Below are positions 1-64,000 of a stretch of DNA of 64,000 nt, in pieces. The DNA lies in contig NW_005434665.1 in the NCBI RefSeq assembly GCF_000315625.1, positions 384,848 to 448,847 on the forward strand. The letters run 5' to 3'. This DNA is from Guillardia theta CCMP2712. Its lineage: Eukaryota > Protista > Cryptophyta. Each line of letters starts with the position of its first letter. Position 1 is the first letter of the stretch. The notes beneath the pieces are model-generated. The model made no database searches. It was given only the letters and a program-made list of their open reading frames with translations, and was not told the DNA's origin. The position numbers and the translations under genes were made by a program.

Positions 1-66
1 CCCCCCCCCCCCCCCCCCCTCCCTCCCTCCCTCCCTCCCTCCCTCACTCGGGCTCTTCAACGTCTC

Positions 67-555
67 CTACCTTGCTGGAGAACAAGTCCTCCGTTTTCTA
101 TCCGCACCTAGTGACCTCTCAGTCCATAGCGAAGGATTCACACGCGAAAGTGTCAATTTTCCCTCACTGCTGACAAACTCCACCACCACTACTGTTACCC
201 AGTCTGCATCACCTGATGTGGCTGTTCCAGGCGGGTCACTCGCACAGGACCAGAGGTCGTTGTCGTGACGTTGGGTCTGCGCAACAAGACAGTTGAGACT
301 GAAGTTCATCGAAAAGAACAGTTGAGTACAGTCTGGTGTCTCCGATTTCGTCTCCATCGTCGTCTGCCCGAATCATGATCAGACGAAGGATCGTTAAGAG
401 GTAGAATGTGTTTGCATGTTACCAAGGTTTGCAGCAAACTTGTCCCAGGCCTTGTACCGATCCATGCTCACCGATACTTTGGGTTTCCCTGGCAATTGCG
501 AATCAGTATTGCTGGAACTTGCTAGAACGGGAGTGTTTGTTGGTGATCCTCTCAT
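67..555 (-). CDS. 5' part of a spliced hypothetical protein gene (continues off the window's left edge)
   Basis: ATG at 555. Exon MRGSPTNT...MDRYKAWDKFAANL, then a GT-AG intron at 364-422, then in-frame DDDGDEIGDTRLYS. No family recognised. Confidence 0.45.
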
Positions 556-1027
556 AGCTACTGTCCTCCATCCTAGTCATGTCTGATGCCAGCATGTCGC
601 CCTCGTTCTCTGCGCATGGACCATGTCAGGCCCCTCCATCAGCCTTGCACCCCCCATGGAAGGCGGTCGAATCCGACTAGCATGCTGGGTGGTGGAACAA
701 TTTCTTTAGTCAACTTCGTCACATATAATGAATTTATCAGTCAAGTAGCTAAATGCCTGTCAAAGATACAAAAATATCAGTCAAGTGAATGATAAATTTA
801 GTCAACTGAAAAGGTACGGCTGTGTTTGCCGCAACAGGTCATGTAACGGTCAGGGAGGCCGTCGGGCGGCCGAGCAAGGAGAGGGGGATACGCGAGGAGG
901 ATCGAGGCAAGGAAGGAGAGGAACGAGCGCTGAAGGGGACGGGGAGCTGAGCTGAAGGTGCTGAACCCCAACGGCTCCTTGAACTTGTGATCCTGAACGC
1001 GTGTGAACGCGTGCCAGTCGTTTGAGG

Positions 1028-2824
1028 ATGAACGGAGACAAGCAAGACAAGCAGAAGCTTGCGCATGCTGCGGCTGTGAGAGCGAAGAAGTCTAAGAAAA
1101 AGGCATGGTGGGCCTTCAGCAGGAGCCAGATCATTGTCTCTGTTGCCGTCGTGCTGCTTGCGATTGGATATCACCTGTACAAGAACAGGACATCTATCTT
1201 CGGCAATGAGAAGAAGTCTCAGGCGAACGAGGCTCTTAGAATAGGGAACATCCACCTGGAGCAAGGAGATTTCACCACAGCAATCTACTACTATGAGCTG
1301 GCGACGAGGCTCTATCCCTCTCTGACTAGTGCCTGGACGAACATGGGAACAGCGCTTACCTCCCAGATGAGGCGCATGCTGAACAAGGAGCCGATCTACA
1401 AGAGGGCGGTGCAGGCGTACGAGAAGGCGCTCGAGGTCTCACCCTCGGACGTGGACGCTGCGTTCAACCTCGGAGTTCTGCACCAGTCGATGGAGAACGT
1501 GGACCTGGCCATCCCATGGTACAAGAAGGCCCTCAGCCACGACCCCAAGCATTTCGATGCCCTCGGAAACCTGGGCAGCGCGCTTCACAAGAAGTCCGAT
1601 CTCGATGCAGCCATAAAGGCCTACATGGAGGCCATTGAGATTGTACGGGAGCTCGATCAATCGCTTGTCGACCAGCAGCAGGTCTCGATGCTCTATTATC
1701 TCGCCGGCGCTGCGTTCTCGTCTAAGCCTGCGGAGAGCTGCGGCGAGGTGAATTGTATGGAAGAAGCTGTGGAGAAGCTCAAGCTCTCCTTGCAACACAA
1801 CCCGAAGAACGAAGAGGCCAAGCACGCTCTCTCCGCCTTGATCGCTGACCCCAACGTCACCGCGGCCTCCAACGATTACATCAGCACGCTATTCAACGAG
1901 TACGCGGCCACGTTCGACAAGTCTTTGGTGCAGGACCTCAACTACACGGTACCGCAGCAGATGAGTGACGTCATCGCCACCGTCATGACGCAGAAGCGCG
2001 TGAAGAGCTTCAACAAGGTGGTGGACGTCGGATGCGGCACGGGCTTGCTGGGCCCTTATCTTCGGAATGTCTCCACCTCCTTGATTGGCATCGACTTGTC
2101 CGTGGAGATGCTTGAGTATGCTCAGCAGCGCCAAGTGTACGACATGCTGTACATCGGAGAGATCAACTCGACTCTACAGCTGTGGCAGAACAAGTCAGAC
2201 ACAGAGAACTTCCGGCAGCTCGACCTCATTACCGCAGCTGATGTGTTTGTGTACGCCGGGGACCTGCAGCCTTACTTCCAGTCTGCAGCAGCTTCACTGA
2301 AGAGGAACGGATGGTTTGTCTTGTCGCTTGAGCGTCTCGAGAAGAACGAGTCGGCAGCAGAGGACACAAATGCTGCCGAGCCTGCGGCTGAGGCTTCCGG
2401 TGCGTCTTTCGGGCTCATTTAACTTGTATGTTGTTGATCAGATCACAGGAGAGGCGAAGGGGATGAAAAAATACTCCGTGACTGATGCAGATCTTAAGAA
2501 AGGATGGAAGCTGCAGCTGTCAGGCCGCTTTGCTCACACACGAGCGTATGTGGTCGAGCTCGCGAAGCAGCATCACTTCCAGGTTCGTGTTGCTCGTTGA
2601 GAGATTCTCTTCTCCTTCTCTTCTTCTCGTTCCAAGCTCCCTCCTCTTATTTGGATCTAAACTCCCCTGCCTGTGCACAATCTTCGATAGCTTCCCTTTT
2701 CTGATTTCAGGAACTCTTCTCCTGACCTGCAATTGTGCAGGTGCTGTACCACGAGAATATAATCCCGAGAAAAGACAACATGGTAGATGTGCAGGGCCAA
2801 CTTCTGGTGCTTCAAGGTGATTGA
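1028..2824 (+). CDS. TPR-repeat SAM-dependent methyltransferase (COG4976-like) with N-terminal membrane anchor
   Basis: Hydrophobic IIVSVAVVLLAIGY, several TPR repeats, LFNEYAATFD..LV..LNY, motif I VVDVGCGTG, DLITAADVFVYAGDL and LQLSGRFAHT. Two introns (~2400-2441, ~2583-2740); last exon VLYHENI...QGD*. Confidence 0.85.
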
Positions 2825-3182
2825 CTCTTGCGCCAAGACTCTGCTAACTCTACAACAGTCACAAAGTAAGTGAAAGAGAGAGAACAAATAATCTCGATTC
2901 ATTCTTCAAATTCATCGTTGTAGTCCCTTTGGTGCTCCCTTCATAGAAAAATGAAGTTCCACCCAAAAATAAGTTTGATTCATCCTGGTCTTAACAACAC
3001 ACCCTAGCAGTTCTCCATCTGCTACTCCCCCCCCTACCAGTCCCCCGCCTGGTCGAAAAATAATATACTCCCGTGTCATAATTGCTTGCTTCCGTAGTCG
3101 TCCTTGACCAGATCATACTCTTCTCATTCCCTTACATCACTAAACTCCAGGCATCCCCTGTGGATGAAAAGTTCACAGGATT

Positions 3183-4641
3183 CTACGGGACAGCATCAGA
3201 ATCGTAAGATATCCCCATTTCCTTCACCTGAGGCCTTGTGTTTCTCAACACGAACACCGGCTGAGGAGCGATGATGACCGTGTCTTGCAACATATCTGGG
3301 TTCAATCCCAGTATCCGCTCCACAGTCCATCTGCAGAGGTCGTCAGCCCAGTGGATTGTTGACATTGACTTGTGAAGGACAGAACCCTCGCTGAACTTAC
3401 CTTGAAAGAAGTTTGGTCAACCTATACTCCCCATACACCCTGTGGCAGTTCCATACCACCAGGTCCCTTCCCACAGGGATGGCCAGGAGCAGAATTCCTC
3501 CCTCCTCCAAGATATCCTCAAGCTGCCTCATTGCGCGAAAGTCTCCTTGAGGATCAAGAGGGTCCCCGTAGCGGCCGAGGCCGTCGTGCTCGATGGAGGA
3601 GATGGAGAAGCCGACTTTGAACTTCTGCCGACCCTCTCCGAGCCCCCAGTACTCGTCGGGCGTGACGGTTGTGATGCCAGGATAATGATGGTCTACCTCG
3701 TTGTACTCGATCGTGTATGCATGGCTCGCGCCGTGCTCTAGCGCAAAGATCTCATACCACGGCACCAGACTGCCGATTATCACCACGTCCTGACCCTGCA
3801 TTGTCTCCCACACACCACCCTCGCTGTCGTCATCGAACAGCTCGTACAACATCGCGTCGACATCCGCGTAATTCGTTCCTGCCTGTCGTCGTCTCACCAT
3901 CTGCTTCAGCTCTTCGAGCACGTACTTGGGGAAGCTGTAGTAGATGCTCGGAACGCTGTCGTCTCGATACTTGTAAGCCGGCCCGATCTCGTAGTCATCG
4001 AGGTACTCGGCTTCCAAGTGATCTGGCATGTAACGAGGAGGACGGCTGCGAGGGTTTGGGAGCCTCTTGTGCTCCTCGACGTCTATGAGCAGCTTCTCCA
4101 CATGAACTTCGCACGGGACATTAGACGTATCATTGTGTACATAACAGAACGGCATCAACTCGGAGCTCAGGCAACAAGTTTGCATCGCGACGAAGCGCAG
4201 ATCCTGCCCTGTCTCCCACTTGACAGGGATTTGTTGAGAGTTGGAGTCTGTGAGGATTGTCTGTATGTAGATATCCGGAGCGAAATAGGACAGCGACTGG
4301 ATTGCAGACTTTATCACCTCGTCCTTCAACATGTCGATCAGATTTTGACGATCTTCTGAAGTCAAGTGAGAGTACAAGTGAGGGTCACTGATAAGGTGAG
4401 CAAAGGCCTGGTACGACCTCAGGGTCTGGTTGTTCTCGAAGAATTTCAGCCTAGTCTCTGCTCCCTTGTGCAGGTATTGCCACGGGTCCAGAACATCGAA
4501 GTCTGAAGGACCCGCTGCGACATGGCAAAGGGAGGCCACCAGGGAGAAAGCGACCAGCAGCATGCTGACAGCAGCATCTGTCCACCTCATCCTACCATGA
4601 TCGCTGCTCTTAACCACTGCCGCCATCATCCCCGCCGACAT
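3183..4641 (-). CDS. DUF268-family methyltransferase-fold protein with signal peptide/anchor
   Basis: IGSLVPWYE, TIEYN, SSIEHDGLGRYGDPLDP.GD and PVGRD.VVWN.HRVYG..RL are DUF268 hallmarks. An intron at ~3331-3400 joins the last exon ending QPVFVLRN...*. Confidence 0.8.
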
Positions 4642-4806
4642 GGCCGTACTGTTACTCCATGCCTGTCACTGAGTGTCGAAGAAACAAACCTTGCGGCTCT
4701 CTGAGGCGGGGGTGAGTAAGGTATGTTATCTAAAATGTTTGATCAAATAATTGAGTAAAGCTCACCGGGAGGTCCAACGGCCCATGCAGCATTGCAAGCT
4801 GAGGTG

Positions 4807-5031
<225 letters not shown>

Positions 5032-5287
5032 TAGTTGATAAACACACAAAGGAAGAGAGAGAATGATTGTTCTCCAAGAAGAAAGCAAGGCATGATGATT
5101 TGTGCAACCCCTTCAGATTATTGATTGATTCTTTCATAGAGCAAGAGAAAGGGTTTTGGAAGACTCAATACTGCAGAGAGGCTATAGTTGAACTGTCAAT
5201 GATGGAACTGATGTATTTTTTTTCACGTCTGTAGGTCTTGAAATATTGGGCCATGATCTCATCTACTACTATCATCGCTGTTTGAGA

Positions 5288-7893
5288 ATGCCTGTCGGAA
5301 TTATCCCCCAACGGGGAGGGGTGAAAACCTCCAACGAACGAGATGAGCCAAAGTCGCAGAATGGCTTTGCCAACAGCGTCATGAGCAGCGTTGGGGTCTA
5401 CACGCGTGAGAGAAGATCCATCCACAGCTTTCGCCTCAAAGAGCCGGAGACTCCGAGGACTGGACGACCTTCTAGTCGGGCGTTGCGGGCGCCAACCCCG
5501 AAATTCAACGAGAAGGAGAGGAGTCTCATCGACCATCTGGACCAGCAGACGTATGAGGAGCTACAGAACTTGAACAGCAGGCTGCAAGAAGCGAAGTCGA
5601 GGCATCTTCTTGAAATCAAGAAAGCGAGTGAGGAAAAGATAGAAATGGAGAGAGAGCTGGAAAAAACCTTGATGCAATTGTCCAATGCAAAGCAGAAAGG
5701 TCAGGATATCATGCAATCGCTCAAGAACGACAGGAGATTTCTGTCCACAGTCATGCTCAAGTACAAGACTCTCATCTCCAAGTTCGAGGCTCAGAAGCTG
5801 ATGGCAGATCTAACAGACACAGAGGAGATTTCTTCTCTACGGCAAACGCTGGCAGACCTTCGAGCTCAGATGTCTCAGGCTCAGAGTTTGGCAAAGATCC
5901 TCAAGAACTTGGAGCAAACAAAAGTAGAGGCGAGCGAGCTCGCAAACCTCCTCTACTTTCACAAGGTAGACCTCGCACTTGTTCAGGCGGGGACCCGCAA
6001 GGCCATAGCAAAGGCGCAACTGCACAAGAACTCTCTTTTCCAGGCTCTGATTGAACTTGAAAAACGCATGCTGTCCGCAAAGCGGGACAGGGAGAGGCGC
6101 CTGACAGATCTCGTCGAATCCAGGAAGCTAACGAAACAGATGTCCATCGACGTGGAGGCTGAAGAGGAGGAGATCATCAGAAAGGAGATCTCGTGGTTGA
6201 GGGAGCAGCTGGACGATAGGGAAGGGAGTCTTTCCTCTTCCCCTGTCACTTCCACTGCGAACGTGAAGTCTGTCTCGGGGGACACCCTCCCGAACAGCCC
6301 GGGAGCGGAGGCCGGGTCCTCCCAGTACAAGTCTCAGATGACAATCCTCAAGCAACAGGTCGAAGGACTCGAGAAAGAGATCGCAGCGATAGGAGGTGAC
6401 AACGTCTGGTCCAAGTCTCTTTCCTCCAGCCCAGGTAGAGCTGGAAAAATCCGGCCTAGGCCCAGGACTGCCCATCTGCATGGAGACGATCGCTCGCAGA
6501 GCAACGAGGAGAGGGTGGCGAGGCTACAGGATCACCTTCTGAGGATCAAAGAACAAATCAGGAAGACAGAAAGCAACTTGGATAAGGAGCAGCAGGAGAG
6601 AGAGGCAGAGGAATACTTTCGCAGTCAGAACTCGGGGATCAGAGCGACGCTGAATATGGAGGCTCTGAATGATGAGAAACGGAAGATCACCGAAGACATT
6701 GAATGGTTTGAAGAACTGCTGGACAAAGCGGCCAATTCTGACAATGAGTCTTCGAACCGAATCACCAAGCTGCAAGAGCTACTGGAAAATGACCCGAGTC
6801 ACAGGAATATCTCGTCATCTATGGGCCAGGACGATCTCGCAAGTTGTAGACAAGACCTCAAGTCTGCTCTTATCTTAACAGAAGGAATCAACAACGATCT
6901 TCTTGAACAAGTTACGACGATGCAGCAGGATCAAGTTATGCATAGAATCTCAAGCTCTGAGTCAGGAGACAACGTCGGGTCGGGAGAAGATGGTGCTGGT
7001 GACGGGGTCTGTCTGACGACAGCGGGTGACAACTTCGGCGGCGCTAGCAAACGATCGGAAGGGAAGAAAGCTTCAGGTTGGCTATCGTTTACTATCATCA
7101 GACGAGTTGACGTTGAAGTTTTGATGTGAAAGACTCGAAAGAGACAGGTTACATGGATGCGCTGACTGCACAAGAGAAATCTTTGCTCCGCGAGGAGGTG
7201 AGCAAACGACGAGGAACGAGTTTCGAATTGATTTCTCGGCAGATCATGAGGGTCGAGATCGCTAGAATCCGTGAAGAGGTTCAGAGAGAAGAGGACAAGT
7301 TGAGAGAAGAGATTCGTGAGAAACTACGACGGAGGATTGAGATGGAGGAGGAGGAGAAGATGCAAAAGAACTCTTCCAGGAGGAACGTCAAGAAGGAAGA
7401 GACGCCTCGTGGCCTCCAGGTCTCTCCTAATCTTCTCTTGTACGACCTTCTCATGCTCACTCAGATGAAGTCGGCCCTTACCTCCGGTGATCCTAAGCAG
7501 AAGAAAGAGGTAATCCTCCTCCTCCACCACCACCATTGTACCCGCCTCCTCTTCTGCTTCCCTTCACTCCTATCTCCTCTCCTCTCCCTTAAGATTTTCT
7601 TCACTGTGCAGGTAGAAGACTATGCTGCCTACCTTGGGATCGACGCACAGCAGGAGCCTGAGTACCTCTGGATCGCCGAGATGGCGCTCATGGCGCCCCT
7701 TCCACCCGGCTGGACGGAGAACAAGGACTCGACAGGGAACGTCTTCTTCCACAACAGGTCACACCTCTCATCTCCTTCCTCTCCTCCTGATGATGCTGCA
7801 AGGTCCATGAGCTTGAGCTCATACGAACACCCTCTTGACCCAGCCTTCAAGTCATACTACAAGAAGTTGAAAGCTGCTCAGAGCAGCAACTGA
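5288..7893 (+). CDS. Long coiled-coil protein with C-terminal CEP164-type WW module
   Basis: Coiled-coil ORF 5246-7129 is joined by an intron (~7076-7148) to ORF 7126-7893. The C-terminus YAAYLGID...EYLWIAE.AL.APLPPGW.E..D..G.VFFHN...SSYEHPLD matches the CEP164 WW signature. Confidence 0.7.
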
Positions 7894-8474
7894 GTCTAAC
7901 AGATTCAGGGTTCCTACCTGACCTGATTCTGATTTAGTTCGATCCATGGCAGTTATAAGATGAGTTCGCTGAATGTAAACTAGATCTGGTTGTTTAATGA
8001 ATACATACTATCTACATCAAGTCACTTTTCGAATATCCGCAACACTCCTCCCTCCGCCTCTATATCCCATCCTCTCCTTCTTCCTTCACTCTATTCACTC
8101 TGCCTTCCATCCTCTGCTTCTTCCTTCACTCTGCCTTCCATTCTCTCCTTCAAATCTCCCCTGCTGTCCTCACTTCGCCTCGCCTCTTCTCCCTTGTTCC
8201 AACTTGTGTCTCGTAGAGCAAGGAAGCAGGTGTCACATTTTTCCTCTATATTTTTCTATGGCATAAATAAATTTAGAGACTTCTCTGCAGTTTCTACGAA
8301 CCATAAACTATAAACTTTGTTGGACGCAGTCAAAACTTAACTGAGAATTAAATTGAACTTTTATTGGATGCTACCCTGACAGGGGCGGGAAGAATCCAGG
8401 CGAAGGGGGAGATGGAGGGAGCGTAAGTGCGACATCTTAGAGGCGGAGAAGGGATGAGAGGAAGACAAGTCGAC

Positions 8475-9460
8475 ATGTTGAAAGTCATGTTGTTCTTGCT
8501 CCTCTCTGTTTCCGTTGAGACATCTCCTGCATTCGTGTCTGACGGATCCTTTACTCGGCTTCTCCTGCGAGACGGTGACAGCAACAGGCTTGTTTGTTGT
8601 CGGACGGCCCGATCATGCGCCATGGGAATGTCCGGAAACCACGGGATGGAACAGCTCCAATCCCGATTGCGGGAGATGGAGGAGAAATGCCAGCGGCTCG
8701 AAGGCGAGCTGAGCGCAGCAAGAGAACAGATGAAGATGTTGGAAGGGGAAGTGAGGCAGGCTGACTTGTCTCACTTGTCGGGACATGCTGTGATGCAGCA
8801 ACAAGGGTATGTAGAAGTAAAGGTCAGTGCAGATCCTACAAGTTTCGATCAACAAGGGACTGAATGAGCCCCGCAGGAATTGATCGATGTCGTAGAGGCG
8901 CTTACCGCCTGCCCGAGTTCGGGAGGCTGCCCATGGACAGCAGAACAAGGGGCGCTGGATGTGTTGGAGGTGATAGCAGTTTCGAGAGCTCATCCTCTTC
9001 TCTGACCATGAGGGTGCAGCATGCGCACAGCGAGCTGAGAGAAATCCATGAGGAACTGAGTCTAGGAAGTGCGTCACAACACTTTGCGCTTCAATCCGAG
9101 CTCGGGGATCTGCTCTTCAACGCATTTCTGCTAGTGAAGGTGGGGGAGGACGAGGAGAGGGATCCGAAGGTCTAACCTTCCGGTCTCAGATCTGCGAGCG
9201 GGATGGCATAGGCGGCTCCACGCTTGCTGGTGCTGCTGCATCAGCCAGCGCCAAGATACGTAGGAGGGCACCGTTTGTGTTCGGGGAGGGAGCAAGGCCG
9301 CTGACGCCGGAGGAGGCGTCAGCATTGTGGAAGAGCGTAATCCTTGCTGCTATGAAACTTCTCTTAGTGAACTTGTGAGGTGCAGGTGAAGGAGCAGGAG
9401 AAAGCTGGACTAATATCAACCATCCCTCCAACTGCCCTGTCCGATGACAACGGGCTGTAG
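8475..9460 (+). CDS. mazG: MazG-family nucleoside triphosphate pyrophosphohydrolase with bipartite (plastid-type) presequence
   Basis: Spliced reading: ELIDVVEAL...GGCPWTAEQ...SELREI...SELGDLLFN...AKIRRRAPFVFGE...EEASALWKSVKEQEK. N-terminal signal MLKVMLFLLLSVSVETSPA-F. Confidence 0.8.
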
Positions 9461-9773
9461 CAACAAATCCAAATCCACCGGACAGAACGTCTTTCGCACT
9501 TGCTTACAGTGAGATATTGGGGAGTGAGAAAGGTTTTCTCCAAATTTACATTCATTTAATATTCACTTGAGTTCTGAACATGTCACATCTACCCTTCCCT
9601 TCTTTCTCGATTTCACCGAACTTGCCTGACCACAAAGAAGGGAGTTACGGACTATCTAGGAGTTTCCCGTCCCTATTTCCCCTATCCTGTACATGGCACA
9701 TAAGTACACCAGAATAAAAATGCGAGGGGAATACCCTCTGTGATTGATGCTGCTCAACAGCCTTCAATATGAA

Positions 9774-11036
9774 TTAGTTGAATGTAAAAGACCCGTATGG
9801 CAGTTCAAGTGTCACCTGTAACTGTTCCTTCAGAAATTTGTATCTCGAGTAATCCTCCCTGATAGATCCAACCTCCTGCCAAAATCTGTCAGGGCCAAAC
9901 AGAGGATGTGCTGACTGTTCTTCACCTGATACGACTGCGGCTTCTGTCCGTGTTGCCTGATGAATTCGTCCTCAAAGCGTCGCAACTTGATCTTCAACGC
10001 TCGTTTCTCAGCCTGTCAAGTGTCACAGCCATATCGTACCAACCAATATATCCGAAAAACTTACCTTCAAAACCTTAACGTCTATTTCTTGTAGTTGATC
10101 CAAGGCGAGCTGTGAAGATGAAATCACTTGTTCAATCAAATAATCAGTTTTGTGTAACAAACCAGCTTATTTCCATTGTTTGTGTTCGCAGAAAGCGAAT
10201 CATCACCCTTGCTTGAACTTCGAACATCCAATGTTTGCATGCTTCTCTTTCGTTCCATTTTCACCTCTTCAGCTGCAATGTATGCCTTGAGCTGTTCAAT
10301 TTCAGATAAGCGCAAATCGGCAACAAGGCTGTGAAGGACCTGTTTATGGAATTCATACAACTTTCTCAAGCATTCCTTGTCCAACCTAGAGGGCTGTTGC
10401 CAAATATATGTCAGGAAAAAAATCAAAAGATACCAACTGGACCTGTCTCCCATAGAACTTCGTGAACTGTACATCAAACAGTTTTAGCTCTCTTTTCACC
10501 TGTTGCACCGTTAATTGTCATCAACCATCTTCGGTTCGTCAGCTACAGATTCTTTCTGCTGTCGAAGAGATTCAAGGGATTGATCATTGGTCTTTCCCTG
10601 AGACCCCATCATAGATACTCGCTTCCATGCATCCCTTGCAAATTCGTAACCTAGGGGGGCAGTGAGATGAGAAGCGAAAGCAACACAGGTGACAGCGATA
10701 CCGTCAAACGTATTGCTGCCCAGCTGAAATCGAAAGAAAGAATTCAAGAAAGGGGGGTTGTCGTGGAAGAGGCCAATGTTAATTACATTGAGTATTTCAT
10801 GGTCTATCAGCGATTCAACTTCAACTCCGTGGTGCGCGTGCTTCTCCATCGCAATATCGAATTCAATGTTACTTGTTGTCTTGCATATTACTGCATTTGC
10901 AGCAGAGTGTCGGGCTTCAGATCCACTCCATCACCGAGCTACCCATGCCCTTCAGCGTGATGTCGTCGATCAACTTCGCATCTTTTCCCACTCTGCAACA
11001 GCACAGCGTCATGACCACGAGGGGGGGTGGAGTCAT
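9774..11036 (-). CDS. Spliced hypothetical protein with FAM13-like C-terminal coiled-coil motif
   Basis: Exons in ORFs 10511-10849 and 10136-10477, plus AEKRALKIKLRRFEDEF and YSRYKFLKEQ. Start uncertain. Confidence 0.5.
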
Positions 11037-11622
11037 GAAAGATCAGACTTGTCACAATAATACCAATATCAGCATGACAACCAGTAGTTAGATCATCATA
11101 TTGTGCTGGAGGCTGTCAAGATTTCTTTAAAAACCATGGTGTTCTCCACAACATCCAATAGTTAGCTAACAGCCGACGATCAAGACGCTATCTTTCTCTT
11201 CCGCTGAGCATAAATATCAACCAACAGGAGATAACAGAAGCATTTTTCGTTGTTATTTCTCTCATCTTCTCGCATATCTTATCTCTCTCCATCTCTCTTG
11301 CTCTCCTCCCTATCTCGCTCTGATCATTTTCCCCTCGCCATTCAAAAACTCAACTCCGCTACCCTACCCCACCGACCAAATTCTTGTCAGCACGTACAAT
11401 CAATACCACCCCTACCCCTGTTTTCAACCCACCCCTGAATATGCCCCTCAATTCAACCTAGTAGACCTGATAGAATGCCCCCGTCCATATGGGGATTTTA
11501 GTACCCCTACCTCACAATATTCTAATTTGAATAACCCTACCCCTGTAAATGTTCCAGGTAAAATGTTTAAAAATATCAGCTTTGAATTAAAATATTCTTG
11601 TGTTGTTTTCAATTCTTATTTG

Positions 11623-14600
11623 TCACAGCTGGACAGACGGCGAAGCCCGAGGCGGGTCGTGAAAAATCCTCCCGATGTTTGTCGCCATGCTAGGCCGGCG
11701 AGGGAGAGAAGCAGGGGAGGTGACCCCTAGACGCCCGTTAGCACAACATGGCTCGGGAACGAGCCATTGACCATGGATACGAACAAGAGGAAAAGAGTAA
11801 ATGCCAGTGAATCCATTTGTGTACCTAAGACGATTAGTTAGGGTGCCCATCCATTTTCCTACATTCTCTACTGTACAGCGAGAGCTTAAATCTTCGTCAA
11901 CTATCAGATGTGATCGCTGCCTTCCTCCTCTGAGGTAGTGTTGAATCCAACACGTACTGAAAGGGCTGCGGCCATAGGAATCCAACGCTCCCGAGGTAAA
12001 GGGGCTCCCAGGAAGGAGGAAGAAACTGATTTCTTGTCTTGAGGGGGAACTATCAGGGCAAATAGCAGCAAACGAGGTGGGCTTACTTCAGTGTCCAGCC
12101 ATAGCTTGCTCGCTTGGAAAGCCGACGAGCTGGTGTGAGAGACGACAGCATAGTCAAGCTGCTTCAGCAAGACATCGTCATCTGCGAAACCATCAGACTA
12201 GAGTATCAAGAAAGAAACTCTGACTAGCCTCCTTGTTCCACTGTGACACCCTCATGCCCAACGTTGCTCAGTCTGGAGACTGCAGGACCAAGAATCATGT
12301 CCGGCATCTGTCCTGTCTGGGATTGAGAGAGATCAGAATTCATTGGAGAGCGATATTGGTAAAACCTGCGCAAGATGAAACAGTGACCAGTCCCATCCAT
12401 CGGGAAAGAAGTCAAAGTCGCTTCTCTTGATGTGCAAGTACCTGCATGATAGAAACAGCAGAGGAATGAGTTCGAGGACGCATACTCGGTATGCGCTCAC
12501 GTCGTTCGATTGAACGCTATCCCCGTGTTGATGAAAGTATGGCTCCTGCAAAGTTTCCACGCGTCCTGTTCGGTCACACCAGCATCTCCCGGCATGCATG
12601 CCCAACGAACGGTGACTCCCCAACATCTGGGGCAAGCTTCCCTCTTAAGGACGAGGAGATGATCAAGTAGGAGGAGATAGTCTGGGGTGACAACATGGTC
12701 TTCTTCCAGGAGCGCAATGTCACCATCCCATGCCTTCGTCTCGGGAACACTGTTCCAGAGCATGTCTTGCAACCAGATCCAGTGAAGCTGCAACCAGACG
12801 TCAGGAGACGAAAACAGGTCGAAACCTCCCTCCTGTCCACCTTGACAGCGAGGATCGGATGGTTCTTGATCAGATCCTCATTCACTGGGTGAAAGATGAT
12901 CCGCAGGGGAGCGAAGTCGACGCTCAGAGCAATCTCAATCATCTCTGCATGCACGCTGTCCATCGACACCACGATGACAACCGAGTCTTCTATCCTCTTC
13001 ACAGCCTTGAGTCCCTCTATCACCGCACGAAAATATTTCGGCCGCTCATGCACGTAGATGGCTATGGGAACCATCCGGCGGTCGGATGATTGAGAGCTGA
13101 GCCCCAGCAGAGGAGCCTTCTCGTTCCACTCGCTCTGGAGCCTCGCAAGCACTCGACCCACCTGCATGCAGGAATCTGGTCCTCCAACATCCGACCTGAA
13201 GGTCCGAGCGTCTTCAGAGAAACAATCAACAAGCTCTTGGGGGATCTTGAGCGCATGTGCCTGCATCAGGTTTGCCAAAATTTCAATCTTGCTCCTCCAT
13301 GCTTGTACGCTAGCCGGTTCCATCCTCGAGGCAATGTTAGTCCTTCGTTCTTCTGATTCTAATAGGCCAGTGGTCAATGCCTCCCATGAGGTTTCTTTTG
13401 AGGCTACTCTTCCTACCGTTCTGCGATCAGGAAAGCGTCCAAGCTTGGAAATGTATTCCCTCGTGACATTCCGAAGATGCGTTTCATATAGAGACACGGA
13501 ATCATCAGACAGCTGAGGGTTTGAGGTAGACAGAGCAAACTCAGTCTGTAGATAAAGTTTGTACGGGTAGCTGCTACATTCGAACACCCCGTTATCTTCA
13601 CAGCCGGACCTATCACACCATCTCCCTTGCCAGTAGGAATCATTTGCATCCTTGACATGGGAGCACTCTTCGTACGATCTCTTCAAAGACTCCAGGATAG
13701 TCAGAGCTCTCTTTCGCAGTCCTACCCCATAAAGATACTCTTCTGAGCTCTCAAATTCTCGTCTTAGCTCAGCTTCTGTCAGTTCCTTATTCACGATATG
13801 TCGAGCATAACCAGCCAGTCCTTGAGCATCTGGTTCCCGTCCTAGTACTTGTCGGTACAACATTTGGACAGACTTTCTTGCAGGCCCACACAACTCCTCC
13901 CCGCCTTTGAGGCAGAGATTCTTATATTCCTCAGACTCTTGAAGGATCGAACGGAGCTTCCGCACATGAAGCCCATCGTGCAACTCATTCCCGTAGCTCT
14001 GTACTCCTGAGGGGTCAACAGGACGGAGCAAAACATCCAGAAACATAGACTCCACCACATTTCTAGCCTTTGACGTGCAGGGTGCCGTAGAGCACTTGGT
14101 TCTATACTCGTCTGTGGCTCGGAGTTCTTGGGCCAGGTTTCTGTAGCCTTTCCCGTCTTTCATGTCAGCCACGAAAGCATCAGACTCTGAACTAGATGGC
14201 TCTCTTGCTAAAACAAACAGGTAGGCGTCTTTCGCACATGCCATCAAGAATCTCTCTAGGTGCGACCAAATTTTGGACTTTGCGGACTGAACTTCCAGTC
14301 TGAGGGCGTCCGAGTAGGATATATCGACAAGCATCTCCTCTGATCCGGTTGAGTTTGCGCAAACTCTCCAGAATTCGGGGCTGCAATCCAGCGATGCCGA
14401 GCACATTTCAGAGTTCTCGTCAGTCTCTGAGAACGACTTCAGGTCTGCATCCTCGACATAGGACTCGACCACTTGAATAATCGTCTCAGTGTCTATCTTG
14501 CTGCGTACAGATAGAAAGCTCGCCAGGTGACGAGAAAGCTCGAGCTTCAGCAAGTCTGCCCTGTGCTCCGTCAGTACGTCAGTGGATCCTACAGTCGGGA

Positions 14601-15202
14601 TCTGAGAAGCGATTCGTTGCCATCTTTCAATCTTGGTCAGGTCCAGCGTTCTCTCCAAGAAAGCAAAAATTCTCGAACATTCGTTGTGGTTGACGGAGTG
14701 AGCTAGGTTGGCATCTGAGTCCTGGCACTCGAACCCTGCCTGCCTCACAAAGTGCTCAGCAGAATGCCTCGGCCGGTGGCACACAGAAAGACAGAACGTG
14801 AGCGTAACGGTCAGGGCAATTCTACTCACATGGCGCAAGGTGGAGCAGTAGGAGAACTCTGAACGACTCTGAAATCCCGCCAGGGTCGCGTCGCCATGCG
14901 CGACTTCTGGTCCCAGCGATGCTTCAAAGGTTTTGCCTTCATCAAGATAAATGGCAAGACTTCTGCCAAAAGAGCAGCGGCACGTCACCTATCAGATAGC
15001 GGAAGTCCACCGGGGTCCCTCGCTTGCAAGTGCTCCATCGTATCTCTGCCAGCAGCTTCCTTGCACTGGTGGGAATCGAACTAGAAGAGACCAGGCAGGA
15101 AAGCAGCATTAGCAGCCGGACATCGAGGACCACGATCCCAGTGGACTTTCCACGGAGTGGCTGCCGGCTTCGTCGGGCATACATGCCTGTTTGATGTCCC
15201 AT
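11623..15202 (-). CDS. MGAT2: Type II membrane GT16/MGAT2-like N-acetylglucosaminyltransferase with DUF4214-like repeats
   Basis: IYVHERPKYF, VVSMD, K.HW.W, LLEEDH..TPDY, NTGIAFNR and WDWSL match GnT-II (similarity only, orthology not shown). Repeats such as LYRQVLGREPDAQGLAGY...FESSEEY. N-terminal hydrophobic segment. Confidence 0.75.
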
Positions 15203-15610
15203 ACAGGCTTTCAGTCTCAGCTGCTTGTCTGAAGCTCTTATCTCCCGTAGTCGTATCTTTTCTGTGTGGCACAGCTTCTTCAATCCGCCCTCGTCATCTC
15301 AAGAGTGAACTCGGCAACTCCGTGTCTTACTGGCGTGTCCTGCCATGGCTCCACTGCGTCCGGTCATGGCAGTCTTCGCCATCGGATAATCTGACCTCGC
15401 TCACCATAGCCATCTACTTTGCCGCTCATTTCTTTTTATGGACTGAAAAAGGAAAGGCAAACCGGAGCAAACAAGGAGGAAAAGGAGAAAACCTCAGCCT
15501 ACAAATCCGCCTCAAGAAAAAAAACAGGAAACGGAGGAGGCAGCAAATTGAAAACCGCTACTCCAACCACGCAAGCGACCGTACGGCATGCAAGACACAG
15601 TCACGGGCAC

Positions 15611-15676
15611 GCCGGCGGCCCGCCGGGCACAGCCTCCTAACTCGCCGGCGGCCCGCCGGGCACAGCCTCCTAACTC
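15611..15676. repeat. 33-bp perfect tandem duplication in a GC-rich island
   Basis: gccggcggcccgccgggcacagcctcctaactc occurs twice in tandem. Confidence 0.9.
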
Positions 15677-16267
15677 GCCGGCCGGCCGGCCTGCGACGGC
15701 GACCGTGACGGACTGGGCCGACAGTGGGCGCCCGGCGCGGCGCCCGGCCCGGCACCGGGGGCCGCCGCCGGAGGCTCGCGGTCGGAGTCAGTGATCCAAC
15801 TAGGCCCCCCAGCCTTCAAAGTACCATCGTGATCATTTATTTACTAATTAGCAGCGGCTGAGCCTAGCGGTGCCCGGCCCCCCCCGGACCGGGCCCCTCG
15901 GCCAGCCTCCGACGAGCTCGGAGCTCCGAGCGGGCCCCCCGATCCGATGCCACGGATCCGGCGCCGGCCCGGGAACCGGGCCTCAAGCCGGGCCCGGCCG
16001 CGGGGCAGTGTCAGTACTAGTACTATGCCGGCCCGGCCTGGCCTGGCCTGGCCGGGGAAGTTCAGCGAGCCTCGAGGCTCCGAGACTCAGAGAACGGCCG
16101 CGACCTCAGTGAATGCGCCCCGGGCCGAGCCCTGTGCCCCTGCGGGCCGCCGCTTCTGCCCCCCGGCCAGCCTGTGTGTGGCGTCTGATCCTCGAGTTAA
16201 AATTAGACTTTTAATGAATCGCTATAAAATCGACCGGTGTCCGTGTGATTTGCAGTTCGCCACGCCC

Positions 16268-16467
16268 CAGCGCTTACGGAGATAAGCAAAGAGACTTACG
16301 GAACTTACAACTCAGTACGGAACCTAAGTTAGGATTTACAGAACTCAGAACTTACGGAACTCAGAACTTACGGAACTCAGAACTTACGGAACTTACGGAA
16401 CTTCGAACCGTCCGTTACGGAGTACGGAACTTCCGAACTTACGGCTTTACAACTTATTTTTTTTTAG
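16268..16467 (+). repeat. AACTTACGG/AACTCAG short direct-repeat array, copy 1
   Basis: 10 TACGG cores and (AACTCAGAACTTACGG)x3; ends in a T-tract plus AG. Confidence 0.92.
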
Positions 16468-16525
16468 CCTGCCAGCATCGATCCCTTCCTCCTTGTCCCC
16501 CTGCCTCCTACCTGTGTACTGCTCC

Positions 16526-18973
16526 ATGCAAGCCCCTCCTGCTACCCCCTCCATGGCCCGCAACAAGCGTGACGCCATCTATCGCATCCTCGCTCAGATG
16601 AAGCAAGACGGCATCAACATATCTGACCTGGAGGCGTGCCGCTCTCACGGGGCGAGCTCGACGACCTCGGACATGGAGGACGCATGCTCAGCTCAATCTG
16701 ACTCCTCCCCGTCCCTCTTGGCCTCCCCAGTATCGTTGGATGACAGCCCGCTCCCACGTGGCCAAAGTCTCCCCAAGCGGTCGCGGAAGCGGACGCGGGC
16801 GACCATGGACTCTGACGATGAGACTGGGAGCGTCCAGTCTACCTCGGTTCAGCTTAAGGCTCGGCGTTCGCTCGCGCACGACTTTGCCAGCCACTCCCCT
16901 TCGGACGAGGTGCTTGGCTCTCAGGATGAAGGCAAGGACGACGAGAACGACAGCGAAGGACCGAGCACAGCTCGTGTACCGCTCAGCACTGCGGCAGAAG
17001 ATGTCCAGGCTAGCCTCGCGTCCAGCATCTCCATTGACATGGACGAGGTTGAGCTGGTAGACACCTTCATGCGCCTCATCTTCCCTTCCGACGACCTCGC
17101 AGCTTCGGCCAAGCGGAGCAGGTATCGCTTCGATGTCCGACAGGCCATCCAGTATCAGGTCCGCAAGCTGCAGTCTGCGCGGACAGGCGGTCGCTGGAGG
17201 AGAGACATAGACCCCTCGCCAAACGGAGACATGCCCGAGATCATCGCGGGAGGCGTGACACAGAACGGCAAGACCCTCATCAAGGTCCTCGCCATCGTCG
17301 TCGGGCATCTTCTCGGCGTCTCCTCCATCATCGTCTCCACCACCAGGAGCGGCACCAGCTCTCTTAGCAACAAGATCGAGAGGTACCTCCTGCGCGACCT
17401 GCATCCGAAGCTTCAGCCCACCATCAAGCACATCTGCGAGCTCGATGCTCGCAAGCACGGGCCCGAGCCCATGTGCAACTTCCTGCGCAAGCATGGCTGC
17501 CTCTTCATTAACGACACGGCGAGACAGCTTTACAACGCCTCGCACACCATCCAGAGCGCCCGATCCTGCGCTCACCTGGGCGAGGACTTCCCATGCCAGC
17601 TCATCCTGGACGAGGCTGACTCCTACTACCGCAACAGCTCTGACCCGATCCAGCTCGAGAAGGCCCTCGCTGACCTCCACCAGCAGGTCAAGCCAGTCCT
17701 GCGCTGGAGCGTCTCAGCGACCTTGATCCCGGTCTTCCTTCACCTCAAGGACAAGAAGTTTGGTCTAGACTCTGACTCCATCATCTACACCCAGCCCGAC
17801 CACACCTACGTCGGCGTGCGCGACTTCAAGCCCCTGCAGATCGACGGCAAGAATCAGTTCCTCATGCCCAAGGACCTCAAGCCCGCCAACCTCTACTCCA
17901 ACCACCTCACCGACGAAGTCATCCGCCAGGCCGTCGACAAGCCTTGCTCGCTCACCCTCGTCATCACCAACCCGCGCGTCGACGCCGCCAACAATGTCTT
18001 CGAGCTCGCCAGGCGCATCCAGAACTCCTATCCCCGCGTCGCTGCCTTGATCGTCGTCGGGCGGGGCCGCTTCTACATGCCCCCGCCTCAGCCGCGACTG
18101 CCCGAGGACAGCATAGCCCCTCCGCCGGCATATGTGATCAGGAGGATGGACGTGTCGGCTTTGATTGAGGCGATCGACGGCCACGTGGGCCTTGAGACGC
18201 CGCTGGTGGTCCTCGGCTACTCTCAGATGATCCGCGGCGATACCTTCAGGAGCAACAGGCGGGTGCCCACCCACATCATCTGCGCGCTTGGCCGCGCCAT
18301 GAGCATCGAGAAGATGGTCCAGGCCATGGGGCGAGCGAGCTACCAGGACAGCAAGCTCGAGGACAACGGCTTCCAGCACGTCACCGTCCTCACGTACCCC
18401 CAGGACTTTGACTCGGCGCAGGCCTATCCGCAGTGGCTGGCGGAGATGCAGCAGAAGCTCCAAGAGGGCATGGGGATCAGCGAGGCCACGTCACGTTTGG
18501 CCACCTACTCGGACCGAGCCAACGTGATCTTCCGTCAGAACAAGCCCATCGGGCAGCGCAACGACAACCTGAGGCTTGAGACAAGCTTCGAGGACCCCGA
18601 GCCTGGCTGTGAGCGCCCAGGAAGAAAGTTTCTAGACCGCCTGCATGCCGAAGACCCAGTGCTTCAGACGCTGCGCGCAATCGCGATCGAAAACCGGGAG
18701 ACCAGCGAGACCTTCAAGCAGGAGCTGGTGGATTACAATTACAAGGGCACAGGCATGACGGCCAAGGAGTTTGCCGACGCTTACAACGAAAGAATCGGCG
18801 AAGGCTCCCGTCACGTGACCGTACAAGCCATCACCTGCAAGCTAGGGAAGCTGGTGGACAACGGCGTACTCGAGAGGTCCAAGGGGCGTCGGGTGCAGCC
18901 CACGAGGTACTGGATCGCGAGTAAGGAGCTGCTACAGCCGAGCACGGTGAGGGCGATGATGTCGAGCGAGTAA
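16526..18973 (+). CDS. Intronless SF2 helicase/ATPase of Z1-domain type with C-terminal winged helix, copy 1
   Basis: Motif I GGVTQNGKT, II LILDEAD, III SVSAT, Y..P...YVG, V GYSQMIRGDTF, VI MVQAMGR. C-terminal MTAKEFAD...LGKLVDNGVLER...RYWI. ATG at 16526 or 16553. Confidence 0.8.
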   Translation: MQAPPATPSMARNKRDAIYRILAQMKQDGINISDLEACRSHGASSTTSDMEDACSAQSDSSPSLLASPVSLDDSPLPRGQSLPKRSRKRTRATMDSDDETGSVQSTSVQLKARRSLAHDFASHSPSDEVLGSQDEGKDDENDSEGPSTARVPLSTAAEDVQASLASSISIDMDEVELVDTFMRLIFPSDDLAASAKRSRYRFDVRQAIQYQVRKLQSARTGGRWRRDIDPSPNGDMPEIIAGGVTQNGKTLIKVLAIVVGHLLGVSSIIVSTTRSGTSSLSNKIERYLLRDLHPKLQPTIKHICELDARKHGPEPMCNFLRKHGCLFINDTARQLYNASHTIQSARSCAHLGEDFPCQLILDEADSYYRNSSDPIQLEKALADLHQQVKPVLRWSVSATLIPVFLHLKDKKFGLDSDSIIYTQPDHTYVGVRDFKPLQIDGKNQFLMPKDLKPANLYSNHLTDEVIRQAVDKPCSLTLVITNPRVDAANNVFELARRIQNSYPRVAALIVVGRGRFYMPPPQPRLPEDSIAPPPAYVIRRMDVSALIEAIDGHVGLETPLVVLGYSQMIRGDTFRSNRRVPTHIICALGRAMSIEKMVQAMGRASYQDSKLEDNGFQHVTVLTYPQDFDSAQAYPQWLAEMQQKLQEGMGISEATSRLATYSDRANVIFRQNKPIGQRNDNLRLETSFEDPEPGCERPGRKFLDRLHAEDPVLQTLRAIAIENRETSETFKQELVDYNYKGTGMTAKEFADAYNERIGEGSRHVTVQAITCKLGKLVDNGVLERSKGRRVQPTRYWIASKELLQPSTVRAMMSSE

Positions 18974-19792
18974 TGCAGATATCGTATCGTTTGTGTGAGC
19001 CAGGCTTATAGAAGTAGCCTCGGATCTTCAAGGCTTGGCATGTTGTCTTGATTAAGAGTGTAATACCGGGTGTGTAATGAAGCCTCTGAAGTGTGTCAAG
19101 ACCTGCTCATCGCTGAGTGACCGTGCCGCGGTCACGGTGCCACCGGATTATCCGATGGCGAAGACTGCCATGACCGGACGCACCATAGCCATCTACTTTG
19201 CCGCTCATTTCCACCTCCACACAAACGTTTCACTCAATATTCAACATAAATTTATATCACTTGTGCTGCCCGCCCCGGCCCGGGCCGGGCCCCGGGCCGC
19301 CGGAGCCGGGCCCGGCGGTGACCGTCACCGTGCTAAGGGCAGTCACGGGCACGCCGCCGCCGCCGCCGGCCCGCCGGGCACACTGGCAGCCGGGGCCTGC
19401 CCGGCCTGCGACTCACCGACAGCGGGCGCCCGGCGGGCCCTGTCGCTCGCGGGAGTCCGTCATTTATTTACTAAGTTAGCAGCGGCTGATGAGCCTAGCG
19501 GTGCCCGCGGCCGCCAGCCTCCGACTCCGAGCTCAGTGCCGGGGCACCCCGACCCAAGCCTCGCACTGGCAGTCAATGAGTACCGTACCATCCCCGGGCC
19601 GGGCCGGGGAAGTGGCAGCGAGCCTCGGAACGGCCGCGACCTCAGTGAATGCGCCGCCCCAGTGTGCCCCCGGCGGCGGGCCCTTCTTCTGCCCCCAGGT
19701 GAATGGCGTCTGATCCTCGAGTTAAAATTAGACTTTTAATGAATCGCTATAAAATCGACCGGTGTCCGTGTGATTTGCAGTTCGCCACGCCC

Positions 19793-19992
19793 CAGCGCTT
19801 ACGGAGATAAGCAAAGAGACTTACGGAACTTACAACTCAGTACGGAACCTAAGTTAGGATTTACAGAACTCAGAACTTACGGAACTCAGAACTTACGGAA
19901 CTCAGAACTTACGGAACTTACGGAACTTCGAACCGTCCGTTACGGAGTACGGAACTTCCGAACTTACGGCTTTACAACTTATTTTTTTTTAG
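19793..19992 (+). repeat. AACTTACGG/AACTCAG array, copy 2
   Basis: Same sequence as 16268-16467. Confidence 0.92.
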
Positions 19993-20050
19993 CCTGCCAG
20001 CATCGATCCCTTCCTCCTTGTCCCCCTGCCTCCTACCTGTGTACTGCTCC

Positions 20051-22501
20051 ATGCAAGCCCCTCCTGCTACCCCCTCCATGGCCCGCAACAAGCGTGACGC
20101 CATCTATCGCATCCTCGCTCAGATGAAGCAAGACGGCATCAACATATCTGACCTGGAGGCGTGCCGCTCTCACGGGGCGAGCTCGACGACCTCGGACATG
20201 GAGGACGCATGCTCAGCTCAATCTGACTCCTCCCCGTCCCTCTTGGCCTCCCCAGTATCGTTGGATGACAGCCCGCTCCCACGTGGCCAAAGTCTCCCCA
20301 AGCGGTCGCGGAAGCGGACGCGGGCGACCATGGACTCTGACGATGAGACTGGGAGCGTCCAGTCTACCTCGGTTCAGCTTAAGGCTCGGCGTTCGCTCGC
20401 GCACGACTTTGCCAGCCACTCCCCTTCGGACGAGGTGCTTGGCTCTCAGGATGAAGGCAAGGACGACGAGAACGACAGCGAAGGACCGAGCACAGCTCGT
20501 GTACCGCTCAGCACTGCGGCAGAAGATGTCCAGGCTAGCCTCGCGTCCAGCATCTCCATTGACATGGACGAGGTTGAGCTGGTAGACACCTTCATGCGCC
20601 TCATCTTCCCTTCCGACGACCTCGCAGCTTCGGCCAAGCGGAGCAGGTATCGCTTCGATGTCCGACAGGCCATCCAGTATCAGGTCCGCAAGCTGCAGTC
20701 TGCGCGGACAGGCGGTCGCTGGAGGAGAGACATAGACCCCTCGCCAAACGGAGACATGCCCGAGATCATCGCGGGAGGCGTGACACAGAACGGCAAGACC
20801 CTCATCAAGGTCCTCGCCATCGTCGTCGGGCATCTTCTCGGCGTCTCCTCCATCATCGTCTCCACCACCAGGAGCGGCACCAGCTCTCTTAGCAACAAGA
20901 TCGAGAGGTACCTCCTGCGCGACCTGCATCCGAAGCTTCAGCCCACCATCAAGCACATCTGCGAGCTCGATGCTCGCAAGCACGGGCCCGAGCCCATGTG
21001 CAACTTCCTGCGCAAGCATGGCTGCCTCTTCATTAACGACACGGCGAGACTGAAGCTTTACAACGCCTCGCACACCATCCAGAGCGCCCGATCCTGCGCT
21101 CACCTGGGCGAGGACTTCCCATGCCAGCTCATCCTGGACGAGGCTGACTCCTACTACCGCAACAGCTCTGACCCGATCCAGCTCGAGAAGGCCCTCGCTG
21201 ACCTCCACCAGCAGGTCAAGCCAGTCCTGCGCTGGAGCGTCTCAGCGACCTTGATCCCGGTCTTCCTTCACCTCAAGGACAAGAAGTTTGGTCTAGACTC
21301 TGACTCCATCATCTACACCCAGCCCGACCACACCTACGTCGGCGTGCGCGACTTCAAGCCCCTGCAGATCGACGGCAAGAATCAGTTCCTCATGCCCAAG
21401 GACCTCAAGCCCGCCAACCTCTACTCCAACCACCTCACCGACGAAGTCATCCGCCAGGCCGTCGACAAGCCTTGCTCGCTCACCCTCGTCATCACCAACC
21501 CGCGCGTCGACGCCGCCAACAATGTCTTCGAGCTCGCCAGGCGCATCCAGAACTCCTATCCCCGCGTCGCTGCCTTGATCGTCGTCGGGCGGGGCCGCTT
21601 CTACATGCCCCCGCCTCAGCCGCGACTGCCCGAGGACAGCATAGCCCCTCCGCCGGCATATGTGATCAGGAGGATGGACGTGTCGGCTTTGATTGAGGCG
21701 ATCGACGGCCACGTGGGCCTTGAGACGCCGCTGGTGGTCCTCGGCTACTCTCAGATGATCCGCGGCGATACCTTCAGGAGCAACAGGCGGGTGCCCACCC
21801 ACATCATCTGCGCGCTTGGCCGCGCCATGAGCATCGAGAAGATGGTCCAGGCCATGGGGCGAGCGAGCTACCAGGACAGCAAGCTCGAGGACAACGGCTT
21901 CCAGCACGTCACCGTCCTCACGTACCCCCAGGACTTTGACTCGGCGCAGGCCTATCCGCAGTGGCTGGCGGAGATGCAGCAGAAGCTCCAAGAGGGCACG
22001 GGGATCAGCGAGGCCACGTCACGTTTGGCCACCTACTCGGACCGAGCCAACGTGATCTTCCGTCAGAACAAGCCCATCGGGCAGCGCAACGACAACCTGA
22101 GGCTTGAGACAAGCTTCGAGGACCCCGAGCCTGGCTGTGAGCGCCCAGGAAGAAAGTTTCTAGACCGCCTGCATGCCGAAGACCCAGTGCTTCAGACGCT
22201 GCGCGCAATCGCGATCGAAAACCGGGAGACCAGCGAGACCTTCAAGCAGGAGCTGGTGGATTACAATTACAAGGGCACAGGCATGACGGCCAAGGAGTTT
22301 GCCGACGCTTACAACGAAAGAATCGGCGAAGGCTCCCGTCACGTGACCGTACAAGCCATCACCTGCAAGCTAGGGAAGCTGGTGGACAACGGCGTACTCG
22401 AGAGGTCCAAGGGGCGTCGGGTGCAGCCCACGAGGTACTGGATCGCGAGTAAGGAGCTGCTACAGCCGAGCACGGTGAGGGCGATGATGTCGAGCGAGTA
22501 A
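20051..22501 (+). CDS. Intronless Z1-type SF2 helicase-wHTH, copy 2
   Basis: Same motifs as copy 1; two protein-level differences. Confidence 0.8.
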   Translation: MQAPPATPSMARNKRDAIYRILAQMKQDGINISDLEACRSHGASSTTSDMEDACSAQSDSSPSLLASPVSLDDSPLPRGQSLPKRSRKRTRATMDSDDETGSVQSTSVQLKARRSLAHDFASHSPSDEVLGSQDEGKDDENDSEGPSTARVPLSTAAEDVQASLASSISIDMDEVELVDTFMRLIFPSDDLAASAKRSRYRFDVRQAIQYQVRKLQSARTGGRWRRDIDPSPNGDMPEIIAGGVTQNGKTLIKVLAIVVGHLLGVSSIIVSTTRSGTSSLSNKIERYLLRDLHPKLQPTIKHICELDARKHGPEPMCNFLRKHGCLFINDTARLKLYNASHTIQSARSCAHLGEDFPCQLILDEADSYYRNSSDPIQLEKALADLHQQVKPVLRWSVSATLIPVFLHLKDKKFGLDSDSIIYTQPDHTYVGVRDFKPLQIDGKNQFLMPKDLKPANLYSNHLTDEVIRQAVDKPCSLTLVITNPRVDAANNVFELARRIQNSYPRVAALIVVGRGRFYMPPPQPRLPEDSIAPPPAYVIRRMDVSALIEAIDGHVGLETPLVVLGYSQMIRGDTFRSNRRVPTHIICALGRAMSIEKMVQAMGRASYQDSKLEDNGFQHVTVLTYPQDFDSAQAYPQWLAEMQQKLQEGTGISEATSRLATYSDRANVIFRQNKPIGQRNDNLRLETSFEDPEPGCERPGRKFLDRLHAEDPVLQTLRAIAIENRETSETFKQELVDYNYKGTGMTAKEFADAYNERIGEGSRHVTVQAITCKLGKLVDNGVLERSKGRRVQPTRYWIASKELLQPSTVRAMMSSE

Positions 22502-23056
22502 TGCAGATATCGTATCGTTTGTGTGAGCCAGGCTTATAGAAGTAGCCTCGGATCTTCAAGGCTTGGCATGTTGTCTTGATTAAGAGTGTAATACCGGGTG
22601 TGTAATGAAGCCTCTGAAGTGTGTCAAGACCTGCTCATCGCTGAGTGACAGTGCCGCGGTGCCACCGTGAGCTCGTCCGGCGGAGCCTGCGGGCCCTGAG
22701 GCCCACTGGAGTCCCCATAAGTGCACGAGCTACCAAGCTGCGGGCCCGCCTCAATTTTGAGGGATCATTGTTTGGGTTCCCGGCTCAAAAGGTTGAGCAA
22801 TACCCCAGGGGGTGGGGTGAGAGGTTCTTCACCCTCTACCGGGTCCTTTCCCTCTTCCGCATACGGTCATCCCGTCTCTCGGGGTACAGGTTGCCGATAG
22901 AGGGGGTACTGAGGGAGTCAGGTGGGGCAAAAGCTCTCCAAACTTCTACAAACAAGGTCACATTGCTCCTCTGCCTTCCTCCTCCTCGAGTCTCCCTGCC
23001 TGCCAGTGTCGATCCCTTCCTCCTTGTCCCCCTGCCTCCTACCTGTGTACTGCTCC

Positions 23057-23563
23057 ATGCAAGCCCCTCCTGCTACCCCCTCCATGGCCCGCAGCAAGCG
23101 TGACGCCATCTATCGCATCCTCGCTGAGATGAAGCAATACGGCATCAACATATCTGATCTGGAGGCGTGCCTATCTCACGGGGCGAGCTCGACGACCTCG
23201 GACATGGAGGATGCATGCTCGGTCCAGTACTGCTTTCCTGATGAAAATCTGCTCAAGCGGTCGCTGAAGCGGATGCGGGTATGTTTAGACTCTGAGGACG
23301 AAGTGTTCATCTTTGAGGATGAAAGCGAGGATGGCGAGGACGACAGTGAAGAGTCAAGCACAGCTTGTGCGCCGATCAGTACTGCGGCAGGAGATTTCCC
23401 GGTTGGACTCGAAAACGACGTCGAGCTGGTAGACACCTTCATGCGCCTCACCAACCGGCTCCGAGGCTGTTGCCAAGCGGAGCAGGTATCGCCTCGATGT
23501 CGGACAGGCCATCCAGTATCAGGTCTGCAAGCTGCAGTCTGTGTCATGGCAGGACAGCAATGA
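23057..23563 (+). pseudogene. Truncated, diverged third copy of the helicase gene (N-terminal part only)
   Basis: MQAPPATPSMARSKRDAIYRIL...VELVDTFMRL matches copies 1 and 2. After ~23450 nucleotide homology continues in a shifted frame and ends before motif I. Confidence 0.85.
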
Positions 23564-23980
23564 TCCATGAGGAGAAGTATCATGCCATGAGCGACTTGTG
23601 ATGATGGTTTGGTATGTTGTATGACTTTAGCAATAAATTCTGACGTCAGTGTCGCTGATCCGAAGTTTCAGAGAATGTATCGATCAAATGCATTCTTGTT
23701 CTCTCTTTTCAGATGTTTGTTAGCCTAGTAGGCTAAGAACAGGTATCCGAGTACTGCAGTCCATGATGACAGCCTGGCAGTGAAAGCAAATTTCTGGCAA
23801 TTTTCCTGCACTGAATTTTTCAAGGCTGGATTTTTCCAGGGGATTTTTTTTGTGGGATTTTTCCTGGATTTTTCTCCATCACATGGTCAGTGTGGGGATG
23901 CGGTGGCTGAGGGGGTTGTGGGTTTTTTGACTGGACCGTTTGGCTATGGCGCACAGAAGCGCCTTGGCGAGTGTGCCGTC

Positions 23981-26900
23981 ATGGCCTCGCAAGAGGCGGA
24001 GAGAGAGAGGAGGAGGAGAAAGCTAGAGGCAGACAAGGAAGATCAAGAAGATTTAAGATAGCCTTGATCTCTGTCAAACGAACATCATGAAGAAAAGTAT
24101 CACCGAATTAGTGGGGACGCCAGGAGCAGGGAAGAAGTTACAGTTGTTCCTTGGGGATGAGGCTTTTCCTAGGCCGCAAACCGCTCGGATACCTGATAAC
24201 AATGGCGAGCAAGATGAATTCGCGAAGCTGCGACGTCCTCGATCAGTCCCTTCTAAGACGCAGGAGAGTCGAGAGCAGCAGGAAGCAGAAACGCCAAAGG
24301 CGTTGGAGACGATCCTGGATGAGATGGAAGAGATGGAGAGGACGAGGGTCTCGCGAGAGGCAGCTTACAGGAGGCAGATGGATCAGAAGCGATTGCACCA
24401 GATGAAGCTCAACTCCTTGGACACTGCGTCCTCCTTGTTCTTCCGGCAAACTCAGTCTGGAGCCGGTAAAGATCAGGAGCTCTCGTTCGAGCACACGATA
24501 CGCATCTTGCAGCAGGTAGGTCTGGATCACTTCATGACGAGCGAGCAGATCGAGAAGATAGCGCAGATGGCACTTCCCGTCAAGAGCAACTCGTTCAACC
24601 GCAAGTCCTTCAGAAAGCTGCTGTTTTCGCTCGCAGAAGCCCTGCAGATCTCGTATGAATCCCTGGAGTCCATCCTCGCTCAGAGTACGATGGAGACGCC
24701 TCTCTTCTCTAGAGCTAGCTCCATCTCGACCCCGAGCATGAGGAAAGGGAGCTACGTCAGCATCCTCAACCAGCTCTTCACTCCTCTCGCTAAGGCCCAG
24801 CTCATAACCCCGACCCTCTCCCCCACCCAGTCGCATGCAAGACAGCAGCAGACCAAGACACCGGAAGAGGAAGTGTTTGACCTTGCTGTCGGGATCAAGC
24901 CGGCTCCTCCTCCTCGGGTGTGGCTTGCAAACTCGACCATCAACTGGCCTTTCCCCCCTCCACAAGGAGCTCTGATCCACAGCTCAGATCAGTTCCCTGT
25001 CTTTCGGAAGCACCTCAGGGAGCAGGGGAGCAAAGGAGCTGCAGTCCGGTACAGGAAGTTCAAGCCCAAGAAGAAGCCCGAGGATGTGATGAATGCTTCT
25101 TACTATAAGCCCAAGGGAGTCGGAGACTTCATGTGCCCCGTCTGCAGGAGGAATTTCATCAACGCGACTGTGCTGGACCAGCACATGCGAGGAAGCGCGC
25201 ATCAGGCATCGCTGCATGCGCGCAAAGAAGTGAAGAAGGAGGAGCAGGAAGCTGAGGACCAGCTGGACTCGTTCACCGTCCTGTCTTCGGGGAGGAGTAC
25301 GCCGGTGATGGGAGAAGAGCAGGAGAAGGCAGCAGTTGGGATCGAGCGGAAGCGGAATGAGACGACGTATAGGAGCGAGCGACATCACCTGAGCGAGTTT
25401 CCCTTCTGGTGGCAGGTGATCCGAGAGAAGCTGCTCTTCATGCTTCACTCCTCCTCCGCGGACGTGGAGGAGGTGATCTCGTCGTTTGTGGACGGGAGGG
25501 ACGGAGACTTGCCCGGGAACTTCCGAGGAGCGATTGTGAGGTACTTCGTCAGCTGTATAGAGAACGGCGCAGCCCCCAACTCCCTCTTCCTCCTCGACGA
25601 GAGCAACAACATCTGCACCGACAGGCTGAGACTGAAGGGATGCCTCTACCCCCGCCTCAAGTCAGCGCAGTCGTTGTCTCTCTTCCTGCTCTCCTCCTGC
25701 TGGATCCGTGAGCTGGTCCTCACCGACAACGACCTCAAGGCGTCAGGGACCCACGATCTCTGCATAGCGCTCAGAGCCAGCGCAAATCCGCTGGAGGTGC
25801 TGCTGCTGGGGAAAAACAACATCCAGAATGACGCTCTGCTGTCCTCCCACTACCCGCCGACGGACTGGTCCAAGGTGGACTACCTCAACAGCGCCCAGGA
25901 GTTGAGCGCGAGGAAGAAGGAAGAGGCGGAGGAGGGCGAGAAGAGTCCTCGGAAGGAGGGGAGAGACGCTGCTGCAGAGATCGCTCTCCTCCTGCAGGAG
26001 AAGGGGATCAAGGTGCTGGACTTGTCCCACAACGGAATGTCGCACGAGAGCATCGCGATCATAGCCATGTCGGCCTCACGTTCCACCAGCCTGACTAGTT
26101 TGGACCTCTCCTACAACATCTCCTCCATCCCCACCCTCGCTGTGGAGAAATTTTTCGCATCCTCCATGGAGCGACTGATCCTGAGCAGCAAGAGCCTCTG
26201 CGAGCTCAACTTGTGCTGGAACAAGATCGGAGGGATGGCGGCGGAGAGGATTGCAGAAAGCTTGTACTACAACCCGACCCTTGCCTCATGCAACTTCGCC
26301 TGGAACTCCTTTGGGAGGAAGGACGTGATAAAAAAGCTCTCCTCCTCTCTGGTAGGAAACGATCAGTCTCGCTGCCGCCTCTCCTTCCTCGACTTGTCCT
26401 ACAACGACGTCGACGTTGAGAGCGCTACCATCCTTGCAGACGGCCTGGAAAGGAACAATACCCTGACCCGCGTCGTGCTCGACGGTAACCCGATGAAGGC
26501 CAGCGGGGCCCGATCACTGCAGGTCTTCACCTCCTCACCGTCACTTCTACCACTTTAATTACTGTCCTTCCTTCGCCTCTAACTCTATCTCCTCGTTTTC
26601 TCGTGCTCCTCCCAGCTTCCAGCTTCCTCCTCCTCTCTTTCTTTTGCTTTCACCTAACCTCCATCCGATGTCTTCCCTCCCTCTCCCTGCTCTCTTCCAC
26701 TCTTCTCTTGGCCTTCTCTCCCCCTCGCTACCCTTCGCAATTCTTTGCCTCCCCCTTCCGTCATCTCATGCACGGAGCAGAGAGCTTGTGTTCGAGTCGA
26801 CCACTCCATCTCCGTCTCGATGCAACGATGTGCAGTTGAGGTCAGAGTCCAGAAAGCATTTCGTGCGCTTTTAACACATGCAGCAGATGATCGATGCGAC

Positions 26901-28432
26901 TTTCTTTGACGCAGATGAGCCGCAAGGTGACGGGAGAGAAGAGGAAGAGACGAGACGAGACGAGCAGCAGGGAGCAGAGGGAGAGGAGGAGGAGACGACA
27001 GAGCTCCAGAGGGGAGCATAGCAGGGAGGAGGGCAAGGAATGGGATGTGGAAAGGAAATTCATGTAATTCCATCTCAGGTCCATACAAGCTTGACATGTC
27101 AAAAGAATATTCAAGAAAGGTGTACTTGAGAATCTGACAAGAAGCACTTCTCTTCTCCTCCATTTTCCTTCCCCCACTCTTTTCATCTCACGTCGTCCAA
27201 TCAGGTTTTGAAGTCTCTCCTCAAGCTCCAGATGCAGAAGGCAGGCAGCGTAAGTTCCTCCTCCTCGTTGTTCGTTTCCTCACTCCTGATGAAACAAGTT
27301 CTGTCCGGGAATGCTCCTCAACGACAAACCGTACAAGCTGGACACCGGAAGAGCCTCACAAAGTGACTTGTACGAGACAAGCGAAGGTGAGGGAGGGAGG
27401 GAGGGAGGGAGGGAGGGAGGGAGGGAGGGAGGGAGGGAGGGAGGGAGGGAGGATACTTGCCTTTCTACCTTCTCATTTCACTGCAGAAGGTCAGAAGAAC
27501 AAGAGCTCCATGCCCACTAGCGGCATCCTCACCTTCGAGGTGATGCTCGATCCTCTTCCCCTCCACGTTTGCTTCCGACTTTGATAACCTCGGAATGCAT
27601 ATCAACCCTGCCCCCCCCCCCCCTCTCTCTTTCCCCTCCCTCGCTCCCTCGCTCCCTCCCACTTTCTCCCTCTCTCCCTCTCATCTTCAACCCTGTCTGC
27701 TTCCTCTCTCTCTCTCTCCTCCCCTCCCCCCATCCCTTCCACCTGTCACGCTCAGCTGCTGCAGTTTGCGAGCTACAGGAAGCCTCCTGCTGGTCGTCAC
27801 TTTGGCGACGTCAACACAGCTGGGGATCAGCTGCAGCAGGCGTCGATGCTGAAACTTTGCGACTTCTTCGACGGCAGGAAGTCGCTGGAGGTTCCCGTCG
27901 CTTCCTTCCAGCCTTCGCCTCATGCATGTGCTGCAGGAGACGAAGGAGCTGCTGGAAGCTCTTCTCAAGGGGTACTGCCTCCCTCCCTCCCTCCCTCCCT
28001 TCCTCATTCCTCTTCCCTCCCTTCCTCATTCCTCCTCCCTCCCTCCTGCCTTCCTCCTGCCTCCTTCCCTCTTCCCTTCGCTTCTTTCTCCGTCCCCTTT
28101 CTGCTGCTCCCCACCGACAGCACTCGCAACAGGGTCTACCTCAGCGCAGCTCAAGCTGCGAAACTCCTAGGACTGCTGTCGGACTCCGAGACCAGGTCCC
28201 ACCCTCCCCTTGCTCTTCTTCGTCCCCTGCTCCCGCGCCTTCTGCTTCTTGCATCCTCCCCAGTCTCCTTCTGGCAAGCTCACCCTCCCCTTTTGCTTCC
28301 TCCTACCGATCTCGAACGTTCTCTGAATCCTCCCCCAGGGTTTACTTCGCCTGCTTCGCGTTCCTCCATATCTCCGACAGCGCACAATCCTCTCTGCTGA
28401 CCAATGAGCTCACAGGGGTACCACGTCCTCGT

Positions 28433-28464
<32 letters not shown>

Positions 28465-29251
28465 ACTCCCTCTCTCCGTCGCCCACCTCCTCTCCCCATG
28501 CCAATCTTCCTCTTCCTGCTCGCTCCTCCTTCCATCTGACTCCTTGCTCTTGAAAGCTTCATCCCCTGTCCTGCTCCGTCCCTCTTGTTTCTCACCTCTC
28601 CACTGACTCTTTTCGCCCATCAGTTCGAGGCGATTCGTTTCGCCATCAGGATCGGGAAGAAGCGACTAGAATTCACACGTGAGCTGAATCATCTTCATGC
28701 TGAGCATGTGATGACGTCGAGTTCTCGCTCTCCTTCCCCTCTTGCTTCCCCTCCTCCTGCTCCCTCTCCTCTTTCTGCTCCTCCTCCTCCGTCTCTCCTC
28801 CTCCTCCTTCCCCTCCTCCTCCTCCTTCCCCTCCTCCTTCCCCTCCTCCTCACTCTCCTTCTCTCTCTCCTCTTCCTCCTGCAGCAAACAACCCAACAGG
28901 GCATTATTCCCTCCACCTGGACAGACCGCAGGATCGAGTGAGATGCTTCATGTCCTTCTTAATCTGCACATTCTGCTGTGACTTTCTCTTTCCATCTGAT
29001 CGTCTGTTTTCCTGGCAGGCGATAGCACTTGATCTGATCTACTTCAAGAATCTCGTTCGCCTGAAAAGCTTGCAACCTGTTCTTGACTGTGAGGCAGGAG
29101 ATGACGTTCGAGGACGAAGAGTTCAAGAAGTCGAAGACGAAGAAAGGGGGGGAGCGAGTCAATTTTGATCGCGTGTGGAGGAACTGTTATTACAACCACA
29201 AGGTTGTAAACGAAATCTCGATTTGACGCTGTTGTGGTTGACAAGAACGTT

Positions 29252-29322
<71 letters not shown>

Positions 29323-31270
29323 TGTTGATGATGATGATAATGTTGCTGCTGTTGATGATGATGATGATGATGATGTTCATGACGACGGTGACATTTTACT
29401 CTTTTGATCAGCGGCATTTATACTCAAACACTTGGAAGCTTCCGAATGAGGGAGTCCTCGAGCTTGATTTCGTACAGGTGGGTAAAATCTATCACCATTG
29501 AAACTTTCTGACATCTGGAGCAGATCAGCAGGCCCAACAAACCTGTTGCAGTCATCAGCAATGAAATGGTTGTGAGTCTGTGTGGTGATGGATGGGGAAC
29601 ACAGAAGGTTTGTTTCTCTCCCCCTCATCCCTCTCGTTCACTTCATCCCCTCTGTCCTCAACCTCTCGTCTCGTCTCGTCTCGTCTCGTCTCGTCTCGTC
29701 TCGTCTCGTCTCGTCTCGTCTCCTCTCCTCTCCTCTCCTCTCCTCTCCTCTCCTCTCCTCCCCACTCTCTTCCTAGCTTTCCCTTCCTTCTTGGCTCCTT
29801 TCAACATGTTCAAGTTCTGACCTCACTGTTCACAGTCTCCTGAAGAGATTCTGACAGAAGTGAGAAAGTCCTCCAACTTGTACTTCTTCACTTGCAAGCA
29901 GGCAAGCAACGATCACTTGCGTCTTCGTCGACTCACGGAAGATCTTTTGATAATGAAGATCCTCTACATCATCTTGCAGATCACCAAACTCATGGCCCTG
30001 AGGCAGAAGATCAAGAAGAAGTCGGCTGAAACATCTTCGACTGCAAAGCTTCTCTCATGTTGTGATCAGGTTGGACAAGAGCGAAATCATATCCCGATGG
30101 TCGAACAGGTCAATGTTAACACCAACCTTCCCTCCTCGCTCCTCTCTTTCCTCTTTTCTTCTCTCTCCTCTCTCTCGTCTGTAGTGTCTCCTCTCACCTT
30201 CCTCCCTCCTCCCTCTTCTCTCCTCCTTGCTCCCTCCATCCTTCTCCCTCCTCCCTCCTCCCTCTCATCTCATACCTTATATCTCATCCCTCACGTCCAG
30301 CATCTCTCGCATCTGATCTCATCAAGTCAGACGGCTCTCTACATCCTTCACGTCATGGCGCATGGGGATTATCCTCAACCTCAACCGCCTCCCGTCCCTG
30401 CGGGAAGTTGGGATCCAGGAAGGAAAATCTCCCATCAGGGTGAGCAGACGCTCCTCAGTGCAGGAGCAGTAGGCTGCAAGTCTGACACATCAAGAGCAGG
30501 TAGAACTCTGTGTTATCGTCTTTGCAAGGGTCGTGGATTGGAACGGCTTCAGGCCTCTCATCCTGGAAAAACTCACCAGCATCGAGCAGAGGAAAGTCTT
30601 GCTGCACTCCCGATCCCTCCGTAGCTCAACCTGCTGCGAACAGGGAGCTGGAGAACAGGATCGGGGCTTACAACTTGTTCAACGAGAACGTGGCTGTCGG
30701 TATTGCACGATCTGCCGCCACCGTTGCAATGTGAATATGTTTGTCGCAGGGAAATACGAGCTCGATTTAGAAGACGTCGAGTAAGAGAAATCATTCTTTC
30801 TCTTCCTTCTCTTCTTGTCAAATCCCTCCTGCCAAATTCTTGCCCTCCCCTTCCCTCTCCTCCTTCCCCTTCTGTTGCTGCTGCTGCTGCTGCTGCTCCA
30901 CCACCATCACCATCACCATCACCATCACCTGCTCTCCTCTCCACCCCCCCTTGCCGTGCTTCTTGTTCAACTTCTTCTCTCAGACATCGTCGTATCATGC
31001 AAGATTTGAAACATCTCGGAGAACGAGAAAGCGGGAAAGTCAGTCAACACCGAACTCCCTTTCACTTCACCGATGACTCCCCTCCCCTCCCCTTGACTCT
31101 CCTAAAACCCTCGTCTCTCCCCGTCGTATCTTCCTCCTCCCACCCTCCCCCTCCTCCCCCTCCCTCCTCACCTGATCCCTCAGAGCTTCGTCGACGTCCA
31201 GTTCAACGAGAAGATGGACTTTCCCTTGCCGCCCTCCTGGAATCTCGACATCCCCAAGAAGTACCTCGCC

Positions 31271-31307
<37 letters not shown>

Positions 31308-32137
31308 TTCCTCTTCTCACTCGTCTCGCAGAGGAAAGCTGATTTTCTTCTTCTGCCGTGAGAGCGAGACCGTCAATCGCATCACCGACTCCTTCGCTGA
31401 TTCTCCCTGCTGGCCCCCGAAGTACCAGGAGAGAACAGGTCCCCGTTCTCCCTCCTTCCTCCTCCTCCCCCGTCTTCCCTCCTTCCTTCCCTTCCTCCCT
31501 CTTCCTCTGATCCCTCTCTCTATCTCCATCCCTCTCTCTACCTCCCTCCCTCTCTCTACCTCCCTCCCTCTCTCTACCTCCCTCCCTCTCTCTACCTCCC
31601 TCCCTCTCTCTACCTCCCTCCCTCTCTCCACCTCCCTCCCTCTCTACCTCCCTCCCTCTCTCCCTCCTCCTCCTCTCTCCCTCCTCCTCCACTCTCCTCC
31701 CGCCAGCATTCTCATGTGAAGGAAACAGGACACGAGTGGGTCAAGCACATGCGCCTGCGGATCATCAAGAGCAAGTTGACGGAGAAGTTCGAGTCAGCCC
31801 TCGACGCCTTCTCCAAGATCGACAAGTGAAGGCGGGCGAGGAGAGGCAGCGGCCATGACCGTGACGTCTACAGGGACGGAGGAGGAACGCTCGAGAGGAC
31901 GGAGATCGCTGTCGGGCTGTTCCGTCTCGGCATCTGGCTCTCCCCGATAGAGGTAGCGGGTTCTTCTCGGGGCCTCCTCCTCCTCACCTCTCCTGCCAGA
32001 TCGAAGCATTGATGAACGTGCTCGACGAGGACCAGGGCGGTGACGTCAGCTTCCAGGAGTGGTATCGCTTCTGGAAGCTCAACATCGACCTGGACACGGG
32101 AACCCTCCGAGCTGACGATGTGGTGGAAGACTTGTAG
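23981..32137 (+). CDS. Large multi-exon RI-like leucine-rich-repeat protein with C2H2 zinc finger and C-terminal EF-hand-like motif
   Basis: CPVCRRNF...LDQHMRGSAH; LRRs LDLSHN, LDLSYN, LNLCWN and LDGNP; later exons (GPYKLDM, GKYELDL, LDEDQGGDVSFQEW) separated by microsatellite-rich introns. Exon map approximate. Confidence 0.7.
29252..29374. repeat. (TAG)n then (GAT)n microsatellites, intronic
   Basis: Directly visible. Confidence 0.95.
29663..29760. repeat. (TCTCG)n grading into (TCTCC)n pentamer repeat, intronic
   Basis: Directly visible. Confidence 0.9.
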
Positions 32138-32845
32138 CGATATGTGAATAAGTGGCGAAGGAAACGGTCAAAATGTAGTTGATGATGAACTAGTAAGAGA
32201 TGTGAGATCTGCCGCGCGCGTCACTGTGACTGCTGCTGTGACTGACGGTTCAGCCTGCTGGTCCGCCGGGCCCGGGGTCCTGCCATCACTGTTTAACGGC
32301 CGGCAGTGGATGAACTTGTGACTCAGTCAGCCTGTCAGACCAGACTGAGTCGGCCTCGGCCCGGGACTCGCCGAGCCGCCCCGGACAGCCCCCGGTCACT
32401 TAAGTGATCGGATTGCCTCTGATTCAAGTAGAGGTGGGGTCACTTGGTTACCCCTACTATTTCCACAAAATATCGTCATTTTCACAAGTGGGTGATGACC
32501 CCTACCCTTGGCATGGATGGACCCATCACACCCCACATTAACTACTAAATCCTATGGGTGGGTGGTCTGTCCCTTCGCAGCAGGCGCGACGCGACGATGG
32601 TTCAGGTGATGCAAGTGGCGAAAAGCTGAAGAGGCGGACAGGGAGGGAGGGAGGGAGGGAGGGAGGGAGGGAGAGAAGAGAAGAGAGGGAGGAAGATAGT
32701 TTGCAGGAGAGAGAAGAGCTACAAGGTTGTGCCAACCAAGCAATAGACACTTCGATTTACATTCAACTCACGTTCTCTGCAGCTTGAAAGGTCTGAACCA
32801 CCCGAGCCGACCAAGGCATCCCCGCCTGGCAAATTCACGGCAAGG

Positions 32846-34610
32846 ATGAAGTATGCAGCTGTATTCGCAGCAGCATGCTTCGCTATTGCAGGGGTTGTCC
32901 TCTTGCAGAAGAATCAAGCGACTGAGGTGATATCAACTTTGCTAGTTGCGGGAGGGAGGATTCTTACATGTTCTTTATAAGCTCTTTGGTGTTGATGCCA
33001 TCATGCCGATGGATGGAAGCGAGGGATCGCAGGTCTATGGTCCTGTGATGATCGCCCCAGACAGAAACGTTCGTCATGCTCTCTCAGAAAGAATGACATA
33101 CGGACTCGATCAGCAGAGAGGGGGCTCTGCGGACGCTTCCATCAGTAGTTTGGGTCAGCACGCCGCTGCGCTCCTTCATTCTCCTGCAAGCTTGAAGGCC
33201 TTGAAGGCATACCGAGAAAAGATGCAAGGCACTTCACACTTGAAGCAGAGCATGCCAAGGAACCTGGTTCAGATTTCAGGAAGCGAGGAGAGCAGCTGGC
33301 ATCCCGGAAGGTACTCCAGCGCCCGAGGAAGTGGATACTCGCTTCTGAACTCAAGGGCGACGAAGAACGCTCTCCGTGAGCTGCAGTTGCACGAGGCTGG
33401 GGCCAGGGGGCATTCTCACTCCGACGCCATGGACACCAAGGGACGTGAAGCGCTTCTGTCAACTAAGTTGAGGAACAACGCCGGGTTCACTTACATCCGC
33501 AGCCGCAAGCAGGCCTTGGAAGCCTACAAGGATCTGATGGAAGAACGGCTTCAGCAAGGGCCAACGGAAAGCGCGGACGAACTGTCCGGCATGAAGATGG
33601 CCAGGAAGGAAAGAATCCGACGGGAATCAGAAGGGCATGGGAGACGATTCGCTGCCAGGTTGACGCAGGACTCGAACAGCCTGCAAGACCTCAAGACTGA
33701 GATCGACTTGAAAGAGACGGACCTCCACAGTATTGAGAATGAAGAGCGTGCAAGGAGAATGGAGGCGTCCGACCTTCAGGGCCATGCCTTGAGTCTCGAG
33801 AGGGAGGAGATGCAGGATTTCAGTGCTGCCGAGATGTCGCGCCGCAAGACTCTGCGCGAAGCCCTGGAGCTGCTGCATGACAAGAAGCGCGCACGTCACC
33901 TTGAGACTGAGATCTCGTACGAGAAGAAGCGTGCCGACGAGCTGAAGCAAGAGGCCAAACACCTTCAACGAATGAGCGAGGAGCGCAAGAAGAAGTTCGA
34001 TGAGATGGCTGGCCCGGTCAAGAAGGCGCAAGAGGACGTTCACCGTGCTAATCAGGCCTACAACGCTGTCGAGCTGAAGCTCGCAGGAGCTGAGACCACT
34101 GCCGAGAGCCTTGCAAACAAACCGAAGCTTGCCCAGCAGGCCATGGCGCGCATCCAGAAGCTGCAACGAGAAAGCGAGAGGATGCAGGACCTTGTAAAGA
34201 CTGCTACTGGGCGACTGAGAAGTTTGGAGAGCGAGAAGGGGGCTGAATCTTTTACAGACGGGATCGACTCTCACTTCTTCTCCTCGAAGAAGCGATCGAT
34301 CGACAAACTTCAAAAGGCGGAGAAGATTTCCCAGCGGGAGGACATTCTGAGGGTGCAGAGAGACCGTATCATGAGGAGAGTCAACTCGAAACTCCCTGAG
34401 CTCGAGAAGAAAATTCACCACTCGAAAGAGCTCCACTCGGACTATTTGAAGCTGCACAACTTGGCTGTGAAGGCCCAGCTGAAGGCGGATAAAGCCAAGC
34501 AGCAAGACTGGAGATTGCAGCATAAGATGGCGGCAGACAGGAAGGAACTCGACGAGATCAAGAGGGAGATTGAAAGCTACAAGCGTCAGTACAACAGGTT
34601 AAGCCAATAG
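32846..34610 (+). CDS. Signal-peptide coiled-coil protein of unknown function
   Basis: Exon 1 MKYAAVFAAACFAIAGVVLLQKNQATE, intron 32927-32981, in frame with ORF 32946-34610 (E/K/R-rich heptads). Confidence 0.7.
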
Positions 34611-34783
34611 AATCTACTCGAGCAGTGATGTTGGCGGAGCTCGAAACTTTGTCACGTGGCTGAAAGTGTCATATTTAAACTAGCTCATTTGATAAAACTC
34701 AATGTTTTTACAGTATTGATACATCGAAAACATATGTGATCAACAAGTCCCAGTAGTCGCGCTGCCTTCTGCTGTCCTGCCAT

Positions 34784-36161
34784 TCACTTGACGAAACCTG
34801 GTGGAGGTGCAAGCAGCTCTTGCAGGTGCTTCGTCTGTGCTTTGTACCTGAAAACTCGTGAGTAACGTGCCACAGTCGAGGCGATCATTGATTACGTGTC
34901 TTTCAACGACTTGATTTCTTGATGATGTTTGATTTTCATCTAGAGCTGTGGTGAGCAGAAGGAAGATCGTCAAATTGACTTACCTGCTGCCATTTCTCTT
35001 CTTCCTTCGAGTCGATGGTTTCAGCTCTCTCCTACTCAGCGCTCACTTCGCCCTCACACCTCAACTACATCCTCACCGTCTGATCATGAAGCGCGTGTCT
35101 CAGCTCTTCGCACTCGTTGGTGAGGTTCTTCGTCTGATGCAACAGTTCGTTTCTCTGCTCCTCTCCTGTCACGGCTTTCCGCACAGCAAAAGCCAGGCTG
35201 CTCTCGTACAGGGACTGATATGCTGCAATCCTCATTCCTGTGAGCATGTCTCAGGCTTATCCCAAGGGACTAGTTCGCTCATACTCGCTTCGTCACGCAA
35301 CCTCAGGAACAGAAGTCCTCTCTCTGGGCAATCTATCGTTACTTGTCGGATCAACTCATCTGACCTCCATGTCATCAAGTCGCCTTCACGAGGCTATAGG
35401 ATACCGAAACACTGGGCATAGATCTCTTCACGGATAGTGCATATCCCATGCTCCCTCGCTCCTCGCAGTTTCAGTCGCTGATCAAGCCTTTCCTGATGGG
35501 AGGACAGCGTCAGCATCGCAGTCACTCGCGGCAGACACAAGACGAACAGCTAGTCTAATTGCGTCCGATCTTGTTGGCATCTGAGTGGAAACGTACTGAA
35601 CCCACAGCTCTCCTCCTTCTGTCCATTCTCTGTGTGCAGAAGTCAAGCTCACGACATGTTCAGGCTTCGATTACCGTGGGGGCAAGATAGCATTCAAGAT
35701 GTCTTCTGTTTGTACTGATTTTGCCTTCGGATCAGCTGCAGCGTTGCTCTTCTTGCTCTTCGTCTGATGAGGTCGTCATTTCAGCATAATGCTGACAGCT
35801 TGATAGCACATATGCTATCAATAGAACTCGTTTTTCAACTCCTACAAGACCAAGGAACATATCGCTCATGACATTCAAAGCTGATATAGTCACTATCACG
35901 CGCTTGTTTATGGTTTGTATTTTCCAAATCGCCTCATTTCTTGTCAGATTCGCAAGATTATATGATCGTCCTCCTCTCCGTTTCCGTTTCCCTCTTCTCC
36001 ACTACGCCCTTCCCTCCAGAATCGCTCTCTCCCGTCCTCGTGTTCCCGTCTTCCTGTTCTCTCCTCTTCCTCCTCCTCCTCCCCTCTCTCTCTCCTCTCA
36101 CCTTCCCTGTCACCTTCTCCGCTTCCTCGTACTTCACCAGCGACTCCACCGGAGGCATCAT
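34784..36161 (-). CDS. DNALI1: Axonemal inner-arm dynein light intermediate chain p28
   Basis: MMPPVESLVKY; QTEDILNAILPPR; EWTE...WVQYVS; DELIRQVTIDCPERGLL; IAAYQSLYESSLAFAVRKA. Confidence 0.88.
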
Positions 36162-36771
36162 TGCGGCAGCACCCCTGGGCTATCCCACCCTTCCTCCCAC
36201 CCTACCCCACCATGGATCATCTTTACCCCTCAGTCACCACGGATGAGATGGTAAAATAACCCGGTAGTAATGACCCCTACGTCTAAAAGATCCCACCCTC
36301 TCCGGGTAGGCCCTCTAGGTCAACGGAAGCCGAACTTTCCTCAGGGACAGGAAGGGAAGGGAAAGGGGGGGGAAGGGGAGAGGGAGGGATGGGGGCGGGA
36401 AGCAAGGGAGAGCGATGATGATGATGATGATGATGATGATGAGGAGGAGGAGGAGGAGGAGGTTCAAGACCAGGAGCTATGAGGAGAGGAACAGGTCGAT
36501 GACAAGTCTAAATCTGAGCAAGACAGATCAGGGCGCTCGGAAGCCAAGCAGGAAATCCGTGATGGAAGGCGAGAGGATGAATCAGATATGAGGAAGAGGA
36601 GTCAACGCGGCCACTTGTGCTGAGGCTCAGTAAAGATTCGATCATGCTCTTGGGAGCATCGAATACTCATCCTCACCAATAACGAGAATTCTGAATCAAG
36701 CTGAAGAGCTTGTTTACCTCACTCACTCCGAACACAACAAAAACACGATTGGGATGGGTCAAGAAGTTCAG

Positions 36772-39318
36772 TTAGTCGTGGACTGTATTCAGGTACATGG
36801 ACATGGGGACATAGGAAACCTCCTCCTTCTTGTCTTTGAACTTGACGGTGAGGTCAGGGCTGATCCCCTCCTACCATGGAAAGAGTGTCAACGATCCAGT
36901 GGAAACCATAACAACGAGACCTTGTTGATGTCTTGGCCAAGAGGAGTGCGGTACTTGGCAACAGTGATGACCAGCGCACTCCCGTCTTGCAGCCTCGCAA
37001 TGGTCTGCAGACAGACCATCCTTTCACTCTCACAGCACGCGCAGCAGGGAATCTCACACCTGCACCAATCCCTTGCCGTACGTCTGCTCTCCGATAACTC
37101 CCGCCCTCTTGTTGTCCTGCGATCTCATCAGCAACACAGCCTCCGTCAAGCTTTTCACACTTGTAGAGCTGCTGTGAGAACTTCTGCAGCACTCGCTGTG
37201 TTGTGATCTACAAGAACAGCCAACGAAACTTCGGCTAGTGCACCATTCTGTGTAGATGTGAGGGCAAGCACAGGAACACTACAAGGCATGTGATGCCACA
37301 TACATGCTCTGTTCGGTAGTCCGACCCAGACCCCTTGCCATCAGCCACAGACACGATGGTCGTGTCAGAAGGAAGCAGCTCCTGCTCTATGGTGTCAAGG
37401 CACAACTTACACACTCGATTTTCACCTTTGCAAGGTCAACCCCAGCTGGGAAATAACCCCCAAGGTTTCCTCTGAGGTCCAGCAGGAGAGCCTACGGTCA
37501 GGCGGTAAGGTCACCCCACCTGCCTCGGATCTGAAGGTGCAAACCTTAGCTCCCTGAGTTCTGAGCGCCTTCGCCTCGGAGAGAACCTGGGAAGACGCTC
37601 GTGAGCTCTAGAGTGACGGGCCAGAGGCAACCTGTGATGTTGTTGCCTTGTTGAACGAGGGGATTCGAATGACTCCAACCATGAAGCTGCAAAGAAAGTC
37701 AGACCGACGGACAAGACAAGCTCTCTGCTCTCCTCGACCTGTTCGACTCAGGTGATGGCACAAGCTTGGAAGAAACCGAAGTTGCCTTAAGGATCTCCCT
37801 TGTTAATACCAGTTCCCTTGTTTTCCCCTTCGACTCTGTAAAGTTTTTCAGTAACTCCAAACTCCATGAAGAAGCAAGACCAAGCTTGATGTTCACAGTG
37901 CTACCATCTTCTCCCCTCAGAAGCGAAGCAGCGTCATCAGGAGTGCTTCCAAGCTGTTGGAAAACTTGTCAATATCTCGAAGTTGAAACCCCTGAGATCA
38001 CAACACCTTCCCCCCGACAGACACGTCATTGATCGCGACGATAAATCCCCCTTTTTCACTCCCACTTTTTCAGCAGGAGATGATGGCACTACTGAAACAA
38101 TCTGGAACCAACGTCATCAACTTGCAGACACGAATCAGTTTCCAGTTTTACCTTGATCTGATTGCTCTCAGGATCCAATGCCATTTCTACTCCAACCCCT
38201 GCCTGTGGTGTCTCGCTCGTGTACATACTGCCAGGCGAAGCTTTGAATACAAAGTTGACATGATCGCACTGACTGAACATACTTGCTTAAAGTCTCGTAT
38301 TGTGCCGGCGTGAGGAATCGGGTAAACCTGTTGGAAGATAAATAGACCATAAGAACAAGTCTCAGCTTCACCTGTCTCCTAATAAACCCGTCATCTCACG
38401 AATGGCGGCATAGGCTTCCGCTGTGTTCTTGTAATTCGTTCGAACATATTTCTTTCGAACCTCGGTCCAGTCCTGTATGTCGAAAATTCCAAATAGTAAC
38501 AGTATCAGGAAAACACATTCCCTAATTCTCAAGTTCTTACATTTCCATTGAACGTTTTGTCAACAAAGGCTTTATCTAAAATCTTCCATGCCTCGGCAAC
38601 GATACGAGATTCTTCCTGAAGCGTCGCATCAACTTTGAGCAACTAGCATAGGGTACTCGGAAAACCGTCGAGACAGCGGCGACAGCAAGAGATCTTGTTC
38701 TCAAATATTCTAGTTGAGTTGAAGGAGGATTCTCAAGGGTGACTGCTTCAAAGAACAGCGTCAGAGAGGTGCGATCTACCCTGAAGACCTTTCCTGGCCA
38801 GAGACAGGTGGAAACGATAAGAATTGTGGTCACCACAAATTTCCTAAAAATCTCGAGCGGAACTCTGTAAAGCATCTCGGTTGAACTTCCAAAAGCACGC
38901 TGCAATGCAAACACCTGAAGACTGGAAATGCTCTGTCGATGATGAAGGTCAGCTTCGAATGGATCGCCTCCGTATGCTGAGCGGGCAGGATGCTCGAGTC
39001 GGAGTGACCCTTGGTGGACAATCTTAGCTTCAGTCGGCACCTGTGTACGGTCATAAGGCCTCTCAGGCAAGCAGAGCAGAGACCTTGCTTCGCAGTATCG
39101 GGTGAGGTCCTGACATGATCGCGCAGGAGTCATCTTCTTGCAGCAGTGTCAAGTCCTACTATTTCGAGGTCACAAATAGTACCAGTGAGGAAATCCAGCA
39201 GCTGCTCGGGCAGACCTGGGGAAATAGTCATCCGGTAGGAATGAAGCGTGCGAACCCATACCATGACAAGAAGGTACGCGAGAGCTAGTTCGAAGAGAGC
39301 TGTCTTCGAGTAGAACAT
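36772..39318 (-). CDS. ctpA: C-terminal processing peptidase S41 (CtpA-like, PDZ)
   Basis: AWKILDKAFVDKTFNG, RFTRFLTP, GVGVE, DLRGNLGG, catalytic NTASAAEV and TYGKGLVQ, TVAKYRTPLG.DI. The 5' limit (signal-like MFYSKTALFELALAYLLV) is uncertain. Confidence 0.82.
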
Positions 39319-40046
39319 CTGTTTGGTTCGGGATCAGAACGTGAACTAGTTTTACAGCAGCAATGAAATGAATCCCTCGAGTGAAAAAGAGATGCACTTA
39401 TGCCTGGGGGTGATTCTCATGGTGTTATAAAAGTATGCGTCACATCCTTTTGTCAGAGTTTTCAAGATTGGGTACGAAATCTATCGTTAGGGCCCATATT
39501 CCGAATGAGCGGAATGAAACTGTATTTTTGAAACGACCATCCTTCAACCATGCTGTTTCCAGCAAAGACTTTGCCTCTAACTTCAATTACGGCCATCGTC
39601 TCCTACATCTCCTTCTCCCTCGGCTCTTCATCATACTCCGCCTCCGCCTCCTGCACCTCCTCCTGCGCCTCTGCCTCTTCCTCCACTTCCTCAAGCTACT
39701 CCCAAACCTGCTCCTGAACTCCATCATCCTCCATTTGGATATAACGCTAAATAACCGTCTTGTTGTGACCGTTACAGATCGTTGAAGGGTTCAAGACTGT
39801 GCTTACTGCACCGGTGTATTCCAAGGGGCAAGAAGGGGTATAGAGGCGGTTTCAAGGAAGGGTGGGGGTATTGAATGAATCGTCTGCGAGGGGTAGGTAC
39901 CGACATGGGTACTACGTTGCTTAATTTTAAAGGGGTATGTACCCATGGAAATTTGTCCAGAAGTAGGGTGGGTGAGTTGAACTGTAGATTTGCAGTGGTA
40001 GTAGCCAAAGGCAAGGGGTATCCGGGTTAGAGGGGTGGACGCGCGG

Positions 40047-40950
40047 ATGGCGAAATTGATGGAGAGCAACAAATACGACACGCTGGCGGACTCGCGGCCA
40101 AATGTGAAGGCGGATCACTGGCTGACGACGATGATCAGATCATACATGATTCATCCTGAAGATAGGGAGCAAAAGCTCAGAGCCTGTCTCACCAAGGTCG
40201 CTGCTCAAGCTGAAGAGAGGTGAGTTGGATTTACGATTGGTAGCGCTGGGGAGGAGGAGGACCGTTTTGGATGGGAGATGTGAGAATTATGTAGCAACGT
40301 AAAACCTCTCTACAGTCCTGTGAGCTGAAGGATAGGGTGATTGGAGAAGGAAGAAGTTGATTGAAGGCTTTGAATAGTAATTTTGGGTACCTGTACGTTT
40401 AGTGGTATCCATGCGAGCGTGTTCAGAATGTTACAAGGAGCTTGCAGTCTCTGCTATCTTTCCTCAAACTTGAGGATGATTTTCGCAAACCAAACCTCTG
40501 ATAGGAATTCTGATGATCTTATGCTCCAGGCGAATTCTGCACCACTTGCCAACATTCGTTGCAAGGTTACTCACTGCTCTTACCTTCCGATAGATCTGAT
40601 GCTTCTACAGGAACTTCTCGCCCAAGGATCATACCTACATGCAGGAGAACCAGACAGCTCGTATGAGGGCTGAAGATGTGACAATGGAGAGATTTCACGG
40701 AAGCTACTAGATTTCCAACTTTGTGACTGAACTGTAGCACTTTTCCAGATCGCAGATGAATGGCAATAAAGCGCGCCTTGAATCACTCCCCGTTGCATCC
40801 TACCACGATATTGTATGCTGAGGCACAAAATGTTACATCGTGGTCGGTTACATGTCCGTTCTTCAAAACCGCTGAATTGCCCAGCGCTCCTGAACCCGTT
40901 GCAAGTACTTGTAAAGCAGGAGATATAGCTGAGTTGGTGTATTACTAAAA
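40047..40950 (+). CDS. Spliced hypothetical protein
   Basis: ATG after a GGGTA-rich block; exon MAKLMESNKY...AEE followed by a GTGAG donor; further short open exons. No family recognised; end uncertain. Confidence 0.35.
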
Positions 40951-41036
40951 ACAATGATTCTACAAGTCTGACTCCTTGGAATCATCAACATTTTGGCTTT
41001 CTTTGAGACGGTCGATGATACTCGAGTTGCTCTCGT

Positions 41037-42324
41037 CTATGATTGATCCCAAAGCAATAGATCCAAACTTGAAACAGAGATATGCCACCGACAATGAAGC
41101 TGATTGACAAAAGGGTCAAGCAAAGAAAATATTCTCGGTAATTTACCAAGGAAGACGAATATCCATGAGCACATCACCATCACCCCGCTTTCGGCCATGT
41201 ACAAATGAGTGTAAAGAATCTGCAACACTCATCAGCAAGAGACTTGAGAGAGTGATCCTCTGAAAGAAGATATACAAATTTGATCAACGAAAAGACAAAG
41301 AAAAGCATCAGAATTGAACTGACCGAGCACTTGGCGCTGATGTCCGAAGGAAATGCAAGACTTGAGAAGTCATTTTCGAAATTCATCGAGAACATGTTGG
41401 AAATCCGAAGGGAGACGAGAACTATGCTGCACATCTGAACAAGAAATAGGAAATGCGTCAAGACATGCCCTTGATGGCCGCCCATAGCAATCCAAGACGT
41501 CAACAGCAGGGCTGCTGGAAATGCAATGTAAGGGTATTGCGCTTCTGCACGGCTGCCCTCGGGATAAGCATGCAGTCTGTACAGCATCACAGGGAAAAGA
41601 ATCAAGAAGGACAAGAACGCGATCCAGAAGAAGTATTCCGTCCATTCTCCGAGGTCCAAGGAGGCCCCTGTTCCCGCTGCCATGGATAGGCCAACGAAAG
41701 GAATCAGCCAGTTGGGGGTCATCTGCCAACAGAATCAGGTGGGCCTGTTCCCTAGATATTCACGGGATGAACGCACCGAAGAGATGTCCTGAAATTTGAC
41801 ATGTCGCAGAAAGGCTACAAGAAACAAGCAATGAAGAAGGACAGCAACGCTCCAGATCACTCTCCCCAAGGAATGGTAACCGTGAATCCGGAGCCACCAG
41901 GCAATCATCATCATTGCCATGTCCAGGCATGGCAGCTCTGCATTCCCTTGAGTACTCAGCATGTCTTCAAGCACAAGGCTAGGAAAAAGGATCAATTTCA
42001 TGCTGTACAAGAGAAGAATTGAAACTCCGATGTTGAAAGAAATGAGAGAGAAAACCTGTTCGCATATTGTCAGCATAGAAGCAAGAGCTACTGAAAAATC
42101 GCACTTACATCTGCAGTATCCTTGATGAACTGAGCAGCTATAAGGTATTCGGCAGCTGTCTGCCATGTAATGCCGAGACCGCAGATACCCAGGGCGAGAC
42201 ACAGCACGCTGGTAGGCAGACGTGCGATGAGTCTTCGCAACATTTGCGAAGGCTTAATGCTGTTAAATTTCTTCCCTGCACTTTGCTGCCCAAGAAGCGG
42301 AGCTTTCTCTGCTGTCCCCTTCAT
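41037..42324 (-). CDS. TDT/SLAC1-family (tellurite-resistance/dicarboxylate) transporter
   Basis: RLPTSVLCLALGICGLGITW, MTPNWLIPFVG, YIAFPAALLL, SSLAFPS; multiple TM helices across spliced ORFs. 3' end approximate. Confidence 0.75.
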
Positions 42325-42430
42325 CTCGTTTGATAATCAGACAGGTACAGCAATACTCGTGGGTCGCTTTCTCCTCGTTCAGAACCTGATCCCGTACTCG
42401 TTCTGCTCTCTGCTTCCTCTCTGTCTTCTC

Positions 42431-44030
42431 TTACTCCTTGTTCTCGAACTCTATCACGCGACGGGTTCTCGTCTGATCCTCTCCCTCTACCATCCTCTTC
42501 TCATGTACTTCTCTTCCTCTTCCTCTGCCGCTACCCCGGGCATCGAAGGCTGCGGCATCCAGGCATGACGCATCTCCTTTCAATGAGGCGGACCTGAACA
42601 GTCTCGCGTTCATTACTGCCTCATCAAAAAGATTGAGGCGGGCTTGTAAAAACATGAGCGGGGATGAGGTTTCGATCGTGGCCCGTAGCATGGCGGGGCC
42701 CGCCAGAAGGCGTTGAGGAGGAGGAGGAGGAGAGGGGGGGAGGGGAATATGCTGGAGACATTTGCGATGTATTCATGCTAGGATGAAAATGTAGGAGAGG
42801 CACTCGTTTCTTCCATCTTTGCTTCGTTTTCTGTTCTTTTTCGCCCTGGTGTATGATTTGAATCAGGATCGTTGGTCGTTCGATAGATGATAATTCAAAT
42901 GTACCCATTTTTGGAGGTCCTTTTTCAAGATGCATTGTCATCTTAGAAGGAATGTTGCCAAACATAATGTTTGATATGGTTCCTCAATTTTGAGCTGAAT
43001 GCTTCACCATCTCTGATCATCTTTGGAATTTTCTGCAGCGTGGTCTGGACAAATCGCCCAAGCTCTTGGGGCAAACACGTAGCCTCCTCCTATAAAGATG
43101 GGAAGTGACAACAGAGACAAAGTAGATTTCTTGTCCAAGTCATCGTTACCTCTTCAAGTATGAGTCTCTTTCATGACATTGAACGTTCGAGCGGCTGACA
43201 TGCTATCCAGATTTTGATCTTCTTCAACGGTTGCTACTCGACCTTGTGAAGACCTTGTGACTCGAACTGTTTGAAAGTGACCCTTGCTCAGATTCTTCCT
43301 GGTGACACTAGCACTGCTGATCTGGAAAGGAGTGGAGTTTCCATACCCTGCTGGGAGACTTCCATGGGTAAGTGAAACAGGTGCCACAGCCTTCAAAGAT
43401 GGGTAATATTGAATGGCAGGAGATCATTCTTTTGTTTGTCTACATAGTGGTTGAGGTATCTTAGTTGTCTCAATACTATCGTTGACGGTTGTAACGTTTT
43501 GCTCCCTAGGCATGTAGACTTTTCATAGGTAAGTTTTGTCTGACATATTACTGGATCTCTCTCTGAATGTGTTGACAGGGTCAAAGGGGAACAAGACTGA
43601 GAATTGGCCAATGATACTCATGCTCATTGTAAGGAGACACGATGATACTTGTACATCCTTGCGTGAAGATGATCGCTTTCACTGCAGATCTTGTCCTGCT
43701 TCAGCGCGCTGGCAAATGTATTCTACATCAATTTTCAAACCTATGTGTAAGAGTTCTCATGACGGCATCATTTCAATCTTTTGCTGATCGATTTCTAGTC
43801 TTCGCTTGGACTTGATCTTCAACTCCATCTCATTCGCTTTCGTGGGATTGGAGATCATATTTGGAATATTTTCTATTGTGCGATTCGCAAAGTAGCTGGG
43901 CTCTGAGTGACAATATGCTGTATGTAGAAAGAATTGAAATAAATGTGCGACTTGTTTTCATCTCATTTCTTGTCTTTCTGCATTTCAATCATACACGTCT
44001 TTGTCATCTCACTGCATAGCCATCACGGTT
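42431..44030 (-). CDS. Low-complexity S/T-rich spliced hypothetical protein
   Basis: Chain of minus-strand open exons (43154-43396, 42624-42965, 42431-42691). No family recognised. Confidence 0.3.
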
Positions 44031-44706
44031 GATACCTTCCTCACGTGTGTTCCCAATTTCAATCACTAACGCAATTCAATAGCCTTGTATCTTTCTGCAG
44101 CGAGGAGCCGTCTCTTGCATGAGAAAGCCTCGAAGGGAGCAGGAGGAACCGAACAGGAAGAAGCATGCCACTCGTGCCATCCCCTCCTACCAAACATTCA
44201 CAACCGCAGGATATCTTCTCCCGTCTTCAGAGTCAATCCAACTCTTGGTCCTCTCACCCTGTCCGCTGGCAGAGCAACCATGATACACATCGAAATCTGC
44301 GATGTCCAAGACATGATCTTCCTCGTGACCGCTGTGCGGCTCCTCCAGAGGAAGTCGGAACAACAATAGTTGAGGCGTCGAGGTAGATCCGTACTTTCAT
44401 GCCGCCATGAGGCGATGTATGGGAATCATTGAACTACCACAGGAGCATACTTGAGAGCTAGTTCGGCTCTTGTCCCTGCTCCAGGGTCCTCCGCTTCCCT
44501 CCTGTCTCGTCTTCCTCCTCAGCCCTGCGTCGCGGGATTTGCATTGCGCGCAGCCACAAACCTTGCGTAAAGGCGGGAACTGGGTTTCATATTTCATTTG
44601 CTGACCAGGCGCAGTGGGGGCTCGTTGGGAAGAGGAGGGTAGGGACGTTCGAGCATAGGGATAGAGGAAGGCGAGAAGGAGAGGGGGCAGTGAAGACGAG
44701 CAAGGA

Positions 44707-44830
44707 AGGAGGAGGAGGAGGAGGAGGAGGAGGAGGAGGAGGAGGAGGAGGAGGAGGAGGAGGAGGAGAAGCAGGAGGAGGAGAAGCAGGAGGAGCAGGA
44801 GGAGGAGGAGCAGGAGCAGGAGGAGGAGGA
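44707..44830. repeat. (GAG)n / GGAGCA purine repeat
   Basis: Directly visible. Confidence 0.9.
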
Positions 44831-44937
44831 TGGAAGTGGGGTGGAGGATGAAGGTCTGGTGGCATAGAAGGAGCAGGGGGGTTCTTTCATTTCTGACTCA
44901 TTGTTTTGGATACGATCGTTCACGCTTGATATGCAGG

Positions 44938-46813
44938 ATGGAGCGCAAGACCGAGGACGACAGGAGTGACTCTAGCGATGAGGAGGAGACGGAGGAGTAT
45001 TCCCAGCTCTGGTGAGAACGCCCGGTGTTCCCGTAAGTCCCTCATGCTGCCTCCAGGCAGAAAGTGGAGAAAGTGTTCGAGGAATTTCACTTGTCCCCCT
45101 TCGCCATGGCGGCAGCGAAGAAGTGGGTGAAGCTCATGGCAGACCCGAGCAAGACGAACTTGACGCGGATCCGAGACTGGCTACTCCTCAGGATCAACAA
45201 CAAGCATCGCGCCCCTCCAGCTTCCAGGTGGCAGAAAGGCTGCCCCGACCTCGTTCCCGGCCTCCGTGCGCTTCCCTTTTGGGATCGAGGCATGCCTGAG
45301 ATGGGATGGGTGCGAGAGATTGAGGATCACTTCGAGGACGTGAAAGAGGTCTGCCCTGATCTTTGCTCTCCTGCTCCCCTGCTCCCCTGCTCTCCTGCTC
45401 TCCTGCTCTCCTGCTCTCCTGCTCTCCTGCTCTCCTGCTCTCCTGCCCTCCTGCTCTCCTGCTCTCCTGTTCTTCGTCCTTCTGCTGTGCTTTCGCATCC
45501 TCGTCTTGCTCTTGTTTCTGATCTTGAGCGACAAAGGAGCTGTTGAATCTGAGGGGCAAGAAAGGCTTCCAGCCATTCCGGCAGGTTGACTGAGGCCAGT
45601 TGACCCTTTACTTCGCCTCACAATCCCGCAGCCCAAGTGGAGCACGAAACTCGCGTCGGATGACGTGCGATAGGAGCGATAGACCTTGAGCCCTGTTGAC
45701 CCACTACCCTCAGGTTGGAGCAGTGAGCCATGACAAGGGGGACTGGAATGTTTTCTACCTCTTCCTGCACAACGAGAAGTGATAGCGTCGCTCCTTGCCG
45801 CCTTTCCTCCCCATAAGCTGCCCGCTCAGATTCGAGGAAAACTGTGCAAAATGCCCTAAGACTGTGGAATTGATCGAGAGAATCGCTCCCAGGTGATGCT
45901 GTCCCGCTCAAATGCTCTGTGGGAGCCGGCGGTGAAAGTTTCACGTTGACAGACAGTACAAGCATGCCTTCTTCTCGGCTCTGAACCCTGGGACTCATGT
46001 CATAGCTCACACTGGGGTGAGAGCAATCAATTCTCAAGCTGCCATCTGATGCTTTCACCAGCCGACCAACAAGAAGCTCCGATGTCATCTCCCTGTCACG
46101 GGGGTCGAGGGTAGTCGGCTGCGAGTGGCTGATGAGGTAAGGCTTCACTGTCTTGAAGAAGTTATGATGTTGATGCGATGTTGCACGACAAACAGGTTCG
46201 CGAGCAAGAAGAAGGTGTTTGTTACGTCTTTGACGACTCGTTCGAGCACGAGGCCTGGTGAGCTCTTCATGGACCACTTCCTTCCTCATCGTTCCACTCC
46301 AGGCATGATGGAACCTCAACGAGGATTGTACTCCATTCGCTTCCCCTGCTGTCATCGTTTCCATGAAATTGTAATCCATTCAGGTTTTGATCTTCGACGT
46401 TTGGCATCCGGACTTCAGGTAAACCCCTCCCCTGTGATCGAAGTTGGACCTTATGGAGTCCAACAGCGACGAGGAGGTCAAGTTTCTGGGGTACCTGCAG
46501 AAGAGTCAGATGAAGTAGGACCCCTTGATGCTCGCCTGCTGGGCTGTGCCATGTGATTGAGATCTTTTGCTTCCCCACAGGGAGGAGCAGAGGATGAGCG
46601 CAGGTCAAGACAGTGAAGACAATTTCTACAGGTGGAGCATGCAGTGCATACATGTACCCGTGTTCTTGATCGTGCTCGCAGCCTCCTCAGGAAGACAAAA
46701 GATCTCCTGGTGGACGACAGGTCGTCGAAGTCCTCCCCTGCCGCTCCTCCCTCCCGCTGACCCTCTGCAGCTGGTGGATTGCCCCCGATGAAGCATCAGC
46801 TCATGGGAGGTGA
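44938..46813 (+). CDS. Aspartyl/asparaginyl beta-hydroxylase-domain 2OG-Fe(II) dioxygenase
   Basis: PGLRALPFWD, GDWNVFYL, NCAKCPKT, PGTHVIAHTG, NKKLRCHLP, VFVFDDSFEHEAW and IFDVWHPD across exons. Confidence 0.85.
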
Positions 46814-47886
46814 CGGGGAGCGCGCGGCCTTGAGAGCGTCTGACGCGATGATGTCTCAAGGAGAAAACATCGAGTCTACGTCGGGGGCCTCGGTTGGATG
46901 GACGTTAGCACCGCGGGAGGGGGGGGGGTGAGGGTACTTCCGAAGGTGAGCGTCTCATGCTGAGTTTGTCGTCGATTGATCCTTGGAGGACAGAAGGCAA
47001 GGCCCGAGACATCGATCTACGTGAGTGGGTTCGGTTTTCATAACATTTCAGAATAAAGTCGTTCCGCTCCTAGTGTACACGCAGTGAGCCAACGTATGCG
47101 GAGCTGCTAGTCTGCGAGAGGATGGGCATGCTCGAGCAAGTCATGGCGGGCTCATGTCTACGAGGCGGGCTCATGCCTCGTCTCTTCCATCTTCATAGGC
47201 CATGCTATGATGATGATGACTGCTACTCGTGTGATGTGTGTGGATACCCTTCCCAGCCGACTGAGCACGCGATCAAGGGCGAAGTAACAAATGAGAGGTA
47301 TGAGATTACCGCAGCTTCTCCTGCATAGTGAAGACGTCTTTGCCTGGCAAAATCTTCCTTTCCTGAACCCAAAGCGTCAGCTGGACAAACACAGGAAGCA
47401 CTCCATCATACTTTTCCGCTCTTCCTCCTTCGTTCCTTTCGGCCTCCAGGGCTTCGGTTCAATCATATTCACCGATCGTGTGGACGATGCAGCACCCATG
47501 TTTGGTACTTCCGCTTACCTTATCGTACTTGTGTTTATGTTTCCATATGACTTCCGTCTCGACATTCACGTCGTTTTCCCTCCTCTTCCTTCGATCCGCC
47601 CAGTCTCAAGTTTGCTGCTGTTTGCCTGCACCTTTCGTCAGGACATATTCCCTCCTTGCTGAGTCACGGAACCCCTACAGCTCGTCCCCCTCCCTCCCTC
47701 CTCACTTCATGGCTCATTGTTGCGCTCATGTTCCGATCCTCCTCTGCCTCCGTCTCATCGTTACCTCCTCCTCCATCCCCTTTCTCACTGCCCATTGCGC
47801 CCTAACTTTGACAAGCCCTCGTCCCCACTCACCGCTCTTGATTGAAGCCCTCATCCCCGCTCATTTCCTGCCATCAACTGCCGACG

Positions 47887-50411
47887 ATGGTGAGGCATGC
47901 CCCAAGGACGACCGATGAGTCGCTGGCTGAATATGGCAGAGGATCAGACTTGACGGCGCTCTCCCTCCCTCCTCCCTCCCCCCTCCTCCGTCCTCCGTCC
48001 TCCATCCTCCGTCCTCCGTCCTCCGTCCTCCCTCCTCCGTGCTCCCTCCCTCCTCCGTCCTCCGTCCTCGGTCTTCCCTCCATCCTCCATCCTCCGTCCT
48101 CCTTCCTCCGTCCCTCCGTCCCTCCGTCCTTCCGTCCTCCGTCCTCCGTCCTCCGTCCTCCGTCCTCCGTCCTCCGTCCTCCCTCCGCCTCTCCCATCTC
48201 TCCTCACCTGCCATCACAGCGCGGTCTGACGGTACCCTGACTCGATCTTCCAGGAATTCGAAAACTCCAAGTGGCAGATTTTTGCTGAGGGGGTGAGCAT
48301 GTCGGTACCTCCTCCACTTCCTTCATGAGTGTCTTCATGCAGGAGAGTAGCTGGAGTGGCTTAGCAAGAGACATCAACGCCAAGGACAAAGTTGCCATCT
48401 ATGTGGTGAGTGAAGCTATATCTGCTCTTACCTCCTACCCCTGCTGCACCCCTGCTCTACATTCTCCTGCTGGCGAGTGAAGGAGCGCGCTCTCAGGCAT
48501 CTTCGGGAACGGGAGAGATCGTCAAGCTTGTCGACCAGGGTGACGGAAGTGCTCAGATCGTGCAGAAAATCCCGACAGGAGGGGTCCCGAGCTCCCTGGC
48601 GTTCGACGAAGTTGGGTAGAGCATTACCTGTATTGCGCTGCATGTGAGGGATGGATGGCAGAGCTATCTTCGTGGGAGACATCGCCTTGAAGTGCATTTT
48701 GTCCCATCCTCCCGAAGACTCTGAGTTCCAAGTCAGCGAGGACTGTGCTTCCACTGCTGGACTGAAACGTGAACCAGGTCCTGGTGTCTGATTACGAGGG
48801 CCAGCAGTTCTTCGGGCCCAACAGCCTTTGTTTTGACAGGTCAGTGTCAAGGCACGTCCTGTAGCAGAAGCGCTGCTCAACCTGACTGCAGCAACGGAAC
48901 GCTCTTCTTCACTGATAGCGGGCCCATGGGGGACACCAGCCTCTCCAACCCCAAGGTGCTGGGACAAGTGCTGTAGCCGCACGCTTATGCTCTTCTCCTC
49001 AGGGGAGCGTGTTCTGCGTTAGCTCGGAGGACCAGCTGCTGAAGCCTCTGGCGGTCAACTGCCTTGCCCACCCCTCCGGTCAGTGTCAGTCTCCGGTCGC
49101 GCCGGGCCCTGGACGGCCGGGCCCTGGACGGCGACTGACGGGGAGGATGGAGCAGGGATCGCCGTTAGCCCCGACGGAAGCTGCGTCTACGTGGCTGAGA
49201 CCATGGCGAACAGAATCCTGAGGTGGGGGGGGGGGAGGGAAGAGATGAGAGAGGGGAGGAAGGAGGAGGAGGAGGTGAGAGACGGGAGGAGGGAGGAGGA
49301 GGAGGTGAGAGACGGGAGGAGGGCGAGAGGATCTAAGTGACGGGATGAGCGGGAAAAACGAAATGGGAACGGGGGGAGGAGGCAGAGAGGAGCTGGTAAT
49401 GGGAGGGGCGCAGGTTCATCCGAAGGCCGACGGGGGTCTACATGTGCAGCGTGTTCCACACGTTCAGCGGGGGGTTCGGGCCTACGAGCCTGGCGTGCGA
49501 CTCGAAGTCGAACCTCTACGTCTGCAGGTGGGCGTCGTGATGGAGGAGGCAGGAGGGAGCAGGGAGAAGGGAGAAGGAGGGAGAAGGCAGGAGGCAAGAG
49601 GCAGGAGGGGTAAAGAGGAGGAGGGAGGGGGCAGGAGGCAGGAGGGGTAAAGAGGGGGCGGCAGGAGGCAGGAGGCAGGAGGGGTAAAGAGGAGGAGGCA
49701 GGAGGCAGGAGGCAGGAGGCAGGAGGGGTAGAGAGGAGGAGGAGGGGGCAGGAGGAGCTGCTGGTTGCTAGAAACTCTGAGGGAGTGACTGGCAGGTTCG
49801 ATTGGGCCAGGGCTGTCACTTCAGAGCGAGATTCGCAGACGGTAGGAAAGAGCCTTCTTGCCCTGCTTATCCTCACCCTCTCTCCCTCCCTCTCCCTCTC
49901 CCTCTCCCTCTCCCCCTCTCCCCCTCTCCCTCTCTCTCCCCCCCCTCCCCCTCCCCCTCCGTCCCTTCCTCCTCTCCCTTCTCCCCCCCTCCCCAGCCTC
50001 CTCATACTTCTCTCTCCCACCACTCTCTGCGCCACTTTTGTCCTCCTGCGTCTGCTCGTTCTCATCCCGCAAACCCCGCAGGTGGGAAAGATTGCGGTGC
50101 TGGATGAAGAAGGAAGTTTAGTGTCCGAGGTGACCGAGCTTCTCTTATGNNNNNNNNNNNNNNNNNNNNNNNNNNNNNNNNNNNNNNNNNNNNNNNNNNN
50201 NNNNNNNNNNNNNNNNNNNNNNNNNNNNNNNNNNNNNNNNNNNNNNNNNTCTCCCTTCTCCCTCCACCCTCCCTCCCTCCTCCTCCTCCTCCTCCTCCTC
50301 CTCCTCCTCCTCCTCCTCCTCCTCCCCTCTCCCTCTCAAGTTCAGCTCGCCCTCTCTTCTCTCTCTCTCATCGCGGAAAGAACCGCTGACGGCAGCCTGT
50401 CCATCAGCTGA
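47887..50411 (+). CDS. SMP-30/gluconolactonase-like beta-propeller protein (spans assembly gap)
   Basis: GGVPSSLAFD, YEGQQFFGPNSLCFD, LFFTDSGP, LAHPSGIAVSPDG..VYVAET..NRILR, GPTSLACD..SNLYV. Start uncertain. Confidence 0.72.
50150..50249. other. Assembly gap (100 N)
   Basis: Run of N. Confidence 1.
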
Positions 50412-50793
50412 GAACGCCGGGCCCTGAGGTGACAGGAATCCTCCTAGTGGAAGAGAACGAGAGGTGAAGGAAGCGTTTGCTCCGCATGCTCCACTCGCTG
50501 ACATGCTGGCGGCAGTGAATTCCTTTACATCACCGAGCAATCTACAGGCATGATATACCGTGTATCTGTGGAAGACATCTAAACGCAAACATCTCTCAAC
50601 TTCTTCCGATCGTCTCGTCTCCCCCTCCTTCGACTTTACCTTTTCCACCTTCTTTGCATCAGGGTCTCTACTTTCCCCTTGCATCTAGCCAGCACCATCC
50701 TATCTTCACCCGTCTTCACCTTCTTCTACTCCTGCATCCTTCACCGTCTCAGACTTCACCTCCTCCTCTCAGTCTCCTTCTCCTCCGCATCCT

Positions 50794-53700
50794 TCAATCC
50801 TTGACGAAGTACATCCGTCTCAGCAACTTATCCATCGCACATCTTATCTCGTCGATGTCATCTTGGAAGAAAGAGTTCAAATCCCTCCCAGCTCCCAGCG
50901 AGTCTGCCATGGCGCAAACAAAGATCCCGCAAGAGCAGCTGTCCTGTTGCATGGGTATCTGCGACCAGCACATGCTCAGAGAGTCTTCCCTGGTCTCTTG
51001 AACCACCACCAGCACGTACCTGTTCGTTCCCCACGTAGTTCTTCTTCCACAGCTCCCTGCTCCATCCCCGCGCGTCCCACTCGTGCTGAACAAACGCTGC
51101 CGCAAAGGCGTCAACTCGGCACTCGCATGCTGGCATCCTTGCCTTCCATGACGCTCAGCCACAAGGCAGGAGTCAAGTTCATCGAGTCGTACAACCTGAC
51201 GAGGTCGCGATCAGTTGCGAGTGAGTGAGGGAGGGAGTGAGTGAGGGAGGGAGTGAGGCAGTGAGGGAGGGAGGGAGGGAGGGAGTGAGTGAGTGAGTGA
51301 GGGAGGGAGGGAGGGAGGGAGGGAGGGAGGGGAGGGAGGGGGGGGGTTCGTCCCCGAGAGTTCCACCAACCTTATCGTCAGAGCCTCCAGGTCGACCACT
51401 ATCATGCTCCAGTGCGTCCCTTCCGCTGCCTTCTTGTCAAACGTCACGTTGACGGGGATGACGACCCGTTGGTAGTGGCTCCACGTTGCAGGATCGAAGC
51501 AGCTCCTCAGCTCGCGGTGGATCTCAGTGTCTTTCTGCCATGATCGGGGCGTCAGCACATGCCATCCCACAGCAACTTGGTCGAGTTCTGCGCGTCTTGT
51601 CTCACAACAAGGACACGTTTGCACATCACGACATCGAGACGATCGCCTCCCTGTCTCACCTCTCCTGCATTCCTGCCGAGCAGCAACTTGGTGAAGAAGT
51701 GCGTCGAAGCGAAGTATGTCCCCCTTCGTCCATCGCTCGTGGCGCTCGATTCCGGAGCAGCAGCCGTTGCTCCAGGTCTCTTCCCCTCCCGCAAGATCAG
51801 CAGCTGTAAGTAAGCATCGATGATCTGGTCCTTCAACCAGCGGCCAGGCAGCAGTCCCTTCAGGTCCTCCTCTCTCAACTCCACGGTCGTGATCTTGTTC
51901 TTCAGTCCCCCCTCCTGCAATGCTGCTACCAGCATCCCCCTCGTATACTTCAGGCTCCCCACCCACTCCTGCAGGAACAGACAACTCGAAGAATCACCAG
52001 AGTCCCAGTCCATTCCTGCTCCCGCCGTCCAGTCCCTTCCTACCAACCCCATCCTGTCTATTCCCTCTGCCTCCCTACCCACAGCACCATCCGCATCCAG
52101 CAAGTCAGCCGTTCGCTTCCTCCCCTGAGATTCTTGAGCCCGTCCTGCAGCCTCCTCTTCCTCCTCCTCCTCCTCCTCCTCCTCCTCCTCCTCCTCTCGG
52201 TTCTCTCCCTTCTCCTTCGCTCCACCGTACGGGCAGGTTCGAGCATTGTGCCCCACGTACCCGCACTTGCTGCACCTGTTAAATCTCCTTCCTTCATACT
52301 GCTCCTCTTCTAGATCTGCCACTACCTGACTGCGCCTCTTTCGGATGCGGATCCGAGGTTCGCCAGGACGCGCCCGCGTACGTCGAGCCTGGTACTTGGG
52401 GTGGTGGTAGCCTCCTCTGCTGGGCACTGTAACATCCTTCATGCTCGGAATGTACCCCAGAAGAGACTCAGGATCCTCCACTGCCTTGATCAGCGACTGA
52501 CACAACCAGACTTCGTCGTAGAGCTGCTGGACCAACTTCCCTCCCCCCCGCTCCCCGCGCTCCTCTCGCATCCGTTGGAACGCCGCAATGGCATGCGAGC
52601 AAGGCCTGGTGGTCAGCTGCCAGTGCGTGCAGGAGCAGAACTTGTCCGACAGGTTGACGTTGAAAGTCTCTGACGAGCCGTCGTCCATGGTGGATCGGAT
52701 GCGAACTAACTTGGGGCAGGAAGCACTCCCGACCACCTGCAGCCTGGGATAGATCCTCTCGTTCTCCCTGTACTCCTTGGCAATGTCGTCTGAGACGAAG
52801 ATCGCCTCCTCCCCCGCCTCCATCTTGAGCAGGATGTTGGAGTACAGCTCATGGATCCTCTGCAGCGAGCTCATCCAAACCTCCGCCATTGCCTGGAAGA
52901 AGTTGAGGGGGTGCGAGGTCTTGCCCATGGCGGCCCGGAGTCTCGGGTCCTGTCGCTCAGTGAAATGAATCTTTCGGATCCCATACGTCCTCACAGCCTT
53001 GATGGTGACCGAGCTCCCTTCCTCGTCTGTCACTGGGACCTTGGCCAACGCGTACGTGGCCTGGAAGCAGCCGTCCCGGTCAGACTTGTCACAGTACCGG
53101 GGGAGAGGAGGAAGAGGAGGAAGAGGAGGAAGAGGAGGAAGAGGAGGAGGTGGTGGTGGTGGTGGTGGTGCTGGAGGAGGAGGAGGGTCAGGACGTGGAC
53201 AAGGACGTGGACAAGGAAGGGGAGAGGATTCGGAGCAGCGTACCCAATGGATGGGAGCTATGCTCTGGATGTACTTCACGGCACTACCGTTCTGCTGTGC
53301 GAGCAGGTCGAGAGCATCTTGAAAGTCCTTGACAGTCCTCGCGGCCTGCCGGGCCTCAACTGTCAGCCCAAGGAGCGGCCGGCAGCAGTATATCCACCTG
53401 AGCCCTTAGGACGAGCGCCTCCTGGGACGTGATGCCCGATTGGAGCAGCGGCTCCTTGCAGTCTACTCCAACAAACGCTTCACACTTCCCACACCACCCT
53501 CCTCACTCGGTTCACCTTCACAGTGCCTCCGCAAGCTGGACAGAAGATGGCGCCCGCAGTACACGACGTCAGCATGCGGCAGCGACTTCTCGACCCCTTC
53601 TAGAATGCCAGAGCCCCTGTCGGTCAGGATTGTCAGGCTCCCCGAGCTAGGGGCCAGCCAAGGGCCCAGCGTCGATCGTTTCAACTCCTCCCACATGAAG

Positions 53701-55045
53701 CACGCGTTCTCCGTGGTGCCGCCTTCTACAATCTCTTCCTCAGTCTTCCAGCTCGGAAACACGCCCACAGCTGCTGGAAGGATTGTTCCGTCGGGCAGAT
53801 AGGCTTCTATCACCATGGCCCTTCCGGAGAACCAGCGGTGGCCGAAGGTACAGAAGTTCTAGGAGGTCGAGTCAGCGACCAGGGGCGAGAGGAAGGAGGA
53901 GCAAGCATCACAGTTACCTGACCGAGCAGCCGCAGCCCGCACTGCTGGACCAGGTGGAGTACCGTTCCGTTGGCGAAGAAAGTCCGTCGGAACACAACCT
54001 TGGAGTCATCGGGAACTTCGGGCAAGGGAGGCTCTGCGACAAACACGCTGCCTTTGTTGAGCTTGACGTACTCCGACATCCAGGATGGAAGCACCTTGAA
54101 AGAGTCCTTGTAGTCTTGCCACGAACCGAGCTCAATCTGTTGGCGGGCGTCGTAGATCACGTCGAGGGTAGCGCTAATGTTGTACTCCGTTTCCAGCTTA
54201 GCTTGCAGCTCCTTGGCAGTCAGACGGTCACCTCGGCCGCTTCCTCCCACGTCGTCGGACTCCATGGTCTCCACCAGGGAGCGGAAGGACTTGTTCTGCA
54301 ACAGGAAGGAGGTAGTGGCCTTGGCTCGCGACTCGCACACTGTCGCATCGTGGCACATGTTGCTCCTCTTCGCATCGATCCAGAAGAAGGAATCGGCGGG
54401 ATCCATAGTCCGCTTCTTCCTGATCAGCAGGAAGTACTTACACTCTGGGGAGGTACACCTGATGTTGTATCCCCGCATGCCGTGCATGCCGGTCACGTGG
54501 CTGGCCACTTGCCTGTTGCCATGCTTCATATTGATCTCCTTGATATAGGCGGTGCAGTCCGGCCTCCGTTTCCACTTGCGACCCTGAAAGAAGGCAGCGT
54601 GATCGAGCGTTTCTGTCGAACTCTCCTCCCGCTGCTGCGCTTCCTCGAGCGGGTTTCTCTGCTGCTCCGAGTATCTCCTCTGCAAGACCTCCGTGCCGGA
54701 AGGCGGGTCCTCGTCCAACACTAAAACGTCCGAACTGTCATCATCATCCGTATCCTTTGCGATGCTTTGGTGGGTCTGACCTTCCAGTCCCGCTTGCTGA
54801 CCCCTGTCAGCGTCGATGGTGGCTTGCATGTCTCTGCGACGGACATTCGACGGCACAATGGTCCGATACAAACGTGCGACGGGGTCACCTATCCCTTCCT
54901 CCGGCGAGTACTTCCAGCAGCACTGGGCATATCCATGCTCGATCAACCCGATGATCGGCATCGTCGCTTCTATACACAACTCCTCGCGCAGGCGGGCGAC
55001 CATCACATGTAGATGCGGCACCTCCTCCTGCTCAGCCGCCTCCAT
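50794..55045 (-). mobile_element. Mutator-like (MULE) transposase gene fused to Ulp1/C48 protease (Kaonashi-like), spliced, no TIRs seen
   Basis: IRCTSPECKYFL (MuDR Zn-ribbon), ILTDRGSGI...YCGRHL, SWIM CSC..WQ....PCSHAIA, knuckle RCSKCGYVGHNARTC. Ulp1 part: WLKDQIIDAY, STHFFTKL, THWSMIVVD, QQDSCSCGIFV. Confidence 0.88.
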
Positions 55046-56847
55046 GGCAGATTTGAGGAGCCCTAAAAACTAACAGGAATATTATGAAGCTGCAGTACAA
55101 CGAGCCAGTACCGCATAGTGTATTTATCCCCTACTACCTCTAATCTTGTACCGCACTTATTTAATTACCCTCCAAAACAGTTACAAGCCGTTTCAAAACG
55201 TCTTCCTTCCAATCTCGATTCCCCACTAGATTTACTCAAAGTTAAGTTAAAGATCAGTACGAGGACCAACAATCGTCCTGACCCCTGACTTGAGTAATAA
55301 TTCAACGGAGAATCCCGAGTCACCGCCCTCCAACCCACGGGCCTCGGAGCAAAAGATATTTTCCGGCCGGAGGTACATTTCTTTTATACCTTTATATATT
55401 TTATACTCACTTTTTTGGAGCTCATGTGCGCATGTGCCCCGGAAGGCCCATGACTCAAAATCTCGCCGATAGGGACCCCCTCATCTCCCTTTGACCACCC
55501 CCATGTTTTATAGGCTCGGAACATAGGCTCCGCACGGAGCCTCCGGGCAATGGTGCTAAAAGCAATGCGCCGTGCCATCGGGCGATATTTCGGAAATGGC
55601 CGGTTCCTGCTCGACTGACAACCCCAGGGGTCGTCAAACTCGTAGGTTATTAGTGGGGTGGTAACTTCTTCGGGAGGCGGCCGAAACAGAACGTTTCGGT
55701 TGACCCCTGTAGTCACAAGCGGATGAATCCGAAAAAGGAGATATTCGATACCCAGGTACAGAAAACAGAAAATCGATTTTAAACATTTTCCTCCGGTACT
55801 ATGAGTTTTACTCAAGTAATCCTGTTCTTGTCTTGGAATTATTTCAAATTATTCATGATAGTTTCAATTGTTCCAGCGAACAAACCTGACTTTTCTCCGA
55901 ATACTGATGCTACAGTGACGTGATTTGCTGACGCACCACAAGATATGATCATTATAATCCTCTACCGAGACTCCGAAGACACCTACCCCACCCATTCTGT
56001 CCTGATGTTTGCTGTACAGAGACCTCCTTCAAATGGCGATAGATCTATGATATGGCAAATCATGTACTTCCTTCAATTATGAAATATCTGACCTCCATTG
56101 TTCTTTCAACGCTGTGTCCCCAATGAACGTCAGGAGGGGTACCAAACATGTTTGAAATCAAGGGCATCGGATGCTCCGATTGCCCTACCATGAAAAGTAC
56201 CTACCTGCGGACCCTTTCCCCTTGTCTACCCGTACTTATCAGTCTAAATACCCCACCCTAATCACCAAGATTCCACTACCACCCCGTACCTTTGAAAAAT
56301 CACGATTTTTTTAACTTATCACCTCTCATTTGGAAGTTTGACGACTACCCCCACCCTCAACGACGCAAAAACACCCCTGTCCACCCCACCCTCGGAAAAT
56401 CTTGGTACCGCACCCTCTCATGTCAGCGTATCGTGCTGTTTACCACACGAAATGACCACCCACCCCTTGACACCCACTTAGTATGATCGTGTGCTTCCAA
56501 GACACCCCCACCACCTCTTGTGTGATATCCATCTTTTGGACCCACCCCTCATCGTGATATCCACCATGTCTCTCAATATCCGTACCCTACCCGTTTCTAT
56601 CCTCCCTATTGACTTCCATCTGTACCCCAACCCCTTCCTACCCTGCCCCCGTCCCCCCTTCCCGCCCTGCGTGCACTCGCATACCTGTCCTTGCTCCTCC
56701 TCCTCCTCCTCCTCCTCCTCCTCCTCCTCCTCCTCCTCCTCCTCCTCCTGCTCCTGCTCCTGCGCCGCTGGACCTTCAATATCCCGTCTTCTCCATTCCA
56801 GCCTCGTATCTGTGCGGCGAGGTTCTCTCGGCGGGTATTTTGCGATC

Positions 56848-59727
56848 ATGTCTCCTGCAAAGAAGCAGCGAACGGAGCAAGCTGAGGAGCTGGCATCTTC
56901 TGAAGGATCGTATTCCTCTTCGCCCATGTACGAAGATGAGGGAGAGGAGTCTTTTCCGATGGCGGCAGAGAGTGGGGAGCGAGTGCCGTTTTTCCACCGG
57001 TCACCCTCATCTCCGGAACAACAGGCTGCCTCACAATCTCCTGTGGAATGGGAATCGCACAAAAGAGATGTTGCGTTTGATCAGGCGACTAAAGTAGAGG
57101 ACGTGGGAACAGCTCACGTCAGTGACTTTGCAAGCGATGATCCTAGTGTGAAGGACCAGCAGTTTCCGCTCCTCCGCAATTGTTTTGACTCGTTTGATGA
57201 GTTTGACTTCAGTTTTAGTGATGATCTCGAGAGAATGCTGGCGTTTGCTCTTGGCACGCATTCGAGAGCAGGAAACAACTCTTTTGTACGACTTCTTAAC
57301 AGCAATGTGCTGCAAATGATTCTATGCTGCGAGCTCACGATTGGTCCAACAAGATATTACAAAACTCTCAGGAGTGCTTTGTCGTGTGGGTCAGCGAAGT
57401 GCGCAGCTTTGGTCAAAATCTATGTTGATCCCGGTCTGCACATGCTGGAGGCGGAGGCAGAGGTCAAAGAGCCAACTCGTCTCATCATTCGGAGTCTGGC
57501 GCCACCTGAAGCGTCAGGAGAGAAAACAGTGTTCTCTAGCTTGCAGGGTCGGCCGCTTCTGCGAGTGTCATGTTCCGATGCTAAGGTGCACGTCAGCGAT
57601 GTAGACTTTATCTTCAGACACGATGGACCTTCTACCACGGACTTGAAGCAGAGGTGTATTTGGGTTACAGAGGGCAAGCTGTTGCTACAGCGCTGTGGCA
57701 TCACCTCGGATACTGGGATTGGAATCTGTGTTCTGAGGAGTGGCGTGGTTCGAGTTGATCAATGCGAGATTTCAAACTGTGGGTTTGTTGGTATCGCATC
57801 CGCGCAGGGGGGGGTTGCAGAAATCGTGAACAGGTGTAAGATTTCGGGCAACAGACATTTTGGTGTCCTTGCAACCGACTCAGGATCTTCGTCGATGATA
57901 CAAGATAGTGAATTCACTGGCAATGGTACTTATGGTATCGGTGTTGGGGCAGGGGGGCAGCTCAAGGCTTTGAACTGTGAGATTTCGAACAATCAAGTTG
58001 GAATAATTTCGAAAGGCTTCGGTTCGCATGTAAGCCTTCGTGATTGCAAGATAAACAGGAATAGTAGAATCGGTGTCGGCGTCAGGGAAGGTGCATCAGC
58101 CATGGTGCAAGGCTGCCAAATGCAAAGGAATCTGTATGGTGCTTGTGTTTCGAACTACGAGTCAATCATTTCATTGCACAAGAGTGATTTGAGCGAGAAC
58201 CTTACTCATGGACTTGGTGCAAGCGATGGTGGGACTGCGGAAGCATTCTTTTGCACGATGCAGGGCAACCAAGTTGGTGTGGTTTCAAAGGGTCAGGGCT
58301 CAACAGTTCTGCTTAATTCATCCAAAGCAAACAAAAATCTTCGGATTGGTGTTGGCATTCGTGAAGCTGGCAAGGCAAAGTGTGTCCAGTGTGAGATGGT
58401 TGAGAACCAGTATGGGGTCTGTGCATTGAATTATGGCGCATCAGTGTCCTTATTGAAATGTGTAGCAAGCCAGAATGAGCGCTATGGTCTGTCATCCAGT
58501 GATGGGGGGTTTGTCCAAGCAACAGATTGCCTCTTCGAGAACAATTTACAACTTGGTATTGGTGCATGGCATTCGGAGTCGCGGGTAGTTCTGGTCAGGT
58601 GTACAGCAAGAAGGAATGGTCGCACCGGACTTGCATCAAGAGTCGGAAGTAACGTTGTAGCAACAGATTGTGCTTTCAATTCGAATCAACAATTTGGGGT
58701 GTATGTGTCTGGGGAAAGCTCTGTAATCACTTTGAAGAATTGTGCAGCAAACTCAAACGGACTGTATGGAGTCGGTTGTAGTGAGGGCGGTCTTGCACAG
58801 GCAGCAGATACGGTGCTGGACAAGAATCAGCAGGCAGGTGTGGTGGCGAAGGATGCCGGGTCTGCCGTAGCCCTAAGAAATTGCAATGCCAGCTCAAATG
58901 GTCGCATTGGTGTTGCTGCGATAGTTGGAGGGCATGTCGAAGCCGTTGGTTGCACTTTAAAACACAACGAAAGGGTTGGTATTGGGGCTTGGCATGCAGG
59001 CTCAAAGGTCACTCTATTGAAGAGCGAGGCTTCTGAGAACGGAGCAACAGGAATCAGTGCGATCGATGGTGGTGTGTTGCGTGCTGTGGAATGCAGCGTC
59101 ATTGCGAACAGGAGAGTTGGGGTGGTTGCAAGGGATGGAAATTCAGTGATTTCGATGCACAAATGCATTTCGAACAGGAATGGTCGGATAGGTGCAGGTG
59201 CGAGAGGGCAGGGAAGTATCGAAGCTGTCGAATGCTTTCTCAGCGACAACGTCCAATCCGGCGTGGTTGCTCAAGACGAGGGATCAAAAGTAGCGCTGGT
59301 ACAATGTTCTTTGGAAGGGAATGGCAGCTTTGGCATTTCAGTTCGCTCTGGTGGACTTGCTGAGATGGTGAGCTGCATGATTCGAAACAACATGTGTGCA
59401 GGAGCGTACGCTTGCCATGTTAACTCACGTGTTGCAATGTGGTGGTGCAACACTCTCGACAACGGTCCTACCGTACTGAACTCCCGGGATGGCTGTGTGG
59501 TCAAGATTTTTGATTCTCCGTTACAAGGCAGCTACAAGGTGATTCAAGATACCCCATGCGACATGGAAGGTGCTGCGTCTCTGGGATGTCAAAGCAGCGT
59601 GGTCGACCTCGCGTACCCTGAGTTTGTCCATTCTTACCAGATCTCCGGCAAGTCTCATTCCAAGTTGATATATGACGCGTTCTTCCGAATACTGCAAGAG
59701 AATTTTCAACGCGTGGGTGTCAAGTAG
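56848..59727 (+). CDS. Intronless right-handed parallel beta-helix (PbH1) repeat protein with F-box-like N-terminal motif
   Basis: About 23-aa N...G(V/I)...G......C repeats over ~600 aa; LAFALGTHSRAG..S.VRLL...VLQMIL motif. Likely ATG at 56848 (MSPAKKQR). Confidence 0.8.
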   Translation: MSPAKKQRTEQAEELASSEGSYSSSPMYEDEGEESFPMAAESGERVPFFHRSPSSPEQQAASQSPVEWESHKRDVAFDQATKVEDVGTAHVSDFASDDPSVKDQQFPLLRNCFDSFDEFDFSFSDDLERMLAFALGTHSRAGNNSFVRLLNSNVLQMILCCELTIGPTRYYKTLRSALSCGSAKCAALVKIYVDPGLHMLEAEAEVKEPTRLIIRSLAPPEASGEKTVFSSLQGRPLLRVSCSDAKVHVSDVDFIFRHDGPSTTDLKQRCIWVTEGKLLLQRCGITSDTGIGICVLRSGVVRVDQCEISNCGFVGIASAQGGVAEIVNRCKISGNRHFGVLATDSGSSSMIQDSEFTGNGTYGIGVGAGGQLKALNCEISNNQVGIISKGFGSHVSLRDCKINRNSRIGVGVREGASAMVQGCQMQRNLYGACVSNYESIISLHKSDLSENLTHGLGASDGGTAEAFFCTMQGNQVGVVSKGQGSTVLLNSSKANKNLRIGVGIREAGKAKCVQCEMVENQYGVCALNYGASVSLLKCVASQNERYGLSSSDGGFVQATDCLFENNLQLGIGAWHSESRVVLVRCTARRNGRTGLASRVGSNVVATDCAFNSNQQFGVYVSGESSVITLKNCAANSNGLYGVGCSEGGLAQAADTVLDKNQQAGVVAKDAGSAVALRNCNASSNGRIGVAAIVGGHVEAVGCTLKHNERVGIGAWHAGSKVTLLKSEASENGATGISAIDGGVLRAVECSVIANRRVGVVARDGNSVISMHKCISNRNGRIGAGARGQGSIEAVECFLSDNVQSGVVAQDEGSKVALVQCSLEGNGSFGISVRSGGLAEMVSCMIRNNMCAGAYACHVNSRVAMWWCNTLDNGPTVLNSRDGCVVKIFDSPLQGSYKVIQDTPCDMEGAASLGCQSSVVDLAYPEFVHSYQISGKSHSKLIYDAFFRILQENFQRVGVK

Positions 59728-60512
59728 TTAAGATAGTTGAGAATTAATTCTTCATAAATTCTTTCTGGAGCTTCACGATTGGCAACCCTTCAATGAACTA
59801 CGCTTTATCAGTTGCTTAATGGCTGCATGTCATTGCTCGGCCTGAGGCGGCGGCGCTTCAAGTCTCTCAGAGTCTGGCCGCCCAGTGAGGCCGCACGCGG
59901 CCGACGACACGGCGGCGGGCCGCTGCCGGCCGGGCCGGCGGGCCGGCGCGCAGCCCGGATCATAGGCAGTGGGCCGCTTTTACTCTCCATAGAACTTGTG
60001 ACTTGGCATCAAGCCCCGGGCCGCTCGGACAGCCGCTCAGGGCCGGGCCGCACTGTAGTCGGACCAACCGGCCGTTTACTCAACCGGCAGTACTCCCAAG
60101 TTGCCAGTGACGGTCAGAGTGACGGTCCCGGGCCGGCGCGGATGTTCGCACCGGTCGAATCTCACAAATGGTGGGGTAGTTTCGGGCCTAGAAGGTGGGG
60201 TGATCGCCACCATTTACGAGAGTAGGGTGAATAAATGATCATATGGGGGGTAGTGGGGAAGGAGGGGGTACATAACGGGTACAAGCGGGGATGAGGTCAA
60301 AGTCCGATGACTCCTGAGGAACTGCGAAGAGGCAGTGCGAAGAGCCATTCTGACGAGGGGAACCAAGGGGGTAGGGGTACAAAAGATGGGGTATTTCTTG
60401 CAATAACCCGTATTTATGAGGTCCAATATCTCTAATAAGTGACGGGTATTATGCATAAAGAGTGGGTGATGGTTGTAAGGTTGCTGTTCCGGGTAGGGTA
60501 GGGTTTGAGGGT

Positions 60513-60520
60513 ATAAAAAG
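60513..60520 (+). promoter_or_regulatory. Candidate TATA box of the micro-gene at 60808
   Basis: TATAAAAA about 40 bp upstream of a GTGAGC donor. Confidence 0.45.
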
Positions 60521-60807
60521 AACAGCCAACAGGCAAAGCTCAACGCGGCCCGACCGGTGAGCATGGACGCTGCAGGATGTGTTGATGCATGGAGACGTAC
60601 TTTGGGGTTGAGAAGAACAAAGCAACATCATTGAATGATCTTGATATGCTCTATGTTATTGCGGCTCATAGATTTTAGAGTTGATGGAGGTGAACTTCAC
60701 TGTGTTTTATGCATATGTCATGGTTCAGTGTTGTTTGATTTCAGTGTTGTTTGAAATCTACGTTGTCCATCACTGTAAGATAGCATTACTGACATTTTCC
60801 TGCAGAA

Positions 60808-60909
60808 ATGTTCTCCCAGACCAAGCAGCAGACCTCCCAGCTCTGGATGTGGCGCATGGAGTACCTCCACCACGAGCAGCGTCCCCTCTACTTCGGTGAA
60901 TGGTTCTAA
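60808..60909 (+). CDS. 33-aa peptide MFSQTKQQTSQLWMWRMEYLHHEQRPLYFGEWF
   Basis: ATG 3 nt after the acceptor ctgac...cctgcag; almost all third positions are C/G. Confidence 0.55.
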   Translation: MFSQTKQQTSQLWMWRMEYLHHEQRPLYFGEWF

Positions 60910-61151
60910 GCAGTGACAGTTGTCTTTCTGCAATTGTAGCTATCTCTCATTTTATTCGTTAAAAATGAATAACATTCACTGAGAAATGCATGATGTGAAG
61001 TGATGTGCAAAAACTAATGTATACCTCTGTGTTCACTATTTGCATTTATCTGTTAAACTGGCTGGATACATGCCATCCGCTCCAGAACACAAGTGCAGAC
61101 TCACTCTTACGAAGGTGTATGCAACGATATAGTTGTCTGGTACAGTTCTTT

Positions 61152-62600
61152 CTTTACTCCCAGTAGTTGACACCGCCGCATCTATCATAGAGGCATGCTT
61201 GCTCTGGGTCTGACGCATTAGAAATCATCCTCTCAGCAAAGGGCTTCAGTTCGCCATCATCCTTCCAAACCTGGCAAAAGACAGCGTCACAAGGAACATG
61301 CTGTTGGACAGGCATTTGCTCACCTTCGGGTAGTTATGGGATGCATCGGGAACCCACGACTTGTAGTTGTGAGGGGCAAACCTGCAGGCGTGTCAAGTGA
61401 AGCATGCGCACCCGGGAGCCAAACCCTGAAGTAGCTGCTTCCGAGTACCCACAGACAGCCTGCCATACTCCCATCACTATAGCGTTTCGATGCAGCTGAT
61501 GGTGAACCGGTCCAGCGGAGGCAAACTGGGGGTCGTCAGGGTCCATTCCTGGCCTCCACAGGCCCGTGGGTTGCACATAGCTGGTACCATGAGCATGGAG
61601 AAGGAAGCGAGAGGAGAGCAGAGAAACAGAGGAGGACAGGAGGAGGGAGGAACAGGAGGAGGGAGTAGATGCAAGACAAGAAAATTAGTGGGGGAAACGA
61701 ACCGAACAAGTGCTGCTCACGGTACGGCCGTTCCTGGGATGGGGGCCATTGCCCGGTAGGTTCCGTTCTTTCTCCTCTCCTCCTCATGAATCGCCTGGAA
61801 AAGACATCAGACGAGGGCGAGGTGGTTGCGCACTTGCCCATTGAGGTTTCTCGGTTTCTTGCAGCAAACGGTCCAACAAAGCACTATGAGTCGCTTGCTT
61901 GCTCGGGCCCCTCACCACTACGCTCTCCAGGTACTCCTTGCTGATCCCTGTCAACGACAGCGCAGTCAAACATTGCAGGTCAAAGGAGGGTCAAGAGGAG
62001 GCCCAACCGAAGTTGGTCATGGTCTGTGAATAATTGGTACTTTCGCCGGTCATGCTCCTGTTTAATGCCAGGCTCTGGAGGGCCTCTTGAAGCTCTTTCT
62101 TTTCTTCTTCTTCAGCCTTGGACTTAGTCGTATTGATGAACTCATCAGAATCACTGGAGTCCCAGCTGAAAGTGTCTTGCTTCTCCTTTGCTGGTTCCAC
62201 AAAGTTCTCTTCGTCGCTACGTTCGTATTCTCCCTCCTTCCATTCGTGCAACATCCACTTTTCACTCTTGTAGACGTCACTTCCGGCCCCGCGTAATGTC
62301 AACGCCCTCGTTACATGAAACGATCTCAAGTGTATGCTGAAAGCATCATTCACAAAGATGGCAGAAAGCGACGCTGTGGTAAGAATCAGCGATCGTTTCA
62401 GAGCTGCGAGCCTTGCTTACCATAAAATATCAGTCGACACACTCCAAGGTTCGTCATTGACTTATGTGATTTCTTCAACATTGGTTTGGTTGACCCGAAT
62501 TTCTTTCACCTAATCCAGCATGCAAGGAAAGAACTTCCACTGTCGAACAGGATATCCGGAAACCAACGAGCCTCAAACTAGATCAAGGAGGATGAGAACC
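61152..62600 (-). CDS. Spliced hypothetical protein
   Basis: Exons with GT-AG borders (TLRGAGSDVYKSEKW..., VWKDDGELKPF...YWE*). No family recognised. Confidence 0.4.
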
Positions 62601-63173
62601 CTTTACCTCCTTCGAGCGCACGTTCGAACCTGCTGTCCTCAGCAACCGTTTGCTTAGCCCTCCGTCCTCTCGCTCTCCATCGCGCTCTTCACCTCAGCTC
62701 CGCACACAACCACAACATACGCGGCAGCGATGCACCTTCCGGGCTGGAAATGCAACTGAGGGGGGCCTGGTCGAACTTGGGAGACAAGCCTGGGTGACGG
62801 GCCCGGGGACCGGGCCCCACTGTAGTCCGGGCGGGCCACCGGGTCGGCAACCCGCGAGGCGGCCTGCAATAATAACTCTCACTGTCAAGTTGCTGGGGTC
62901 CGCCTCTATCGCGCAGAATCATTTCGTGCCAATAGCCAACCGGCCCCGGCGCGAGAGATGATTTCTTTGCTGCCAGCCTGAGTGAATCCATAGAACACTG
63001 TGACACCGTATGCCACCGGTGGCAAAATCAAAGAAATTTGTGCTGGGCAGGAGTTGAAAAGGGCAGCCTGGACAGTCACGATGCCAGCCATGATCACTGA
63101 ACTTGATTTATGTGGTCATTCGTAAGTTTCTATTCGCCGTCTGCTAGGCCTGGTGCCCAGCTACAGCGTTAAG

Positions 63174-64000
63174 CTAGCGGATCTGTCGGCTTCCCTGTCG
63201 ACTCGTCGATCCATGCTTCCCCGTTCCACACGATGCGCTTGCCGTCCTTGACCCTGTACGTCCCAGGGGAGAACCTGATCCCGGTATGCCAGTTGACACC
63301 GGCCTAGCATACTTCATCTCAGCCAAGAAGAAGAAGAGGCAACAAAGGGCAGGAAGGAGACAGGAAACGAAGCAAAGGAGGAGGAAACTTGAAGATTGGC
63401 GCAGAGGAGGAGCAGACGAGATGAGAGGAGTGATGAGGGTGTGGGGTACGCTGGAAGCAACAAGGGATACCTGCGTGCCAGACTCGAACTTGAACTGCTC
63501 AGTCAGTTCCATCACCTACAAATAGGAGGTGAGGCATGAAGGCAAAAGGGAGGGAGTTCAACCTCCCCAAAGTGAGCGTTCCTCTTCTGCTGGTTGGCCC
63601 ACCCCGACAGCTCGTGGGTCCAATGCACCAGGAAGTGGAACGGCAGGACGGCGAACTTGAACTGCTTGTAGAAGAGGCTGAGCACGTGCTGGGGCAGGAA
63701 TCAGACGCGAGAATCGCACTGCAAAACGTCACCTGGGCCTTGTCGTTGCCGTAGTGGATGAATCTCTCGTCGAAGAACGGCATCTGCCATGAGCAAGCGA
63801 GCTCAGCTCCCCGCACTGATTCAGCAAGCTCTCTCAGAGGTACCGAGGAAGTAGCCCCTAGCAGGTAAGGCTCGCACGGCCAGCGGTAGTCTGCGAGATA
63901 GGACTGGGTGGCATTGTACCAGGCATCGTAGTTGAGGCAGCTGCACCAGTTTCCATAACTACGTGACTGCTCAATCCTCCTCCTCACCTGAACGCTGGCC
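63174..64000 (-). CDS. 3' part of a GT49/LARGE-like glycosyltransferase
   Basis: NYDAW...Y.WPCEPY, MPFFDERFIHYGNDKAQ, FAVLP.HFLVHW.H. Runs off the window's right edge. Confidence 0.78.

What the first reader, a model, noticed from the sequence alone, without database searches (positions are those of the whole stretch)
15355..23563. Tandemly amplified cassette: iteron-like array plus intronless Z1-type SF2 helicase with winged helix; candidate undescribed selfish or virus-derived replicon
Seen: a ~3.5-kb unit is present as two near-identical copies plus a decayed third. It is intronless among intron-rich genes and has a repeat array directly upstream. Known: the GxxQxGKT / DEAD / SAT / YxG / RGxTF / QxxGR motif set resembles Z1-domain SF2 helicases of prokaryotic restriction-type operons and, from recollection, related giant-virus ORFs, rather than eukaryotic DEAD-box RNA helicases. 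Inference: an SF2 ATPase with a C-terminal DNA-binding module beside direct repeats parallels origin plus origin-binding helicase modules (e.g. herpesvirus UL9). The unit may drive its own amplification, or be a captured defence or viral gene. No transposase or nuclease domain was recognised.
Basis: partly seen in the sequence, partly recalled or inferred. Interest (0 to 1): 0.88.

Follow-up and report, generated by a model that had tools for sequence, protein, structure and literature searches.

The report
Tandem-duplicated orphan helicase gene, cryptophyte alga
Two almost identical neighbouring copies, plus a short broken fragment, of a gene in the alga Guillardia theta encode an uncharacterised helicase-type ATPase with a DNA-binding winged helix; the family is also found in other algae, a chytrid and giant-virus-like DNA, and the locus looks like an ordinary local gene duplication, not a self-replicating element.

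Summary
The window is Guillardia theta CCMP2712 nuclear DNA. A roughly 3.5-kb unit occurs twice. The two copies differ by 4 mismatches and one 3-bp indel over about 2.96 kb. A third piece is only a broken 0.57-kb 5' fragment. Each full copy has an uninterrupted 815/816-codon ORF. About 80 bp upstream of each ATG lies a 170-bp array with 10 TACGG cores.

The protein is a confident SF2 fold: two RecA domains plus a C-terminal winged helix. All ATPase motifs are conserved, and the Walker A motif has an unusual Q.

The replicon reading is not supported:
- The array is private to these two copies. It is absent from 4 other G. theta loci and from 16 metagenomic loci with upstream DNA.
- The three cryptophyte subfamilies each pair Guillardia with Hanusia.
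- One paralogue pair has dN/dS 0.19.
- No transposase, integrase, capsid gene or terminal repeats were found.

Membership of the Z1 family is not shown. There was no PF10593 hit in 79 members, and motif VI is the ordinary QxxGR. Only the Walker-A Q matches.

A giant-virus link is partly supported. The best structural matches are proteins of algal giant viruses, and one family member sits on a contig with an NCLDV-type capsid gene.

Verdict: an ordinary tandem duplication of a member of an undescribed helicase family. Interest is moderate to low.

The parts
15345..15432 (.). Left-edge junction motif of unit 1. It has a 47-nt arm that is inverted relative to 19146-19192, followed by a 41-nt direct repeat of 19171-19211.
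   Evidence: the repeat finder I1 and D6
15433..16080 (.). GC-rich spacer 1, which contains a 33-bp x2.5 tandem repeat at 15610-15691. It aligns only in patches with spacer 2.
16081..16525 (+). Upstream region of copy 1. TATAAAA lies at 16223-16229 and a T9 run lies just after the array.
   Evidence: sequence read; identity to copy 2
16275..16444 (+). Repeat array 1: 10 TACGG cores, 7 of them as TACGGAAC. TRF reports 9-nt and 16-nt periods; TACGGAAC start-to-start spacings range from 9 to 37 nt. All cores are in one orientation. The array ends 81 bp before the ATG.
16526..18973 (+). Helicase gene copy 1 (GUITHDRAFT_102061-type), an uninterrupted 815-codon ORF. Layout: a low-complexity N-terminal region with a basic cluster (about residues 1-235); RecA1 (about 238-421, nt 17237-17788); RecA2 (about 429-624, nt 17810-18397); a linker; and a helical plus winged-helix module (about 698-800, nt 18617-18925).
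18974..19145 (+). 3' flank of copy 1, duplicated after copy 2. The NCBI model places a 57-nt intron and an alternative stop here.
19146..19211 (.). Left-edge junction motif of unit 2
19212..19618 (.). GC-rich spacer 2
19800..19969 (+). Repeat array 2, matching array 1 in TACGGAAC count (7), spacing and TRF units; at most 2 mismatches lie in the surrounding 351 bp.
20051..22501 (+). Helicase gene copy 2, 816 codons. Its ORF differs from copy 1 by 1 mismatch and one 3-bp indel.
22502..22665 (+). 3' flank of copy 2. Homology to the flank of copy 1 ends here.
22998..23563 (+). Broken third copy, a 5' fragment only. It corresponds to the short leader and about the first 230 codons. A DNA alignment gives about 15 indel events (about 190 nt net loss), and there is at least 1 frame change at protein level. 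The helicase core, the winged helix and the array are all missing.

Best explanation
The locus is a local tandem duplication, by unequal recombination or replication slippage, of a resident nuclear gene of Guillardia theta. The two full copies are kept nearly identical either by a very recent origin or by gene conversion. The third piece is the remnant of an older, partial duplication.

The gene belongs to an uncharacterised SF2 ATPase family that has no Pfam model. The predicted protein has a disordered N-terminal region with a basic, NLS-like cluster. This is followed by a two-RecA motor with intact Walker A (with Q in place of the usual G), DE-x-D, S/T-A-T and QxxGR motifs. A C-terminal winged helix would hold the motor on nucleic acid, most likely duplex DNA.

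I infer that it is a nuclear, nucleic-acid-dependent ATPase or translocase. The family is old in cryptophytes, duplicates repeatedly, and has been exchanged at some time with large DNA viruses of algae. The TACGG array is a minisatellite private to this gene. It lies in the promoter or the 5' leader and was duplicated along with the gene. It may carry cis-regulatory sites, but it is not a replication origin.

Shown: the duplication, the fold, motif conservation, the taxon distribution, the privacy of the array, and purifying selection on one paralogue pair. Inferred: nuclear localisation, the DNA substrate, the mechanism of duplication, and any regulatory role of the array.
For: - Identity of the window: 100% match to GUITHDRAFT_102061 on a 1.14-Mb scaffold. 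The 90% cluster has 2 members on 1 contig, and both copies are annotated.
- Near-identical gene parts against diverged spacers.
- Fold: pLDDT 90.5, pTM 0.90. All 50 listed PDB matches are SF2 helicases or translocases. The C-terminal module matches mostly winged-helix proteins (ORC2 WH, ArsR/SrnR, MarR, Fur, CodY, H1), with TM to the target up to 0.70. The profile gives a weak hit to a wHTH regulator.
- Motifs: invariant G, Q, K of Walker A, D-E-x-D, T of motif III, and Q and R of motif VI in 40 members. Q is present in 73 of 74 Walker A motifs, and QxxGR in 146 of 160 members.
- Family size: 346 representatives at E<=1e-3.
- Named members come from Guillardia, Hanusia, Pavlova, Pavlovales sp., Seminavis, Chaetoceros, Tribonema, Tetraselmis and Batrachochytrium.
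- Three cryptophyte subfamilies each pair Guillardia with Hanusia.
- dN/dS is 0.19 between the G. theta paralogues P0004 and P0005.
- GC3 is 0.82, at the upper end of the range for ORFs in the window (0.51-0.75) and so not AT-rich or virus-like.
- The array is absent from paralogue loci L001-L003 and L036, and from 16 metagenomic loci with upstream DNA.
- No close relative was found in IMG/VR viral contigs.
Against: - The contrast between about 99.9% identity in the gene part and poorly alignable spacers is unusual for a simple recent duplication. It needs gene conversion or a second event, and neither was tested.
- Copy number cannot be verified without reads.
- No biochemical or expression datum exists for the G. 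theta gene itself. Only relatives from other species come from transcriptomes.
- A virus-like contig (L006) also carries a tandem repeat upstream of its family member. An association between upstream repeats and this gene family is therefore not wholly excluded.
- The NJ tree has no support values.
Confidence: 0.68

Rival explanations
1. Selfish or virus-derived replicon. On this reading the TACGG array is an iteron-type origin, bound by the winged helix of the adjacent SF2 helicase, and the cassette drives its own amplification.
For: - There is a dense, one-orientation repeat array beside a gene for an ATPase with a DNA-binding fold.
- The amplification is local.
- The family member on virus-like contig L006 also has a tandem repeat, 43 bp x4.2, about 275 bp upstream.
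Against: - The array is found only at these two copies. It is missing from the broken third copy, from 4 other G. theta loci and from 16 metagenomic loci with upstream DNA.
- No other near-identical copy exists in the assembly. The cluster has 2 members on 1 contig.
- Guillardia and Hanusia proteins pair within each of three subfamilies, and one paralogue pair has dN/dS 0.19.
- No repeats bound the whole cassette, and no integrase, transposase, capsid or polymerase was found.
- TACGGAAC spacings range from 9 to 37 nt, with TRF periods of 9 and 16 nt, so the repeats are not in helical phase.
- No herpesvirus-type origin-binding protein appears among the Pfam hits or the listed fold matches.
Confidence: 0.04
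2. A relic of an integrated large DNA virus (NCLDV or polinton-like), that is, a recently captured viral gene and not an old host gene.
For: - The best BFVD structural matches are Heterosigma akashiwo virus 01 (E 2.7e-15), the unnamed entry M1I2R9 (1e-13) and Chrysochromulina ericina virus (5e-10). These are ahead of generic helicases.
- P0044 lies on a contig with an NCLDV-type MCP (E 1e-33), Bro-N/T5orf172 and three C5 methylases.
- The ORF is uninterrupted.
- The taxon distribution is patchy.
Against: - No viral hallmark gene was found among the ORFs tested in the window.
- No relative turned up in IMG/VR with the cryptophyte-clade patterns.
- The cryptophyte clade is monophyletic, with three subfamilies shared by two genera.
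- GC3 of 0.82 is host-like, not virus-like.
- The member on the viral contig is at most 29% identical to any family member compared.
Confidence: 0.1
3. The duplication is an assembly or haplotype artefact, and only one copy exists.
For: The gene parts are near-identical. No read data are available here.
Against: - The copies differ at 4 sites and by one 3-bp indel.
- They are separated by distinct, only patchily alignable spacers.
- They are followed by a separate diverged fragment.
- There is no N gap in or near the cassette. The only gap in the window is at 50150-50249.
Confidence: 0.07
4. A functional rival that is compatible with tandem duplication. On this reading the family is a eukaryotic and giant-virus branch of the restriction-type DEAD-Z1 translocases, and it acts in virus-host conflict as a dsDNA translocase.
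For: - The Walker A motif has Q in place of G, as reported for DEAD-Z1 (PMC5861437). It is present in 73 of 74 Walker A motifs.
- A nearly invariant Y lies between the two RecA domains.
- Orthologues have diverged to 65% identity within one algal family.
- Duplication is recurrent, and N-terminal fusions vary: B-box, ankyrin, OTU, Tudor.
- C5 methylase genes lie beside the member on the viral contig.
Against: - No PF10593 hit in 79 members.
- Motif VI is the ordinary QxxGR, not QxxR.
- The model shows no long helical insertion in RecA2.
- There is no consistent PADLOC hit.
- No nuclease partner or fusion was found.
Confidence: 0.12

Closest known systems
H.CglI / N.NgoAVII DEAD-Z1 helicase-like motors of restriction systems (Pfam PF10593; PMC5861437, PMC2292703)
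   Same: Both are monomeric SF2 two-RecA motors. Both have the rare Walker A motif with Q in place of G, a DEAD-type Walker B, a conserved Y between the domains, and an extra C-terminal domain.
   Different: There is no PF10593 profile match in 79 members. Motif VI is QxxGR, not QxxR within DThhQxuRhFG. No helical H/H insertion is seen in the model. The C-terminal domain is a winged helix, not the unique CglI fold. No R or M partner genes are present in the window. The setting is a eukaryotic nucleus.
Uncharacterised SF2 proteins of algal giant viruses (BFVD A0A1C9C5C9 of Heterosigma akashiwo virus 01, unnamed entry M1I2R9, A0A0N9QIR2 of Chrysochromulina ericina virus)
   Same: These are the best whole-length structural matches (E 2.7e-15 to 4.6e-10, 451-749 aligned columns). 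The hosts are algae.
   Different: Identity is only 11-13%. The sequences could not be fetched, so sequence-level membership, including the Walker-A Q, is untested.
RecQ-family helicases (BLM, RECQ1, RECQL5, bacterial RecQ)
   Same: These are the top PDB fold matches (E 4e-9 to 2e-7). They share the architecture of two RecA domains followed by a winged helix.
   Different: TM is only 0.3-0.5. There is no RecQ or zinc-binding sequence signature and no Pfam RecQ hit. Walker A and motif III differ.
DEAD-box RNA helicases (eIF4A-III, Has1, Vasa)
   Same: They share DEAD and SAT motifs. PF00270 gives weak hits in 14 of 79 members, and the profile hits Has1 at E 0.011.
   Different: The window protein itself has no PF00270 or PF00271 hit. 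The Walker A motif differs, and there is an extra winged helix and a long disordered N-terminus.
Iteron origins with adjacent initiator genes (plasmid Rep/iteron modules).
   Same: In both, direct repeats lie beside a gene for a DNA-binding ATPase.
   Different: Here the repeats are not conserved with the gene family. The spacing is irregular. The location is chromosomal with vertical inheritance. No named origin-binding protein came back from any search.

Membership tests
Superfamily 2 helicases/translocases | Two tandem RecA-like domains | tested here: met
   AlphaFold model with pLDDT 90.5. At least 500 PDB matches have E<=0.001, and all 50 listed are SF2 enzymes.
Superfamily 2 helicases/translocases | Conserved motifs I, II, III and VI | tested here: met
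   The columns G, Q, K (motif I), D-E-x-D (II), T (III) and Q, R (VI) are invariant in 40 members.
DEAD-Z1 (PF10593) restriction-type motors | Match to the Pfam Z1 profile | tested here: not met
   No PF10593 hit for the window protein at E<=10, for 40 members at E<=1 or for 39 more at E<=0.001. A profile-profile test could not be run.
DEAD-Z1 (PF10593) restriction-type motors | Walker A with glutamine in place of glycine (PMC5861437) | tested here: met
   Q is invariant in A1 and present in 73 of 74 recognisable Walker A motifs.
DEAD-Z1 (PF10593) restriction-type motors | Short motif VI, QxxR, within DThhQxuRhFG (PMC5861437, PMC2292703) | tested here: not met
   QxxGR in 146 of 160 members, and in the window protein.
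DEAD-Z1 (PF10593) restriction-type motors | Alpha-helical insertion with the H/H motif in the C-core | tested here: inconclusive
   DSSP on the model shows no long helical insertion in RecA2. No Z1 structure or sequence was at hand for direct comparison.
DEAD-Z1 (PF10593) restriction-type motors | Neighbouring nuclease (R) and methyltransferase (M) genes | tested here: not met
   None in the window. C5 methylases lie near the member on viral contig L006, but no nuclease was recognised there.
Winged-helix DNA-binding domains | Helix-turn-helix followed by a beta-hairpin wing, with fold matches to known WH proteins | tested here: met
   Sub-model with pLDDT 81 and topology H-H-E-E. Nearly all listed matches are WH proteins, with TM to the target up to 0.70, but E is only 0.02-0.09. 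There is a weak profile hit to 2d1h. DNA binding itself was not tested.
Iteron-type origin with cognate initiator | The repeat array travels with the initiator gene in relatives | tested here: not met
   No TACGGAAC array at L001-L003 or L036, or at 16 metagenomic loci with upstream DNA. Unrelated small repeats occur at a few loci.
Iteron-type origin with cognate initiator | Autonomous or extrachromosomal replication | not testable with these tools
   This needs read-level data.
   No such family in the Pfam scans. None appears among the listed PDB or BFVD matches.
Endogenous NCLDV or polinton-like element | Hallmark genes (capsid, packaging ATPase, polymerase, integrase) in the same block | tested here: not met
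   The cassette ORFs and 10 of the other ORFs of 250 aa or more in the window give only cellular-type domains or none. Shorter ORFs were not scanned.
DNA transposon | Terminal repeats, target-site duplication, transposase | tested here: not met
   No repeats bound the cassette. The only inverted repeat pair lies at the left edges of units 1 and 2. No transposase domain was found.

The most novel reading that the evidence does not exclude
The family would be a previously unrecognised eukaryotic and giant-virus branch of the restriction-type SF2 translocases that carry a Q in the Walker A motif (kin of DEAD-Z1). It would work as a nuclear DNA-tracking motor in alga-virus conflict. Its repeated duplication, as at this locus, and its orthologue divergence to 65% identity within one algal family would reflect that conflict. 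The private TACGG array could then be a target of its own winged helix, giving autoregulation.
Probability: 0.12. Interest if true: 0.6.

Novelty: new variant of a known kind. Interest (0 to 1): 0.33.

Why it matters
The headline idea, a self-amplifying origin-plus-helicase cassette in a eukaryotic nucleus, would have been remarkable, but the evidence does not support it.

What remains is more modest. It is a sizeable SF2 ATPase family that no profile library names, with 346 representatives at 50% clustering. It has a diagnostic Q-substituted Walker A motif and, at least in the cryptophyte clade, a C-terminal winged helix. The family is shared by several unrelated algal lineages, a chytrid and large DNA viruses of algae.

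Defining this family would improve the annotation of algal and giant-virus genomes. It would also give one more marker of gene exchange between algae and their viruses. The Walker-A Q offers a concrete, testable lead to the prokaryotic restriction-type motors.

Tried and rejected
- Profile libraries. Pfam, PADLOC, PHROGs, NCBIfam and the PDB sequence search gave no meaningful hit for the protein or for 40 members.
- Plasmids. tblastn of the helicase core against plasmids, meant to fish out an annotated Z1 protein, gave one chance hit.
- IMG/VR viral contigs. The scan with the diverse alignment failed because it has no conserved stretch. The scans with the closer alignment and with P0044 found no relative.
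- Searching again with the family profile and with P0044 reached no further.
- A gapped TACGGAAC pattern in viral contigs gave more than 100 scattered matches (78 of the 80 listed loci with a single match), which I take for chance. The pattern was too loose to be informative.
- Rfam, the tRNA scan and the bacterial-type promoter/terminator scan found nothing in the cassette.
- No paper mentions these gene identifiers.
- A first tree run timed out and was repeated with a faster alignment.

Slip: the scripts printed alignment-segment bounds for the broken third copy and for the degraded copy in L036. Those bounds bracket frame changes.

For the dN/dS calculation I joined the two annotated exons of P0005 as they stand inside a script. 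I checked that the product equals the database protein.

Full report
**Origin of the window**

The 815-aa product of 16526-18970 is 100% identical over 807 residues to GUITHDRAFT_102061 of Guillardia theta CCMP2712, on a 1.14-Mb nuclear scaffold. The public record annotates both copies (822 and 823 aa), a 144-aa model on the third fragment, and a downstream LRR/zinc-finger gene. The only assembly gap in the window is at 50150-50249, far from the cassette.

**The observation**

- Self-comparison gives 16081-19132 against 19619-22660 at 98.95% identity.
- Most of the differences lie in the first 95 bp. From 16175 to 19132 there are 4 mismatches and one 3-bp indel: 2 mismatches in 351 bp upstream, 1 mismatch plus the indel in the ORF, and 1 mismatch in 159 bp downstream.
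- The DNA to the left of each unit starts with a shared junction motif, one part of which is locally inverted. It continues as a GC-rich spacer that aligns only in patches.
- The third copy (22998-23563) is a 5' fragment. It covers a short leader and about the first 230 codons. A DNA alignment gives about 15 indel events, and there is at least one frame change. The motor, the winged helix and the array are all missing.
- The array holds 10 TACGG cores in 170 bp, all in one orientation. TRF reports 9-nt and 16-nt periods; TACGGAAC start-to-start spacings range from 9 to 37 nt. It ends 81 bp before the ATG.
- TACGGAAC occurs 14 times in the window, all in the two arrays, against 0.61 expected.
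- A TATAAAA lies 46 bp upstream of the array. The array may therefore be transcribed as part of the leader. This is an inference.

**The protein**

No profile library names it. A model built on 40 relatives is very confident, with pLDDT 90.5 and pTM 0.90. It shows two RecA domains, a linker and a helical C-terminal module.

All 50 listed PDB fold matches are SF2 enzymes, such as RecQ/BLM, eIF4A-III, Mfd and UvrB, and none stands out. The C-terminal module was modelled on its own (pLDDT 81). It matches mostly winged-helix proteins, including the ORC2 WH domain, ArsR/SrnR, MarR, Fur, CodY and histone H1. TM to the target reaches 0.70, but E is only 0.02-0.09. The winged helix is therefore supported at fold-class level and not statistically proven.

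Catalytic motifs are invariant in 40 members. The Walker A motif carries Q where SF2 enzymes usually have G, in 73 of 74 recognisable motifs. Motif VI is QxxGR in 146 of 160 members. The first 190 to 235 residues are low-complexity, with a basic cluster that looks like a nuclear localisation signal (inference).

**Z1?**

The literature defines DEAD-Z1 motors by four features (PMC5861437, PMC2292703):
- a Q-substituted Walker A;
- a short QxxR motif VI inside DThhQxuRhFG;
- an H/H helical insertion;
- restriction-type gene partners.

Here only the first is met. PF10593 is not hit by any of 79 members. Motif VI is the ordinary form, no helical insertion is visible, and there are no partner genes. 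I could not obtain a Z1 sequence through the tools, so no profile-profile test was run. Membership is not shown, and distant kinship remains possible.

**The family**

An exhaustive search of 1.84 billion representatives gave 346 proteins at E<=1e-3 and 66 at E<=1e-30. Named members come from:
- cryptophytes (Guillardia, Hanusia);
- haptophytes (Pavlova gyrans, Pavlovales sp.);
- diatoms (Seminavis, Chaetoceros);
- a xanthophyte (Tribonema);
- a chlorophyte (Tetraselmis);
- the chytrid Batrachochytrium salamandrivorans.

Several of these are transcriptome-derived, so relatives are expressed. Most metagenomic contexts look eukaryotic.

One member, P0044, lies on a contig with an NCLDV-type major capsid protein (E 1e-33), a Bro-N/T5orf172 protein and three C5 methylases. 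The best BFVD fold matches are proteins of algal giant viruses: Heterosigma akashiwo virus 01 at E 2.7e-15, the unnamed entry M1I2R9 at 1e-13, and CeV at 5e-10. An old virus-host exchange is plausible, but its direction is open. P0044 is at most 29% identical to any other family member compared.

**Within cryptophytes**

G. theta has two intact subfamily-A copies (this locus), the fragment here, and a degraded subfamily-A copy on another scaffold (L036). It also has two subfamily-B genes and one subfamily-C gene.

Each subfamily has a Hanusia counterpart, at 65%, 71%/63% and 49%/46% identity. The cryptophyte sequences form one clade in a neighbour-joining tree, which has no support values. Guillardia and Hanusia belong to one family, the Geminigeraceae.

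The B paralogues have dS 0.60 and dN/dS 0.19, which indicates purifying selection on this pair. GC3 of the window gene is 0.82, at the upper end of the range for ORFs in the window and not virus-like. The gene models have no intron or one short intron.

**The array and the replicon idea**

The array is absent from:
- the third fragment;
- the four other G. theta loci;
- 16 metagenomic loci with upstream DNA.

A few loci have unrelated small repeats, including a 43-bp x4.2 repeat upstream of the member on the viral contig. No other near-identical copy exists in the assembly. No repeats bound the cassette, and no mobility or viral hallmark gene is nearby. No close relative was found in IMG/VR.

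**Conclusion**

This is a real tandem duplication of a resident gene from an undescribed SF2-plus-winged-helix family. The family has a possible deep link to restriction-type motors and a likely history of exchange with algal giant viruses. The near-identity of the gene parts beside diverged spacers is best explained by gene conversion or a very recent re-duplication (inference).

**Slips and procedure**

The scripts printed alignment-segment bounds of degraded copies that bracket frame changes. I report counts only and do not repeat the bounds. In one search the two annotated exons of P0005 were joined inside a script for the dN/dS calculation, and the product was checked against the database protein.

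Noticed in passing
window 12574-14988 (-): An uninterrupted 804-aa ORF has DUF4214 (E 6e-13) and MGAT2-like glycosyltransferase (E 5e-10) hits. It does not appear among the called genes of the public record around the locus.
   Followed up: partly
window 15345-15432 and 19146-19211: The left edge of each duplication unit carries a 47-nt segment that is inverted between the two units, directly followed by a 41-nt direct repeat. This is a small local inversion at the duplication junction, which may record how the duplication arose.
   Followed up: partly
window 51552-53279 (-): A 575-aa ORF has a SWIM zinc finger (E 1e-7). This domain is common in transposase-derived proteins.
   Followed up: no
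window 56491-59727 (+): A 1078-aa ORF has right-handed beta-helix and NosD repeats. Its GC3 of 0.51 is the lowest of the ORFs compared, so a foreign origin is possible.
   Followed up: no
window 27380-28900, recurring near 31.5, 44.7, 49.3, 50.3, 51.3 and 56.7 kb: There are purine- and pyrimidine-rich low-complexity tracts, (GAGG)16 and CCT-rich runs. They cross-match one another on both strands across the window.
   Followed up: no
L006 2498-2676 and 2951-5644: A virus-like metagenomic contig carries an NCLDV-type capsid gene, Bro-N/T5orf172 and three C5 methylases. It has a 43-bp x4.2 tandem repeat about 275 bp upstream of its member of this helicase family.
   Followed up: partly
L036 (G. 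theta scaffold JH993103), around 5001-6238: A degraded copy of the same subfamily sits on another scaffold. It gives three alignment segments in two frames, the locus contains 200 N, and there is no TACGG array.
   Followed up: partly
P0090 (Batrachochytrium salamandrivorans, KAH9260709.1): A chytrid fungus carries a member of a family otherwise seen in algae (27% identity, E 3e-27). This is an unexpected taxon for the family.
   Followed up: no
Family members P0012, P0133 and others in A1 and A5: N-terminal fusions vary across the family: B-box zinc finger, ankyrin repeats, OTU protease, Tudor, UVR motif and a weak PHD hit. This suggests different recruiting modules on one motor.
   Followed up: partly
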